Notes under the pieces: model-generated
What the model was told of the DNA's origin: nothing
Databases searched by the model: none
What the model saw: the letters and a program-made list of their open reading frames with translations, nothing else
Assembly: GCA_041649315.1 (NCBI GenBank)
Contig: JBAZNJ010000001.1
Span: 197,869 to 261,868, forward strand
Direction: 5' to 3'
Origin: Patescibacteria group bacterium
Lineage (GTDB): Bacteria; Patescibacteriota; Patescibacteriia; Patescibacteriales; UBA12465
Length of the DNA: 64,000 bases
Translations under genes and position numbers: made by a program
In this document: in pieces, positions 1-64,000 of the stretch
Numbering within the stretch: position 1 is the stretch's first letter
Layout of the letters: each line of letters starts with the position of its first letter

Positions 1-356
1 CCTAAAGCCACCAAACTGCCCCTTCCCCTTTCTTTTTGTCCTTCAGCCCAGTAAAGAGCAATCCCTATGAGCCACAAATCCCGATCATTTAATTGACTTA
101 TATCGCGGCGCGCCTCATCTTTAATTCTTTTAGTAGTAGAAATTCTTATTTCCCTTTTTCTTTCTCCACCCTTTCTTATGGCTGCCAGTTTCTTATCCGT
201 GAGCCTCTGCTTTTGTGATTGGCTCAATCCAACGCTTCTCAGCCACATAGAGAGTGTGGATTTAGCCACCGGAACCTCTTTCAAAATATCGGAATAGGAA
301 TAACCTCTTCTTCTAAACTTTACTGCTTTTTCTTTGTCGGATGTTTTAGATATCAT
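1..356 (-). CDS. N-terminal part of an HTH-containing protein with a LAGLIDADG-like motif (ORF runs off the window start)
   Basis: Hand translation of the minus strand from ATG at 356: MISKTSDKEKAVKFRRRGYSYSDILKEVPVAKSTLSMWLRSVGLSQSQKQRLTDKK...DLWLIGIALYWAEGQKERGRGSLVALG. The frame is open to position 1 and is absent from the ORF track because it is edge-truncated. There is an HTH-like segment, and 'LIGIALYWAEG' resembles the LAGLIDADG/..EG homing-endonuclease motif. Confidence 0.4.
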   Translation of the reverse strand, partial: MISKTSDKEKAVKFRRRGYSYSDILKEVPVAKSTLSMWLRSVGLSQSQKQRLTDKKLAAIRKGGERKREIRISTTKRIKDEARRDISQLNDRDLWLIGIALYWAEGQKERGRGSLVAL

Positions 357-534
357 GCGAACCACAATTAATGTTTTATTAATTATACCATCGTGGTTCT
401 AAAATACAAGTCCCGAGTCCTACCGTTAGACGATCCCGCAAATACCAAAATATCCTTCTTTCAGGATATTATGGAAAAAATAGCTAATTGTCAATTTAAA
501 CTAAACCGGGCAAACCCAAACACGACAAAGCGCG

Positions 535-870
535 CTAATCCGCGGACACCGGCAAACTCGCCAAACGGCGCTTAAGCTGTTCCGTGTATTCCATAACATC
601 CTTACGTAACTGGTAATTATCCGGACTGCCCGGCGGGATTTCCGAATAAACGGCGCTGATCTTAATAAGCGCTTCTCTTAATTTATCAAGCGCCGGTTCT
701 TCAAGCTGAGCCACTGAATTCGTGTTTAATAACCTTAAATCGTCCAAAACTGCATCCCAATCCTTGCCGGCGGCGTTAGCGCTTAAAACATCGACCTCTT
801 CCCTCACTAAAGCCATTTCTTCCTTGGTCAAAATCGGCTCACGCGACAAATTTTCAAAATTATTTTTCAT
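535..870 (-). CDS. hypothetical acidic helical protein (111 aa), last gene of the ftsEX string
   Basis: ORF track. It lies 27 nt downstream of ftsX on the same strand. No recognisable motif. Confidence 0.5.
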   Translation of the reverse strand: MKNNFENLSREPILTKEEMALVREEVDVLSANAAGKDWDAVLDDLRLLNTNSVAQLEEPALDKLREALIKISAVYSEIPPGSPDNYQLRKDVMEYTEQLKRRLASLPVSAD

Positions 871-897
871 AAATTTATTATCGCTATCCGGCCGCCC

Positions 898-1806
898 TTA
901 AACCTGGGCGTATTTCCGGACGGCGAATAAGCTCGCAATCGTATTGATAAATAAAATCGCGATGAATTGAGCGCCGAAAATCATTAAAAAATTCTCTAAA
1001 AAATAAGCCAAAATGTTAATATTATAACCCATGAAAAAAACTTCAAGATAAGGCTGAAGCAAAGTTAGAAAAGGAAAGAAAACCGCGATAATCAGTAGGG
1101 TTCCGAATAAAGCATAAATAAAAGCGGAAAAAATATAAGGCATATAGACAAAAAAGTTTGAAGCGCCGACGAGGCGCATGATTTCAATTTCCTGGCGATG
1201 CGTGTAAATCGCGACCCGAATCGCGTTATAAACTACTAACAAAGAAGTCAAGATAAAAATTCCAATAATGAACAAGCCGACCTCGTTGACCCGTTTCGTT
1301 ATAGTATTGATCTTCGCCAGGATAACGGTATTATCGGAAAAATCCCGTGATTCAATAATCGGATTATCAAGCACTTTAAGCTCATTGATCAACAAGCCGG
1401 ATTCTTCAAAATTACTCGGCGCAATTGTTAAACTTGGCGATAAAGGATTCCGACCGAGTTCTTTTAAAGCCGCTAAAACCGCGGAATTATTCTCATATTT
1501 TTTCCGGAAAGATTCAATCGCTTCTTCTTTAGAAATATAGGAAACGCTTTTAACCCGCGGCGAAGAAGCAATTTGAGCGCGCAGGGCCTGGATTTCGCTT
1601 TCCGGCGTTTCCGCTTTCAAATATAAACTGATATCAATCTTTTCTTTGATTGCCGCGGCCGCGCCATCACTAATCAGCCGGACCGTAATTAAAGTATTTA
1701 TGGAAAAAAGCGCGAGCAATAAAATCGTAATCGTCGCAATAGTGAGCCAGGCGTTCCGGCCGATATCCTGTAAGCTGAATTTTATTATCCGATAGAGAGA
1801 AAGCAT
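898..1806 (-). CDS. ftsX: cell-division ABC-transporter permease-like protein FtsX
   Basis: 302 aa with an N-terminal TM helix, a large extracytoplasmic loop and three C-terminal TM helices. It lies directly downstream of ftsE (8-nt gap). Confidence 0.85.
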   Translation of the reverse strand: MLSLYRIIKFSLQDIGRNAWLTIATITILLLALFSINTLITVRLISDGAAAAIKEKIDISLYLKAETPESEIQALRAQIASSPRVKSVSYISKEEAIESFRKKYENNSAVLAALKELGRNPLSPSLTIAPSNFEESGLLINELKVLDNPIIESRDFSDNTVILAKINTITKRVNEVGLFIIGIFILTSLLVVYNAIRVAIYTHRQEIEIMRLVGASNFFVYMPYIFSAFIYALFGTLLIIAVFFPFLTLLQPYLEVFFMGYNINILAYFLENFLMIFGAQFIAILFINTIASLFAVRKYAQV

Positions 1807-1814
1807 AATTTTAA

Positions 1815-2495
1815 TTATAATAGATATTTGCCGCGCTCGCGATCGCTGATTATCCGGCCGCCGTCCATAGTAACGACACGCTTATTCAAATAATTAACGA
1901 TTTCTTTATTATGCGTTACCAGGATAACAGTCGTCCCAAATTTATTTATCCTTAATAATAGATCAATAATTTCATTAGCATTAATCGCATCTAAATTTCC
2001 GGTCGGCTCATCCGCTAATAAAATTTTCGGCTGATGGACTAAGGCGCGGGCAATCGCCGCCCGCTGGCGTTCACCGCCGGAAACTTCATGCGGATAGCGG
2101 TCGCCTTTATTTTCTAAACCGACAATCTTTAAAACGCTCGGCACGATTTTTTTTATCTTCGCGGTCTTGCCGGCGCAAACTTCTAAGGCAAAGGCGGCGT
2201 TTTCCGCCAAGGTCTTTTTCGGCAACAATTTAAAATCCTGGAAGATTACGCCGATTTGCCTTCGCAAAAACGGCACTTCCCGCCGACTAAGCCGCGTAAT
2301 ATCCCAATCGCCAATCAAAACTTTTCCTTCGTCCGCCCGCTCCTCGCCAATCAAAAGCCGGACCAGAGTCGTCTTACCGGCGCCGGATTGCCCAACGATA
2401 GATACAAATTCGCCCGGCGCGATACTCAAATTAACGTCCTCTAAAACGCGATTCTTTTTGCCGTAATTTTTGTAAACGCCTGATAAGTTAATCAT
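1815..2495 (-). CDS. ftsE: cell-division ATP-binding protein FtsE
   Basis: Walker A GQSGAGKTT, ABC signature VSGGERQR, Walker B ILLADEPTGNLD. 226 aa, paired with ftsX. Confidence 0.9.
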   Translation of the reverse strand: MINLSGVYKNYGKKNRVLEDVNLSIAPGEFVSIVGQSGAGKTTLVRLLIGEERADEGKVLIGDWDITRLSRREVPFLRRQIGVIFQDFKLLPKKTLAENAAFALEVCAGKTAKIKKIVPSVLKIVGLENKGDRYPHEVSGGERQRAAIARALVHQPKILLADEPTGNLDAINANEIIDLLLRINKFGTTVILVTHNKEIVNYLNKRVVTMDGGRIISDRERGKYLL

Positions 2496-2514
2496 AAATG
2501 CGGGGCTAATCTGT

Positions 2515-4056
2515 TTATTTAAGCAAAGTCAGGCCGTAACGGATTAATAGCTCATTATCTAAAAAATTCTCGGCCTTGCTTTTAGAATTAAAATTAACCG
2601 CAATCAAATTACCTTGCGGCGTGGCTACCCGAGTCATTAAAGTATAGCCGGACTCATCAATATAGCCGGTCTTTGAACCGCTAATGGAATAATTATTATT
2701 TTTCAAAAGCTGGTTCGTGTTATTAAGGGTATGCTTCTTTTTTGTGTTCACGGTCGTAAAAGTATAACGCCGGGTCGTGCTGATTTTACTAATCAAGGGA
2801 TCGGAAAATACTTCTTTAGTTATTATAGCATAATCAAGCGGCGAACTCACATTGGCCGGCGCTAATCCAGTCGGCTCAACAAAATGCGTTCCGCTCGCCC
2901 CCCATTCCTTAACGCGCTCATTCATCCGGGCAATAAAATCCGCCCGGCTCAAGCCGCTTACTCGCACCAAAGTTTCCATGGCGTTATTAGCCGAGCCGAC
3001 TAAGATACTATACAATAAATCCTCAATCGTCATTGTTTCACCTTCGCTCACTCTTAGCTTCGCCGACTCCCAGGGCTTACAATATTCATAATTATATCTT
3101 TCATCCTGATATTTATAAGCAACAACTTTTTTTAAATCCGGTTTGGTTTCCAAAAAAATCTTAGCCGCGACTAATTTCGTCAAACTTGCCAAGGGCGCCA
3201 CGGCAGCCTCATTTTTCCCCCAAAGGACGCTCCCGTCTTTTTCCGATAAGATAACGGCCGAGGCCGCCGTAATATTTAAATCCGCCGTGGTCTGCGGTAC
3301 AGCTTTTTTCACTTCCGGAATAACAATTTTTAAGGGTTCAATCCGAACCGAAACTAGTCCGGCGCCCGGCGAAGCGATTTTAGAAAAAGCCACATAATCA
3401 AGATCAATTACCCGATCCGGATGCTTGTCCCGCTCCGGTCCCCAGTCATTAATCGTCACATCCACAAATTTCCCGTTATCAAGATTATAAACCCGGACGA
3501 GCGACCCTTTGGCCAAATCCGGCGAAGCCGCAAACAAGCCGTTCTTATATTTATACCAGCTTGCCGTACCGACCGTCATTATTTCCGGATTGCTTAAAAC
3601 CACTAAACGGCCGGATAAAGATTTCGTTTCCGCGCTCACGTATTGCTCCCGTGGCCAATCCCGCGTCGCAACCGGCCGCCAAATATCCGACAATTCATCA
3701 TAAATATAAATCTGTTTGAATTTATTATTATTCTCTGAATAATGAATCTTTATTTCTAAAGGCCAAATCGGATCATATAATCCGGTAGTTGAGAAAGAAT
3801 ACTCATAAACCGGAGTAAGCGCTTTTAATTCCCAGGGTAAGCCCTCGGCTGTTGCTTCGGCCGCAATATTTAAAGTTGTCGGCGCCGTAAACGCCGTCGC
3901 CGGATAATTTATTTCCAGTCCAGCCGAAGTTGCCGCTTCCGACGGAGCCAAAATCGGCGCGACCGTTAGTACTGCGGCGATTAAAAAAGCGGCTAAAGTT
4001 GAGACCGATAAAATCTTTTTATTACTCTTAAATTTAATCATTTTAAACATAAGCAT
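2515..4056 (-). CDS. secreted fusion protein: RlpA-like double-psi beta-barrel domain plus S11 D-alanyl-D-alanine carboxypeptidase domain
   Basis: N-terminal signal/TM. The RlpA-like segment is ASWYKYKNGLFAASPDLAKGSLVRVYNLDNGKFVDVTINDWGP. The PBP5-type motifs are SLTK (SxxK), SAN (SxN) and KTG (SKTGYI). Confidence 0.8.
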   Translation of the reverse strand: MLMFKMIKFKSNKKILSVSTLAAFLIAAVLTVAPILAPSEAATSAGLEINYPATAFTAPTTLNIAAEATAEGLPWELKALTPVYEYSFSTTGLYDPIWPLEIKIHYSENNNKFKQIYIYDELSDIWRPVATRDWPREQYVSAETKSLSGRLVVLSNPEIMTVGTASWYKYKNGLFAASPDLAKGSLVRVYNLDNGKFVDVTINDWGPERDKHPDRVIDLDYVAFSKIASPGAGLVSVRIEPLKIVIPEVKKAVPQTTADLNITAASAVILSEKDGSVLWGKNEAAVAPLASLTKLVAAKIFLETKPDLKKVVAYKYQDERYNYEYCKPWESAKLRVSEGETMTIEDLLYSILVGSANNAMETLVRVSGLSRADFIARMNERVKEWGASGTHFVEPTGLAPANVSSPLDYAIITKEVFSDPLISKISTTRRYTFTTVNTKKKHTLNNTNQLLKNNNYSISGSKTGYIDESGYTLMTRVATPQGNLIAVNFNSKSKAENFLDNELLIRYGLTLLK

Positions 4057-4085
4057 TGACTAAGTTATTTCTTTAAGATTATAAT
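4056..4085 (+). promoter_or_regulatory. sigma70-type promoter candidate for the tRNA-Gly/tRNA-Thr pair
   Basis: TTGACT (4056-4061), an 18-nt spacer, then TATAAT (4080-4085), about 44 nt upstream of the first tRNA. Confidence 0.6.
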
Positions 4086-4128
4086 AGAAATCGTAATGGT
4101 TTTTAAAAGATAAGCTTGGCCATTTACC

Positions 4129-4200
4129 GCGGGTGTCGTATAATGGTTATTACATCAGCTTCCCAAGCTGAGGAAGGCGGTCCGATTCCGCTCACCCGCT
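4129..4200 (+). tRNA. tRNA-Gly (anticodon CCC)
   Basis: Hand-folded cloverleaf. Acceptor GCGGGTG/CACCCGC. Anticodon arm TCAGC-TTCCCAA-GCTGA. T arm GGCGG-TCCGATT-CCGCT. Similar to E. coli tRNA-Gly(CCC). CCA is not encoded. Confidence 0.85.
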
Positions 4201-4234
4201 CACCCGTTTTTACATTAAGGATATAACCATCAAC

Positions 4235-4307
4235 GCCGAGATAGCTCAGTTGGTAGAGCGACGCACTCGTAACGCGTAGGTCGCGGGTCCGATTCCCGCT
4301 CTCGGCT
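4235..4307 (+). tRNA. tRNA-Thr (anticodon CGT)
   Basis: Acceptor GCCGAGA/TCTCGGC. D arm GCTC-AGTTGGTA-GAGC. Anticodon loop CTCGTAA. T arm GCGGG-TCCGATT-CCCGC. Close to E. coli tRNA-Thr(CGU). Confidence 0.9.
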
Positions 4308-4319
4308 CACTAAAGGACT

Positions 4320-4745
4320 CTAATCAAAAAAATATTTTAACCACTTCTCCCGCTTGCTCCCGGGCGTGGCGTCATTTTTTATAACCTCTTTTCCCGGCAA
4401 GGGCTTATCTTCAATCACAATTACGGCCTCGCCGGGTTTTTTTAAATTAAGATTCAAACGGGCCTGTTCCTCTAAGGATTGATCGGACTGTAAATAGGCC
4501 ATTAAATCTTTCAATTCCTGATTCTGGGTCTCAAATTCCTCAATCTGACGTTTGACTTCCGCGATTTCCCGTTCAACCATAAGCTTTTGGCTATGTGCCC
4601 GGGCTAAAGGGAAAATTATGATTACTAGAAAAGCTAAGCCGATAATCGCCAAAAAACGCTGGCTGGAAACCAGGCGGTAGAAAAAGCCGTGTTCCGAGGC
4701 CGCGGTCTCTGGATAAACCGGGCGGCTATGTCCATACTTATTCAT
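4320..4745 (-). CDS. septum-formation initiator family protein (FtsB/DivIC-like)
   Basis: 141 aa with a single TM helix followed by a coiled coil. It ends in ...SLEEQARLNLNLKKPGE, typical of FtsB/DivIC. Confidence 0.7.
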   Translation of the reverse strand: MNKYGHSRPVYPETAASEHGFFYRLVSSQRFLAIIGLAFLVIIIFPLARAHSQKLMVEREIAEVKRQIEEFETQNQELKDLMAYLQSDQSLEEQARLNLNLKKPGEAVIVIEDKPLPGKEVIKNDATPGSKREKWLKYFFD

Positions 4746-4858
4746 TTTCCCAATATATTAGTTTATTCGGCCGCCTTGATTGAATTCAGTGCTATCTTCA
4801 CTCTCACTTCATGGTTTTTATTATAACATAATCGGAAACGGGAGCCAACCGCAATTTA

Positions 4859-4895
4859 TAAAAAAAGCCGTATTATATAATAATATAATACGGCT
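4859..4895 (-). terminator. rho-independent terminator downstream of the 67-aa ORF
   Basis: Perfect 13-bp stem AGCCGTATTATAT/ATATAATACGGCT with a 4-nt loop. On the minus strand it is followed by a run of T residues. Confidence 0.65.
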
Positions 4896-4913
4896 TGCTT
4901 GACCTTAAAAAAT

Positions 4914-5117
4914 TTATTTATTATCTGCTAAGACCACTTGGTCAACAGTGGTAGGAACAGAATTTTTTGCACTATTGTCATTATCAATTTTACCGGCGTT
5001 CAACATCAGTATACTACCGATAATAACAAGGGGCATAACAATTGCTATACCGATCCATCCGAATCTATTAGCTCTACGAACCCTTTGTTCGTAATTTCTT
5101 TGCTGAATTTGTGTCAT
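4914..5117 (-). CDS. small single-pass membrane protein (67 aa)
   Basis: ORF track. It has one hydrophobic helix (WIGIAIVMPLVIIGSILML) and its own terminator. Confidence 0.4.
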   Translation of the reverse strand: MTQIQQRNYEQRVRRANRFGWIGIAIVMPLVIIGSILMLNAGKIDNDNSAKNSVPTTVDQVVLADNK

Positions 5118-5492
5118 GACTTTAAATATTTGGTTAGTAAATAAATTTTTATTTTAAACTCCTTAGTTTTTTTAACTTCAGAGCTTTATTTTTTAATGTG
5201 CTAATTTATTTGTTTAATGTCAATATTGACATTATCTAAATAAAATATCATCTTTAATTACCAATAGTATAGCATATTAAAATAATTTTGTCAATACCTC
5301 AAGCCCATATTTAATATATTTTAGCTATTATTAAATAAAAATTGTGTTATAAAACATCCAGGCGGTAATCAAAAATTGTGTTTTGAGCTATGCGAGCGAC
5401 AATAAATAAAAAAGCTATAATCTATTATTAGAATATAGCTAAATAATTTAATCTCTTAGCTTTAAAGCCCGAGAAATCCCAAACCTTATTGA

Positions 5493-7118
5493 CTAACTAT
5501 TCTTTTCTCCCGGCCGCATCTTCGGCGTCACCCAAAACCCCATATACCGGCCGAACATCAAGCGGACCTGCGCTTCAAGGCAAGGAATCGCTCCGAAAAC
5601 AATAATCGTTATCGGAACCGTAATCCATTCGAGAGTCATTAAGATTTTTTTACCAAAACGGCAATTCTTCGGACGCGGCGGCAAAAGCAGGGTTGAAACA
5701 ACAGCCGACAAAATCAAACCGATCATCGCCACGTTCATCAAATTCTGGGTAATTGCCGGCAAATTGCCGGATAAGACCGTAGAATTAAAACGATCGCCGC
5801 CTAAAAGCATGGGCAGCCAGCCAATAACGCCAATAATCAAAGCGTTCGTCGCCCAGGCATGGAAACCATAAATCTGGATAATAATATGTCCCCGAATAAT
5901 TCCCCGTTTAAAACCCTGAACGCCGCGTTTTTTCCAGGCGTTAAATATTAAATAAGGAATATTCTCGCCGCCCCAGGCCCAGCGCCGCTGCTGCTTATAT
6001 AAACTTTTTGCCGTCCGCTTTATCCCTTGGTCACAGGTGACATCCATTGAAACCTGGTAATGAATCGGCTCAACCCGATAGTGTCCGTTATAAAACATCA
6101 GGCAATGCCAAAAAATCCGTGAATCCTCGGAAACATTTTTAGTTGACCAAAAGCCGATTTCAACCAAAGCCTTCCAAGTCATGGAATGAGAGGAATAAGT
6201 AACTAAGCTTTCCTGCCGAACCTGCATAATCATCTGCCAAAAAGTATTGGAGGCGGCGGCTACCCGGGAGAAAAAAGGCGCATTCCAGATATTATTATGA
6301 TAAACCGGCACCGGCTGATAGCTGGCATAATAAGGGTCGTCAACCGTTAGAAATTTATAAGTTAAAGCAAAAAAATAACCGGCCCGGATAACCGTATCAA
6401 TATCAAAAACGCTGACTAAAATCTTATCATAATCAAGTTTTTCCTGATCGATAATTTCGCGCTTAACTTCTTGCGCCGCCCAGGCCTGATTAGCTCCTTT
6501 GCCCTTTAACTCGCCCGGCAGGCCGTCCGGATGAAAAGTGATTAAGAAGCGCCCGAACTTATCGCCGAATTCCGCGCGAATAATTTCCGCTCGCTGATAA
6601 GCTTCTTCTCCGGCCCGGGCTTCCATGGCTAAAACAACGATCATCCGGGCTGATGAAAAATTATCTTTTAAAATAGATTCTAAGCAACCCCTAATAATCT
6701 CCACGCCCTCAAACGCGGTCGGTAAAATAACTAGTTGCCACAAATCATCCCAGGCCACGCCTTGCGCCGCTAAGGATTTTGGCGCGACATCTGAATTAGG
6801 CGCGCCGGGGTTAACTTTAAGCTGTTCACACTTTTCCCGCCAATCTATTCGCAAACCCTTTTTTAAACGGCGATACGCGGCAATTAAAAAAATCGCCATA
6901 TAGATAACCAGTAAAAGCCAATAAACATCAAAAGCGATAATAAAATAAGCGACCCAGACCGGTTTAAAATAAGACAGGATTATTAAAACTAAAAGAGTAG
7001 CGATAGATAAAACTCCGGGGAAAATTTCCAAAAGACGATAGATTTTCCGGTCATGACCAAAAAGATCGGTGGCCTTGCCGATTTTAAGATAATTAATATT
7101 CTGCTCAGTCTGTTCCAT
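5493..7118 (-). CDS. integral-membrane family-2 glycosyltransferase (processive beta-glycan synthase type)
   Basis: 541 aa with N- and C-terminal TM bundles. DxD-type motif (FDIDTV) and the QxxRW motif (KQQRRWAWG) of processive GT2 synthases. Confidence 0.8.
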   Translation of the reverse strand: MEQTEQNINYLKIGKATDLFGHDRKIYRLLEIFPGVLSIATLLVLIILSYFKPVWVAYFIIAFDVYWLLLVIYMAIFLIAAYRRLKKGLRIDWREKCEQLKVNPGAPNSDVAPKSLAAQGVAWDDLWQLVILPTAFEGVEIIRGCLESILKDNFSSARMIVVLAMEARAGEEAYQRAEIIRAEFGDKFGRFLITFHPDGLPGELKGKGANQAWAAQEVKREIIDQEKLDYDKILVSVFDIDTVIRAGYFFALTYKFLTVDDPYYASYQPVPVYHNNIWNAPFFSRVAAASNTFWQMIMQVRQESLVTYSSHSMTWKALVEIGFWSTKNVSEDSRIFWHCLMFYNGHYRVEPIHYQVSMDVTCDQGIKRTAKSLYKQQRRWAWGGENIPYLIFNAWKKRGVQGFKRGIIRGHIIIQIYGFHAWATNALIIGVIGWLPMLLGGDRFNSTVLSGNLPAITQNLMNVAMIGLILSAVVSTLLLPPRPKNCRFGKKILMTLEWITVPITIIVFGAIPCLEAQVRLMFGRYMGFWVTPKMRPGEKNS

Positions 7119-7232
7119 AGATCATTTATGCTTCCGTGCCTGAAATTATTAATATGGGCGAAAAAATATTTTACAAAATTTACCAAAATATCGGAAATAG
7201 GACAAAAATGGGATTTAGCGACAGCCCTTAAA

Positions 7233-7802
7233 TCAAACCGCGCCCCTTCTTTTTAGCTCAAAAAAACATTCCGCGCAAGCGGCCACGTCAAAAGCGGCAT
7301 CATGCGCTTCCGGAAAATCGCGGGAAAAAAGATGGCGATATAATTCGGTTAAATTCGGCCATTTATAACCGCCGCGCGGACTCGGAATCTTAGTCACGGC
7401 CACACTGGATTTCATGGTACAAATTTTATTTACCGCCGGCAAATTTCCTAATTTTTCTCTTAATAATTCCGAACCGACGATTTTTTCGTCAAAATCAATA
7501 TTATGCGCCACTAAATCAGAGGTGGTTTTAAGGTCGCGTAAAAAATGTTCTAAAGCCAAGCGCAGTTCCACCCCCTCTTTTAAAGCCCGCTCCTGAGAAA
7601 TTCGATGGATTTTAGCAACCTCATCAGAAATAACAAAATTGACCGGCCGAATAATATAATTTTGGCTTTCCCATTGGTTCCCCTCTTGATCATACAAACT
7701 CCAGGCCAATTGGACAATCCGCGGCCAATTTAAAAAATCATCAAGCGGCGCTTGATAATTACGAGGCAAACCGGTTGTTTCCGTATCAAAAAATAAATAC
7801 AT
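7233..7802 (-). CDS. DEDDh 3'-5' exonuclease (DnaQ/epsilon-like)
   Basis: Exo I FFDTETTGL, Exo II AHNIDFDEK, Exo III HDAAFDVAA. 189 aa. Confidence 0.8.
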   Translation of the reverse strand: MYLFFDTETTGLPRNYQAPLDDFLNWPRIVQLAWSLYDQEGNQWESQNYIIRPVNFVISDEVAKIHRISQERALKEGVELRLALEHFLRDLKTTSDLVAHNIDFDEKIVGSELLREKLGNLPAVNKICTMKSSVAVTKIPSPRGGYKWPNLTELYRHLFSRDFPEAHDAAFDVAACAECFFELKRRGAV

Positions 7803-7805
7803 AAT

Positions 7806-9869
7806 CTAAAAATTATTATTAGTAATAGTTATTTCCTCGCCTTCAGAAAATTCTTTTTCTAAGGAAGAAACAGGAGCGGCCGAAACCGGAATTGAAGAAG
7901 AAGAAGAAGGCGATTGCGGAGAAGAAAATGAAGGGGCGGAGGCAAAAGCGGCATCCAAACGATCCGCAACGGCTTTTTCCTCATCATTACGATAAGAATC
8001 AGCCGCAACTACTTCAGAGCTTTCGTCCCGAACGGCTTTTAAAGGCGCTGTTTTAATCGGCCGGCCGCGAAAATCAACTGGCGCGGCTTGTTTTAAAGCG
8101 CTCAAAGACAAAGCCGGTCCGTCCGGTATTTTTGGTACGACGCGTTCTAAACGCTTTTTCTCTTCTTCTTTAGCTAAACGCCTTGTTTCAAGCTCAAGCC
8201 GTTTTTCCTCTTTTTTTTTAGACAAACATTCCCGGCAATAAACCGGACGAACGCCATCCGGCTCAAAAACCGTTGTCGTGGACTGGCCGCAACCGGAACA
8301 AATCGCGCTATAACCCGGTTTAGCATAACGATTATCCGACGCGACAGACCGGGGCGCGTTCTGAGACGCAGTAGTTCGAGACGCATTTATATTTTTTTGA
8401 TAAGCTCCGGGCGCCACTGAATCATTGGCGGGCGCCGGCGAAGCCGTTGGGGCGGATTGATTAAAAGCCGGTCGGCTAGGTGAGCCGTTTTGAACAGGGG
8501 CATAAGCCGGGGCGGGAGCCAAAGAAGCGGCGCCGGCCGGCCGGAATGGCTTAGCCCCTTTAGCGCCGGCATTTTGCGCACCAGTTTCCTCAATATAGCT
8601 CTCATGCCAACTCATAATTTTTTCCTCAACCGTTTCCCGATCCGAAGCGTATTTTTCTCGCGAATAACCTATAACTTTTTCTGTGTTGCCAGTTTTTTCT
8701 TCTTCTAATAAAGGCGGCAAGCCTTGAGCGGAAAAGGGCGAAGAAGCAATGCCGTCAATCATTAATTTCATATACATTTCATACTTCGGCAAATTAACAA
8801 TATCTTCTTCGGTAAAAGTCGGGGTTAATTCTTTTACTAATTCTTCAGCATCAGCCGCGCCCACGCGAAAAATAACCATCGTGCCGACATTACCAAAAAC
8901 CGCCGGCTTTACCTTCTCGCTTAATTGCTCAATATATTGATGCGCTAAAATTAAATTCAAACGATATTTACGCGCTTCCGATAAAATATTCGCAAAACTA
9001 TCCGTGGAAAAATTCTGGAATTCATCAATATAAAGATAAAAATCACGGCGTTCCTTTTCCGGCACGTCAACGCGACTCATCGCCGCCAGCTGAATTTTGG
9101 TAATCATCATCGCGCCTAAAAGAGCGGAGTTATCTTCACCAATTCGGCCTTTGGAAAGATTCATGATTAAAATCTTGCCCTTATCCATAATATCGCGGAT
9201 ATCAATTGAGGATCTAACCTGACCGATAACATTCCGCATCAAAGAACTTGATAAAAATTGCCCGACTTTATTTTGGATAGGGGAAACCGCTTCGGCCGCG
9301 AACTTATCGGCATAACCGGAAAATTCTCTTTCCCAAAAGGCCTTAACCACCGGATCTTTGATGTTAGCCACGACCCGCTTCCGGTAATTTTTATCCGATA
9401 ACATCCGGACAACGCCCAAAAGAGTCGAGCCTGGAAAATCCAAGATCGCTAAAATCGCGTTGCGTAAAATATACTCTAAACGCGGCCCCCAGGAATCAGC
9501 CCAAAGTTTTTGAAAAACACCAATCAAACCCGAAGCGACTAGATGGCGCAAATGCGGTTCAACCTGTTCCACAACATTGAAAGCAATCGGGAAATTAATA
9601 TCTGACGGATTAAAATAAACAACGTCCTCAATTCGTTCGCTCGGGATAAATTCAATAATCTTTTCCGCTAAATCGCCATGCGGATCAACAACGGCAACGC
9701 CGTGTCCGGCCCGGATATCATCCACAATCATATTCTCTAAAATTGTTGACTTGCCCATACCGGTTTTTCCAATCAAATACATATGCCGACGACGATCGTC
9801 GGTTTTAATTCCGAATTTTTTAAATTCGTTGCGATAAGTTGTTTGGGCAAAAACCGCGACGTCTTTCAT
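7806..9869 (-). CDS. VirD4/TraD/TraG-like (FtsK-HerA superfamily) ATPase with a C-terminal Ala/Pro-rich linker, zinc ribbon and charged coiled coil
   Basis: Walker A GKTGMGKST, Walker B FYLYIDEFQNF and a LILAHQYIEQL segment typical of coupling-protein C-domains. The C-terminus carries CSGCGQ...VYCRECL (CxxC-x21-CxxC) followed by a KEEKRLELETRRLAKEEEKKRLE coiled coil. Confidence 0.7.
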   Translation of the reverse strand: MKDVAVFAQTTYRNEFKKFGIKTDDRRRHMYLIGKTGMGKSTILENMIVDDIRAGHGVAVVDPHGDLAEKIIEFIPSERIEDVVYFNPSDINFPIAFNVVEQVEPHLRHLVASGLIGVFQKLWADSWGPRLEYILRNAILAILDFPGSTLLGVVRMLSDKNYRKRVVANIKDPVVKAFWEREFSGYADKFAAEAVSPIQNKVGQFLSSSLMRNVIGQVRSSIDIRDIMDKGKILIMNLSKGRIGEDNSALLGAMMITKIQLAAMSRVDVPEKERRDFYLYIDEFQNFSTDSFANILSEARKYRLNLILAHQYIEQLSEKVKPAVFGNVGTMVIFRVGAADAEELVKELTPTFTEEDIVNLPKYEMYMKLMIDGIASSPFSAQGLPPLLEEEKTGNTEKVIGYSREKYASDRETVEEKIMSWHESYIEETGAQNAGAKGAKPFRPAGAASLAPAPAYAPVQNGSPSRPAFNQSAPTASPAPANDSVAPGAYQKNINASRTTASQNAPRSVASDNRYAKPGYSAICSGCGQSTTTVFEPDGVRPVYCRECLSKKKEEKRLELETRRLAKEEEKKRLERVVPKIPDGPALSLSALKQAAPVDFRGRPIKTAPLKAVRDESSEVVAADSYRNDEEKAVADRLDAAFASAPSFSSPQSPSSSSSIPVSAAPVSSLEKEFSEGEEITITNNNF

Positions 9870-9952
9870 AATTCTTGGATTATTTATCAGGCCTACTTGG
9901 CCATCGCGCTTCTCCTGGGTAAATTGACTATTCCTTTACGGTGCAATTGTTT

Positions 9953-10213
9953 TTATTTCGTCATCTCTAAGGGGGTAGAAAAATTATTTAAATAATTTTT
10001 AGCGTAAGAAAACACGGAACGGAAAGATATTATTCCTAAAACAAAAATCCCGATAAGAAGCACTATTTTAATACCGTTCCAAATAACTTGACCATGAAAA
10101 TAATTCTTGATGAATTTAACATCTTTTAAAATCTTTCGATTCGTTTCTAAAATTTCCGTTAAAATCTCCGCCGGTTTTTTTTCTATTTTTTTATCTAATT
10201 TTTCTTCAGACAT
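9953..10213 (-). CDS. small membrane protein (86 aa)
   Basis: ORF track. Charged N-terminus followed by one TM helix (IKIVLLIGIFVLGIISF). Confidence 0.4.
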   Translation of the reverse strand: MSEEKLDKKIEKKPAEILTEILETNRKILKDVKFIKNYFHGQVIWNGIKIVLLIGIFVLGIISFRSVFSYAKNYLNNFSTPLEMTK

Positions 10214-10230
10214 ATTTTATTGGCTAATAT

Positions 10231-10387
10231 ACCGTTCGTCGGCAATGCTCCTGAGCGCCTGTAATTTCGTAGAGTAAAATTTATCGCCGGCCGGTCGCCT
10301 CCGCCAGCTGGCCGGGGTGACCGGAGAAGAGGCGGTGAATTTTGCCACAGAAATTACCGAAGCGAAGGAGTATTGCCGACGAACGGT
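10231..10387. other. GC-rich 157-nt imperfect palindrome: candidate structured RNA or MITE-like element
   Basis: A 22-bp perfect/GU closing stem (10231-10252 with 10366-10387) and an inner 8-bp helix GTAATTTC/GAAATTAC (10261-10268 with 10350-10357). Further inner pairings are CCGGTC/GACCGG and GCCAGCTGGC. There is no ORF, and it sits in otherwise AT-rich spacer. Confidence 0.45.
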
Positions 10388-10423
10388 TTTAATACAAATT
10401 TAATAAAAATTTCTACTAATATC

Positions 10424-11152
10424 CTACTCACGCACCGCGCAAAGATCAACATATTTCCGGCCAATAGCCGCAAACTCGGCCATTTCCTTTCGCGTATAAG
10501 ATTTTTTCGTTTGATACGCGCTATTAACTAAGCCCGTATCGGATTTAAAGCTTTGTAAGTACCATTTAGCCGCGCCCTTAATCGCCTGGCCCATTAACGC
10601 GAAATCGGCCGCGCCTAAAAGCCCGGGAACAACGGTTGTCCTAAATTCATAGGGCAATCCGCTCTCCATGATAATTTTAACACTTTTTTGCAAATTATCA
10701 CAATTTATCTTAACCCCGACCACGGATTCATACTTTTCCAAAGGCGCTTTTAAATCCATAGCAATATAATCAATTAAACCCTTTTTAATCAATTCTTTTA
10801 GCATTTTCGGATTAGTCCCATTAGTATCAAGCTTTACTAAATAACCGATTTCCTTTATTTTTTTAATAAAAAACGGCAAGTCGGGATATAAAGTCGGCTC
10901 CCCGCCACTGATAACTACTCCGTCTAAACGGCCGAATCTTTCCTTTAAAAAAAGAAAAAGATTTTCAATGGAAACCGAGGGAAAACCTTTTTCTTTTTTT
11001 ATATTTTTTTCGTCCTTTCCCTCACCGGGCAGGACAAGCAATGGGTTATAACAATAATGACAACGAAAATTACACCCAGCAGTAAAGATTATGGCCGCCA
11101 AATGATCGGGATAGTCGAGAAGGGTTAATTTCTCAAAACCACCAATAATCAT
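10424..11152 (-). CDS. nrdG: anaerobic ribonucleotide reductase activating protein (radical SAM)
   Basis: CNFRCHYC (CxxxCxxC) cluster motif, GGEPTL, 242 aa. It lies downstream of nrdD. Confidence 0.9.
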   Translation of the reverse strand: MIIGGFEKLTLLDYPDHLAAIIFTAGCNFRCHYCYNPLLVLPGEGKDEKNIKKEKGFPSVSIENLFLFLKERFGRLDGVVISGGEPTLYPDLPFFIKKIKEIGYLVKLDTNGTNPKMLKELIKKGLIDYIAMDLKAPLEKYESVVGVKINCDNLQKSVKIIMESGLPYEFRTTVVPGLLGAADFALMGQAIKGAAKWYLQSFKSDTGLVNSAYQTKKSYTRKEMAEFAAIGRKYVDLCAVRE

Positions 11153-11170
11153 AGGCCTTAATTTAATTTT

Positions 11171-11308
11171 TTAATCTTTAATCTTAAAAGTTTTACGATC
11201 CTTATATTCAGCCGCTTTCCCCGGATTATAGTTTCTTACCGGAGTTAGCCAGCCGACGACACGGCTGTAAACAGTACATTCAGTACGTTGAGTTTGAATC
11301 GGACTCAT
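11171..11308 (-). CDS. stand-alone glycyl-radical segment of anaerobic RNR (45 aa), split from NrdD
   Basis: Hand translation: MSPIQTQRTECTVYSRVVGWLTPVRNYNPGKAAEYKDRKTFKIKD*. It matches the NrdD C-terminal radical loop pattern (R-x-x-G-aromatic ... N-x-G-K-x-x-E). It is below the 60-aa cutoff of the ORF track. Confidence 0.75.
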   Translation of the reverse strand: MSPIQTQRTECTVYSRVVGWLTPVRNYNPGKAAEYKDRKTFKIKD

Positions 11309-11356
11309 ATAGTTATTATTAATATTATTATAAATTAATAAATTATTATTTTTTAA

Positions 11357-13420
11357 TTATTGAGCTTCCGCGCCGTCTTGTTTTATTCCGGCTTCTACTT
11401 TTTCTTCATAACCGATTTCTTCATCGCATTTCGGGCAATATTTATGCTCACCGGAAATATAACCATGTTTCGGGCAAATTGAGAAAGTCGGGGTAATCGT
11501 AAAGTAAGGCAGATGATAATTATCAACAATCTTTTTCACTAATTTTTTCGCGGTCTCGCCGTCCGACAAACGTTCGCCTAAATAGCCATGTAAAACCGTG
11601 CCGCCGGTATATTTTGTCTGGATATTATCCTGCAGATCAAGGGCGGAAAAAATATCATCGGTAAAATTAACATGTAAATGCGTTGAATTCGTATAATAAG
11701 GGTCCGCGCCCTGGGTCTTAACCGCTTCACTGTTAGCGCAAATTATCCCGGGATAAAGCTGTTGGTCTTTTTTCGCGAAACGATAAGTACAGCCCTCGCC
11801 CGGCGTCGCTTCCAAATTATAAAGATTATTTGTTTCATTCTGAAAATCCATTAATTTTTCCCGCATAAACTCCAGAATTTCAATAGCAAAGGCCTGTCCC
11901 TCCGAAGTCGTTAAATCTTTCCCCATCAAATTTAAAATTGCCTCGTTCATGCCATTGATGCCAATCGTGGAAAAATGATTTTTCCAATAAAAACCAAAAC
12001 GCGCCTTAATATTTTCTAAATAAAACATTGAATAGGGATAAAGACGATCGTCGGTAAATTGTTCTAAAATCTTGCGCTTTATTTCTAAACTATCTTTAGC
12101 TAAATCCATTGTCGCCGCTAAACGCTTTTTAAATTCTTCTTTATCTTTAGAAAGATAGCCGAGGCGCGGTAAATTTATAGTTACGACACCAATTGATCCG
12201 GTTAAAGGATTAGCCCCGAATAAACCGCCGCCGCGCTTGCGCAATTCCCGATTATCAAGCCGTAAACGGCAACACATTGACCGGGCGTCATCGCGATTCA
12301 TATCCGAGTTAACAAAATTAGAAAAATAAGGAATCCCATATTTCGCCGTCATCTCCCAAGCCGGCTTCAAGCTTTCCCGATCCCAATCAAATTCCTTATC
12401 AATATTATAAGTCGGAATCGGAAAACCAAAGACCCGTCCAGTCGAATCGCCAGCCAACATCACTTCGGCAAAGGCCTGATTAAACATATCCATTTCCGGT
12501 TGAAAATCCTTGTATTTTTCCGGCATAATCTCGCCTCCGATAATCGCGTTCTCTTCGCCAATCATCGGCGACGGCGTAACATCCAAAGTAATATTAGTAA
12601 ACGGAGTCTGGAAACCGACTCGGGTCGGGACATTGATATTAAACATGAATTCCTGTAAACCCTGTTTTACTTCTTTATAAGTTAAATGATCATAACGAAT
12701 AAACGGCGCTAAATAAGTATCAAAATTCGCAAAGGCCTGTGCGCCGGCTGATTCGCCCTGGAGCGTATAGAAGAAATTAATGATCTGGCCGAGAGCGCTG
12801 CGGAAATGTTTAGGCGGGCCGCTCTGGACTTTTTCGCTCACCCCGCGGAAACCGCGAATCAAAAGATCCTTAAGATCCCAACCGCAACAATAAGTCGCTA
12901 ATAAACCAAGGTCATGGATATGAAAATCACCGTTAACATGGGCCTCCCTGATATTCTCCGGGTACATCTTATTAAGCCAATACCGGGCAGAAATCGCTGA
13001 AGCTACATAATTATTTAGTCCTTGGACCGAAAAACTCATATTACTATTTTCTTTCAAGCGCCAATCCGCCCGGCCTAAATAATCTTCCATTAATTTATCA
13101 TCAACGGTCGCGGAATTAATATCCCGCAATTGACGATGCTGTTCCCGATACAGGATATAATTCTTAGCGATACTAATCAGTTTATTCTCAATCAAAACCT
13201 CTTCCACAATGTCCTGAACTTCTTCCACGGCCGGGATGCTGTTTTTATGGAATTTCTTATTAAGCTTTAAAGAGACCTGATCGGCAATCTTTTTCGCTAA
13301 ATGGCGATCATCGATCTTTACGGCTAAAGCGGCTTTATAAATAGCTTTAACGATCTTATCCAGATCAAAATCAACGATTTCTCCGGACCTTTTAATGATT
13401 TTGCTGATAGTTTCTGACAT
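11357..13420 (-). CDS. nrdD: anaerobic ribonucleoside-triphosphate reductase, large part (ATP-cone plus catalytic barrel plus Zn site, lacking the glycyl-radical loop)
   Basis: N-terminal ATP-cone, MCCRLRLD finger-loop cysteines and a C-terminal Zn site CPKH...CPKC. The ORF stops 22 aa after the Zn site without an RxxG(Y/W) motif. Confidence 0.95.
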   Translation of the reverse strand: MSETISKIIKRSGEIVDFDLDKIVKAIYKAALAVKIDDRHLAKKIADQVSLKLNKKFHKNSIPAVEEVQDIVEEVLIENKLISIAKNYILYREQHRQLRDINSATVDDKLMEDYLGRADWRLKENSNMSFSVQGLNNYVASAISARYWLNKMYPENIREAHVNGDFHIHDLGLLATYCCGWDLKDLLIRGFRGVSEKVQSGPPKHFRSALGQIINFFYTLQGESAGAQAFANFDTYLAPFIRYDHLTYKEVKQGLQEFMFNINVPTRVGFQTPFTNITLDVTPSPMIGEENAIIGGEIMPEKYKDFQPEMDMFNQAFAEVMLAGDSTGRVFGFPIPTYNIDKEFDWDRESLKPAWEMTAKYGIPYFSNFVNSDMNRDDARSMCCRLRLDNRELRKRGGGLFGANPLTGSIGVVTINLPRLGYLSKDKEEFKKRLAATMDLAKDSLEIKRKILEQFTDDRLYPYSMFYLENIKARFGFYWKNHFSTIGINGMNEAILNLMGKDLTTSEGQAFAIEILEFMREKLMDFQNETNNLYNLEATPGEGCTYRFAKKDQQLYPGIICANSEAVKTQGADPYYTNSTHLHVNFTDDIFSALDLQDNIQTKYTGGTVLHGYLGERLSDGETAKKLVKKIVDNYHLPYFTITPTFSICPKHGYISGEHKYCPKCDEEIGYEEKVEAGIKQDGAEAQ

Positions 13421-13431
13421 AGGGAAGATAA

Positions 13432-13890
13432 TTATTTTTTTTCTTTAATTAATTTATTAAGCTCTTTGCGAAATTCATGCGCATCTTTAAAAGATTCATA
13501 AACCGAGGCATAACGGATATAGGCAATCGGATCAATTTTCTTTAAATTCTTCATTGCAGCCATTCCAACCTGCTTTGAGGTTATTTCGGTCTTCTTTAAA
13601 CGCTGTAAATCCCGCTCAATTGAGTTCACGAGCTTTTTAAAACGATCCTCGGTAATCGGCCGCTTCTCGCAGGACTTCTTTAAACCGCTAACCAGCTTTT
13701 CCCGGCTATAAGATTCTCGCCGGCCGTCCCGTTTAACAATAATCAAGTCCAATAACTCTATTTCTTCATAAGTCGAGAAACGAAAACCGCATTTTAAGCA
13801 TTCGCGGCGGCGGCGGATAGACAAGCCGTCCGGAGCAACCCGAGAATCAACTACTTTTGTGTCTAAAAAATAACAAATTGGACATTTCAT
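13432..13890 (-). CDS. nrdR: transcriptional repressor NrdR
   Basis: MKCPICYFLDTKVVDSR zinc ribbon plus ATP-cone. 152 aa. Confidence 0.95.
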   Translation of the reverse strand: MKCPICYFLDTKVVDSRVAPDGLSIRRRRECLKCGFRFSTYEEIELLDLIIVKRDGRRESYSREKLVSGLKKSCEKRPITEDRFKKLVNSIERDLQRLKKTEITSKQVGMAAMKNLKKIDPIAYIRYASVYESFKDAHEFRKELNKLIKEKK

Positions 13891-13912
13891 AAGAATTGGG
13901 TTATCCGCAAAA

Positions 13913-13960
13913 TTACCATATTTAGGGCTCTCTTAGTAAATAGACCACTAAATATTGTGT
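13913..13960 (-). promoter_or_regulatory. tandem NrdR-box candidates upstream of nrdR-nrdD-nrdG
   Basis: CCACTAAATATTGTGT (13945-13960) matches the 16-bp NrdR palindrome acaCwAtATaTwGtgt at 14/16. TTACCATATTTAGGGC (13913-13928) matches at 10/16. The centre-to-centre distance is 32 bp, the usual tandem spacing. Confidence 0.6.
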
Positions 13961-14223
13961 CTATTAGTATTTTAGCAAATTTTTACCTATGGGTCAATTT
14001 AGCTAACTTTCAAAAAAATAATTAAAAATTCTAAAGTTATCCACAGAAATTTAAAAAAACTTTAAACATGAAAATATCGATCAAAAAAATATCGGCAAAG
14101 ATTAAACTTAAAATAAATAGATTAATAAAGGCCGAATAATTAAAACAAAGAAATGAAAGGCTAAAAAGGGTAAAAGAAAAAGCCCTTTAAATAAGGACTT
14201 TTTATACTTTCTAAAAGTGTGGC

Positions 14224-14616
14224 CTAATAAGCATCGCACTTTTTTTTATATATTCTAGTCATAACGCCGATATTCCGGCCGTTTCTTTTATAGAATATGT
14301 ATTCTTTGTGTTTAACTTGACGCTTGCCGTCAACAATGGTTACGAGAAACCCATTCTTGGATTTCTTCTTATTATGTATATTCCAATCATAGGAATATCT
14401 AGGGGCTTTTTCTAATTCATGCCCTTCGTTCCATCTTCCGGCTGAAGGCGGGGGATTCTGAAGAACGTTGTTATGCATCCAGCTAGCGTTTGATTTCTTC
14501 GACTTCGGCGCCTTTTTATGCTTTTGGACTTTTATCTCTTTAGCGTAAGGAAACTGGGCCTGAGCCGCTCCTATGGCCATCACAAAGATGGCTAATAAAA
14601 ATATAATTCTTTTCAT
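14224..14616 (-). CDS. small secreted Lys-rich protein (130 aa)
   Basis: Signal peptide MKRIIFLLAIFVMAIGAAQA. No recognisable domain. AT-rich coding sequence. Confidence 0.5.
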   Translation of the reverse strand: MKRIIFLLAIFVMAIGAAQAQFPYAKEIKVQKHKKAPKSKKSNASWMHNNVLQNPPPSAGRWNEGHELEKAPRYSYDWNIHNKKKSKNGFLVTIVDGKRQVKHKEYIFYKRNGRNIGVMTRIYKKKCDAY

Positions 14617-14731
14617 GATTATAGGTTTTTGTTAAACAACTAAAATTTTATAAAAACATTATATCATAAAACAAATTACTTGTCAATACTTAGTAAGTCC
14701 ACGGAAATTTCGGAAAAATGAAATCTAGAGT

Positions 14732-14756
14732 AAAAAAACAAGGCGGAAACCGCCTT
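14732..14756 (-). terminator. rho-independent terminator after ftsZ
   Basis: AAGGCGG-AAA-CCGCCTT hairpin. On the minus strand it is followed by GTTTTTTT. Confidence 0.7.
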
Positions 14757-14785
14757 ATTTTATCGCTCAAATTATTTTATAAAGT

Positions 14786-15994
14786 TTACCCCATTTTCTT
14801 CCGAATAAAAGCCGGAACGCTTAAATCATCATCTTCTTCTTTTTCGTCTAGCTTAACCGCCTTCTTCTCTAAGGCCGGTTTCATTGGGATACTCTTAAAA
14901 ACGGAAAATTTGCTTTTTGGCTTTTCTTCTGTTGATTCCGTTTCCTTTTCCTTTTCTTTAAACCCGCCAAAGCTTTTTTCTTTCTCAATAAAGGCATTCG
15001 GAGTATAGGCCTTAGACGATTCGCTTTTTCTTGAATTCTCATGGCCGTCAAAACCGGTCGCGACGACCGTAATCTTGATTTCGTCCTTCATATTTTCATC
15101 AATTACCGCCCCGAAAATAATCTTCGCTTCCTCGTCCGCGGCCGAAGTTATAACTTTAGCCGCCTCGCTCACCTCAGTCATGCTTAAATCCGGCCCGCCG
15201 GTAACCGTAAAGACAATACCGCGGGCACCGTCAATTGACATATCAAGTAAACTTGAATTTATCGCCGCTTTTGCCGCCTCAACCGCCCTATTTTCGCCGC
15301 TCGCTTGACCAATACCCATTAAAGCCGAGCCAGCGTTAGACATCACCGCTTTAACATCGGCAAAGTCGGCGTTAATGATTCCGGGAACAGTAATAATTTC
15401 CGCGATCCCCTGAACGCCCTGACGCAAAACATCATCGGCAATCTGAAAGGCCTCTAAGAGCGGAGTTTTTTTATCAATAACCTGGAGTAATTTATCATTA
15501 GAAATAGTAATAATCGTGTCAACTTTGTCGGCTAATTCCGTAAAAGCCCGATCAGCGATATTTTTTCGTTGGCCGCCTTCAAAAACAAAGGGTCGGGTAA
15601 CTACCGCGACCGTCAAAGCGCCAAGTTCTTTCGCAATCTGGGCGACAATCGGCGAAGCGCCCGAGCCAGTACCGCCGCCTAAGCCACAGGTTACAAAAAC
15701 CATATCGCAACCTTTTAAGGCCTCCCTAATCTCATTCTGGGACTCCTCGGCCGCGTTCTTACCTAATTCCGGATTCATGCCCGCACCTAAACCGCGCGTT
15801 ACGGTTTTCCCGATATGGATCTTCTCATTCGCTTTATTAAAATGAAGCGCCTGGACATCAGTATTAACCGCCACAAAACTAACACCTTTGATACCCCCAG
15901 CAATCATTCGATTAATCGCGCTCCCGCCGCCGCCACCGACGCCGGTGACTTTAATTTTAGCAAAAGTTTCAATGTCAGGTTTTATTTCCGCCAT
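14786..15994 (-). CDS. ftsZ: cell division GTPase FtsZ
   Basis: [13 protein letters not shown], tubulin signature GGGTGSGA and a C-terminal acidic linker ending in [12 protein letters not shown]. Confidence 0.97.
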
Positions 15995-16006
15995 AAAATT
16001 ATATTA

Positions 16007-17266
16007 TTATCTCGGCATTATCTTATTCCATAATCCTTTAATCTTTTCGGATAAACCAGAGAATTTCCTAAATTTATCCCCTAAGCCGCCGCTATCCGCT
16101 TCTAAATTATTCCCCCATAAAACCAACCCCAAAGCCGTTAAAAATTCCGGATTTTTTACTTTATCGATTACTAAATTTATATTTTTAGCTGCGCCGAGCG
16201 CCGCTGGCAACCGTAATTTCTTTTTCGCCACTTCTACCAAACCATCTAATTCCGCACCGCCACCGACAAAAATTACGCCAGCGGGGAGTAGGCCGGACCG
16301 ATCAATCCGTTTAAATTCTCCATCAACTTTATCAAAAATCTCTTCAACTCGAGCATTGATTATTTCCGCTAAATATTTACGAGAAATCGCGCTAATATCG
16401 TCATTAACCTCTTCTTCCTTGACTAATTGGCTCACATCAATCTCTTCTTTTTTGTCAACATCTTCCGCGGCCGCCGTGCCGTATTCGGCCTTAATCCGTT
16501 CCGCTAAATTAATCGGACAACGTAAACCAATCGCGATATCGGAAGTAATATGTTCGGCGCCAATCGGTAAAACCGCGGTATGGATAAGGTTTCTTTCCTC
16601 ATAAACCGCTAAGGAGGTCGTTGACGATCCTAAATTTATCAAAGCCACGCCTAACTCTTTTTGTTTTGAGCTTAAAACCGCTTCGGCCGCGGCAATCGGC
16701 GCGATTACCAAATCTTCAATTTCTAGGCCCGTGCGGTAAATTGCCTTAGTTAAATTCTTGATCTGAGTGCTTAAACCCTGGACAATCAAGGTTTCTACTT
16801 CTAAACGGATACCGTTCATGCCGATCGGATCTTTAATATCGCCCTGGTTATCAACGCTAAATTTTATAGGAATAACATGGAGAATCTCATAATTAACCGG
16901 CACCGCTAAAGCCCGAGCCGCTTCAATCGCCCGATTTATATCATTTTCGCTTATTTCTCCATCACTCCGGCCGACTGCTACTACTCCCTTAGAATGATCA
17001 CATTTAATATGGGGGTCATTAATACTGACCCAAACGCGACTAATCGGCACGCCAACTAAACGTTCGGCTTTTTCTAAAACTGCGGAAATAGATGAAGTCG
17101 TCTCTTCAATACTGTTGACCACGCCACGGCTAACGCCAATAGTCGGCCCGGAAACCGCCCCGATTATCTGTAATTCATTTCCGGCCGGTCCGGCAATTCT
17201 TTGCCCGACAACCAGGCGAATCGAGGTTGAGCCGATATCCAAACCGGCAATAATATTGTCTTTCAT
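16007..17266 (-). CDS. ftsA: cell division protein FtsA
   Basis: Actin-like ATPase. AGLDIGSTSIRLVV phosphate-1 motif, 419 aa, 12 nt upstream of ftsZ. Confidence 0.95.
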   Translation of the reverse strand: MKDNIIAGLDIGSTSIRLVVGQRIAGPAGNELQIIGAVSGPTIGVSRGVVNSIEETTSSISAVLEKAERLVGVPISRVWVSINDPHIKCDHSKGVVAVGRSDGEISENDINRAIEAARALAVPVNYEILHVIPIKFSVDNQGDIKDPIGMNGIRLEVETLIVQGLSTQIKNLTKAIYRTGLEIEDLVIAPIAAAEAVLSSKQKELGVALINLGSSTTSLAVYEERNLIHTAVLPIGAEHITSDIAIGLRCPINLAERIKAEYGTAAAEDVDKKEEIDVSQLVKEEEVNDDISAISRKYLAEIINARVEEIFDKVDGEFKRIDRSGLLPAGVIFVGGGAELDGLVEVAKKKLRLPAALGAAKNINLVIDKVKNPEFLTALGLVLWGNNLEADSGGLGDKFRKFSGLSEKIKGLWNKIMPR

Positions 17267-17446
17267 GTGATTAAATCCCTGATAAAGGGCCTAAAAGTTA
17301 ATAAAAGGGAAAAGAATATTATAATAAATTATAATAAAAATAACGCCAAACAATCGTTATTTATATTATACAAAATTTAGAGAAATTTAACAATTGTTTT
17401 AGGTCTGAATTTTATCCAATCACCCCCTAACCCTTCCTAAATCTTC

Positions 17447-18211
17447 CTAAACCAGTCCTAAATACCAAGTAATCAAGCGTTCCCCCCAAATTAAGGCAAT
17501 AATCGCTCCTAAAGCCAAAAACGGCCCCAAGGCAATCCGGGATTTCCAACCCTTCTTCCGGCCGGCCAGGAGGATTAAAGCACTTAGAGCCCCAACCCCG
17601 TAGGCCAGAATCAATATTAATAGTAATTGCCCGGCACTAGGATAAGCCGCGCCTAAAAACAAGCCCAGCCAAATATCGCCTTCGCCGATTCCTCTTTTTT
17701 TGGTTAAAAAATACTGAATCAAGAAAAAAGCGGCGCCAGAAGCGGCAAAAATCAAAAGAGAAATCCAGGAAACACCAAGCAAAAAATTAAGAATAAAAAT
17801 AACTGCGGTTAACGGCCAGACCAAATTCATAGGCACGAGCTGCCAGCGAAAATCATAAACGAAAATTATGATTAAAGTACTGATTAAAATCCAATCGCGC
17901 GCCAAAAGAAGGGAGAATTGAGGCTGATTAAAAACTGAGCGGAAACTTAGGAGAAAAAGAAACGCGGTGATTAATTCAACTAAAGGATATTGCCAAGAAA
18001 TTTTCTTCCGACAATGCCGGCAACGGCCGCCGAGCGCAATAAAACTCAAAACCGGAATATTGTCGTACCAGGCGATGGCCTGCCGGCATTTCGGACAATA
18101 GGAACGACCAGCGATCGTTTCATTTTCATGTAAACGCCAAAGCAGACAATTTAAAAAACTGCCGATTATCAAACCAAAAATAAAAACAAAAATTTCCGGT
18201 AAAATTATCAT
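17447..18211 (-). CDS. pilD: prepilin peptidase (A24 family, PilD-like)
   Basis: Zn-binding N-terminal segment CPKCRQ...CRHCRKKISWQYPLVE, a polytopic membrane domain and a GEGD aspartyl motif. Confidence 0.9.
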   Translation of the reverse strand: MIILPEIFVFIFGLIIGSFLNCLLWRLHENETIAGRSYCPKCRQAIAWYDNIPVLSFIALGGRCRHCRKKISWQYPLVELITAFLFLLSFRSVFNQPQFSLLLARDWILISTLIIIFVYDFRWQLVPMNLVWPLTAVIFILNFLLGVSWISLLIFAASGAAFFLIQYFLTKKRGIGEGDIWLGLFLGAAYPSAGQLLLILILAYGVGALSALILLAGRKKGWKSRIALGPFLALGAIIALIWGERLITWYLGLV

Positions 18212-18221
18212 AAATAAAAAA

Positions 18222-20879
18222 TTAATAATTTAATAACCATTCATCAGATTTCTCTATTTCTTCTAACCTTTCTATTTCTCCTAAACCATATTCTTTTTCC
18301 AGTTCCTTTATTTCCTTCTTATCCGGGGCTAATTCTAAAGCCCGATCAAGGTATTCGCCGGCATTCTTTAAATCGCCGCTCTCATAATACAAGGCCGCTA
18401 AAGCGACCAGCCAATTATAATCTTTTGGATTACGCGCTAAACCATGCTGATTATATTTAATCGCGGTGGCTAAATCGCCGCGACGATAATAAGTATCAGC
18501 GATATTTTTTAAAACCGTGAAATCAAAAGGGTTATGGCTATAAGCCAAGCGATAATATTTTTCTGCTGCCGGCCAATCACCGGCCGCGTCAAAAAGTTTA
18601 GCCATCTTATAATAAGCTAAATAATAATATTGCCGAGCCAATCTTTGGTGTAGATCGTCAAAAGGGTATTCTTCAATTTTCGGTAAATTTAAAAGCAAAA
18701 GATTATAAGCGGCCAGAGCTTTCCCGGGTTCACCGGCGGCCGCGGCAGATTTTCCAGCCTCCAGATATACTATCGGCCAATAAGGACTAATTTCTATAAT
18801 TTGTTCTATATATTTGTTGGCGGCGGAAAAATCCGACAAAGCAATATTGATCCGCGCTTTAGCTAACAAATTTCGATATCCCTGTTCCGGCATAAGCTCC
18901 CTTAAATTTTCCAACTCCAAGCGTATTTTATTCTTTAAAATTATATTTGAAGTCGCCGGATAAAGTTCGCTTAAACGATTAGCTAAAGAAATATCATAAA
19001 TCACCTGATTAAAAGGGTTAATCTTAAGCTCACGCAAATTATTTACTAAAATCAAAGCGAAAAAATGATTATTTTCTTCGGCCTTGGCCGCCGAATTAAA
19101 ATAAATCTCATTTAAATAATAGTCGGCAATCAACTCTTTAAAAGCGCGCTTCACGGGGATAGCCGCCGCGATTATTATTACAACAACCGCGATAATTTTT
19201 ATTATCATTCCTTTCCAGCTGGCTTTATCTGTCTGATTTTCAACCGGCTGATTAAGTAAAAAGCCTCCCTCAATTTCGTTTTCTATCCTTGTTAAAAAAT
19301 TAATAACAACTAATAGTGCAATAAAAAGCCAAAAATAAATTTCCCCGGCCACTATGGCAAAGCTAAATAAAAGCGATAAAAGATAGGCCAATAAACCGAA
19401 AGCTAAAGCTAAAGATAATATTTTATCTCTCTGTCCGGCTTGATTTATTTCAAAATTTTGATTTATCCCAAGATTATCTCCGGTTTTTATTTTAAGATTA
19501 TCTCGAATCAAAGAAAAAATAAAATAATATAAAAGAAGAAAAAGTATTAAGCCGTAAAAACCCGCATTTATTAAAATATCCAAGACAAGATTATGAGCCC
19601 GATCAGCAGATTGCCCGACATCGCCGGCAATCGCCCAATCTGGCTCGTAATAACGGATAAAAACCTCAGTACCGCTCTCCAGGCCATAACCAAAAATCGG
19701 GCGGCGGCTAATCGCATCGGCGGCGGCGGAATAAAGACCGGCGCGCACGGCAACGCTCCCAGATTTAAAATCTAAAAGAGAGGAAACCCGATTCGGCAGA
19801 AAATGATTAAGCGCTACTAAGAATATAGCCGCTAATCCTAAAAAAAATAAAATAATAATAACTTTTTTTCGACGCGACCGCCAGGAAAAGAGAAAAAATA
19901 AAAGAAATAAAAAAACGGCTAAAAAAAGCGCTAAAAGTCCGCCGCGACTAGCTGTTAAAAATAAAGCTGACAACTGGATCAATAAAACTAAAATAAAAAA
20001 AATCCGACCGCTTGAACGACGACTATTGAATAAGCAATAAAAACTCAAAGGAATAACTAATAAGAGCCAGGACGCTAAAAAATTAGGCTGGCCAAGAGAA
20101 GAAAAAATCCGCTTGGTTAAAAACGGCGGCTCCGGCCAGGTTAAAAAATCAATATTTAAAAACTGTAAAATTCCATAAACTGAAACCACTAGGCCGGATA
20201 AAACCGCACTGATAATAATTCGTCTGATATTTTTCCGGACTGTTTTCTCTGATTTTTTATTCACTTTTAATCCTTCCTCATCCGACTTGCATCCCGTTTC
20301 TTCGCGTTTATTAACCGTTAAAACATTAAATCCGACCAAAATAAACCACAAAAAATAATAAAAATGATTTCTTAACCCGGCTTGGCGCTCTAAAGAACCA
20401 TAGAAAGATCGGAGCGGATCATCGGAAATAAATAGTGTTAAAGACAGACCGACAATAAAAATTATCGGTATTAGCCAATACTTCTTAAAAAACTCTCGCG
20501 GCGAAACTCTTAAGCGCGGCGGATAAAAAATAATTTTTATTACCGTCAGTGCTCCTAAAATACTTAAAAGAATCCGAAATAAGATCATTTTATTAAATTC
20601 AAAAATATGGTAAGTCGGAAAAAAATAAGCGAACCAAAGCGGAATAAAAAAAATCACCGCCAAATAAGCGCTTTCGATTAAAAAATCCAGGACGCGGCGA
20701 CCGGAAAACCCACGTCGCTTGATCGAAGCGCGTAGATCAGAAAATTCGCGCCGGACAGGCGAAACACGTAAAAAAAATAGTAAAGATTGTCGGATTTTCA
20801 TAGCTTTAGGGCTATCATTAAATATTTTTTGAGTATTAAATGATAATCCTATTATACCAAATAAAAAAGGGGCGAACAA
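18222..20879 (-). CDS. polytopic O-antigen-ligase-like (Wzy_C) membrane protein with a C-terminal TPR domain
   Basis: 885 aa with more than 10 TM helices. The C-terminal ~300 aa carry TPR-like repeats (AGDWPAAEKYYRLAYSHNP, RGDLATAIKYNQHGLARNP, SGDLKNAGEYLDRALELAP). The start is uncertain (alternative M27 at 20801). Confidence 0.75.
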   Translation of the reverse strand: MFAPFLFGIIGLSFNTQKIFNDSPKAMKIRQSLLFFLRVSPVRREFSDLRASIKRRGFSGRRVLDFLIESAYLAVIFFIPLWFAYFFPTYHIFEFNKMILFRILLSILGALTVIKIIFYPPRLRVSPREFFKKYWLIPIIFIVGLSLTLFISDDPLRSFYGSLERQAGLRNHFYYFLWFILVGFNVLTVNKREETGCKSDEEGLKVNKKSEKTVRKNIRRIIISAVLSGLVVSVYGILQFLNIDFLTWPEPPFLTKRIFSSLGQPNFLASWLLLVIPLSFYCLFNSRRSSGRIFFILVLLIQLSALFLTASRGGLLALFLAVFLFLLFFLFSWRSRRKKVIIILFFLGLAAIFLVALNHFLPNRVSSLLDFKSGSVAVRAGLYSAAADAISRRPIFGYGLESGTEVFIRYYEPDWAIAGDVGQSADRAHNLVLDILINAGFYGLILFLLLYYFIFSLIRDNLKIKTGDNLGINQNFEINQAGQRDKILSLALAFGLLAYLLSLLFSFAIVAGEIYFWLFIALLVVINFLTRIENEIEGGFLLNQPVENQTDKASWKGMIIKIIAVVVIIIAAAIPVKRAFKELIADYYLNEIYFNSAAKAEENNHFFALILVNNLRELKINPFNQVIYDISLANRLSELYPATSNIILKNKIRLELENLRELMPEQGYRNLLAKARINIALSDFSAANKYIEQIIEISPYWPIVYLEAGKSAAAAGEPGKALAAYNLLLLNLPKIEEYPFDDLHQRLARQYYYLAYYKMAKLFDAAGDWPAAEKYYRLAYSHNPFDFTVLKNIADTYYRRGDLATAIKYNQHGLARNPKDYNWLVALAALYYESGDLKNAGEYLDRALELAPDKKEIKELEKEYGLGEIERLEEIEKSDEWLLNY

Positions 20880-20966
20880 ACCGCCTCTTTTCTAAAATAA
20901 AACAATTATTTTTAAATTCTTTCTAAACCTCTGTCCGTATTAATCTTATCGGTAAACAAATACTAA

Positions 20967-21881
20967 TTATGATTTTCGGGCCCGCCGAACCAAATTATCC
21001 CAAATCACCAAAACCGGACTAGCCACAAAAATCGAGCTATAAGTTCCGATAAAAATACCGATTGCGAGCGCTAACGCAAAATCTTTAATAGTCGCCCCGC
21101 CAAGAAATATAATCGCCAATAAAACTAAAATCGAGGAGGCGGAAGTATTGATCGAGCGAGACAAGGTTTGATTAACACTGCGATTAACCGTATTTTCAAA
21201 ATCCTCCCGACTATTAGGCAGATTTTCTCGGATCCGATCAAAAACGATTATCGTATCATTAACACTATAACCTAACACTGTTAAAATAGCGGCGATAAAA
21301 GGCGTATTTATTTCCGTGCCGTAAAAATGGCCCAAAAGCGAAAAAACTCCTAAGGTTATAAGGACATCATGCGTTAAGGCGATAATCGCTGTAACGCCAT
21401 ATTTCCAGGAAGCAACCGGTTTTGATACTTTTCGAAAAACCGCGGAAATATAAATGATAATCATGATTAAAACAATAAATCCGGCATTAAACGATTTGCT
21501 TTTTAATTCCTGACCGATTGCCGGCCCGACCGCGTCTAAGCGCAATTCCCGAAAAGACGCTTCTTCTTTTCCGGAAATTAAGGTTTCTATACCGCTTAAC
21601 GCCGCTTGATGCGCTTCTTCCGTATCTTCTTTAAAACGTAAAATAAAAGAATCTTCGGTCGGCTGGATAACTAAGTTATGGAGACCGGCCGCGCCTAAAT
21701 TATCCTGGATTTCAGCGATTGTCGGCTGGTAACCGGTAAACTCGACTTCAAGCAAACTGCCGCCGCGGAAATCAACGCCGAAATTTAGACCCCAAGCAAT
21801 TAAAGCCGCTATTGAAGCAACTACGGCTAAAATCGAAATGGATAGAAAAATCTTTCTTCTTTGAATTATTTTATAAATCAT
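20967..21881 (-). CDS. secF: protein-export membrane protein SecF
   Basis: GVDFRGG motif and six TM helices. The start is moved to the ATG at 21881 (MIYKIIQ), just after the secD stop. Confidence 0.9.
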   Translation of the reverse strand: MIYKIIQRRKIFLSISILAVVASIAALIAWGLNFGVDFRGGSLLEVEFTGYQPTIAEIQDNLGAAGLHNLVIQPTEDSFILRFKEDTEEAHQAALSGIETLISGKEEASFRELRLDAVGPAIGQELKSKSFNAGFIVLIMIIIYISAVFRKVSKPVASWKYGVTAIIALTHDVLITLGVFSLLGHFYGTEINTPFIAAILTVLGYSVNDTIIVFDRIRENLPNSREDFENTVNRSVNQTLSRSINTSASSILVLLAIIFLGGATIKDFALALAIGIFIGTYSSIFVASPVLVIWDNLVRRARKS

Positions 21882-21885
21882 ATGA

Positions 21886-23454
21886 TTATTTAATATTATC
21901 GGACTCAACCGGCTTCGGCCGGCGAACGCCTAAGAGCCAGGTATGCTTTTCGGCCCGACGGCCCAAGACGACCGTTAAAAGGATATGGGTAATTACAATA
22001 GAACTAAATAAGGATATGGCGATACCGATAAATAAGGCCGTACCGAAACCCTGAATCGTTGAGGAACCGAAAAACATCAAAATCAAACAGGTAATAATAG
22101 TAGAAATATTACCGTCGCGGATTGAGGGCCAGGCGCGTTTAAAGCCGTCGTCAACCGACTGCCGAACCGATTTCCCGGCCCGCAATTCTTCCCGCATCCG
22201 GGCAAAAATAAGAATATTCGCGTCAACCGCCATGCCGATAGATAAAATAAAACCCGCAATACCAGAAAGAGTTAAGGTAATCGGATTAATCGCATAAAAG
22301 AACAATAATAAGCCGATAAGCGCGAATAACAGCGCTAAGCCACCGGTAAAAATCTTAAGCTCGCTAAAAATATAAAAAATCAAACCGATAATGATTAAAA
22401 CGATAATCAGAGCTATCCAAACCGGCAGAGCTTTAAAAATAGCTAAAACCGTTAAGCCATAAACCGCTAAAGAAAAAACTGATAGGAGACCGGGTAAGCG
22501 ATAATACAAGATCATGAATAGAGAAACGAGTAATAAACCGATTAAACCGGCCGTTAAACTATTATTAATAGATTTTGAACCTAAGCTCGCTTCCACGGTT
22601 TTCTGAGATACTAAAGAAATAGGTACCGGCAAAGCTCCGGAATTCAGGCGCTTCACTAATAATTTTGCTTCTTCTAAATTAAAATTACCGGAAATAATCG
22701 CACTGCCGCCGGTAATCTTATCATTTACGGTCGGAGCGCTGATAATATAGCCATCAAGGAAAATTGCTACTGGCTTGCCGATATTACGGCCGGTGATATC
22801 TTCGAATAATTGCGCCCCTTCGGCGTTAAACTCTAAAGAAACTTCGGGCGAACTGTCGTTCGGATTAAATTGGACCGAAGCACGTTTCAAATATTTTCCG
22901 GTAAGCTCGGTATTCTTCCATTCTTCTCCTAAGTCAATATTTATTTCTCCGGACTCGGGATCAAGGGTCTGCTCTGAGCTCTGTTCTGCGGCTTCCTTAA
23001 ATTCTAAAATCGGGGTCTCGCCAATCATCTTAATTGCTTCGTCAATATCTTTTATTCCGGCTAGTTCCGCAATAATCCGATAATCACCACTCGCATTCCG
23101 GTTAACCTGGACCAGGGGCTCGCTAACGCCAAAAGCGTTAACGCGCCGTTCAATAACATCACGCGCCGATTCTAAAGCGCCGGAGCGGTCCGCTTCCGGA
23201 ATATTGCTTACGTCTGCCTGATAAACAAGATGCGCACCGCCTTGTAAATCCAATCCTAAACTGAAAGGAATTGGATTTATTTTCGGCAAGACAACAATAT
23301 TATTGGTTTTTTCCGCTAAAACTCCGGAAAATTTATTATAGGAATCGCCAACTGTAGCTAAAGTCGTTACAATCGCAAAAACAATAATTAGGCCGAGAAT
23401 CCACCGCGCTTTGGCGCGATAAGATAAGCGGGAAAAATTTTTAGCAAGTGACAT
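21886..23454 (-). CDS. secD: protein-export membrane protein SecD
   Basis: LGLDLQGG motif, a large periplasmic-type domain and a C-terminal 6-TM bundle. Adjacent to secF. Confidence 0.9.
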   Translation of the reverse strand: MSLAKNFSRLSYRAKARWILGLIIVFAIVTTLATVGDSYNKFSGVLAEKTNNIVVLPKINPIPFSLGLDLQGGAHLVYQADVSNIPEADRSGALESARDVIERRVNAFGVSEPLVQVNRNASGDYRIIAELAGIKDIDEAIKMIGETPILEFKEAAEQSSEQTLDPESGEINIDLGEEWKNTELTGKYLKRASVQFNPNDSSPEVSLEFNAEGAQLFEDITGRNIGKPVAIFLDGYIISAPTVNDKITGGSAIISGNFNLEEAKLLVKRLNSGALPVPISLVSQKTVEASLGSKSINNSLTAGLIGLLLVSLFMILYYRLPGLLSVFSLAVYGLTVLAIFKALPVWIALIIVLIIIGLIFYIFSELKIFTGGLALLFALIGLLLFFYAINPITLTLSGIAGFILSIGMAVDANILIFARMREELRAGKSVRQSVDDGFKRAWPSIRDGNISTIITCLILMFFGSSTIQGFGTALFIGIAISLFSSIVITHILLTVVLGRRAEKHTWLLGVRRPKPVESDNIK

Positions 23455-23724
23455 AAGGTTAGATGAAAATAAGACCGAAAACCGGCCAATAAAAGATTAA
23501 TTTATAATTTTCTTAAACTTTAATATATCTTAGAACATATTAAAATAAAAATCAAGATGGACAAGTCGCAAATAAGCCACCAAAAGCCTACTTTAAAAAA
23601 GAATTGACAAAATCTTAGAAAATGCTAATTTATAGCAACAAGGCTAAAGTGATGAAATTTACTAATCTTCTGCTATTTCCCTTGTATTTGGACTTTAAAA
23701 ATTTATTCACCAAAACATAATGAA

Positions 23725-24264
23725 ATGAAAAGAAAAAGAAAAATTGCTGTAATTCTCGGATCTAAGTCCGACCTGAAACAATGTTATGACGGCCTTCTAT
23801 TCTTAAAAGAATTTGAAGAGTCGGTCTTAAAAAATACTACTATTAAAGTCTACATTCGGAGCGTACATCGTAATACTCTGTCACTTTTCGATTTACTAAA
23901 GAAATTAAGTTTATCCGGAACCGATGTAATTATCACAGCGGCCGGCTGGGCTAACCATCTAAGCGGTTGTACTGACGCTTACCTGCGCTATACTTTGCGA
24001 GCCACCAAGCCGGTGGTTGTCGGAGTATCCTTACAGGACGATGACTATCCTAAACATACTCATGCCGCGATGCTGTCGGTATCCGAGGTTCCAGGAACCC
24101 AGGTTATCTTTGCGGACGAGGGCGGACAATTTATCGGCCCAAACGGCTTTTTCCGCGCCTGTCAATTTGCTACCATGCGCCAACTTCCGGAAATAAAATT
24201 GCCGGAGCCGAAGGAAATCGCTGACCTTAACTTAGATGAAGCTTTAATAATGGCTCAATATTAA
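23725..24264 (+). CDS. divergent PurE-like (AIR carboxylase / N5-CAIR mutase fold) protein
   Basis: IAVILGSKSD, SVHRN and ITAAGWANHLSG align to the PurE motifs vaivMGSkSD, SAHRtP and iAGAGgAAHLpG. 179 aa. Confidence 0.6.
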   Translation: MKRKRKIAVILGSKSDLKQCYDGLLFLKEFEESVLKNTTIKVYIRSVHRNTLSLFDLLKKLSLSGTDVIITAAGWANHLSGCTDAYLRYTLRATKPVVVGVSLQDDDYPKHTHAAMLSVSEVPGTQVIFADEGGQFIGPNGFFRACQFATMRQLPEIKLPEPKEIADLNLDEALIMAQY

Positions 24265-24296
24265 AATATTTATTGTTTAACTAAAAAATTACTGAA

Positions 24297-25322
24297 ATGG
24301 CAAAAATTCCTCAAACAATCAAAGAAGCTGGCGCGCCGCTCGCTAAATATTTAAAGCTAAACGGGTTCCAACTGATAAACCAAGGAAAGGTAAGAGATAC
24401 CTGGGCATCGCCCGCTCAATCATTCTTATTGATGATTGCTTCGGACAGAATCAGCGCCTTCGATTTCGTACTTAACGCGCTAATTTCTAAAAAGGGCGAG
24501 GTGTTGACGGCGCTTACTCATTTTTGGCTTAATGGTCCTTTGAGCATATTCCCTAATCACCTTATGAAATCCAGGGAAATGCCGGGCGCCAATACCGCCT
24601 ATGACCTATTTAAAAATAGCTTACCGGGGCTACCTGTCGAACGTTGCTTAGTAGTAGAAAACCTGGGTGGTAAAGTTTACCCCTTCGAACTCATCTATCG
24701 CGGATACATCGGTGGATCGGTCTATAAAAAATATTTAAAAACCGGCAAGGCCGGCGGGCACGAACTGCCTCCTAATCTTCCTAAATGGTCAAAATTGAAC
24801 AAGGCAATATTTACGCCTTCGACCAAAGAAGAGGTTGGCCACGATATTAATATCGACGCTAAATATTACTATGAAAAAATGGGCGAAGAAGGGCGAGAAA
24901 CCGAAGAAATGGTTGCTCACGCCTATGCAACCGCTCATGATTACGCCGCGGCCAAAGGTATCTTAATATTAGATACTAAATTCGAAGTCGCCAGGCGCCG
25001 TATCGTCGATGAAGTCCTAACGCCGGATTCTTCTCGCTTCGCTTTGAAAGATGACTGGGAGAGAGCCATGGCGGAAAAACGGGATCCTTATTTCTACGAC
25101 AAACAACTGGTGCGCGACTGGTTAATGGGAGTCGAAACTCCTTTCGAAATTACTGGAATCAACCAGCTTGATCCAACGAATGAAGAACATCTCAAATTCG
25201 TCGGCAATCTGGAAATCCCGGAAGACATAAAAGCGGAAACTACCCGTCGCTATCTCCAAATTTTTGAATGGTTAACCGGACAAACTCTGGAGTCATATCA
25301 AAAAGAAAAAATGGGGGTATAG
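24297..25322 (+). CDS. purC: phosphoribosylaminoimidazole-succinocarboxamide (SAICAR) synthase, long form
   Basis: GKVRDTW, IASDRISAFD, ILILDTKFE and TPDSSRF motifs. 341 aa. Confidence 0.85.
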   Translation: MAKIPQTIKEAGAPLAKYLKLNGFQLINQGKVRDTWASPAQSFLLMIASDRISAFDFVLNALISKKGEVLTALTHFWLNGPLSIFPNHLMKSREMPGANTAYDLFKNSLPGLPVERCLVVENLGGKVYPFELIYRGYIGGSVYKKYLKTGKAGGHELPPNLPKWSKLNKAIFTPSTKEEVGHDINIDAKYYYEKMGEEGRETEEMVAHAYATAHDYAAAKGILILDTKFEVARRRIVDEVLTPDSSRFALKDDWERAMAEKRDPYFYDKQLVRDWLMGVETPFEITGINQLDPTNEEHLKFVGNLEIPEDIKAETTRRYLQIFEWLTGQTLESYQKEKMGV

Positions 25323-25341
25323 AAATAAAAAAAATAAAAAA

Positions 25342-25369
25342 AGACCATTCTGCCAGAATGGTCTTTTCA
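25342..25369 (+). terminator. rho-independent terminator after purC
   Basis: AGACCATTCT-GCC-AGAATGGTCT hairpin followed by TTTCATTT. Confidence 0.75.
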
Positions 25370-25491
25370 TTTAACAAGGGCTGCTTTGACTTCAGTTTTC
25401 CTAATTACATACTCCTTTACAAAACCCCCTATTTTATTTATAATAATTTTACCCTTGATTACTATAATTTTTAAAATTAAACCCTAAAAAT

Positions 25492-26073
25492 ATGTCAATA
25501 ATTCCTACCGTTATTGAAAAAGACGGCCAAACCGAGCGGGCCTATGATATCTATTCCCGCCTCTTAAAAGACCGGATTATCTTCTTAGGCGAGCCGATTG
25601 ACGACCATGTCGCCAATATCGTTATTGCCCAATTCCTTTTTCTCGATGCCGAAAACAAAGACGCGGACATTAAATTCTACATCAACTCACCCGGCGGCTC
25701 GGTTTCGGCCGGCCTGGCGATTTACGATACGATGCAATACATAAAATCCGATGTCTCAACGATTTGCGTCGGGTTGGCCGCCTCCATGGCTTCAGTCCTG
25801 CTTGCCGCCGGAAAACCGGGGAAACGCTTTGCTCTACCTAATAGCGAAATCATGATCCATCAAGTCATGGGCGGCGCCGAAGGCCAGGCCTCGGACATTA
25901 AAATCCGCGCGGAACATATCTTAAAAACTAAAGATAAGATGAATAAAATCTTAGCATCCCATACCGGACAAAAAGTCGCAACCGTGGAAAACGATAGTGA
26001 TCGCGACCGCTATATGAGCGCAGAGGAAGCCAGGGCCTACGGCATTATTGATAAAATAATCTCTAAAAAATAA
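25492..26073 (+). CDS. clpP: ATP-dependent Clp protease proteolytic subunit
   Basis: [19 protein letters not shown] and the catalytic Ser (GLAASMAS), His (MIHQ) and Asp (DRDRYM) contexts. 193 aa. Confidence 0.97.
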
Positions 26074-26174
26074 AACACGCGGGAATAAAGCATGTGTCGA
26101 CCGTTTTCACGAAATATATAATCCCGCTTTCATAAAACGTAAACAACTATTCTTATAACCAGCTCTAAATATCA

Positions 26175-26206
26175 AAAAAACGCTCGTGCTTAGACGAGCG
26201 TTTTGT
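26175..26206. terminator. bidirectional rho-independent terminator (clpP on +, surface locus on -)
   Basis: CGCTCGT-GCTTAG-ACGAGCG hairpin flanked by A7 upstream and T4 downstream, so a T-run follows the hairpin on both strands. Confidence 0.75.
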
Positions 26207-26291
26207 TATGAAAAATTTATGATAATTAATCGGATAACGGAACATGAGGTGGCGCTCAAAGTCCTACCTCTTAGCCCCGCGTCCAATCCAC

Positions 26292-27344
26292 CTATTCAAT
26301 CATTAAAGAATTAATCATCATTTCCAAGATATTAGCATAGGTCATCCGGCCGGACGCGCTGGAAATATATGAAATTATAAAAATATTCTTTTGATTTTTG
26401 TCAGTCAAATAAAAATTAAAACCGTCCGGACCGGCAATGCCTTCCCAGGTTTCCCCGCTTTTCAAGCGGTCATAAGAAACGGTCTCGCCGGAAAAATAAC
26501 TTTCATACCAATTTAAGATATTCGCACCAGTCGGGTTATCCTGGACTGAAATCTGGATTAAAGAATCATCAGGCGCGGTAAAAATCGTTAACCCGTCGCC
26601 GGCATCAAGCACCGGCCAATTCTTCGGATATAACAATTGATAAGCCGGATTACTGCCAATATAAATCTCTAAAGCCGAATTGTTTTCCAGGCGCCCCTCG
26701 CCGGCCGGATTATAATTATTTTTAATTTCCGCTAAATCATCATAACCATCATTATCACTATCACTCAAATCAAGAGCGGTGCCAAAAACCGCTTCTTCAT
26801 CGTCGTTTAAGCCGTCATTATCGCTGTCTAAAAGCGGGGGCAAATCCATAGCGGTCTTTAAAGGCGTTTCCTCGTTCATTATTATTTCTTCTTCCGCTCC
26901 GGCCTCATTTTCAACATCCGGTTCCATAATAACCGGCTCGGCTGTATCGACTTCGGCAATCTCCGGAACTAAATTAACTTCCGGCTCCGGTGCTTCAAGC
27001 GGCTCCTCGACCGCTTTTTCTTCAATTGCCGCGGAAGGAACTTCCTGTGTAGCCGGACGAGCGGCAGGAGAAATTATAAAACGATAAACAAGAAAAATTA
27101 AAAAGCCGATAACGATCAGGCCACCGACAATAATAATCAAACCGACCGCTTTAAAATTATGCTTAGCGGAAACACTGGATTGGCTAACATTGCTTACCCC
27201 GGAACCGCCGCCGGATTTTAAAGCATCGGGATTTAAAAAACGACCGCTCAAACGCTCTGCGGCGGGCATATTACGGATTAAAAAATCTTCTTTTACTTCC
27301 GCTTCATTAGCTTGATTATTCTCTTTATTATTTTCTTCGGACAT
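26292..27344 (-). CDS. single-pass membrane protein with thrombospondin-type-3-like Ca-binding repeats (350 aa from ATG 27344)
   Basis: TM helix AVGLIIIVGGLIVIGFLIFLVY. Repeats DSDNDGLNDDEE and DSDNDGYDDLAE. The start is moved to MSEENNK because the longer ORF overlaps the upstream 75-aa ORF. Confidence 0.65.
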   Translation of the reverse strand: MSEENNKENNQANEAEVKEDFLIRNMPAAERLSGRFLNPDALKSGGGSGVSNVSQSSVSAKHNFKAVGLIIIVGGLIVIGFLIFLVYRFIISPAARPATQEVPSAAIEEKAVEEPLEAPEPEVNLVPEIAEVDTAEPVIMEPDVENEAGAEEEIIMNEETPLKTAMDLPPLLDSDNDGLNDDEEAVFGTALDLSDSDNDGYDDLAEIKNNYNPAGEGRLENNSALEIYIGSNPAYQLLYPKNWPVLDAGDGLTIFTAPDDSLIQISVQDNPTGANILNWYESYFSGETVSYDRLKSGETWEGIAGPDGFNFYLTDKNQKNIFIISYISSASGRMTYANILEMMINSLMIE

Positions 27345-27352
27345 AAAAATTT

Positions 27353-27580
27353 TTACCACAAGACCAAAAAGGCGATTAAAACCATTAAAGCGGCCATTAA
27401 TATACCTAAAATCAACCACTTTTTAAAATGGCTATCCGAGGTCCGCGGCATCGTATGCAGCTTCAAGGACAAACGCGAGGCCTTGGTTTTAGATTCCAGC
27501 TTCGCTCCAGCTAAAGAAGCTGAATCTAATAATGATTTATCGCTTGCCTTATCGTTGAACATAATTAATTTTAAAAACAA
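27353..27580 (-). CDS. small tail-anchored membrane protein (75 aa)
   Basis: ORF track. C-terminal TM WLILGILMAALMVLIAFLVLW. It tiles exactly between neighbours, 18 nt after the upstream stop and 8 nt before the downstream ATG. Confidence 0.4.
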   Translation of the reverse strand: MFLKLIMFNDKASDKSLLDSASLAGAKLESKTKASRLSLKLHTMPRTSDSHFKKWLILGILMAALMVLIAFLVLW

Positions 27581-27598
27581 AATTCTGAACCGAAAATC

Positions 27599-28441
27599 TT
27601 ATTGGACTTCCGCGGCCGTATCGGCTAATTTTCCGGCACCCAGCGGATTATAGCCATTCTTTACTTCATCGCCATCCGAATAATCATCACCATCCGTATC
27701 CGGGTTTAAAGGATCGGTCTTAAAAATCTTCACTTCTTCATAATCGCTTAAACCATCATTATCAGTATCAATCAGGTTAGGATTAGTACCTAATGTCTGT
27801 TCTTCATCATCGCTTAAACCGTCGCCATCGGAATCAATAAAAGAAATCGGGTTTTCTTCTACAAATTCATTATCCTGGCCTTCAACCATAGGGTAAATAA
27901 AATCTTCAGATATTGTTTCATTAGGAGTTAATACCTCAATATTATCCGCTAATTCTTCACTCTCTCCGGGAGAGACAAAAGAACCAAGATCCGCGCCAGA
28001 TTCAAGATCGGCCGTTTCCGAAACTTCCGGAATCATTTCTTCAGCCGGAGTTTCAACGATAGTTTCTGTCGGCGTCGGCGTCGGATTTAAATTAAACCCT
28101 GTTCCGCTAAAAAATTTACTATAAACTAAATATCCGCCTAAACCAACAATAGCGACAACTATCAAAATCAAGACGATCCTGAACCAAGGACCGCCGGACT
28201 TTTCATCCTGGCCGTCTTCTTCGCTAGCGGAATTAAGCCCCATCCGTCGCGTTTCAATTTCCGAATTTGACGCGGCACCAGTTAACCCAGCCGGCCCGGA
28301 AGCCGACAAACCTGGCGCGACTCTGGCTTTAGCCGAATTATTAGCCATTTCGGACGCAGATTCCTGGCTTTCGGTTTCCGCGAAAATATCATCTACCGGC
28401 GATTGGTTTTGATTATGAGGACTGTTTAAGTCATTAAACAT
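27599..28441 (-). CDS. single-pass membrane protein with thrombospondin-type-3-like repeats (280 aa), paralogous in layout to 26292-27344
   Basis: TM helix [22 protein letters not shown]. Repeats [24 protein letters not shown] and [12 protein letters not shown]. Confidence 0.7.
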
Positions 28442-28555
28442 ATTTTTTTCTTTATTTATTTTCTACAATATATTTAAATTTAATTATCTTTTTTAATTAT
28501 ACCCAATAATCACGTTTTTGGCTAATTATTCCCATCGGATTTATTATTTTTTTCC

Positions 28556-28882
28556 TTATTCTGAGACGGTCGTCTCTTCTGGGATGTTTTCCGCTGTTTC
28601 TTCGGGTTGCTCCAATTCCTCCTCGGATTCAAGCAAGGGACTATTAACTTTATAGACCATAATCGCTCCGTCCTCATCTCTCTCCATCACCTCGACCTCA
28701 ATATCACTTGGTAGCCCGAGCAAGGCCTTGTCTTCGCCATCTAAAAACCTGGCCGTCGGAATAATTTTTTTATCAATTTGATCAGATAACGATTTTCTAA
28801 AGATCAAAATTGCAAAAACAACCAGAATTATTAATAAAACCGTGGTTAAAATCAAAATGATTATTTTTTTGTTTTTTGGCAT
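28556..28882 (-). CDS. small N-terminally anchored acidic protein (108 aa)
   Basis: ORF track. TM IIILILTTVLLIILVVFAILIF followed by an acidic tail. It lies 20 nt downstream of the 1292-aa gene. Confidence 0.5.
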   Translation of the reverse strand: MPKNKKIIILILTTVLLIILVVFAILIFRKSLSDQIDKKIIPTARFLDGEDKALLGLPSDIEVEVMERDEDGAIMVYKVNSPLLESEEELEQPEETAENIPEETTVSE

Positions 28883-28902
28883 AGTGATTAACTTAAATAA
28901 CC

Positions 28903-31900
28903 TTAATATTGACTATCTCTTAACTGCTCAATACATGACCCTCCTACACATATTTTATCGCCACAACTCATCGGACATGTCTGGCCGGTACTCCAAGTAT
29001 TAGGACTACATTTCAAGGTGCAGCCAGAACAAACCATCTGGGTAAGAGGGTGGCCACCGGTACAACCAGCCGGGGAGCTAGTGAGGATTTCTCGAGTGGC
29101 TATTTGTCCTTCTGATGTACAACGGCTCCAATTCGAATAAGTAAAAGAGGTACAAGTTGAAGCGGTCGGGGTGGTTGGAGTAGTTGGGGTAGTTGGAGTA
29201 GTTGGGGTCGTCGGGGTAGTCGGAGTGGTTGGAGTAGTCGGGTTAGTAGCGACAGCCCCCGTAGGATTGAATTCTCCGGCATAAAAAGTATAGCGGCAAT
29301 AAACAGTAGTACCAGATTCATAAGCGTCTTCCGCCCAAATTTGATAAACGCCATCAAGATAAAGAGCATTTCCTCCGTTCTGATCATTTATAGGTTTGAC
29401 TGAAGTCGCTGTCGGCCAACTGGAATCATTAAAACTAATAGCATTCCAACCATTATAATAGGTTCCTGTGCATTTCCAATCCGTAACTGCACTAGTGGTC
29501 ATACTGTTACAAGGGCTTTGATTAAGTGTGGCGGCTAAACCAAACTTAGTCCCTGTATCTCTTGCTTTAATCGCTAAGACGTTCTTGCCCGGCTGGATTG
29601 TAACATCAAACTCCTGTATACATTTCCAGCATATCCCCCCCGGGCAGCTAGAACAAGTCGGGTTAGAAAGATCCTGAGGATCAGTCGTACTAACTTTCGC
29701 TCCATTAAAATAAGTTGTCTGATAATTATCAACGCTAGTTTGAATATTAGCGGAAACCGGACAGCATTGATAGCTCTCATCAGCATTATACATACAAGTT
29801 TTATCAACTCCACAATTATTACAATATCCGCCGCAACCATCCGGACCGCAAGTTCGGTCCTCACAGCGCGGACGACAAACGTCAAAATTACTTAAATCAT
29901 AATTATAAACCAAGCGACAATAATAGGCCTCATAGCCGGAAATTGTGCTTTTCCCCCAGACATAAGGAAGATAAGCCGAATTAACTTGGTAATTTGGAAT
30001 ATTTTTTTGCCCTAATGAACTAGTTCGGTTTAAAACTACGGAATCATTAAAAGTCGTGGCACTCTTATTTTCCGTAAATTTAATATCGGTCCATCTATAA
30101 CCATCCGAATCGAGCAAAGTGCTATCAGCATCAAAGGTGTCGAAAGAAGACTGGCTGTAAGTCAGGGCCTGTCCGGTAACCGGCGCGCAACGCAAATGAG
30201 AATTAGTTGAGTCAATAACATCATAAGGCGCGTTGGTCGGACCGACTAACATCCGATAGGCCAACCCTTGGTTGCTAACCGCCGAACCGATGAAGAACCC
30301 TAAAACATTCTTTCCAGTTAAAAGCGTCCGGGTGGCCTTGCCTAAAGTGCTGGCTGAGGATGTCCGATAAAGATCAGAATTATTTAGGTACGCTATTTGC
30401 TTCTGGTTAGCATAAGATTCAACTGTCCCGACGCAATTTCCGCAATCTTTAGCGCAATTTCTACAGGTCTCCCAGGTGCAATTACCGTCCGAATTCTGCA
30501 AGCATTGGCAGTAACCGTCGCCGCAATATCCTCCCAAATCTTCCGGCGAAGAAAATAACGGCGACTTATAAACGCAATAGGTGTTATTTAAAATTACTTT
30601 CGGAGTTTCCTCTCCCGCTTTAGTCGTACAGCCATATTGATTATTAATACTGCTTCCCGCCGGACTAGTTGCGACCCCGCTTAGGCCATCGCAATCTTCA
30701 TAGCCGTCATTATAAATTCCGCCTTGTGCCTCCATATTCGGCCGTTGTTTTTCGCCGTCACCGCAGAAAGAATTAACTTTTAAAGTAAAAGATTTAGAAG
30801 CTGTAGTGCCATAATCATTTGTTCCTTGGATAGTTATCTCCTGGCCAGCTGACACGACCTTAGGGGCGCCAAGAATATCCTGTTTGGCCTTATCCGGCCC
30901 AGGGGCAATCCTTAAACCATCCGGCAAACCTGAGGCCGTGTACTTAATCGTATAATTACCTTGTTTTTCTAATCCTAAAGAACAGTAATAATCCTTATTG
31001 AGCCGCGCGGTTTCCGGACAATTAAAATTTAATTCTGGCGGCGTTACTTTAAACTTAATCTTTGTATCCTTAGAAGAAGAAACATTATATTTATCAGTTA
31101 CGGAAATCCGATAATTCAATTCTGCATCACTGGTAAATTTAACTGAGGTCGGGATCAAACCATTATGATTGATTTGATAACGATTGACGCCGGCTTCGAC
31201 TCCGGTCTTCTCCATATAGCTAAATACATTAAAAGTATTTGGAGAAATCTGATTTAAAACGCCAGAGGTCTTTGTTAATGAGACCGATTCCAAAACTGGC
31301 GGCGTAAAGTTGGCGCCGGAAAAAAAGAAACTATAATTAAAAGGTATTTTTGGATCAAGGGTGTATTCAATATCCTCCGCTTCAATAAAAGGCGCGGAGC
31401 CGACGATAGTAATCGGAATTTTTATTGCTGTAGTCCCCCCTCGTCCGTCGGTTACTGTTAATTTTACATCATAGGTCCCGGCTTGGCCGGCTTGAGACGA
31501 ATAAACTTTCTTCTGATTTGGATCGCTAGTATCTATTAACCTTGGCAATTCTTTCCAACCTGTCCAATCAGTCCCGCTCGTGTCTAAAAGCCAAGTCAAA
31601 GGATTGTTTTCCGCATCTGACATTTTTATAAAACCGCTAAACTCCTGTTCAACCGCTCCGACTAAAAATTCATCGGCCAACTCCGGCGGATTATTACCGG
31701 CTTGTCCAATCGTGCTCGCTCCAGCGATAACGCAGGCCGAACCCGATTCATAAGCCGGAGAAAAAACATAATTTAACGGCGCGGCAGCGGTTTCTAAAGT
31801 CGCACAAAGATTATAATTAGAGCCGGTCCGATCCGCCGAATAGGCGAAAGCATAACTGCCAGCCGGTAAAATCAAAGACAAAGAATCTTCTTCGGGATCA

Positions 31901-32781
31901 TTCACAAATCTCTTGGATTCTTCGTTCCAACAAGTCGCGGCGCTATATCCCGGACAAGGACCTAAACGGTTAATCGGATCGAAAAAATTCTGACCAGCCG
32001 CCAATTCGGTTAAAAGGGCCTGGGACCAGCTCGGCCAAACCGAAATGCTCCGGCGGTTTAAATAAGTACCAGCGCTTAATAAAGGATATTTATTATTTAC
32101 CGAGCGAAATCGGGATAAATATTCTTTCAATTCTTCTAATTGGCCAATCCGTTTTATATCGCGAGTTATTTTCGCTTTAATGCTGTCACAGAAGAAATTA
32201 TCCGGACAATCAGTATCCGTTAAGCAATTTTTTGCTTCCTTAAGCAAGCAGGAACCAGCCGCTAAATCAGCTTCCTCGCCGGCGCAATATTGGCCCGGGC
32301 CGCAATCCGCATCGCTTGAACAGCTTAATGAAGATATTGAACAGGTATTCACCTGATCGGTCGGAAGATTAGTATTAAATTTCCAATATTTAACAATCTG
32401 GCCTAAAATATCCACGGTATTAGGCGCCGGATCTTGATTATAAGAGATTAAATAAATATTAGTATAGATTTTTGGCGGCTCCGAATTATAGTCAACATTA
32501 GCGGCTCCGACATAAACCGTCCGGCCGTCGCGGATTGCTTCATAACCGTCAACTATAAGCGCTTGCGGCGAACCAGCAAAACCCTGACTAACATACCAAC
32601 GAGCGACGCTATAATGGTTCGGGTTTGGCACGATGCGGACCGCGATCGCATCGGCGCTGTCCGCCGGATTAGCCGTACTCTGAGCGGCGGAATGCTTCAA
32701 AACAACAGCAAAAGAAACTAACAATAATCCAACAACCGCCATGGCCGCTAACTTAAATCTTATTTTTTTAATTCTATTCAT
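28903..32781 (-). CDS. giant secreted Cys-rich adhesin-like protein (1292 aa)
   Basis: Signal peptide. PKD-like segment (YDVKLTVTDGRGGTTAIKIPITI) and an Ig-like 'SGLPDGLRI' segment. One CGPDGCGG Cys repeat, two jelly-roll-like copies ending in YYCRLVY and VYCRYTF, a (TTP)n linker and a Cys-rich tail with a WSRC motif. Confidence 0.8.
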   Translation of the reverse strand: MNRIKKIRFKLAAMAVVGLLLVSFAVVLKHSAAQSTANPADSADAIAVRIVPNPNHYSVARWYVSQGFAGSPQALIVDGYEAIRDGRTVYVGAANVDYNSEPPKIYTNIYLISYNQDPAPNTVDILGQIVKYWKFNTNLPTDQVNTCSISSLSCSSDADCGPGQYCAGEEADLAAGSCLLKEAKNCLTDTDCPDNFFCDSIKAKITRDIKRIGQLEELKEYLSRFRSVNNKYPLLSAGTYLNRRSISVWPSWSQALLTELAAGQNFFDPINRLGPCPGYSAATCWNEESKRFVNDPEEDSLSLILPAGSYAFAYSADRTGSNYNLCATLETAAAPLNYVFSPAYESGSACVIAGASTIGQAGNNPPELADEFLVGAVEQEFSGFIKMSDAENNPLTWLLDTSGTDWTGWKELPRLIDTSDPNQKKVYSSQAGQAGTYDVKLTVTDGRGGTTAIKIPITIVGSAPFIEAEDIEYTLDPKIPFNYSFFFSGANFTPPVLESVSLTKTSGVLNQISPNTFNVFSYMEKTGVEAGVNRYQINHNGLIPTSVKFTSDAELNYRISVTDKYNVSSSKDTKIKFKVTPPELNFNCPETARLNKDYYCSLGLEKQGNYTIKYTASGLPDGLRIAPGPDKAKQDILGAPKVVSAGQEITIQGTNDYGTTASKSFTLKVNSFCGDGEKQRPNMEAQGGIYNDGYEDCDGLSGVATSPAGSSINNQYGCTTKAGEETPKVILNNTYCVYKSPLFSSPEDLGGYCGDGYCQCLQNSDGNCTWETCRNCAKDCGNCVGTVESYANQKQIAYLNNSDLYRTSSASTLGKATRTLLTGKNVLGFFIGSAVSNQGLAYRMLVGPTNAPYDVIDSTNSHLRCAPVTGQALTYSQSSFDTFDADSTLLDSDGYRWTDIKFTENKSATTFNDSVVLNRTSSLGQKNIPNYQVNSAYLPYVWGKSTISGYEAYYCRLVYNYDLSNFDVCRPRCEDRTCGPDGCGGYCNNCGVDKTCMYNADESYQCCPVSANIQTSVDNYQTTYFNGAKVSTTDPQDLSNPTCSSCPGGICWKCIQEFDVTIQPGKNVLAIKARDTGTKFGLAATLNQSPCNSMTTSAVTDWKCTGTYYNGWNAISFNDSSWPTATSVKPINDQNGGNALYLDGVYQIWAEDAYESGTTVYCRYTFYAGEFNPTGAVATNPTTPTTPTTPTTPTTPTTPTTPTTPTASTCTSFTYSNWSRCTSEGQIATREILTSSPAGCTGGHPLTQMVCSGCTLKCSPNTWSTGQTCPMSCGDKICVGGSCIEQLRDSQY
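29164..29250 (-). repeat. tandem 9-bp (Thr-Thr-Pro)n linker repeat inside the 1292-aa gene
   Basis: The protein reads NPTTPTTPTTPTTPTTPTTPTTPTTPT. The DNA shows ggnGTnGTn periodicity on the + strand. Confidence 0.85.
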
Positions 32782-32806
32782 ATACTAAAATGTAATAATA
32801 ATCTAT

Positions 32807-35800
32807 TTAAAAAGTATAACGGCAATATATCGTATCAGCCGTACTCTTAGCGCCCGAGGCTGTCGTTGCCCAAAGCTGATTAACAGCCGGATAAAGGCGG
32901 TTCCCGTTACCCGTTTTTCCGGTCTCAATCGCGGCGCGCCAATAACTATTTGTTGAAAAACTAGTATTCATCCAATTCATCGCCGGCGTAACTTCCGTAC
33001 ACACCCAATTATTAGGATTATTGGTTGAGATAACAGTATTGCAACCGTCAACCAAACGGGCCGCTAAACCATAAACACCGCCATCGTTTATGGCTTTTAT
33101 AGCTAAAACATTATTTCCCGTACGCAACGTAACTGGCAAAGGGCGGATATCTGTCCAGCACATATCATTACTACATCGAGAAGAAACCATTCCATTTTCA
33201 CTATATACATCAATATATTCACGGCTAGAAGACGGATAGGTAATCGCAACCTTGGTTCCATTAAGATAAACTTCGTAAAAATTATCAACGCTTATTTGTA
33301 AACAGGGGTCATCGCCATTGCAAGGTACCGCGCAAGTCCCGCCGCAGCCATTATCCGCACACGGCGCTTTTCCGACACAACTTGGAACGCAGGCCTGGCA
33401 AACCTGACTAACGCATTTTTCAAACCCCGGACAGGCCGCCATACAGGTTCCGCCGCAGCCATCGGCCGCGCCGCCGCATTTACCGGCGCAATCCGGCGTG
33501 CAAATATTTCTGCAAACTTCATTAATACATTCTTGCCCCTGCGGACAGGCCGTAGTACAAGTTCCGCCGCAGCCATCAACCGCGCCGCCGCATTTACCAG
33601 CGCAATCCGGCGTACAAATCTGCTGGCATCGCTGATTAATACAAGCCTCGCCTGAGCTAGAGCAAGCATCATCACAGTAGCCGCCGCAGCCATCAACCGC
33701 GCCCCCGCATTTACCGGCGCAATCCGGAACGCAAGCTTCACAGACCTGATTAACGCATTTCTCAAACTCTGGACAATCCGCCGTACAAGTTCCGCCGCAG
33801 CCGTCAGGTGCGCCACCGCACTTGCCGCTACAATCCTTAGAACAACAATCTAATTGCGGGCCGCAATCCGACGCGCTAAAATCTTCACAACCTTCCCGTA
33901 AAGAAAGCTCACATGACAATTCATCTGATTTTATACTTTCATTATCATATTCATCAAAAGCCGATAAAGAAAAATAATTATTACCGACAGAAAATTGATT
34001 TAAAGGGAAACTTAAACTAGTATTCGGCCCGGCGGAATCAAAAGATTCTCCATAAGCCTTAACCGAAACCCCCCGATAAAGCCGGTAAAAAGAAACTTTA
34101 TCGGCATTAGCCGGCCAAGAAAATTTTAATAATGAATCAACGACTGATAAACTGGGCGCCGCTGGGGTGGCCGGCGGTACTTTATCAGTCGGCATGACGC
34201 TTAATTCTCCGGAAAGGCCGCTTTCCGTCCGGCTTTCCGAAACAGCGCTGATTTTAAAAATATAAGGAATATTATTTTCCAAATTGTTTATTAAGGACCT
34301 ACATTCATAAGATCCATCCACTAAGGAACAAACTTCGCTTGCTTTCAGCTCTTTAAAAAACATTTCCCCGGAACCCGAGGAATAATAAATCTTATAAGAA
34401 TAAACCTGGGCGGCTTCCGAGCGCCAAGCTAAACTGACCGTGCCGCCGATCTCCCGATCGATCGCCTCGATTATTTCGCTGCCGGCAGGTAGTGCCTCGC
34501 GGAAAAAATATGATTCTTTCAAAACATTCCAAATACAAATACCATCTGGGACGCTATCGCCATTTTTGTCCGCCCCGCAAACTTCTCCAGCTGAAACACA
34601 AGGCGATTGGTCGGAACTACAAATCAAATTACTGCTTATCCCTCGAATAACCGCCTGGTCAATAATAGCCGGCAAATCGTCTAGCGTTCCGGCCGCGCCG
34701 GCATCGCGACAGTAATAAAATTTATAATTATAGTCGGCGCAACTCGCGCCTAAGCCGGCCGGACAATTATCAAACCACGGCTCCCAGGTTCCGTCCGGCG
34801 CGACTGGTGGCCAGGGATTATTGCAAAGAAAAAGATAAATATTAGAAAAATTATTAAACTTATCGCCGCCGGTATAAAAATTACAACAATTATTGGAGCA
34901 GATTTCGCCCTCGCAAACGCAATTTAGATTATCATTACAATTTCCTTCATCCAAAAAGCGCTCCATATTAACTGTAGCGGTTATCATGGTTTCACCATCG
35001 GTAATTCCTGGCTCAGCTCTTACCAAAATCCGGTCAGAAGAAACTTCTTCAAGGGAAGCAACTTCTCCATTAGCGATATCGAATTCCCAATCCCAGAAAT
35101 ACCCGGAAACCGGTCGTAAAATCTGACCGTTTGCGCTATAAGCCCGAGCCGCAAAAACTTTATCCCGATCCGCTTCTGTATCAAAAGTTTTAGCGGCCGG
35201 ATCGGAATCATTTTCATCTAAACTATTTTCCGATGTTTTAAAAAGATAGGACGAAGGACTAACCAAAACCTCATCAATCGCACAGATTCCGCTAGTCGGA
35301 TCTTGACCGGATAAAGTCGTGAATTTTATAATCTGTGAATTTTTATATGTCCGCTTATTAAAGAAAATATTTTCTCCTTCAACATAATCGTTACTGCTAT
35401 AATTACCGCCATCATAATCTTCCTTACTCACATTAAGGTAGCCGGAACCGTTAAGGCCAATTCCCTCCATACTTAAAACTCCGGATCGACTATTTAACTC
35501 AGTATCTCCCAGCACTATCAAATAATAATTAGCGGCTGGCGATAATAATCGTTTCGGAACAAAAAGCAAAGAAGTACTTTCGCCATTATTCTCGCTAGAA
35601 ACATCACCAGGAACAGCGCAATATAATTTATTCGGATCCGGCATGTCAGCTAACGCCGAATCGTTAAAACGCCCGAATAGCTTCAACCATAAAGACGCTA
35701 AACGGCTTGATAAGCGGACTAAGCGGCTTTGTTTTAATTCTAGAGAAAATGAATCGCTATCGCTATTATCCAAAGCTATTTCCGCCAATGATTCTCCGGT

Positions 35801-38800
35801 CGCGATAAAAGTACCGGCCGGACAAACGCCTTCACCATAATTCCGCTCTTCTAATAATAAGACGTTCCCGTTAAAACTATTCGTATCCATCTTCTTATTA
35901 AAATCAACCTTAAGCACGGCATTCCGACAAACATTATTATCTAAATGCTTAGGGGAGCTTAAATCGATCTTCGGCCGCGCCTGACAACAAGTATCAAGCC
36001 CGCAGCCGATATTTTCCGGCGAACCGCAATCTAAATCATTAGTACAGCCGCAGCATAAACCGCGATCATCGCCGGAACAATTACCTTTATCTGCCTCACA
36101 ACTAAGCTTAGAATTGCGGGCGGCGCAGGCATCAGAATATTCCACTCCCTCAACTGTTATCGGCTCGCCCGGCTGGCAGCAACAAGTACCGCAATCCGCA
36201 GAAGACCCGCCGAGATTGCCTTCCGGAGAAAAACAGCCAAAACCTTGAACATTACAAACCTCAGGATCACAAAGAGAAGTATCGCCGGCTGTACATATCA
36301 ATCCCGCCCCGGCTGGTTTATTTGGGCAATATTGCTCGCAAGCGGAAATACTGCTAAAAGAATTTTCTGTTCCTCTAACTGGAGTTGAAGATGCGCATTG
36401 GTTAGGATTACTGGCCGAGCAATCATAATAAGCACACCAACCGGCATCCGCCCCCTCGGCAATCTGATTTCCTAAACGACAAATATCATCATCGGTTGCC
36501 GTTGTTCTATCGGAATCAAAGCAACAACGGGGGTTAGCTCGACAATCACCAAAATCCGTTAAACCCGGGCATGGGTCATTCTGCGGACAGGTTTTTTCAC
36601 AAATTTCTAAACTTTTATAAGGCCCGATCTTTAGCGGATTGGTCGCCGCGCATTCATTAGCATTCGTGGCCGAACAATCATAATAAGCGCAATAGCCAAA
36701 ATCCGGATGGGACGGATCAGCGCTTACTAATCCGTTATTATCGCTGCCGCCGCGGCAAATATCATCGGCCGAATCGCTGGTGCCGCGCGAATCCAAACAA
36801 CAAACACCGGCATGTTCTAAACATCCGGCCGCGCTTAAACTAGAGCAATCGCCACAAAAGCCGTTCGGGAAATTATCATTATCTATTTCGCAATATTGGC
36901 CGCTATGGCCGGAACAATTACAAGTCGCGTCGCGTATTCCGGGATCTTCGCCGGCCGAAGCACAACCGCCACAAAGGCCTAGGCCGATATTTGTATTATT
37001 TTGGCCATCTGTTAATGAAATATCACTACCGCAAGTCCCCTCGCATTGCAAGCCGGCACAGCAATCGCGCGCACTTTCCCCGATTGTACAACAGCAGTCG
37101 CAACTGGCGGCAATCGGCTCTAAGCATTTATTAGTTTCCGCACAAATTGAATCTCCCGGGCAAATTTCTTCCGAGGCACAACAGCCGGATCCATTTACTT
37201 CTATACAAGAAAATTCTTCCGAACAAAGCGAACAAACGGAAATTGGATCTATACAAGTATTACCATTCCCTCGTGCCCATCCATCCGGACAGGAAGTAAC
37301 GCTTTCTATTGTCCAACGGTTTCCTATTTCCTCACTAATATTTTGACAAACTTTTTCTGCTTCGTATTCCTGGCTATTCAAAGTATAAGAAAAAGTTTGG
37401 CTTAAATCGCAGATCGCGTCAGCGCCTTTCTCAAGACAGCGATTAACCGTAGAATCATAAGAACAACCATTCGTCCCTAAGCCGCCGCAACCAGAAACGC
37501 TGATACAACTAAAATCACAATCGGCAATCGCTTTTTGCCCGCCGGCATAAGGAGAACAAAGACCGGGCGTATTCGGACAATAATCATTGGTCTGGCAAGT
37601 ACCATAGTATTCAGATAAACCGGCACAGCTATAAGCATAAGGATTTTCTACTAAATCACCAAAACCGGTACTGAATTTCCATTCAAAAACCGAAGTCGGA
37701 ATATCAACGAAACAATCATTTAAAGAATCAACGCAGCGGCCTTTTCGATAAGTATTTTGCGGACAGCAAACCTGCGTGCCGCAATCCGCGTCAACCCGGC
37801 ATTCTTCCACAGCAAAATCAAGGGCGTTGCCGGTTAAACTATTGCTAACTACTGAAACCGGGCCGGAAATCGCGCCAGCCGGAACTTCGGTTTCAATCAT
37901 ATCCGCCCGCCCATCAAGCTCAATCATCCCGACTGCATTCCGATCATAATTAAATTTTATTAAGCCCTCGCTGTCTTCCCGACCGAAATATTCTCCCCAA
38001 AGGGTTACCGGCGACGCGACCGGACCGCTCAACGGTTCTAATTTACATAAACTCGGCGCCAACGGAGCATTTTTATCCGCTAAGAAAATATTGGGATTTA
38101 ATTTTTCCGTATTAATTACAGCGTCCCCTAAATCAACCATGATAACTTGCGACCCGTCCTCTAAACCGGCCGGAACTTTAACAACGATCTGATTATCTTT
38201 CCAAACCGAATTAAGGCACATTTCCGGAAAATCATAAGTCGCTTCGGTCGCGCCGAAAAAAACCCGGGAAGTGCCGCGGGCGCCGCCAAAACCGTCGCCG
38301 CGGATAGTAACATATTGGCCCGGAGCGCCGCTAAGCGGCGAAAAAGACGCAATAAAAGGTCCATCGCCCGCTTCGCTTTCTTTTACAAAACGAAGGTAAT
38401 TGCTTTTTTCGGCCTGGCCGGATAAATTTACCGTCACGAAACTGCCGGATTCCCCGGCCTTAATATTCGGAGTAAGCGAAGTACCGCTTAAGCCCTCGGG
38501 ATTTGTAAAAACTGACTCTATCGCCCGGACATTAGTTTTATAATTACCAAAATAAGCGGCGGCTGAATATAAATTAACTCCTTGATAATTAACTTCGGAA
38601 CTTAAGGCGCCGCGATTAGGATCAAGATAGCATAAACCCGGACGAACAATATTATTGGCTCGGAAATTCGGAATTTCCGGACCAAAATCATCGTCGGTAT
38701 AATCGCTCGCTCCTTCCTGGCTTACTACCTGGATCGGACCGGAAATCGCGCCAGCCGGAACCGCAATAATTATTTGATCATCGCGCCAAAAATCCGAACA

Positions 38801-39763
38801 GGAGGTATTAAGGACTGACGGGGCAATTCCTTCAACCGGATTGCCGCTTCCGGTAAAAAGAACTTTACTGGCGCCATCCGCGTATTCGCCAAAATTTCTT
38901 CCAAAAATCGTAATAAAATTATCAACCGCGCCGTTCGGCGTTAAAAGGTCGCAAACACCCGAGCAATCATCGTCAGAAATACATGACTGATTAGGATTAT
39001 CAATGCAGAAACCGCCTAAAGGACTTATCTCCGTAATCACCGGCGGCCCATAGCAAAGACAAGTTTCTGGATTACAACTTAAATATTCCGCGCATTGATC
39101 ATTATCGGCTTCACAGGTTTCATTACTCAAATCCCCATCACAAGATGCTCCCAAACCGCCGCGCGGCCGGCAAGCGCAATTAGCTTCATCGCAATAATCG
39201 CTAGACGCGCAAATCTGATTTACGGCCTGGCAACCGGGATTCGGGCTGGAATCGCAGCTAGTCGGATTACCGATTCCGGCGCCGGAACAATCCGACCCGA
39301 CACAAGGACCCCATGATCCATTAGAATAAAGCATTGAACCGCCGCAGCCGCAAGGCGCCAAGCTCCCTTCTTCGTAACCGCCCCCAGTGCCGCTAACTGC
39401 GTTACCTAAACGCGTTAAAATAAAAGTAGCAATTCCCCAAGACGCCAAAATAATCACTAAGCCGATAACGCCGCTTTTTAAAATTTTCTTGGCTTTTTCT
39501 ACTTTTTCTTCTTCGCCGCCGGAAGTCATCCAAATAAAGCCGCCATAAATCACGAAACCGACCGCGATAATTCCTAAAAACCCTAAAGCAATATTAATAA
39601 TCCGACCGGCAATCGTCCGCGGATCACCAGCCGCCAAAGCACCGTCCAAACCGCTCTCTACCGCCTCCGTACCGAAGTCCTGGGCAAATACCAAACGCGC
39701 TAAAAGCAGCCCACCGGCAATGAGTAAGAAAAATAATAAATTTTTACTGATTTTTTTTCGCAC
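32807..39763 (-). CDS. giant Cys-rich surface protein (2318 aa) with an N-terminal TrbC/VirB2-like pilin module
   Basis: Signal peptide ...RLVFAQ, then two TM helices flanking TSGGEEEKVEKAKKILK. Several IPT/TIG-like units follow (PVITEISPLGG.., FSPLSGAPGQYVTIRGDGFG, LEPLSGPVASPVTLWGEYFG). It also has FN3-like units, five tandem CxxxCxGKCGGAxDGCGGxC repeats and a C-terminal jelly-roll-like domain ending in CRYTF. Confidence 0.85.
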   Translation of the reverse strand: MRKKISKNLLFFLLIAGGLLLARLVFAQDFGTEAVESGLDGALAAGDPRTIAGRIINIALGFLGIIAVGFVIYGGFIWMTSGGEEEKVEKAKKILKSGVIGLVIILASWGIATFILTRLGNAVSGTGGGYEEGSLAPCGCGGSMLYSNGSWGPCVGSDCSGAGIGNPTSCDSSPNPGCQAVNQICASSDYCDEANCACRPRGGLGASCDGDLSNETCEADNDQCAEYLSCNPETCLCYGPPVITEISPLGGFCIDNPNQSCISDDDCSGVCDLLTPNGAVDNFITIFGRNFGEYADGASKVLFTGSGNPVEGIAPSVLNTSCSDFWRDDQIIIAVPAGAISGPIQVVSQEGASDYTDDDFGPEIPNFRANNIVRPGLCYLDPNRGALSSEVNYQGVNLYSAAAYFGNYKTNVRAIESVFTNPEGLSGTSLTPNIKAGESGSFVTVNLSGQAEKSNYLRFVKESEAGDGPFIASFSPLSGAPGQYVTIRGDGFGGARGTSRVFFGATEATYDFPEMCLNSVWKDNQIVVKVPAGLEDGSQVIMVDLGDAVINTEKLNPNIFLADKNAPLAPSLCKLEPLSGPVASPVTLWGEYFGREDSEGLIKFNYDRNAVGMIELDGRADMIETEVPAGAISGPVSVVSNSLTGNALDFAVEECRVDADCGTQVCCPQNTYRKGRCVDSLNDCFVDIPTSVFEWKFSTGFGDLVENPYAYSCAGLSEYYGTCQTNDYCPNTPGLCSPYAGGQKAIADCDFSCISVSGCGGLGTNGCSYDSTVNRCLEKGADAICDLSQTFSYTLNSQEYEAEKVCQNISEEIGNRWTIESVTSCPDGWARGNGNTCIDPISVCSLCSEEFSCIEVNGSGCCASEEICPGDSICAETNKCLEPIAASCDCCCTIGESARDCCAGLQCEGTCGSDISLTDGQNNTNIGLGLCGGCASAGEDPGIRDATCNCSGHSGQYCEIDNDNFPNGFCGDCSSLSAAGCLEHAGVCCLDSRGTSDSADDICRGGSDNNGLVSADPSHPDFGYCAYYDCSATNANECAATNPLKIGPYKSLEICEKTCPQNDPCPGLTDFGDCRANPRCCFDSDRTTATDDDICRLGNQIAEGADAGWCAYYDCSASNPNQCASSTPVRGTENSFSSISACEQYCPNKPAGAGLICTAGDTSLCDPEVCNVQGFGCFSPEGNLGGSSADCGTCCCQPGEPITVEGVEYSDACAARNSKLSCEADKGNCSGDDRGLCCGCTNDLDCGSPENIGCGLDTCCQARPKIDLSSPKHLDNNVCRNAVLKVDFNKKMDTNSFNGNVLLLEERNYGEGVCPAGTFIATGESLAEIALDNSDSDSFSLELKQSRLVRLSSRLASLWLKLFGRFNDSALADMPDPNKLYCAVPGDVSSENNGESTSLLFVPKRLLSPAANYYLIVLGDTELNSRSGVLSMEGIGLNGSGYLNVSKEDYDGGNYSSNDYVEGENIFFNKRTYKNSQIIKFTTLSGQDPTSGICAIDEVLVSPSSYLFKTSENSLDENDSDPAAKTFDTEADRDKVFAARAYSANGQILRPVSGYFWDWEFDIANGEVASLEEVSSDRILVRAEPGITDGETMITATVNMERFLDEGNCNDNLNCVCEGEICSNNCCNFYTGGDKFNNFSNIYLFLCNNPWPPVAPDGTWEPWFDNCPAGLGASCADYNYKFYYCRDAGAAGTLDDLPAIIDQAVIRGISSNLICSSDQSPCVSAGEVCGADKNGDSVPDGICIWNVLKESYFFREALPAGSEIIEAIDREIGGTVSLAWRSEAAQVYSYKIYYSSGSGEMFFKELKASEVCSLVDGSYECRSLINNLENNIPYIFKISAVSESRTESGLSGELSVMPTDKVPPATPAAPSLSVVDSLLKFSWPANADKVSFYRLYRGVSVKAYGESFDSAGPNTSLSFPLNQFSVGNNYFSLSAFDEYDNESIKSDELSCELSLREGCEDFSASDCGPQLDCCSKDCSGKCGGAPDGCGGTCTADCPEFEKCVNQVCEACVPDCAGKCGGAVDGCGGYCDDACSSSGEACINQRCQQICTPDCAGKCGGAVDGCGGTCTTACPQGQECINEVCRNICTPDCAGKCGGAADGCGGTCMAACPGFEKCVSQVCQACVPSCVGKAPCADNGCGGTCAVPCNGDDPCLQISVDNFYEVYLNGTKVAITYPSSSREYIDVYSENGMVSSRCSNDMCWTDIRPLPVTLRTGNNVLAIKAINDGGVYGLAARLVDGCNTVISTNNPNNWVCTEVTPAMNWMNTSFSTNSYWRAAIETGKTGNGNRLYPAVNQLWATTASGAKSTADTIYCRYTF
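33305..33844 (-). repeat. five tandem ~37-39-aa Cys-rich repeats (about 111-117 bp each) in the 2318-aa gene
   Basis: CSKDCSGKCGGAPDGCGGTCTADCPEFEKCVNQVCEA / CVPDCAGKCGGAVDGCGGYCDDAC.. / CTPDCAGKCGGAVDGCGGTCTTAC.. / CTPDCAGKCGGAADGCGGTCMAAC.. / CVPSCVGKAPCADNGCGGTCAVPC. Confidence 0.85.
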
Positions 39764-39788
39764 AGATTAAATTTAGTATTTACAAAAA

Positions 39789-42494
39789 TTATTGGCAACT
39801 TCCATTCGTGCCAAGTATATCGGTCGGGACACCGAAACAACAAGAAGGATATTCGTCGGTCGCCGAGCAACCCGGACCGATACTTGGCTTATAACAATTC
39901 TGATAAATATCTTTAACGCCGGAGCCGACCTGGACTTTATAAGTCATGGACTCGGCAAAAGGTGAATGAAAGATATTAACAATACTTAAATCCGGCTCGC
40001 CATCCAAAGGTTCAACATCTAAATTATCTACTTTCATCCAATATCCGAGCGGGGACGGCGAAGCCGCGCTTAAATTAATCAATCTATGTTCAACCGTAGA
40101 AGTTCCGCTCTTTACCTTTAAGCCGCCGCTTTGCAAAGTGCTATTCATCATTAAAGTATTAAACTTAATTTTAACCGGCTCAACCAAAGGCAGGCCGCTT
40201 TGCCCGGCCGAAGGGCTTATTTCCGTGATCACCGGCGGGTCTAAAGCAATCTGATCGTTGATGTAAAAAGACCATTTATATTTATCCTTTTTCCCAGCGT
40301 TAACTATTGAATCATAATTATCATGATAAAAATCCAAAGGCCCGTCGGCATAGGCGCTCCGATCGCCGTCAAAAGAATTGATTGCCGCGTCCACGATCCC
40401 GTCCAAGGAGCTTAAATTTCCAGCCGGATAATTCTGGCCGGCGTCATCCTGGCAGGTCTTATAACCCAAAGAAGTGTCTCGGCAATTTATAAACGGCACT
40501 AAAGCCGAACAGTCGCTATCGCTTTCACAGGTCTTAAGATTGGCCGGCAGCATTTCCATAGCTAAATGGCTATTAGCCGGCAAACAATAAATTTCCTCGC
40601 CGCAACCGTTGACGCCGCATTTAACATCGGAAATAAACTCCAAGGTCTTATAATTATTGCTCACGACGAATTTCCCGCCCAAATAATCACCGACGCAAAC
40701 ATTGTTTTCGCATTTATAAGATCGACATTCCGAGGCCGCGCTGCAAGCCGCACCGGCCGGAAAAGCTTCAGTAGCGGCATTAACGACCCGGATATGGCCA
40801 GCCACTTCTCCGGCCGTGCCGGAAACGGTCGCCGGATTAATCGCTTCATTAAAATTAACCTGGATTACAGAATTCATCGGCCGATCTTTTTTATCCAACG
40901 GCTCATCGGTTTTTTCTAAATCCGTGCCGCCAGAAAACGACTTCAATCCTAAAACCGAAACAGCCGTTGTCGTTAATGAAATATTATTACCGTCCTCGCC
41001 AGCAACCCGCGCCGTTAAAATCACTTTATCTCCTTCTTTAAAAACTTCCAAATCTTCCCGGCCGCTTAATTTCGCCGTAATATTTTTTGCTAATTCATCA
41101 TTACTATAACTATCCGGCACTAAAATATTATTATTCTCTCCAGAAGCGGCAAAAGAATATATTTCCCCCCCGACCTCGAGGGTATCAGCTAAGCGTTCCG
41201 GGCTGATTTTTATATTCCATAGATATTCTGCCTTAACCGAATCTGATTTAAAGGTTAAATAATTATTAAAAACCGCCTGGCCGGAAACCAAATCCGCAAT
41301 ACCTAAAAGATTATTGGCACCGTCAAAAAGCTGGACTTTGTCATCGGCGCCGTCAGGCACGGAAACGATAAAATCAGAAACGCTTCCATGATAATCTAAA
41401 ATCACCGAAGCGCCACTCGGCGTCGTCGGAGTGGCCGGTGTAACCGAAATCACTTCGGCCGGCGCATAAACCGCCGGCTCACCCAGGACCGTTATCGCCG
41501 CGCTAGCCGGTGCGGCTGGAGTTATTTGCTGATAAATATCTTTAATATTATCCGGAATCGGAAATACTCCGGTCGGGACGACTAAAGGCGGGGTTAGATC
41601 TAATTTATCGCTAACTGTAAATTCCCATTGAGCGCCGGAGACATTGCAACCAGTGAACATTGAAGAATCGTCTGTTTTCTTAATATAATCGCTTAATTTA
41701 ACAGAATAAGCGGTTTCCCCGCTGGCCGAACCTAAAAAGCTCAAAGGGCTTAAAATAAAAGTTTTATCCTCGCCGGTAACCGTTACTAAAACATCGGTCA
41801 CATTCGCGTTCTCCTCCGGGCAAGAAGAAGCCGAACAAGAATCGCCTAAAGCGCTCTTATACAAACGGACCGCTAAAGGATTAAGGCGATTACAATCTTC
41901 TTTATCACAAACGCAAGGCGTTGCCTGGCTATTAATACAAAGGGTGTCGGTTTTTATTTTTTCTTTTAGGGTAACCATGATTGAAGTATTGCGCGGCACG
42001 TCCTTTTGGCCGTCGGCCGGATAAACACTATCAACCGCGCAGGCACCGATGGCCGCTGTGCCAGAGCCGGAGATACCGGCCCGATTTGAATCGGCCGGAC
42101 TGCCAGTAATTCCTAAAGCGTCGGATAAGCGAGAAAGTAAAAAAGTTGTTATTCCCCAAGAAGACAAAACTATAACCAGGCCAATAACCGCGTTTTTGAG
42201 AATATTTTTCGCTTTCGTTATTTTTTCTTCATCGCCGCCCGAAGTCGTCCAGATAAACCCGGCGTACATTATTATCACAACCGCGAGTACTCCTAAAAAG
42301 CTTAAGGCAATCTGGATAATCCGGCCGATAATCATCCGCGGGTCAGCCGAAGACAGGGTCCCGCCCAAGCCGCTTTCCACCGCTTCTACGCCAAAATCCT
42401 GAGCCGCGACTGGTAAAGAAAACAAAAAACCGCCCGCCGCAACTAAGGCCAGCCAAGCAAAAATAATCATAATCGATTTTACTTTTCTAGTCAT
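39789..42494 (-). CDS. large surface protein (901 aa from ATG 42494) with an N-terminal TrbC/VirB2-like pilin module and Big_5-type Ig domains
   Basis: MTRKVKSIMIIFAWLALVAAGGFLFSLPVAAQ signal, then a module 65/97 identical to that of the 2318-aa protein. SbsA/Big_5-like segments (VDSVYPADGQKDVPRNTSIMVTL, MNSVIQVNFNEAINPATVSG, ISPSAGQSGLPLVEPVKIKFN). The longer track ORF (to 42737) overlaps the divergent rel gene and is rejected. Confidence 0.8.
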   Translation of the reverse strand: MTRKVKSIMIIFAWLALVAAGGFLFSLPVAAQDFGVEAVESGLGGTLSSADPRMIIGRIIQIALSFLGVLAVVIIMYAGFIWTTSGGDEEKITKAKNILKNAVIGLVIVLSSWGITTFLLSRLSDALGITGSPADSNRAGISGSGTAAIGACAVDSVYPADGQKDVPRNTSIMVTLKEKIKTDTLCINSQATPCVCDKEDCNRLNPLAVRLYKSALGDSCSASSCPEENANVTDVLVTVTGEDKTFILSPLSFLGSASGETAYSVKLSDYIKKTDDSSMFTGCNVSGAQWEFTVSDKLDLTPPLVVPTGVFPIPDNIKDIYQQITPAAPASAAITVLGEPAVYAPAEVISVTPATPTTPSGASVILDYHGSVSDFIVSVPDGADDKVQLFDGANNLLGIADLVSGQAVFNNYLTFKSDSVKAEYLWNIKISPERLADTLEVGGEIYSFAASGENNNILVPDSYSNDELAKNITAKLSGREDLEVFKEGDKVILTARVAGEDGNNISLTTTAVSVLGLKSFSGGTDLEKTDEPLDKKDRPMNSVIQVNFNEAINPATVSGTAGEVAGHIRVVNAATEAFPAGAACSAASECRSYKCENNVCVGDYLGGKFVVSNNYKTLEFISDVKCGVNGCGEEIYCLPANSHLAMEMLPANLKTCESDSDCSALVPFINCRDTSLGYKTCQDDAGQNYPAGNLSSLDGIVDAAINSFDGDRSAYADGPLDFYHDNYDSIVNAGKKDKYKWSFYINDQIALDPPVITEISPSAGQSGLPLVEPVKIKFNTLMMNSTLQSGGLKVKSGTSTVEHRLINLSAASPSPLGYWMKVDNLDVEPLDGEPDLSIVNIFHSPFAESMTYKVQVGSGVKDIYQNCYKPSIGPGCSATDEYPSCCFGVPTDILGTNGSCQ

Positions 42495-42512
42495 TGGATT
42501 TCTAAGTAAAAA

Positions 42513-42561
42513 TTTAAAATTATGCTTGTCTATGCTATAATAATATAGCTTTATTATAACA
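42513..42561. promoter_or_regulatory. divergent extended -10 promoter candidates (rel on +, surface locus on -)
   Basis: Plus strand: TTTAAA (42513-18), 17 nt, then TGcTATAAT (42533-41). Minus strand: TGtTATAAT, which is the reverse complement of 42553-42561. Confidence 0.4.
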
Positions 42562-42587
42562 TAAAAAGAGAAAAATAAAAAAGGGTT

Positions 42588-44057
42588 ATGACGATTGACC
42601 GCGTAGTTAAAAAATTCTCTGATAACCACCCCGGCGAGGACGTCGCTGTTCTTTACCGGGCCTTTGAATTTGCTAACGCCGCCCATAAGGACCAAGCTCG
42701 AAAAAACGGCGATCCCTATATCCAACATCCGCTCCATACCGCCTATATTTTAGCGGAAATCAAGGCGGATTTAGCGACTATTGCGAGCGGGCTACTTCAT
42801 GACGTCCCGGAAGATACGCCGCATACTCTTGAAGAGATTGACGAACTTTTTGGGCCGGAGATTGCTTCTTTAGTCGGCGGTATTACTAAGCTTGGAAAAA
42901 TAAAATATCGTGGCATTGAACGCTACCGCGAAAATCTAAGAAGAATGTTCCTGGCCATGACTAATGACTTACGGGTAGTCTTTATAAAATTTTGTGATCG
43001 TTTGAATAATCTCCGAACGATAGAAAATCTGCCACCGGAAAAACAAAAAAGAATTGCTAAAGAAACCATGGAAATCTATGTGCCGATTGCCGGGCTCTTA
43101 GGAATCGCCCGGTTAAAGTGGCAAATGGAGGACATCTGTTTTAAAATCCTTTACCCCGATGAATTCCAGGCTCTAGAATATAAATACGAAGTGGAAAAAA
43201 AAGTCGAGCGCAATCGTTTTTTTCAAAAGGTTAAAAACATTATCGTCCCGAAATTAAAAGAAACCGGAATTGAACACTCAATTGAAATCCGCTTCAAGCA
43301 TCTTTATAGCATCCATCAAAAAATGCAGGAAAAGAATCGTAAATTCGATGAGATTTACGACGTTTTCGCCTTGCGCATCATCGTCCCGACGATTGATGAC
43401 TGTTATAAGACGCTGGGCATAATCCATACTTTATGGAAACCAAAGCCGCATCGTTTCAAGGATTATGTCGCTGTCCCTAAACCTAATGGCTATCGGTCCA
43501 TCCATACCACGATTATCGGCCCGGAGAACAAAGCCACAGAATTCCAGATCCGGACAAAGGAAATGCACGAAGAGAGCCTTTACGGTTTAGCGGCCCATTG
43601 GTATTACAAAAATAAAACTAAAACAACCAATTACGCGGCCCCGCATTGGGTTAAAGAAATAATTGAAATCCAAAAAGAAATCAGTAATACGGACGAATTG
43701 GTAAAAAAAATAAAATTAGATATTTTTCGAGATCGGATTTTTGTTTTCTCACCAAAGGGGGATGTTTTCGAGCTCCCGGAAGGCGCGACCCCGGTCGATT
43801 TTGCTTATGCTGTCCATACCAATATCGGCAACAAGGCTTCCGGCGCCCTGATCAATGATAAGCTCGGCCGACTTGACCAGGAGTTAAAAAACGGCGATTT
43901 CGTAAAAATCATTACGGAAAAAAACCGCGAATACCCGAATCGCGACTGGCTAAAATTCGTCCGTACCCGGAAAGCGCGCGAACGCATCAAGCAATATACT
44001 AAAAAATCCCGCCTGGAAACTATCAAGCGCTTCATCCCGGGAATGAATCGAGAATAA
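42588..44057 (+). CDS. bifunctional (p)ppGpp synthetase/hydrolase, short Rel/SpoT homologue (HD + synthetase + TGS, no ACT/RRM domain)
   Basis: HD motif LLHDVPEDT, synthetase core YRSIHTTI and a TGS segment IFVFSPKGDVFELPEGATPVDFAYAVH. 489 aa. Confidence 0.9.
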   Translation: MTIDRVVKKFSDNHPGEDVAVLYRAFEFANAAHKDQARKNGDPYIQHPLHTAYILAEIKADLATIASGLLHDVPEDTPHTLEEIDELFGPEIASLVGGITKLGKIKYRGIERYRENLRRMFLAMTNDLRVVFIKFCDRLNNLRTIENLPPEKQKRIAKETMEIYVPIAGLLGIARLKWQMEDICFKILYPDEFQALEYKYEVEKKVERNRFFQKVKNIIVPKLKETGIEHSIEIRFKHLYSIHQKMQEKNRKFDEIYDVFALRIIVPTIDDCYKTLGIIHTLWKPKPHRFKDYVAVPKPNGYRSIHTTIIGPENKATEFQIRTKEMHEESLYGLAAHWYYKNKTKTTNYAAPHWVKEIIEIQKEISNTDELVKKIKLDIFRDRIFVFSPKGDVFELPEGATPVDFAYAVHTNIGNKASGALINDKLGRLDQELKNGDFVKIITEKNREYPNRDWLKFVRTRKARERIKQYTKKSRLETIKRFIPGMNRE

Positions 44058-44085
44058 GAAACTGATATATTTCAAACCCCTTAAC

Positions 44086-44116
44086 AAAATCACTCCCTTT
44101 TCGGGAGTGATTTTAA
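44086..44116. terminator. bidirectional terminator between convergent rel and rpsU
   Basis: AATCACTCCC-TTTTC-GGGAGTGATT hairpin with A-rich sequence upstream and TT(T)AAATTT downstream. Confidence 0.7.
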
Positions 44117-44141
44117 ATTTCTATCATAACTCTATCATAGC

Positions 44142-44375
44142 TTACGAGCGCCGATTGCTCTCCGGCAACTTGCCGATACGACGTAAATGCTCATTTTTAC
44201 GACTTAAAGCCAGGCCGGTTAACGCGCGTTTTTTCTGTTTCTGCTTAGTGGTCTTCTGTTCTAAATGTTTTTTAGACCGTGCTTTTTCCAAACGCTTGCT
44301 GTTTTTCAAACCCTTCTTAAATTTCCGTAAAAAACTTTCAAAACTTTCGCCCGGCTTTCTCTTAAAGTCCGCCAT
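44142..44375 (-). CDS. rpsU: 30S ribosomal protein S21
   Basis: MADFKRKPGESFESFLRKFKKGLKNSKRLEKARSKKHLEQKTTKQKQKKRA resembles S21. A strong SD (GGAGG) lies 9 nt upstream of the ATG at 44375. Confidence 0.8.
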   Translation of the reverse strand: MADFKRKPGESFESFLRKFKKGLKNSKRLEKARSKKHLEQKTTKQKQKKRALTGLALSRKNEHLRRIGKLPESNRRS

Positions 44376-45744
44376 ATAACCCACCCTCCTTTCTATTAAT
44401 TATTTTCTTTTCTATTAACTTATCTTTCTTAGCTAAACGCTCCTTAATCTTTTTATAAACCACGGTCTCTTGTGCCCCGGAATCAATATCGCGCATTAAA
44501 ATAGTCCCGTCCATAATCTCTTTTTTCCCTAAAATCAAGGCAGTTTTTGCGCCTAAAGCCGTCGCTTCCTCTAATTGTGTCTTTAAACTATCCGCGGCGA
44601 ATGATTGGCGGACCTTAAAACCGGATTGATGTAAATCATTAAATAATTGCATTGACTTTATCTTCGCCTGATCACCAAGCTGAGCGATAAAAATAACTTC
44701 TTCTTCTTTTTTATCAAACAAAGATTGCTTATCTTTTATTCGCATCACTGTCCGTTCCAGGCCGATCGCCAAACCAACAGCCGGCGTTTCCGGGCCACCT
44801 AAATTTTCAACCAAAGAATCATAGCGTCCGCCCCCGGCCAGCGCCATCTTGCCTAAGACCGCGCCGTCTTCATTCAAAGGCCAGAATTCAAAAACCGTAT
44901 CATTATAATAATTCAAACCGCGAACCAAATAAGGATTAAAATTATAATTAACATCAAGCTCGTCTAAAAATTCCAAGGTCTTGGCAAAATGCTCGCGGCT
45001 TTCCGCCGACAAAAAATCAGCAATCTGCGGCGCTTCTTCCCGTTCCTTAACGCAAGTGTCCTCTTTGCAATCTAATAAGCTCAAGCAATATTTGCCTAAG
45101 TTCTTCTTGCAATTATTACACAATTTTGAACGCCGTCCTCTTTCCTTATAAAAAGCCAAAAGTTTCGCGCTATAATCTTTCCGGCAATCAAGATCTCCGA
45201 TGCTATTGATCTGAACCTGGATCTTTATCTGCAAATCCGCAAAAAAATTATAAACCGCCGCGATCAACAAGGCCTCGGATAGAGGTTTCTTTTCGCCGAT
45301 TATTTCTATATTAGCCTGCGTTGATTCACGATAACGACCGGTCTGCAATTTCTCATGGCGGAAAATCGACCCGAGAGAAAAAAGACGGACTAATGAGGCG
45401 TTTTCATTCAAATTATTTTCTAAATAAGCGCGGATTACGCCCTGGGTTATTTCCGGCCGCAAGATTACCCGTTCACTTTTTTCCCCTTCAACAAAATAAA
45501 ATTCCTTATCCGTATTCTTGCGCGTGGATTTTTTATACAAATCAAAACTTTCTAAAATCGGCGTCTTAATCGGAGAAAAATTATAGATCTTGGCAAAATT
45601 TAAAAGCTTATCAGACACCAATTCAAAATAACGCGCTTCCGGGCCAACAAAATCTTTCATGCCTAAAAGCCGCTTTGAAGTTTTATTATTTTTCTTTTCA
45701 ATTTTTTGCGCCGTTTCCGGAGCATTTTTTTTCGGTCTAGGCAT
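44362..45744 (-). CDS. hisS: histidine--tRNA ligase
   Basis: Class II motifs (LRPEITQGVIRAY; FRHEKLQTGRYRE; GGGRYD) and a C-terminal anticodon-binding domain. 460 aa with a short basic N-terminal extension. Confidence 0.93.
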   Translation of the reverse strand: MPRPKKNAPETAQKIEKKNNKTSKRLLGMKDFVGPEARYFELVSDKLLNFAKIYNFSPIKTPILESFDLYKKSTRKNTDKEFYFVEGEKSERVILRPEITQGVIRAYLENNLNENASLVRLFSLGSIFRHEKLQTGRYRESTQANIEIIGEKKPLSEALLIAAVYNFFADLQIKIQVQINSIGDLDCRKDYSAKLLAFYKERGRRSKLCNNCKKNLGKYCLSLLDCKEDTCVKEREEAPQIADFLSAESREHFAKTLEFLDELDVNYNFNPYLVRGLNYYNDTVFEFWPLNEDGAVLGKMALAGGGRYDSLVENLGGPETPAVGLAIGLERTVMRIKDKQSLFDKKEEEVIFIAQLGDQAKIKSMQLFNDLHQSGFKVRQSFAADSLKTQLEEATALGAKTALILGKKEIMDGTILMRDIDSGAQETVVYKKIKERLAKKDKLIEKKIINRKEGGLYGGL

Positions 45745-45751
45745 ATAAAAT

Positions 45752-46318
45752 TTAATTATATTGCGGCCAATAATCTTTATTAAAAACCATTACCTTATCT
45801 AAAGGCCAACCGCGGAATAAAATTTTTCCCGTGATAAAACTTTTATGGACCGGGCCGAAACTCCGCGAATCTTTTGAGGCATTGCGGTTATCTCCTAAAA
45901 CATAATACTCATCCGAGCCAATCGTAATTTTTTCTTCACTATTATTAAAAGTCGTCAAATCTTCCGGCAAATATTCTTCGTTTAAAACAAGCCCTGTCGG
46001 ATTTTCTTCATTAAAAATATTAATTTGGCCGTCTTTAATCTGGATACTCTCGCCCGGCAAGCCGATTACTCTTTTAATAAAATATTCCTGCGGATTGCGG
46101 GGATAACGGAAAACAATAACCTGGCCGCGTTCCGGCGGCGTAAAGCGATAGCTAAGCTCATCGATTATCAGATATTCATGGTCATGGAAATTCGGTTCCA
46201 TAGACGCACCTTTGACATAAAAAGGTTGAATTAAAAAATAACGCACCGGTAAAATAATCGCTAGAGAAATAGCGACCACTTTAGTTATTTCCCAAATAAA
46301 TATAAGAAATTTTCTCAT
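45752..46318 (-). CDS. lepB: signal peptidase I
   Basis: GASMEPNF (catalytic Ser), KRVIGLPGE (Lys box) and GDNRNASKDSR. The start is set at ATG 46318 (MRKFLIF); the track ORF starts at an upstream TTG. Confidence 0.9.
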   Translation of the reverse strand: MRKFLIFIWEITKVVAISLAIILPVRYFLIQPFYVKGASMEPNFHDHEYLIIDELSYRFTPPERGQVIVFRYPRNPQEYFIKRVIGLPGESIQIKDGQINIFNEENPTGLVLNEEYLPEDLTTFNNSEEKITIGSDEYYVLGDNRNASKDSRSFGPVHKSFITGKILFRGWPLDKVMVFNKDYWPQYN

Positions 46319-46458
46319 AAAAAATAAAATAATCTTTAAAGATTTGGCAGCCGGTCTTAATACGAAACCTGTTGCCAAATACTATTTTTATCCTAAGTTC
46401 CTTAAAAAACACGACAATCAGCTCTTAGTATATCAGAAAAATAAAAAAAAATCAAATC

Positions 46459-46580
46459 ACTTATTTTAGCTGATATTTAATAAATAAACATCGCATCCCC
46501 ATAACTGAAGAAGCGGTAATGGCGGCGGATAGCCTCCTGATAGGCGCGATTGATATATTCTTTGCCGGCTAAAGCGGAAA
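46459..46580 (-). pseudogene. displaced copy of the queA 3' end (last ~33 codons + stop + 18 nt), att-like direct repeat A
   Basis: 115/122 nt identical to 48199-48320. It translates [32 protein letters not shown] but has no upstream queA body. Confidence 0.85.
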
Positions 46581-48198
46581 TAAAAAAAGCGACAATTTTA
46601 GCCGCTTCTTATTTACAAATTCCTCCTGCGACAAACCCGCAGGATTAATTAATTAATATTTTTTGTATTTGCCACCCCGACGACAAATACTTACTGACCG
46701 CCACTATATAGACTCCGGCTTCTATTGGCTTCCAAGTAACCTCATTTTTTTCAAAAAAAGAGACGACTTTCCGGCCACAAATATCAAATATTTGTATTTG
46801 ACACTCATGACCATTATTTACAACTATAGTTAGCTCATCGGCGCCGGCGATACATGGATTCGGAAAAATTTTTATTGCCTCCTTTATTGCCTCCTTTAAT
46901 ATTTCATTTCTTCCAACACTTAGTAATGTGTCTTCTGTAACAGCCGAGGAATCAACAACCGGATCATTACCGGCGGAATCTATCTCTGCAACATTATACG
47001 GCGGAATTACTAATTTGAATAATGAATCGCCACTGATGAAAAAAGCCGTATTCCCAAAACTGGCAAGATTATCAACTTCGCCATTCCAAACTTTTTGAAA
47101 AAGTGGTTGGTAGGTTTCAGTTTCTTCATTCCTAAAAAAATTAGTCTGACCGGATTTTAAACAGGAATACATTAAACCTTCTTGCCCTCCTTTAAATAAT
47201 ATATTATCAGGAGAAGAAGAAAGAGAAAAAAGAGAAAAAATAGATGTATTATTAACTACAAATATAGTATCTAAATATTTTCCTTGCCCGCCTGGCCACA
47301 TTCCGTTAAACATCATAACCACTTCTTCATTGGCGATAATTTGTCTCCCCCCTCTTAACCCGAAAAAATCCTCACTATAAATGGTTTTTCCGTTACAATA
47401 TTCCCGCACTTTCCAGGTATTATAGTAATCAGAAAAAACTATATAAAGCTTTCCGCATCGCGCAATACAATCAGAAAAAAAAGCATAATAATGTTCTCCT
47501 CGCGGACTTACCGTCCCGGTAGTGTCAAATTCTTTTTCCCAAACATCCCCATTTAAACAAAAAATTAAGGATGTATCTGGAAGCAAATCGCCATATCGCC
47601 AAGCGATTAAATACCATTTATTATCTAACATAGCCGCACTTCGAGCGCTTTTAATAATAGTATCTAAAATAAAGGGGGTGTTTTGTTTTTTTCTAAATAT
47701 TTCCCCCTTAGCGCTAATCGCTAAAATTTCTTTTATTTGCTCGGCGACAACAATATTTGTTATTGCTTCTTCAGAAATTTTTTCTACAGAAATTTCATTT
47801 CCATCAGCAATCAAAATTGAACCATCTCCCATAGCAACAATAACAGTGCTATCGTCAATCGCACTCATAGCCATACTGGCAGCAGGAAGATTTGAAATAC
47901 TATTAATCCGAACCGAATCTGAAAAATCAGAACTCGTATGAGCTAATACGCTACCAACTGCTAAGCTAAAACTTAATAATAATACTATTTTCATCATTTT
48001 TAATTTTTAATTAATACTTATATTTAATTACTCATTAAGCCCCTGAAAATAAAGTGATCTGAAGAAGATGTCAGAAACTTAAAGAATAATTAAATATGAG
48101 TAAATAATCATTATTTTTGTTAAAGGGCTAATAATTCTTATCAAACTACCACAAACAAAAAAATAAGTCAAACATAAGAATAAAACGCTTTAATATTG
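46581..48198 (-). mobile_element. 1.6-kb low-GC insertion (island remnant) between the two queA 3'-end repeats; no recombinase present
   Basis: Bounded by the 122-bp direct repeats and carrying a single ORF. AT-rich: for example, 47221-47280 has 10 G+C of 60 by hand count. Confidence 0.5.
46645..47997 (-). CDS. secreted protein with a T9SS-type (Por) C-terminal sorting domain (450 aa)
   Basis: Signal peptide MMKIVLLLSFSLAVGSVLA. The C-terminus IKIFPNPCIAGADELTIVVNN..CQIQIFDICGRKVVSF...IEAGVYIVAVS....QIQKILIN matches the Por_Secre_tail pattern (PNP..., iyD..Gr.V, GvY.v.v, K..k). Confidence 0.7.
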   Translation of the reverse strand: MMKIVLLLSFSLAVGSVLAHTSSDFSDSVRINSISNLPAASMAMSAIDDSTVIVAMGDGSILIADGNEISVEKISEEAITNIVVAEQIKEILAISAKGEIFRKKQNTPFILDTIIKSARSAAMLDNKWYLIAWRYGDLLPDTSLIFCLNGDVWEKEFDTTGTVSPRGEHYYAFFSDCIARCGKLYIVFSDYYNTWKVREYCNGKTIYSEDFFGLRGGRQIIANEEVVMMFNGMWPGGQGKYLDTIFVVNNTSIFSLFSLSSSPDNILFKGGQEGLMYSCLKSGQTNFFRNEETETYQPLFQKVWNGEVDNLASFGNTAFFISGDSLFKLVIPPYNVAEIDSAGNDPVVDSSAVTEDTLLSVGRNEILKEAIKEAIKIFPNPCIAGADELTIVVNNGHECQIQIFDICGRKVVSFFEKNEVTWKPIEAGVYIVAVSKYLSSGWQIQKILIN

Positions 48199-48320
48199 AC
48201 TTATTTTAGCTGATATTTAATAAATAAACATTGCGTCCCCATAGCTGAAGAAGCGGTAATGGCGGCGGATAGCCTCCTGATAGGCGCGATTAATATGCTC
48301 CTTGCCGGCTAAAGCGGAAA
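48199..48320 (-). repeat. att-like direct repeat B (functional 3' end of queA)
   Basis: See 46459-46580. The offset between copies is 1740 bp. Confidence 0.85.
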
Positions 48321-49338
48321 CCAACATTAAAAGCGTTGATTTCGGCAGATGGAAATTAGTTATTAGCGCGTCTATGATTTTAAATTCATAGCTGGGATAA
48401 ATAAATATATCGGTCCATAAAGAGCGAGATTTAAGACCGTCTTGTCCATCGTGCCAATCAAGCGACTCCAAAACCCGGCAACTAGTCGTCCCGACCGGGA
48501 TAATTCGTCCACCCGATTTTTTCGTCGCTAAGATTGCTTTAATCGTCGCCGCGCTTATTTCCGCAAATTCGCTATGCATCTTATGCTCATTGATTTTTTC
48601 CGTTTTTACCGGCGCGAAAGTCCCGAGCCCGACATGTAAAGTCACATATACTATTTTTACGCCTTTAGCTTTTATTTTCTTCAACAGGCCTTTAGTAAAA
48701 TGCAATCCGGCCGTCGGAGCGGCCGCCGAACCGACTTTATGTTCGTCGGCAAAAACGGTTTGATAATTTTCCTTATCGCCGACAACTTTTTTATTGCGCT
48801 TAATATAGGGCGGCAGAGGAACAATACCAATCTTGTTAATCGTTTTCCAAAAAGCCGCCCCGCCTTGATTAAACTTTACCTGCCAAGTGCCGTCCTGATT
48901 ATTTTTTAAAATTTCTGCTTTTAATCCAGCTCGTTTCCGTTCGACTGTTTTTTTTCCGGCCGCAATCACTTTGTTCGTGTTTGATGTTAGCAAAAATTCC
49001 ACAACCTGCCTCTCTTTAACCCGTCCGCCGATTAAACACTCCCAAACATTGGCGGACGCTTTACTATCGCTTAATTTACGATGCAAAAAAACTTCCACCG
49101 CCCCGCCGGTCTCCGCTTTCCGTCCGATTAGCCGCGCCGGAAAAACTTTAGAGTTATTCAAAACTAGAAGATCGCCGGGCTTAAAATAATCGACTAAATC
49201 ATAAAAATGTTTATGCTCCATCGCCCCGGTTTTTTTATTCAATAACAAAAGCCGCGAATGGTCTCGCGGTTTAACCGGTTTTTGGGCGATGAGCTCGGGA
49301 GGTAATTTATAATCAAAATCGGATACAGTATAGGACAT
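48217..49338 (-). CDS. queA: S-adenosylmethionine:tRNA ribosyltransferase-isomerase
   Basis: MSYTVSDFDYKLPPELIAQKP... matches the QueA N-terminus, with the C-terminal ...SYGDAMFIY. The start is set at ATG 49338, 5 nt after the upstream stop. Confidence 0.93.
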   Translation of the reverse strand: MSYTVSDFDYKLPPELIAQKPVKPRDHSRLLLLNKKTGAMEHKHFYDLVDYFKPGDLLVLNNSKVFPARLIGRKAETGGAVEVFLHRKLSDSKASANVWECLIGGRVKERQVVEFLLTSNTNKVIAAGKKTVERKRAGLKAEILKNNQDGTWQVKFNQGGAAFWKTINKIGIVPLPPYIKRNKKVVGDKENYQTVFADEHKVGSAAAPTAGLHFTKGLLKKIKAKGVKIVYVTLHVGLGTFAPVKTEKINEHKMHSEFAEISAATIKAILATKKSGGRIIPVGTTSCRVLESLDWHDGQDGLKSRSLWTDIFIYPSYEFKIIDALITNFHLPKSTLLMLVSALAGKEHINRAYQEAIRRHYRFFSYGDAMFIY

Positions 49339-49342
49339 AGAT

Positions 49343-49936
49343 TTAAACATTTTTTCTTTTAACCGTAATTTTTCGCCTAACAATAAGCAGTCCAATAAAA
49401 GCGCTATTAGAAACGACCAGGGCGGCGGGGTAAAGCCAGGTCGTCGGATTATAAGCCTCTAGGGCAAATAGACTTAAGATAATTCCAATCGTAGTTATAA
49501 TAAAAGTCGGCAAAGTTTCTTCATGCGGCTTATAATAAGCTTTACGAAAAGTTGGAACATAGGCCAGGGTATCAATAACAATTGCTAAAATAACGGCGGA
49601 TAAAGGATTACTAGTTAATAGCCATAAAACCAAGGCTAAAATTGCGCCCCCAAAAGACAATTTATCAATCAAGGTAATATTTCTTTCCCCTCTTTTAATT
49701 GCCAAAGCAAATATAATCAGACAAACTAAAGCCGTTGTTCCGTTAGCCCAAGACCCGGCGCCCGCGCCTTTAACCACTTGCGCCGCGTAAGTTATTCCTC
49801 CTAATAAGCCCCAAACTAACCAAGAAAAGATATGGGGCTTGGCTCTTCCTTTAAAAATATCCCGAAAATATGGGATATAAGCTAGGACAGCAACAATGGA
49901 AGCGACGGCCCCTAAGATTATTTTATAATTGTTCAT
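49343..49936 (-). CDS. polytopic membrane protein with an internal two-fold repeat (PQ-loop/SWEET-like layout)
   Basis: AYIPYFRDIFKGRAKPH and AYVPTFRKAYYKPHEET occur at equivalent positions of two 3-TM halves. 197 aa. Confidence 0.45.
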   Translation of the reverse strand: MNNYKIILGAVASIVAVLAYIPYFRDIFKGRAKPHIFSWLVWGLLGGITYAAQVVKGAGAGSWANGTTALVCLIIFALAIKRGERNITLIDKLSFGGAILALVLWLLTSNPLSAVILAIVIDTLAYVPTFRKAYYKPHEETLPTFIITTIGIILSLFALEAYNPTTWLYPAALVVSNSAFIGLLIVRRKITVKRKNV

Positions 49937-49947
49937 CTGGAATAAAA

Positions 49948-50970
49948 TTAAACCAATCTCCCCATTCCCGGTTCTTTTAATCCTAAATGCTGATAGCCGA
50001 GCGCAGTAACGATTCGGCCGCGCGGCGAACGATCAAGGAAACCGAGCTGCATTAAATATGGTTCATAAATATTTTCAATCGTATCCATTTCCTCGCCGGT
50101 CGCGGCGGCAAGCGTATTAAGTCCAACCGGTCCGCCCTTGAATTTATCAACAATTGTCTCTAAAATCCGGCGATCAATTAAATCCAAACCGAGCTCATCT
50201 ACTTCCAATAATTCAAAGGCGCCCAGGCAATCATCAACCGTAATCCGACCATCGCCTTTGACTTCGCAATAATCGCGCACCCGCTTTAACAAGCGATTGG
50301 CGATGCGCGGTGTCCGGCGGCTACGGGAAGCAATCGCGCCCATAGCTTCCGGTTCTATCTCCGTTTGTAAAATCTTGGCGCTCCGACCGATAATTTTTTC
50401 AATATCCTCGTTCTCATAAAAACTTAAATGATGCGTAACGCCAAAACGATCGCGAAGCGGCGCCGAAAGCAAACTAGCTAAAGTCGTCGCGCCGATAATC
50501 GTAAACTTCGGCAAATCAAGGCGCAAAGTCCGAGCACTCGGCCCCTTGCCCATAATAATATCTAGGGCGTAATCTTCCATGGCCGGATATAAAATTTCTT
50601 CCACGGTTTTATGGAGCCGGTGAATCTCGTCAATGAATAAAATATCGCCGGCTTCAAGGTTCGTTAAAATCGCGGCTAAGTCGCCGCTTTTCTCAATCGC
50701 CGGGCCGGAAGTAACCCGAATATTCGCGCCGGTTTCATTGGCAATAACATGCGCCAAAGTCGTTTTGCCAAGTCCGGGGGCGCCGTAAAGTAAAACATGT
50801 TCAATCGGCTCTTCACGCTTTTTGGCGGCCGCAATAGTAATCTCCAGATTTTTCTTAATCCGCTCCTGCCCGACATATTCGCCGAGGGTCTTCGGACGTA
50901 AAGAAAGATCCAAGGCCTCATCGCCTTGGCGTTCAATCGGACTGATTAAGCGGTCTTTATCATTAGACAT
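49948..50970 (-). CDS. ruvB: Holliday junction branch migration ATPase RuvB
   Basis: [13 protein letters not shown], Walker [10 protein letters not shown], Walker [10 protein letters not shown]. The start is set at ATG 50970 (MSNDKD). Confidence 0.97.
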
Positions 50971-50984
50971 ATATATAATAGTAG

Positions 50985-53900
50985 CTAAACTTCCCGAAAC
51001 TCGCAAATGGAATTAAAATCGCAGAATTTGCACATCGGCGACGGGGTCGGCGCAAAATCACGTTTCTTAATCGCCGCGATTTCCGCATTTATTTCTAAAC
51101 GGAGCTTATCAATTTCCTTCTCCGTCGCGACAAAGGAAACTTTAGCGCCGCTCTCTAAATAATAATAGCTAAGGTGGCTCACTTTAATCTTTAAAAATTC
51201 TTCTAAAAATAATTGATATAAAATTAACTGGCGTTTAGTCGCGAAATCAAGTTTTTTATCCTTTCCGGTCTTATAATCAACAATTTCCAAAGTACCGTCG
51301 CCAAGCTTATCTACCCGGTCAATCGTGCCTTTAATAACATCCTCGCCGACCTTGAAAGAAAATTTCTTTTCTAAGAATAAGATTTCGGCCGGCGGAGCGG
51401 TCTGGTAATCTTTCAAAAATTTCTTCAAGGCCTCCCGGCCTTTATTTTTATATTTTTCCCGATCTTCTTTATTCGGATAACCGTCCGTCTGCCAAAACTC
51501 GGCATAAATTTCCATTAATCTTTTCTCACTAAATAATTCAGCCATAATTTCCGCTTCACTTTTTTTCTTAGCGCCTTTTTTCTCATTAAGCGCGGCGAAC
51601 AAATCGCTCTGGACCTTGCGCCGCTCGCTTAAGGTCGGTAAAAGAAAATTATATAGAGTATTATGAAGTACGCGGCCAAAAATTAACGAGGCTTTATCCC
51701 CGGAAGCGGGAATTTTTAAAATAAAAGCGAATTTATATTGCAAGGGGCAAACCGAATAAGCGGCCAGTTGCGAAAAAGAAAATTTTTCCGGAAGCGGATA
51801 TTTTTCTTCTGGTGTTTTTTCCCGAACCGCCGAAATTTCCCGAGCGTTTAGATAATGCAAATCGCGTAAAAATTCATTTTTATCGCTTAAAGAAATTTCC
51901 GGAACAATTTCGCTGCTTAAGCCCATCTCGGCAATAAAACGTGACGGCTTTTTCTCGCGCGCGCCGCCGTAATCTTTCGCTCCAGTCAGATATAATTCCT
52001 CTTTGGCCCGCGTCGCCGCTACATAAAATAAACGCCGCTCTTCTTCTAAATGAAATTCGCCCTCGGTCGCGACTTTTTCTTTTACCAAGGTCTCGGGAAT
52101 AGAAATTTTTTCACTTCGCGCAATAGTCGGAAATTTCTTATCAACTAAATTAACAATAAAAACATATTTAAATTCCAGGCCCTTGGCCCCGTGAACCGTC
52201 ATTATTTTAACCGTATCGTGATCGGCAAAATCTAACTTCAAAGCGCCGGTCTCGCCCGCTTCTAACTCTAAATCAATCGCGGTCATAAAATCTTTTAAGC
52301 GCAAATCCGGCTCGGTTTCTTCAAGTTTTTTTATTTTCTGGTAAAACTGATTAAGATAAGAAAATTGTTCTAAGTCGCGATCGCGATCCAGACCGGCTAA
52401 AAGTCCGGAGTCATAAGCAAAATGTAAAAATATCTTGGTCGGCTTGGCATCTTTTGCCAGTTGCGAATGCTGATCAATAAGCGTTAATAATTTATTAATA
52501 TTCTTCACACTCTCAGCGCTCAAGCCCGGAATCGCATTAATATTCTTTAAAGCTTCATAAAGCGACCAGACCTTGCGCGCCGCCATTTTATTTATATTAA
52601 CAAGATCAAGATGCGAGACCTTAAAAGCTTCCATATTCAAGACCCGGAATAAAGCGGCTGATTCATGATAATTATCAAGCAGGCGAAAATAGGCGAGAAT
52701 ATCAAGAATCAATGGTTTATAATAAAGCCCGCGCCAGGACATAAACTGGTTAGGCAAGCCTTGACGATTTAACTCCTTAACATAAGGCTCGGCGGTATCG
52801 TTCGCCCGGACTAAAATCGCAAAGTCCGACCAACTGACCGCTTCTTCCGCGGACGCCTTATCCTGTCCGGCGGCATAAAGTTCTTTAATTCGTTGCGCGA
52901 CAAAAGAAATCTCTTCACTGGCCGCTTCAAAATTTAGCCACTTCACCGCCGGCTCGGTTCGCGGCTTTTTTGCAACCGCGCCCTTGGCCGCCAACTTCTT
53001 ATTAATCTTTAATTTTACCTCTAAACGATTCGGATTATTATGTTGAATAAATTTATAAGCGTAATCAAGAATTTCCTGCCGCGAACGATAATTCTCGGTC
53101 AAAACAATTTCCTCGGCCTTAGGGAAGTCATCTTTAAATTGCATGATATTAGAAATAGAGGCGCCCCGAAATTTATAGATAGCTTGATCATCGCAGCCCA
53201 CGACCACTAAATTATTCTTCGGCGCCGCTAAAATCTTCACTAATTCATACTGCGCCCAATTCGTGTCCTGAAACTCATCAACCATAATATACTTAAATTT
53301 ATCCCGATAAAATTTTAGAATGTTCGGCCGCTCCCGGAATAATTTTAAGGTATAAACAATCAAATCGCCAAAATCAAGATAATTATTTTCCAATAATAAC
53401 TGATTATAAATATGATAGGCATTAGCTAATTCCTTAATCCGACCAATTTCCATTTCTTCGCCGTCATCGTCATCATCGGCTTCGCCATCATCAGCCGCGC
53501 CCGCTTTTTTTCGCCCGACCGTCCCGACTTCCGCGGCCATAACTTTCTCGATCTTTTTTTTCGGAACCGCTTTCGCTTTCCGACTTATTTTTTTCCCGCT
53601 CAATCTCTCATCTTTATCCGACTCTAGTTCTTCTGCGTATTTTAAATATTCGGCCGCCGAAATATTTTCGTCCTTCAAGCGGGAAAAATGCTTAATCAGC
53701 TCGGAAATAAATTTTGTCGGGTTGCCGAGTGGCCGATAATAATCAAGATTAAAACGATTCAAATTTTTCTTAATTAAAACCCATTGGTCAGTCGTATTTA
53801 ATAAACGGAAACTGGCGCTTAAACCGATATCTAAACCAAATTCCCGTAAAATCCGCTCGCCAAAACTATGAAAAGTACTGATCCATAAATCAACATAACC

Positions 53901-54137
53901 ATAAGGCAAAATCTTATCCGCCCGTTCCTCCATCTCGCCGGCCGCTTTTTCCGTAAAGGTTAAAAGCAAAATTTCCTCGGTTGAAACTTTTTTTTCCGTA
54001 ATTAAATAAGCCAAGCGGTTAATTAAAACCGTGGTCTTGCCGGTACCGGCGCCGGCCACGATTAAAAGCGGACCGGCCTCATGGATAACGGCCGCCTGTT
54101 GGGCACTGTTTAGATTTTTTAATGATTCTTGATTCAT
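50985..54137 (-). CDS. UvrD/PcrA-family helicase fused to a C-terminal PD-(D/E)xK nuclease with a Cas4/AddB-type 4-Cys cluster
   Basis: Helicase motifs (AGAGTGKTT; MVDEFQDTN; [10 protein letters not shown]). Nuclease motifs GTIDRVD...[10 protein letters not shown]...QLILYQ. Cysteines VCPLQY and [10 protein letters not shown]. An acidic insert reads [18 protein letters not shown]. Confidence 0.85.
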
Positions 54138-54223
54138 TTTACATTTAATAATCTACTTTAATCTTTTTTTGCTTTCCGATTTTAATAATCATTTCAAGTA
54201 GGGGACAATTTGTCCCCCTTTTC

Positions 54224-55489
54224 CTAAAACCTTAAAATCTTTTTAAACCTTTCTCCTTTAACCGCGCCGATTAAAGCTAAATTCAAACCGCGGTTAACAA
54301 AAATTTTCTTCGCCGTCTTTTGCAAATCCGCGGCTGTGATTTTCTTGATTCGCGTTAAAAATTCCGCCGGAGTTAAAATTTTCGGCCGCGAAATCACTTG
54401 ACGCGCGTACCAATTAGCGAGATTATCAGTCGCTTCCATCTGCAAAGACATCTTGCCTTGCAAAAGATCTTTGGCACGTTTTAGTTCCGCGACACTCACC
54501 GGCGCCTCTTTAATCCGGCGATACTCGGCTAAAATAATGTTAACCGCTTCTTCGGCCCGGGCAATCGGCACACCGGCCTGAGTCGTTAAATATCCGGAAT
54601 CAGAATATAATTCCGTCATGGTCCGGACATAATAAGCCAAACCATTACGGCCGCGCAAATTCGTAAATAAGCGCGAGCTCATCGACCCGCCGAGGATAAT
54701 CGCTAAAAGCTTAACCTTAAATTCATCGGGATGACCGAAAGGATAGGCGCGAACGCCGAGCGATAAATTAACTTGATCAATCTTTTTATAAACCGTTAAA
54801 AGACGGGGCGCAGACTGTTTTTCTTTAACCGGCGATTTATCTTGCCACTTATTTTTCTTAAAAACTGAAAATAATTTCGCGGTTGCCTTTTTCGTTGCCG
54901 CGTCTATTCCGCCGGCTAAAACTACATAAACGCTACGCGTGCCATATTGCGATTTTAGATATTTAATAAAATCCTCCCGTTTAAAGCGCCGAATATTTTC
55001 TTTAGTCCCAATTGTATCCCAGCCGGCCGGGGTATCGCCGTACAAGCAAGTTTCAAAAACATCTTCAATATGCATCATCGGATTATCCTCATACATATTT
55101 AATTCCTCAATAATCACACCTTTTTCCTTTTCAATTTCCGCCGCGTCAAAACGCGAATTAAGCAACATGTCGCTTACGATATCCAGAGCCTGCGCCGCTT
55201 TTGCGGCGGCTACTTTAACCCAATAACCGGTAAATTCTTTGGCGGTAAAGGCATTATATTCGCCGCCCAAAGAATCAAGCTCGCTTGATAAAGCTAAAGT
55301 ATCCGGCCGCTTATTTGTTCCTTTAAAAAATAAATGTTCTAAAAAATGCGAAATCCCGTTATTAAGGCGATTTTCATATTTAGAACCGGTCTTAACAATC
55401 ACCAGGGCCGTCATGGTCGGTGCTTTTGGTAAGGGAATCGTAATTAAACGAAGTTTGTTTGACAAAATATCTATTTTATATTTGTTCAT
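54224..55489 (-). CDS. M16-family zinc peptidase (pitrilysin-like)
   Basis: HxxEH motif (HFLEHLFFKG). 421 aa with a two-domain M16 layout. Confidence 0.85.
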   Translation of the reverse strand: MNKYKIDILSNKLRLITIPLPKAPTMTALVIVKTGSKYENRLNNGISHFLEHLFFKGTNKRPDTLALSSELDSLGGEYNAFTAKEFTGYWVKVAAAKAAQALDIVSDMLLNSRFDAAEIEKEKGVIIEELNMYEDNPMMHIEDVFETCLYGDTPAGWDTIGTKENIRRFKREDFIKYLKSQYGTRSVYVVLAGGIDAATKKATAKLFSVFKKNKWQDKSPVKEKQSAPRLLTVYKKIDQVNLSLGVRAYPFGHPDEFKVKLLAIILGGSMSSRLFTNLRGRNGLAYYVRTMTELYSDSGYLTTQAGVPIARAEEAVNIILAEYRRIKEAPVSVAELKRAKDLLQGKMSLQMEATDNLANWYARQVISRPKILTPAEFLTRIKKITAADLQKTAKKIFVNRGLNLALIGAVKGERFKKILRF

Positions 55490-55594
55490 AAATTATTTTT
55501 TATTTTATTTTAGCGCGTTCTCTCGTATTTTAAATTTAACACATCTCTGATATAATTTAAAGGTGAGGAAAAAGATAAACAAAAAAATCCCTCA

Positions 55595-55632
55595 TTGATA
55601 ACTTTAAACTTGATAACTTGATAACTTTAAAC
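55595..55632 (+). promoter_or_regulatory. TTGATAAC(TTTAAAC) direct-repeat cluster overlapping a promoter candidate upstream of radC
   Basis: TTGATAACTTTAAAC (55595-609), TTGATAAC (55610-617) and TTGATAACTTTAAAC (55618-632). A possible -35 TTGATA (55610-15) is followed by 18 nt and then CATAAT (55634-39). Confidence 0.3.
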
Positions 55633-55639
55633 TCATAAT

Positions 55640-56356
55640 ATGCCTTACAAAATTAGCGACCGCAATTTCGTCTTAAATCGCGGCAAACAATATAAAATTC
55701 CGCGCGTCAAAGACATGGCCGATGACGAAAAACCGCGCGAAAAAATGATTAAAGAAGGGGCCGGCGTCCTAAGCTCGGCCGAACTTTTAGCCGTGGTGCT
55801 TAGTGTCGGCACAAAAAAAGAAGAGGTCTTCTCAATGGCGAGCCGCCTGCTCCGCGAATATGGCGAAAAAGGCATTGCTTACCAAAAAGATCCGAAGATA
55901 ATTGAAAGGGACTTAAAAATTCCAACGGTCAAGGCCTGCCAGATTGTCGCCTGTTTTGAGCTCGGCCGCCGCTTCTACCAGAAAAAACCCGGCGGCTCAA
56001 TTACAATCCGCACGGCTAAACAAGCCTTTGAACATTTAAAAGATATGGGCGGTCTTAATAAGGAACAATTCCGCGGCCTTTATCTTAATACTCATTATCA
56101 GCTAATCCATGACGAAGTAATCTCAATCGGCACCCTTGACTCTTCGATTGTCCAACCGCGCGAAGTTTTCCGGCCGGCGCTTGAATACTCCGCCGCCGCT
56201 ATAATTATCGCCCATAATCACCCCTCCGGCGTCTTAAAGGCGACCCGGGCCGATGTTGAAATTACGAATAAACTAATTGAAGCCGGCAATATTCTAGGAA
56301 TTGAAGTCCTGGACCATCTGATTATCGGTAAAAATAAATTTGCTAGTATAATATGA
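55640..56356 (+). CDS. radC: RadC-family JAB-domain protein
   Basis: EKPREKMIKEGAGVLSSAELLAVVLSVGT (HhH region) and the JAMM motif HNHPSG. 238 aa; the start may instead be M26. Confidence 0.9.
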   Translation: MPYKISDRNFVLNRGKQYKIPRVKDMADDEKPREKMIKEGAGVLSSAELLAVVLSVGTKKEEVFSMASRLLREYGEKGIAYQKDPKIIERDLKIPTVKACQIVACFELGRRFYQKKPGGSITIRTAKQAFEHLKDMGGLNKEQFRGLYLNTHYQLIHDEVISIGTLDSSIVQPREVFRPALEYSAAAIIIAHNHPSGVLKATRADVEITNKLIEAGNILGIEVLDHLIIGKNKFASII

Positions 56357-56745
56357 AAAAATATAAAATCACGCCGCTCGTCTGGTATGTAAAGGATGAA
56401 AAAAGTGTTAAATTCCATATTAAAAGCGACGATTATTTCGGCACGACCGCCACGATTCTAAGCTTGTTAAAACATCGGCTAAAACAAAACGGCGCTGAAA
56501 ACGCCGCTCTTTTAGGGGCTTTTGATAATCTGGAAGAAGATCTAATGTTTCTGCAAAAAAATTACCGAATCCATCCGCGAGCAACGGTTAAACGCAAAGT
56601 CGGAAATAAGAAAAAAGTTAAAGGCGCGGGGGCTAGAAGCAAAACAAAAATTCAAAGTAAAAAAGTTTCGACTCGGACAAAAACCAACGGTAAATCTAAG
56701 CCAGGCCGAAATCAACGGCAAAAATCGAAATCCAAAAAAACCTAA
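56353..56745 (+). CDS. hypothetical protein with an extremely basic Lys-rich tail (130 aa)
   Basis: ATGA overlap with the radC stop suggests translational coupling. The C-terminal ~50 aa are K/R/S/T-rich. Confidence 0.5.
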   Translation: MKKYKITPLVWYVKDEKSVKFHIKSDDYFGTTATILSLLKHRLKQNGAENAALLGAFDNLEEDLMFLQKNYRIHPRATVKRKVGNKKKVKGAGARSKTKIQSKKVSTRTKTNGKSKPGRNQRQKSKSKKT

Positions 56746-56748
56746 AAA

Positions 56749-58113
56749 TCAAAGCAGGCCTAAAATAAGAAACAAGAAAATCAAACCGAAGGGCAAACTT
56801 AAAAGCCAATGATCAAAAACCATTAAAACCAATAAGGCACCAAAAACTGCGCCGGGGACCACTAGGTTCCGGCGTTTTTTAACAGCTAAAAACAGAAAAC
56901 CGAGAAAAAACATCAAAGCCATAATTCCGCTTTCCGCCCAGAACAAAAGAAAAACATTATGAACCGGCTGATAGGCCCAGGATTCTTTTTTAATCTCATC
57001 GCGAACTTCTAAGGCGCGGGAATAGTTACCAAAACCAACGCCGAAAACCGGTTTTTCTTTGATTAAGGTAAAAGATTGGCTCAAATATTCTCGTCGTTCA
57101 CTTAAAGATTTTTCTTCTAACCGGGTTTCGCCGACTATTCTTACCCGCACTAATTCTTTATAAGGCATCGCGACGACAAATAACATTACTGCCGAAAAGA
57201 AGATAAGCGCGAGAAGACGATCAATAATCCAGCGATCCTTTTGGATAATCAAAACCACTAGCAGAACCAACAGACCGAACACTAGAGCAAGCCAAGCCGA
57301 ACGGGAAAAAGTAAAGAAAAGGGCAAACAAAGAAACAAAATAAAAAACAAATAAAAAAATCGATTCGCTGATTTCCCGCGCCGAGGCGATTATTTTCTTC
57401 TTCGCCAATAAGTACGCGGCAATAATCATACTAATCGCTAAAACGCCGCCGAAAATATTCGGATGGTCAAAGCCGCCGTAAGCTCTTAGCCAGCGCCCGG
57501 ACGTCGTTTCAACAACCGCCGTGCCTAAAATATCGGCATGATGAGCCGCCAAGCCCAGATATTTACAGGCAAAAGCGCTTTGGCTTAAAAATTGATAGAT
57601 GCCGAGCGCGGCCTGAAAAAATATTCCGGCTAAAAAACTATAAATTATCGTAGCGCGATTAAGACCTTTTTCATCATAAGCGGCCGGCCGGATACCTTCC
57701 CGCAAAAGATAAAACAAGCCGACACCGACGAGAAATAAAACATAATGGAAAAAAGCTAAGACCTGGTCCGGCGCGAAAAAGAAAGAAATTAAAACGAAAA
57801 CTTCTAAACCACACAAAGAAATCCATAGGGCACTAATCTTTTCTTGACCAGAACGAGTACGTAATTTATGGACAAAGAAAAGGATTAAGATTACCAAAAG
57901 CAAAACATGCGTGGCGTAGACCGCTATTTCATTAAAGTTATTATCAGCCGAACGCAAAATCAACTTGGTTTGCCAAGGTAAAAGAAAAATAAAAAGATAA
58001 AAAAGGTATTCAATCGCGTGCCGGCATAATCTCATTAATTTTGTGTCCATATTTTTCTTTAAATTCCCGGCGCCGGTCGCGCAAATAAAACTTAAGCACG
58101 CAATCGTTAACAA
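56749..58113 (-). CDS. O-antigen-ligase-like (Wzy_C) polytopic membrane protein
   Basis: About 12 TM helices with a loop containing FSRSAWLAL, typical of Wzy_C/WaaL-like proteins. The true start is probably internal (M22/M27), because the track ORF overlaps the upstream gene by ~100 nt. Confidence 0.65.
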   Translation of the reverse strand: MLTIACLSFICATGAGNLKKNMDTKLMRLCRHAIEYLFYLFIFLLPWQTKLILRSADNNFNEIAVYATHVLLLVILILFFVHKLRTRSGQEKISALWISLCGLEVFVLISFFFAPDQVLAFFHYVLFLVGVGLFYLLREGIRPAAYDEKGLNRATIIYSFLAGIFFQAALGIYQFLSQSAFACKYLGLAAHHADILGTAVVETTSGRWLRAYGGFDHPNIFGGVLAISMIIAAYLLAKKKIIASAREISESIFLFVFYFVSLFALFFTFSRSAWLALVFGLLVLLVVLIIQKDRWIIDRLLALIFFSAVMLFVVAMPYKELVRVRIVGETRLEEKSLSERREYLSQSFTLIKEKPVFGVGFGNYSRALEVRDEIKKESWAYQPVHNVFLLFWAESGIMALMFFLGFLFLAVKKRRNLVVPGAVFGALLVLMVFDHWLLSLPFGLIFLFLILGLL

Positions 58114-59014
58114 TAACGCCGTCGGAATTATTCATGGCCGCCCGTAAAGCCGACGGCATTATTTTTAATTGAAATTTTTTTAAAATTTTTTCTAGGCGGT
58201 CACCAAAGGGATTCGACTTGGCTATTGGCGCACCCGGCGTAGACACTATTTTCGAAAAACAACTTTCAGCCATTACCGACCCAGGCGCATCAACTATTAC
58301 ATCATCCGAAAAATGCCGTCTATCCGTCGCTGTTTCCCGATTCCCCGGTGCCTTGTCGCCCAAGCCGTTCGCCGCCTGAAAATTTTCATAAACCTTATCC
58401 TTATTATACAACAAAACTAAATCTTTTAGCCAATAATCAAAATAGGGATCGCCGCCAGGAAGTTTTAAATCATCAAGATTCAGATAATCCGCGGTTATAT
58501 AAAAGCTCAAACAGATTTTATCCCGCTTCTGTCCGGCTCGCGGCCGGCTATTTAATAATTTTGCCAGGCCGGCGCAATAAAAACGGCTTAACCATAAACG
58601 GCGCGGCGCGGTAATGATAAAAAAATCAATATCGCTTCCATCGCGCAAATTATGGGCGCCTAAAGAATTTGCTACGGCAATGACTTTTACAAAAGGGGCC
58701 AGGGAAAACAAACGGACAAAACGAGCCGCCTTTTTGATTTTTCGCCGCGCGTAATTATAACGCTCCTGCCTGATGGTAACTATTTCTTCTCGGCCGGCTA
58801 AAAAATAAAAGCCGTTTTCGGACCCAATCCGGCCGCTAAAACCAGCGGCACCATCAGCTAAAACTTCCATGATTTCCACTAATGCGAATTTCTTACCTAA
58901 ATACTGATAAATTTCAAAAGCGGTCAGAGGATAATTAAACAAATCAAAGAAAGCAATCGTTTTAAGGATCACCTGGGTTAAGCTGTCTTGATGAATGTTA
59001 TCTTTAATTATCAT
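58010..59014 (-). CDS. hypothetical protein with a nucleotidyltransferase-fold motif
   Basis: GSDIDFFIIT (G-S-x-D-x-D) motif. 334 aa, with a 4-nt overlap with the upstream gene. Confidence 0.45.
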   Translation of the reverse strand: MIIKDNIHQDSLTQVILKTIAFFDLFNYPLTAFEIYQYLGKKFALVEIMEVLADGAAGFSGRIGSENGFYFLAGREEIVTIRQERYNYARRKIKKAARFVRLFSLAPFVKVIAVANSLGAHNLRDGSDIDFFIITAPRRLWLSRFYCAGLAKLLNSRPRAGQKRDKICLSFYITADYLNLDDLKLPGGDPYFDYWLKDLVLLYNKDKVYENFQAANGLGDKAPGNRETATDRRHFSDDVIVDAPGSVMAESCFSKIVSTPGAPIAKSNPFGDRLEKILKKFQLKIMPSALRAAMNNSDGVIVNDCVLKFYLRDRRREFKEKYGHKINEIMPARD

Positions 59015-60363
59015 AACTTTTTCACAATCCCCTTATCTGCATTTACTTCAACCAAATCACCATCTTTTAAAACTTTTGTAGCTATTCTAGTGCCAATAAT
59101 ACATGGTTTATTCATCTCTCTGGCTACTATAGCGGCATGGCAAGTAATACCGCCTTCATCGGTAATAAAAGCAATCGCTTTTTGCATTAGAGGTAAAAAT
59201 TCTGGTCTAGTCATTGAGGTGACTAAAATGTCTCCTTTATTTATACTAGCAAATTTTGAATCAAAAACAACTCTCACTTTACCTATGATATTTTTCCCGC
59301 CGTTCCCTACCATGCCTTTTATTTCCTTAATTTTGCCCTTGTCTCCATAAAATGTTTTTTCCACGCCAAGCCATAACTTCGAGCTGGCTTCTATAAAACC
59401 ATCTTCAGCCATTATTCCGTATCTTGCATTATTTTTTGCATATCTTTTCGCGCTCTCTAATATCTCAGTATCGCCCCCATCTAAAATTTTTATAATTTCA
59501 TCCATTGCCAGCCACTTTAATTCATTAAAAGACCACCCTTTTTGAACGCATAACTCATTAAGCCACGCTTCCATTAAATCAACCACAATTAAAAAAAGTT
59601 TTTTCTTGTCGTCTCTAAAAGTAATCGCCTTTGAGCTTGCCTCGACTAAAAGACTAAATTTTTTATCTATTTTTTGTTTTTTACGTTTACGATTTACAGA
59701 TTCTTCACGTCGCGCAAAATTTAAAAGCCACTCTTTGGTTATATTAAATTTGCCTTTGTAAGAATTTTGAAACCATCCGTATTTTTCTATAAATTTAAGG
59801 GAAATTTTATCCCAATCCCCATTGTATAGTTTTTCTAACTTTAATAATTCCTCATGCGCCTTGCTTATAAAAGATTTTTCTTTAGTAAATATATTGCTCC
59901 TAATACTTTCTAGCTCTTTTGAGTTATTTTTTTCTTTGTTTTTTAAAAATTCGTCTAGCGCGTAGTCAAAACCGAATAAAATTCCCGCTGAATCGGACAG
60001 TATTTTTTGAGCAGGAACCCACCATTTTTTAAAATCCTGATGACTTTTATTTTTTCTTGTTTCAAGACATAAATTTATTACGTTTTTCATCGCCCGATGC
60101 ACTCTATCAAAATCTTTTATAAAATTATCATTGCCAGCCAATAATTCATTTATTATTCTCTTTCCAGTCTTCAAAAATGGCTCTCGCGGAACATATCCTT
60201 CTAACTGAGCCTCGTGGAAATAATTTAAAAAATACACCCACCTGGTAAAATATTTTTCATTAGTTGGGCGGGCGACTTTTTGATAAACAGATGTAAATAA
60301 AGGATAGGCTTCATATTGCCATCTATAACTTTCCCCCCAAATTTTGAGATTAAATTCTTTCAT
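59011..60363 (-). CDS. protein with a C-terminal PEP-utilising-enzyme mobile (swivelling phosphohistidine) domain and an unassigned N-terminal domain
   Basis: GDILVTSMTRPEFLPLMQKAIAFITDEGGITCHAAIVAREMNKPCIIGT matches the PpsA/PPDK phosphohistidine domain. The first ~330 aa have no recognisable motif. Confidence 0.7.
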   Translation of the reverse strand: MKEFNLKIWGESYRWQYEAYPLFTSVYQKVARPTNEKYFTRWVYFLNYFHEAQLEGYVPREPFLKTGKRIINELLAGNDNFIKDFDRVHRAMKNVINLCLETRKNKSHQDFKKWWVPAQKILSDSAGILFGFDYALDEFLKNKEKNNSKELESIRSNIFTKEKSFISKAHEELLKLEKLYNGDWDKISLKFIEKYGWFQNSYKGKFNITKEWLLNFARREESVNRKRKKQKIDKKFSLLVEASSKAITFRDDKKKLFLIVVDLMEAWLNELCVQKGWSFNELKWLAMDEIIKILDGGDTEILESAKRYAKNNARYGIMAEDGFIEASSKLWLGVEKTFYGDKGKIKEIKGMVGNGGKNIIGKVRVVFDSKFASINKGDILVTSMTRPEFLPLMQKAIAFITDEGGITCHAAIVAREMNKPCIIGTRIATKVLKDGDLVEVNADKGIVKKL

Positions 60364-60465
60364 AAAAAATGTTGTCTGCTGGAGAGAGTAAGCGCCCTGG
60401 TCACAACCATCACAAAAATTTTATGCGCCTTAATTTTAAGACAAAATTCAGGTACTAGGCTTATA

Positions 60466-61182
60466 CTATTTAAGCGGTCTTTTAATTATTAGATCAACCT
60501 CCGGATTATCTAACTTTAAATTTTCAATTACTTTTTTAGCGACAGGTTCAACCTCCATATACTTATTCAAATCTACTGGGTATTTTTCTTTATATATTTC
60601 TGTCTGCATTCCCCCAGGAAACACTCCGTAAATTTTTATGTTGGAATCTTTCAACTCTTGGCGAATTGATTCAGTTAATCCTTTAATGGCAAACTTGGAT
60701 GCTGAATAGGCTGAAATCCCTGGCTTACCATTAAGCCCGGCGGTTGAATTAATATTTATAATCAAGCCCTTCTCTTGTTTTTTCATATATAACAAGGCGG
60801 TTTGGCAACCATAAAAATATCCAAAAAAATTAACATCAAATAAGTGGTGTAATTTTTTAATATCAACTTCTTCAACTAAACTCGGCGCTATTTGAATCCC
60901 GGCGTTATTTATCCAAATATCAATCGTGCCATATTTTTCAAACACATAATTACTAAGCTTATCCATATCTTCCGCCGAAGTTACATCGGCTAAAAAGTAA
61001 TCAGATGATAATTCTTTCGCGACAAGCTCTAAACTATTTTTATCATGACTACTAATAATAACTTTTGCTCCTTCGACTATAAAAGCACCGGCAAGAGCTT
61101 CGCCAAATCCATGGCTACCGCCAGTGATTATAATAATTTTACCATTTAAATTCATATATATTTTTACTATGCTCCTCCTCAA
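60466..61182 (-). CDS. short-chain dehydrogenase/reductase (SDR)
   Basis: TGGSHGFG cofactor motif, NNAG and catalytic YSASKFA. 238 aa. Confidence 0.9.
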   Translation of the reverse strand: MRRSIVKIYMNLNGKIIIITGGSHGFGEALAGAFIVEGAKVIISSHDKNSLELVAKELSSDYFLADVTSAEDMDKLSNYVFEKYGTIDIWINNAGIQIAPSLVEEVDIKKLHHLFDVNFFGYFYGCQTALLYMKKQEKGLIININSTAGLNGKPGISAYSASKFAIKGLTESIRQELKDSNIKIYGVFPGGMQTEIYKEKYPVDLNKYMEVEPVAKKVIENLKLDNPEVDLIIKRPLK

Positions 61183-62288
61183 CTCCCCTTTGGCTTCTCG
61201 ATTTTCAAAACCTCAATCTTGCTTTCCTTGTCGGTAATCTTCGTCACGTCCTTATCAATTTTCTTAAACTCGGCGTAGGCGTTATTATAATGATTAACCG
61301 TCGTGGACATAGACACGCCTAATTTTTTCATAAATTCGTCATAACTGCCCATATGCCGCTGAAGTTTTTCAATATTCGCTCTAATCTCTTTAGCTTTCTC
61401 CTCAATTTGCATCGCTTTCAAGCCTTGTAAAACCGTCTGGAGATAAGCTAAGAAAGAAGTCGGGGAAACAATAATCACTTTCTTGTCGCGGAAAGCGTAT
61501 TCAATTAAATCGCGCGTGTTAACCTTGACCGCTCCGACCGAATTAACCAATAAATCATAATAAATCGCTTCGGAAGGAATGAACATAAACGCGAATTCCA
61601 TCGTTCCTTCCGACGGCTTAACGTATTTCGCGGTCTCGTCAATCCGATTTTTCAAATCCGCCTTAAACTGCGCTTCTAATTTCTTGCGCGCTTCCGGATC
61701 ACTGGTATTCAATAATTTTTCATAATTTTCCAAAGTAAATTTCGCGTCCACCGGAATAATTTTATCTTTCACGAAAACCACCGCGTCCACAATCGTGCCG
61801 TCTTTAAACGGATATTGCATCTGATAAGATTTCGGCGGCAAAACATTTTTTAAAGTTTCCTCTAAAAAATATTCGCCGAGCACGCCGCGCTGTTTCGGAT
61901 TTTTTAAAATATCCTGCAAATTTTGCAATTGAGCAGAAAAATTAACCACTTGCTTATTGGTTTCATCCAGTTTCGTCAGCTTTTCAGTCACGTCGGCGAT
62001 GAGTTTTGACGATTGCGAAGTGATATTCTGGATAATTTTCGCGTTCTGGCCGAATTGTTCCTGGCTCGTTCGGTGCGTTTCCGATAATTTTCGATCTAAT
62101 TCCTGGCGCAACTCGCTATTCTGCGTCGCGAGCTGGGCGAGCTTTTCCGATTGTTGAATTAAACGTTCAGTTACGGCGTCAATTTTTTGATCGCCTCCGC
62201 CTTCTTTACGGCGAAGCAATAAAAAAATTACCGCCGCCACGCCGGCAGCTAAGATAATTAAGAAAAAATAAATAAGATAATTGTTCAT
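61179..62288 (-). CDS. rmuC: DNA recombination protein RmuC
   Basis: N-terminal TM plus a long coiled coil, then an RmuC nuclease-like C-domain (GVLGEYFLEETL.., PVDAKF..). 369 aa. Confidence 0.85.
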   Translation of the reverse strand: MNNYLIYFFLIILAAGVAAVIFLLLRRKEGGGDQKIDAVTERLIQQSEKLAQLATQNSELRQELDRKLSETHRTSQEQFGQNAKIIQNITSQSSKLIADVTEKLTKLDETNKQVVNFSAQLQNLQDILKNPKQRGVLGEYFLEETLKNVLPPKSYQMQYPFKDGTIVDAVVFVKDKIIPVDAKFTLENYEKLLNTSDPEARKKLEAQFKADLKNRIDETAKYVKPSEGTMEFAFMFIPSEAIYYDLLVNSVGAVKVNTRDLIEYAFRDKKVIIVSPTSFLAYLQTVLQGLKAMQIEEKAKEIRANIEKLQRHMGSYDEFMKKLGVSMSTTVNHYNNAYAEFKKIDKDVTKITDKESKIEVLKIEKPKGS

Positions 62289-62305
62289 AACTCAGATATA
62301 AAATT

Positions 62306-63478
62306 TTACACTAAAGCTGATAAAAATTTACTAATATTCATTACTCTAATTTTATCGACCATAAAATCAACCTCATCTAAAACTAACTGAAAGGCTAAAA
62401 GAGATTTGTTTTGCTCCGCTAAATATTTTAAATTTTTAGAAACCTCCCGACTATTACTTTTTACTTCAATCGCCAACCAAGGCTTTTTATCGACCGCAAT
62501 TATAAAATCCACCTCCCGGCCCTCTAAGTCGCGCCAAAAAAATAACTCCGCTTGATCGCCTTTTACGTCATGCAAAAAATGAGTAAATTTTAATAAATGA
62601 GACGCCACTAAATTCTCTAGGCGTTTTCCTTGTTCGTCAACTTGCGACCAATCCCAAAGATATAATTTTGCCGCCTTTCTTAAAGATTTCACTGTAGAGA
62701 AAGCAAAGGGATAAATTCGAAAACTATAATAAAAATTTTCTAAAATATTAACCCACAAAGATACAGTCTTATGATTAACTTCTAAATCTAAACGCAAATT
62801 ATTGACGGACAACAAAGAACCAACTTTTTCCGGTAAAATATCAACTAATAATTGCATCCCCGATAGATTACGGATAATTTCTACATCCCTAATATCTTCT
62901 TTAACTAAAAGATCTTTCCTGGCGTTATGCCAACGTTTTAAATCGTTAATATTCTTTTTAAAAAGCACTTCCGGAAAACCGCCAAAAGTCATTAAATCGT
63001 TAAAATCCTTTTCAGTTCTCTTGTCGGGAGCCGTAAAAGATAAGGTTTTCCCGATTTTTCCGGAAAATATCCGGCCGGATAGCTCGGCTAAAGAAAAGGG
63101 GTGGAGCCGATAATAATGATACCGGCCAAAAATAGAATCACCGCCGCGACGATATAAATCTAAACGGGCGCTACCGGTCACTAAAATTTTAAAATCATCT
63201 TTATACTTATCGAATACTCCTTTAATATAATTTTTCCAACGCCGATATTTATGTAGTTCATCAAAAATTAACAAATCGGCCGCGGCGGGTAAATTATTTT
63301 TTTCAATCATCTTCCGATCATCATAAACATCCCAATTTAAATAACTAGGATTTTTAAAATAATTTTGTCCAATTATTTTTGCTAAAGTGGTCTTGCCGAC
63401 CTGTCTCGGCCCGCCGATAAAAACCATCTTATCCTTTAGATCGCTCTTTATAAATTTTGCTAAATATCTCTTTTCCAT
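62306..63478 (-). CDS. AAA-type ATPase with a DUF4143-like C-terminal domain
   Basis: Walker A GPRQVGKTT, Walker B LLIFDELHK. The C-terminal half is typical of the COG1373-type ATPase family. Confidence 0.8.
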   Translation of the reverse strand: MEKRYLAKFIKSDLKDKMVFIGGPRQVGKTTLAKIIGQNYFKNPSYLNWDVYDDRKMIEKNNLPAAADLLIFDELHKYRRWKNYIKGVFDKYKDDFKILVTGSARLDLYRRGGDSIFGRYHYYRLHPFSLAELSGRIFSGKIGKTLSFTAPDKRTEKDFNDLMTFGGFPEVLFKKNINDLKRWHNARKDLLVKEDIRDVEIIRNLSGMQLLVDILPEKVGSLLSVNNLRLDLEVNHKTVSLWVNILENFYYSFRIYPFAFSTVKSLRKAAKLYLWDWSQVDEQGKRLENLVASHLLKFTHFLHDVKGDQAELFFWRDLEGREVDFIIAVDKKPWLAIEVKSNSREVSKNLKYLAEQNKSLLAFQLVLDEVDFMVDKIRVMNISKFLSALV

Positions 63479-63640
63479 AATCCCTAAACTAAAAAATTAA
63501 TGTCCACCTAAATATTATACCAAACTACAAAATTTAGGCAAATATTTTATACTTTGGTGTAAAATTTATGATATACCGATTTTATTATTCAATATTAGCG
63601 AAAAAATATCTGCCCAAAATCTTGCTATTTTCAAAAAATC

Positions 63641-64000
63641 CTACTTCTTCAACGCATCCCTGATTTCCATCAGCAATTCCTGGTCTTTCGTTAATTTCGG
63701 TTCTTCGGTCGGTGTGACCTCTTCCTCTTTAACCAACCTGCTCTTAAGCCGGATAATTATCCTAATCATTAAAAAAATCGACAAAGCGATAATCAGGAAA
63801 TCAAAAATATTCTGGACAAAAACGCCGATATTCATAACCACAGCCGGACGCAAAACCGCGCCGCTCCCGTCTAAAACATCGGCCCGCAAAATCCATTTCC
63901 AGGACGCGAAATTAAGGCCGCCGGCAATCAGGCCGACCAGCGGCATAATAATATCGGCAACGAGTGAAGAGATTATTTTTCCGAAAGCGCCGCCGATAAT
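63641..64000 (-). CDS. mscL: large-conductance mechanosensitive channel MscL (N-terminus runs off the window end)
   Basis: The minus frame is open to position 64000: IIGGAFGKIISSLVADIIMPLVGLIAGGLNF.... This matches the MscL TM1/loop consensus. The track ORF starts at an internal Met. Confidence 0.9.
   Translation of the reverse strand: MIGGAFGKIISSLVADIIMPLVGLIAGGLNFASWKWILRADVLDGSGAVLRPAVVMNIGVFVQNIFDFLIIALSIFLMIRIIIRLKSRLVKEEEVTPTEEPKLTKDQELLMEIRDALKK

Follow-up and report, generated by a model that had tools for sequence, protein, structure and literature searches.

T9SS type A cargo proteins combine a Sec signal peptide, a passenger and a C-terminal sorting domain (CTD) of about 75 aa that matches the family model; they are secreted through SprA, shuttled by PorV, cleaved by PorU and attached to A-LPS. 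The reference fold for the CTD family is a seven-stranded Ig-like beta-sandwich. T9SS and CTD proteins are described as confined to the FCB superphylum (PMC12398890, PMC10202324), in agreement with the first-pass annotation of the locus described here, and motifs A, B, D and E, including the lysine of motif E, are conserved in the family (PMC10202324). Genomic islands and cis-mobilizable elements use the 3′ end of a housekeeping gene as their target, leave that gene intact, are bounded by gene-end direct repeats, and have empty sites in relatives. The CIMEs of Streptococcus keep their att sites and are missing the integrase. Recombination through flanks between strains, as after natural transformation, leaves donor-like tracts around an insert within a divergent background. 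To our knowledge, Patescibacteria are regarded as being without an outer membrane, and gene flow by recombination between CPR lineages is little documented.

The locus described here shares traits with each of these systems. The window, the whole 64-kb stretch of DNA that was analyzed and compared, holds 42 genes and lies on a contig assigned at NCBI to 'Patescibacteria group bacterium' (CPR), an identity backed by contig content that includes T4SS_pilin giant proteins and other typical genes. A prepilin peptidase is also encoded in the window. At the 3′ end of queA the window carries a 1740-bp insert, which consists of an upstream region (hereafter, U), an ORF, a double terminator and one copy of a 122-nt repeat. 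What is new at this locus is the repeat-bounded insert itself, the empty sites in a sister lineage, the orphan passenger, and the indications of a sister-type queA history. The features, all on the minus strand, are the following, in the order in which that strand is read:

48217..49338 (-), queA (S-adenosylmethionine:tRNA ribosyltransferase-isomerase; PF02547), intact despite the duplication of its end
48199..48320 (-), repeat copy c1, the functional queA 3′ end (104 nt + 18 nt), sister-lineage-like
47998..48198 (-), U, the cassette's upstream region, 201 nt, AT-rich and missing from the sister lineage
46645..47997 (-), ORF of 450 aa with an ATG start, a predicted orphan secreted protein, NCBI MFA4999958.1
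47941..47997 (-), Sec-type signal peptide, aa 1–19, MMKIVLLLSFSLAVGSVLA with H as the next residue, read from the translation
46870..47940 (-), passenger domain, aa 20–376, beta-rich, homologue-less in searches
46648..46869 (-), T9SS type A sorting domain (Por_Secre_tail), aa 377–450; TIGR04183, PF18962, NF038113
46581..46644 (-), two stem-loops in tandem past the end of the ORF, with a U-run after the second one; intrinsic terminator of the cassette
46459..46580 (-), repeat copy c2, a second queA end separated from the gene, with the cassette terminator on one side and the region upstream of lepB on the other
44480..46491 (-), tract of about 2 kb nearly identical to the sister lineage, comprising the lepB upstream region, lepB and hisS, from a sliding identity profile

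The first-pass annotation had described a 450-aa protein with a classical signal peptide, encoded by the only ORF of an insertion at queA. The coordinates proved exact, the Sec-type N-terminus can be read from the translation, and the ORF is the only one in the insert, whose bounds are given by the queA-end repeat. On sequence grounds, a frame of 450 aa in DNA of 35% GC cannot be the product of chance. The protein is named 'T9SS type A sorting domain-containing protein [Patescibacteria group bacterium]' at NCBI and is the single member of its 90%-identity cluster. Its N-terminus, MMKIVLLLSFSLAVGSVLA followed by HTSS, has by eye a basic n-region, a hydrophobic core and a V-L-A cleavage motif, and the translation shows no lipobox; the predicted route is export through Sec, with signal peptidase I removing the signal peptide. 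The tandem stem-loops downstream of the gene are stable (-24.6 kcal/mol, z=-4.68, with 0/200 shuffles as stable) and were also matched by a terminator scan, and a scan of U for promoter-like signals returned none that was significant.

The proposal that the C-terminus fits the Por secretion tail was borne out by profile searches. NCBIfam TIGR04183 matches aa 377–436 with 29.7 bits, above its curated cutoff of 23 (E=4.6e-7); Pfam PF18962 matches the C-terminus with 24.8 bits, narrowly under its gathering score of 27 (E=2.7e-5), and is listed for MFA4999958.1 in the precomputed Pfam annotation of the protein collection; and the CTD part of a further model, NF038113, aligned to aa 362–449 of the 450. 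The motifs FPNP, FDICGRKV and AGVYIV are present, as is K446, which lies within QIQKILIN, five residues from the end. FPNP, FDxxGRKV, AGVYxV and a near-terminal lysine fit what we take to be the consensus of the CTD family. With a TIGR04183 score above the cutoff, a site at the extreme C-terminus, and motifs B, D and E, the domain is by sequence a member of the family, and it would descend from the T9SS type A sorting domains.

The remainder of the protein has no such relatives. A full HMMER scan of 1.84e9 (1.84 billion) representative proteins with passenger aa 20–375 (E<=0.001) recovered only the query protein, and a word-index search of 5.8e9 clusters with the 450-aa protein (E<=10) likewise returned only itself; word-index searches with the full-length protein (E<=0.001) and with the CTD alone gave no match beyond self. 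The passenger matched nothing in Pfam, NCBIfam, PHROGs or PDB, and sequence searches of PDB produced only chance matches (spike, NHL repeats) and no pairwise match to solved CTD structures. Single-sequence AF2 models reached a pLDDT of 35.6 for the full length and 43.4 for the CTD alone, with five to six strands that are not trustworthy. The best-hit taxonomy proposed earlier as a check gave no answer, because the searches returned no homologue of the protein. Judging by these searches, the passenger cannot be traced, either because it has diverged too far or because sampling is too sparse.

Compared with T9SS type A cargo, the protein shares the signal peptide, passenger and C-terminal sorting domain but differs in its host, a Patescibacterium, in its orphan passenger, and in a Pfam score below threshold. 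As the first-pass annotation had anticipated, T9SS components are missing from the surrounding DNA: the ORFs of the 64-kb window and about 13 kb of flanking contigs from the Logan assembly contain no gene for PorK/L/M/N, SprA/Sov, PorV or PorU, and no second CTD or sorting domain. Of the traits of functional T9SS cargo, then, the signal peptide (read by eye) was found, and the machinery (in the DNA scanned) and an FCB host were not. Our literature search for T9SS domains in Patescibacteria or CPR found nothing relevant. Since Patescibacteria are regarded as being without an outer membrane, and PorV/SprA and PorU are missing from the DNA scanned, we infer that the tail cannot act as a T9SS secretion signal here; secretion by SprA, shuttling by PorV, and cleavage by PorU with A-LPS attachment would be impossible in this host. 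Most likely, as far as the sequence can tell, the domain either persists on an accessory protein, released or associated with the surface, where it would form an Ig-like beta-sandwich that is not cleaved off, or is a functionless relic. A more elaborate reading, and in our estimate a highly improbable one, is that the protein is a symbiont effector that mimics the T9SS cargo of its host, its CTD docking on the PorV/attachment complex or the A-LPS layer of an FCB host and its gene spreading among symbionts as a queA-targeted cassette.

The gene also differs in composition from its surroundings. The ORF has 35.5% GC compared with 41.5% for the window, and its GC3 of 0.268 is the lowest among the window's 42 genes, which upholds the reported AT-richness; the tetranucleotide comparison suggested earlier gave a distance in the top 2.4% of windows. 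The reported lack of an SD sequence is true of the gene but not distinctive: matches of at least 5 nt occur in 0/42 window genes, and because a missing SD is the norm for all 42, it was dropped as a mark of foreign origin. The Bacteroidetes -7 promoter motif TAnnTTTG was likewise rejected as a mark of the donor, as it occurs once in U, at chance level, and 56 times in the window against 69 expected.

The history of the insert can be read from its two ends. The 122-nt direct repeats (46459–46580 and 48199–48320, spacing 1740) are 94% identical, and their content is the final 104 nt of queA plus 18 nt past the stop codon. The two copies differ by seven transitions, six of which are synonymous in the queA frame (P=0.007). 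Four other metagenome assemblies that carry a sister lineage (JGI 3300015214, 3300037067 and 3300035208; ENA ERZ27247346) have an empty site, in which queA is directly followed by lepB. A presence/absence polymorphism of the cassette is the direct observation. The two CPR lineages, each of species level, are about 88% identical, and the body of queA has 83% nucleotide identity to the sister lineage, with 30% third-position differences. Against this background c1 stands out: it differs from the sister-lineage sequence L083 at 3/122 positions and at 2/32 third positions (P=0.001 vs the queA body). In c2 the corresponding counts are 8/122 and 5/31 (P=0.06), the divergence expected of a copy native to this genome. 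On the other side of the insert, the near-identical tract begins within the last 33 nt of c2, with 0/567 sister-lineage mismatches in lepB and 4/1383 in hisS; a variable patch at 46324–46393 is the exception within it, and past 44480 identity returns to 83–98%. The nearest queA sequences among GTDB species representatives, from Parcubacteria, Komeilibacteria and many Bacillota, reach only about 53% identity, and this route to close relatives, whose matches were mostly Bacillota, was uninformative. A search for an exact match to the queA product of this genome returned no record.

On this evidence, the locus is probably a strain-specific accessory cassette of one gene that moved between related Patescibacteria. 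Because the differences between c1 and c2 are almost only synonymous, the copies would have diverged within two different functional queA genes, one of them arriving together with the cassette. A sister-like c1 (about 100 nt) and lepB–hisS tract (about 2 kb) beside a divergent queA body suggest, moreover, that the cassette was linked to a sister-type queA before it entered this genome. Single-crossover (Campbell-type) integration of a circle with a queA-end homology segment would leave such an architecture. Two histories fit the sequence: the whole filled locus may have been imported by recombination in its flanks, or a circle carrying c1 may have integrated, with lepB–hisS imported separately. 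Either transfer among related Patescibacteria would proceed by recombination through flanking or att-like homology. The insert's single ORF has no recombinase domain (Pfam, NCBIfam), and no integrase was found in the ORFs of the window or in the Logan flank contigs; since a recombinase is missing from the element, we assume that host RecA or an integrase acting in trans would drive the recombination.

Like islands and cis-mobilizable elements, the cassette sits at the 3′ end of a housekeeping gene that it leaves intact between gene-end direct repeats, its relatives have the empty site, and, like CIMEs, it is without its own recombinase. It differs from them in its size of 1.74 kb and single cargo gene, in a 122-nt repeat that suffices for RecA alone, in the lack of an integrase throughout the 64 kb, and in having no known second copy or insertion site; the window contains neither a second copy of the cassette nor other repeat-flanked cassettes. 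Thus att-like repeats and an empty attB were found, and an integrase and evidence of mobility were not. Flank recombination between strains matches the donor-like tracts around the insert and the divergent background, but here the left arm spans just about 100 nt, the same stretch as the repeat; a separate event may account for one of the sister-like tracts; and DNA uptake would have to be assumed. Searches for a phage or viral origin were negative: blastn against 50,697 phage records gave no match, IMG/VR contained neither a relative nor the queA-core pattern, and PHROGs had no match.

The insert might be an assembly artefact, either a foreign 1.7-kb piece or a free small circle threaded into the contig through the queA-end repeat. 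The filled state comes from a single sample; an independent assembly (Logan, run SRR8542065) breaks exactly within both repeat copies and leaves a 1707-bp contig, the unitig that a free 1740-bp circle with a queA end would also give; and the sibling sample ERZ27247346 yields a short contig that starts about 40 nt before the repeat. A k=31 graph, however, is expected to break at the 47-nt and 33-nt exact repeats, whereas the source contig was assembled at k=141, which exceeds the 122-nt repeat, and the seven copy-specific SNPs are consistently arranged across c1 and c2. Moreover, the terminator–c2 and c1–U junctions both exist in the Logan assembly, so that in either topology the piece has a physical link to CPR queA sequence. 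An artefact is thus improbable. Chimerism of the contig, raised by the first-pass annotation, is disfavored by the same observations, and an origin from an unrelated organism seems unlikely because both junctions sit in CPR queA sequence. Quite unlikely, too, is that the C-terminal match is a generic beta-sandwich resemblance unrelated to T9SS sorting domains: the sub-threshold PF18962 score, the lack of a pairwise match to solved CTD structures, and the failed fold prediction would allow it, but TIGR04183 scores above its curated cutoff, the CTD segment of a second model aligns to the protein's end, and the domain, at the very C-terminal end of a protein that begins with a signal peptide, carries the expected motifs and near-terminal lysine.

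Other alternatives accept the locus as real but read its origin differently. The first-pass annotation proposed horizontal acquisition from an FCB-group donor; lateral gain agrees with the four empty-site contigs, whereas a direct FCB donor does not agree with the ends of the insert. Direct transfer from a Bacteroidota-like donor, with the tail as inert cargo, is consistent with a sorting-domain family reported only from the FCB superphylum (PMC12398890) and with the deviant GC3 and tetranucleotide usage. We nevertheless consider it unlikely, given that the passenger has no FCB or other homologue among the representatives scanned, that both ends of the insert are the clade's queA 3′ end, with c1 sister-like, and that neither the promoter motif nor the SD-less start departs from what chance or the genome's norm would give. 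The cassette might instead be ancestral to the clade, with no recent acquisition, as the sister lineage could have lost it through repeat recombination. Direct repeats of 122 nt are good deletion substrates, and only the polymorphism is directly seen; but it would still have to be explained how the repeat arose, the synonymous differences between its copies are like those of alleles from different lineages, the gene has no relatives in other genomes and an atypical composition, and sister-like DNA on both sides of the cassette points to recent exchange, so that this reading is rather unlikely. We return to movement between related Patescibacteria as the preferred explanation. Since the insert is bracketed by the clade's queA ends, and c1 and lepB–hisS are sister-like, we infer that the immediate donor was a related Patescibacterium and not an FCB bacterium; further back in time, an FCB source of the tail is plausible.

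The protein is a real and odd evolutionary stray, not a new system, and as a single orphan gene it opens no long-standing question. The presence of its tail inside a Patescibacteria chromosome indicates that a T9SS domain can become separated from its secretion system and be maintained in its absence; the gene has an intact frame, its own terminator, and evidence of passage between two species-level CPR lineages. The locus is also a clean, datable case of gene flow by recombination between CPR lineages that are about 88% identical, and it provides a defined pair of filled and empty sites that can be traced in the source metagenomes.

The gene at 46645..47997 on the minus strand is a real open reading frame, as the first-pass annotation had it, and encodes 450 amino acids from an ATG start. 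The translated N-terminus, MMKIVLLLSFSLAVGSVLA|HTSS, lacks a lipobox and reads as a signal-peptidase-I signal, in keeping with the signal peptide proposed earlier. At the other end, the suggested Por secretion tail is recognized by the NCBIfam model TIGR04183 (T9SS type A sorting domain) over aa 377-436, with 29.7 bits (E=4.6e-7) against a curated cutoff of 23 bits; the CTD segment of NF038113 aligns with aa 362-449, and Pfam PF18962 falls slightly below its gathering score (24.8 versus 27 bits, E=2.7e-5). The conserved motifs of the family are recognizable as FPNP, FDICGRKV, and AGVYIV, together with a lysine placed five residues before the C-terminal end. Judged by sequence, the tail qualifies as a member of the sorting-domain family through NCBIfam and as a near miss in Pfam. 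The motifs and key lysine of this domain are described in PMC10202324, and the pathway in PMC12398890 and PMC10202324. Public databases already annotate the protein in this way (MFA4999958.1, 'T9SS type A sorting domain-containing protein [Patescibacteria group bacterium]'). Immediately N-terminal to the domain, a 12-nt tandem duplication at 46869-46899 (AAGGAGGCAATA x2, aa 368-376) encodes KEAIKEAIK and yields two Shine-Dalgarno (SD)-like AAGGAGG strings within the coding sequence.

For the passenger, the part between signal peptide and sorting domain (aa 20-375), a full HMMER scan against 1.84 billion representatives turned up no relative at E<=0.001. Word-index searches across 5.8 billion clusters recovered nothing but the protein itself, even with the threshold relaxed to E<=10, in a cluster of one member, and phage records, IMG/VR, PHROGs, and PDB yielded no relative. 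The taxonomy of best hits, by which the donor was to be traced, therefore gives no answer.

On either side of the gene lies a 122-nt direct repeat, made up of the last 104 nt of queA and 18 nt past its stop, with copies 94% identical and spaced 1740 nt apart:

48199-48320, repeat copy c1, on the queA side
46459-46580, repeat copy c2, on the lepB side

Read in the orientation of the gene, the locus runs from the queA body through c1, an AT-rich stretch of 201 nt, the gene, two stem-loops (the second with a U-run; fold z=-4.68), and c2 to the region upstream of lepB, followed by lepB and hisS. A degenerate DNA pattern of the repeat core located a JGI contig, Ga0172382_10001041, in which queA is directly continuous with lepB, without an insert, and an exact LepB protein look-up added three further contigs, for a total of four assemblies (JGI 3300015214, 3300037067, and 3300035208; ENA ERZ27247346) with an identical empty junction. 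Relative to this related CPR lineage, hereafter the sister lineage, the window carries exactly 1740 extra bases, a presence/absence polymorphism comprising upstream region, gene, terminator, and one repeat copy (the cassette).

Two smaller differences from the sister lineage lie nearby. A second strain-specific indel of 606 bp (49340-49945) separates ruvB from queA, which adjoin in the sister lineage; no repeat was seen flanking it, and its protein has no Pfam family:

49343..49936, minus strand, 197-aa multi-pass membrane protein MFA4999960.1

Just upstream of the lepB start (46318), a patch of ~70 nt (46324-46393) is only ~50-75% identical to the sister lineage within a tract otherwise 100% identical. 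Hairpins are possible in both alleles (weak fold z, -2.0 and -1.2), and the patch may represent a terminator or leader element that has been swapped.

Chimerism of the contig had been raised as an explanation. The source contig (376,996 bp, MEGAHIT k141, ENA ERZ27247363) was assembled with a k of 141, which exceeds the 122-nt repeat. In the Logan assembly of SRR8542065 the gene is on a 1707-bp contig with both ends within the two repeat copies; because the repeat contains exact stretches of 47 nt and 33 nt, at which a k=31 graph breaks, this break is not a sign of heterogeneity. The Logan contig independently reproduces both novel junctions, repeat end to upstream region and terminator to c2 with the private SNPs of c2, and the seven positions at which c1 and c2 differ are consistently arranged. 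Since under any topology the cassette is physically joined to the clade's own queA sequence, it is very unlikely to have been misjoined from an unrelated Bacteroidota contig; less probably than being integrated, it could be a free 1740-bp circle. In a sibling sample from the same study series as the window, the sister-type locus occurs only as an 1854-bp contig (ENA ERZ27247346 k141_1217360) beginning ~40 nt ahead of the queA-end repeat and terminating within hisS, approximately the tract identical between lineages, a hint that the two lineages occur together there and are collapsed during assembly.

The repeat copies and flanks bear on the proposal of direct acquisition from an FCB-group donor (the superphylum containing Bacteroidota). 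All seven differences between c1 and c2 are transitions, and six are synonymous in the queA frame (P=0.007 versus the one-third expected for random transitions), so the copies diverged inside two functional queA genes and one was imported.

Divergence from the sister lineage across the locus
queA body: 83% identical; 30% third-position differences in codons for identical amino acids
c1: 3/122 mismatches; 2/32 third positions (P=0.001)
c2: 8/122 mismatches; 5/31 third positions (P=0.06), ordinary between-lineage divergence
lepB: 0/567 mismatches
hisS: 4/1383 mismatches
past about 44480: identity back down to 83-98%

Sister-type DNA flanks the cassette on both sides, in an otherwise divergent background, and two histories fit these data. 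The entire filled locus may have come from a sister-type strain, with recombination in c1 and close to the hisS end, c2 being left from an earlier integration; or a circle carrying a sister-type queA end (c1) may have integrated by a single crossover, displacing the native end (c2), with a separate ~2-kb lepB-hisS import afterwards that halted at the heterology. Under both, the cassette was already attached to a sister-type queA end when it entered this genome, which makes a related Patescibacterium, rather than an FCB bacterium, the proximate donor. A more remote FCB origin of the sorting domain is plausible, as the family is described as FCB-restricted (PMC12398890). Within the repeat, a 47-nt block of 15 codons (48211-48257 and 46471-46517) shows no differences among c1, c2, and the sister lineage, whereas 30% of third positions differ in the rest of queA; gene conversion between the copies could account for it, as could a constrained recombination core.

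The earlier call for a search of the genome bin for T9SS genes is answered for the window and its surroundings: Pfam scans covering nearly every window ORF found no T9SS component, second sorting domain, or integrase, and the Logan contigs running beyond the window ends likewise had none. The scans found housekeeping genes (FtsEX, DivIC, NrdD/G/R, FtsZ/A, SecDF, ClpP, RuvB, UvrD-like, HisRS, RelA/SpoT) and CPR-typical ones (giant T4SS_pilin-domain proteins, a VirD4-like ATPase, and a prepilin peptidase). Patescibacteria are regarded as having no outer membrane. With the outer membrane, SprA/PorV shuttle, and PorU sortase absent, the tail would be unable to direct secretion or A-LPS attachment. 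The protein would be exported by Sec and then cleaved by signal peptidase I, and its tail may either remain as a small beta-sandwich on an accessory protein that is released or associated with the surface, or do nothing. An intact 450-codon frame, a dedicated terminator, and passage between lineages suggest at least tolerance of the gene. For the beta-rich passenger a propeller-like binding domain is conceivable, the sole basis being an untrustworthy model.

By architecture the protein is the same as T9SS type A cargo, but it is in the wrong kind of cell; it differs from functional cargo in that the host is not FCB and the part scanned holds no machinery. The insert resembles CIME-like islets, which are small, att-flanked, and integrase-less, and it also resembles accessory genes spread by flank recombination. 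It carries no recombinase, and no second copy is known. The gene is a well-documented stray, of a known sorting-domain family in an unusual host, and the locus a tidy case of recombination between CPR lineages, but the cargo is one orphan gene with no assigned function.

The absence of an SD sequence before the gene stands, but its value as a foreign mark does not: none of the 42 window genes has a match of at least 5 nt within 20 nt before the start, so the absence is a genome habit. Upstream regions are A/T-rich instead, and the lineage appears to start translation without SD pairing. The AT-richness is borne out (GC 35.5% versus 41.5% for the window; GC3 0.268, the lowest of 42 genes), and the tetranucleotide distance of the gene lies in the top 2.4%, a composition atypical yet not unique in the window. 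A second low-GC patch at 59000-63500 (GC 0.33-0.34, GC3 0.28-0.32), where tetranucleotide distance reaches its maximum for the window, may have been acquired as well:

59011..60363, PEP-utilizer-domain protein
60466..61182, SDR
62306..63478, AAA_14/DUF4143 ATPase

Three adjacent giant genes at 28903-42737 encode products of 1292, 2318, and 982 aa. The 1292-aa protein has no Pfam match, the 2318-aa gene contains tandem 114-nt repeats (33398-33853), and two of the three proteins combine an N-terminal T4SS_pilin domain with TIG or Big_5 Ig-like domains; the cluster is typical CPR surface machinery.
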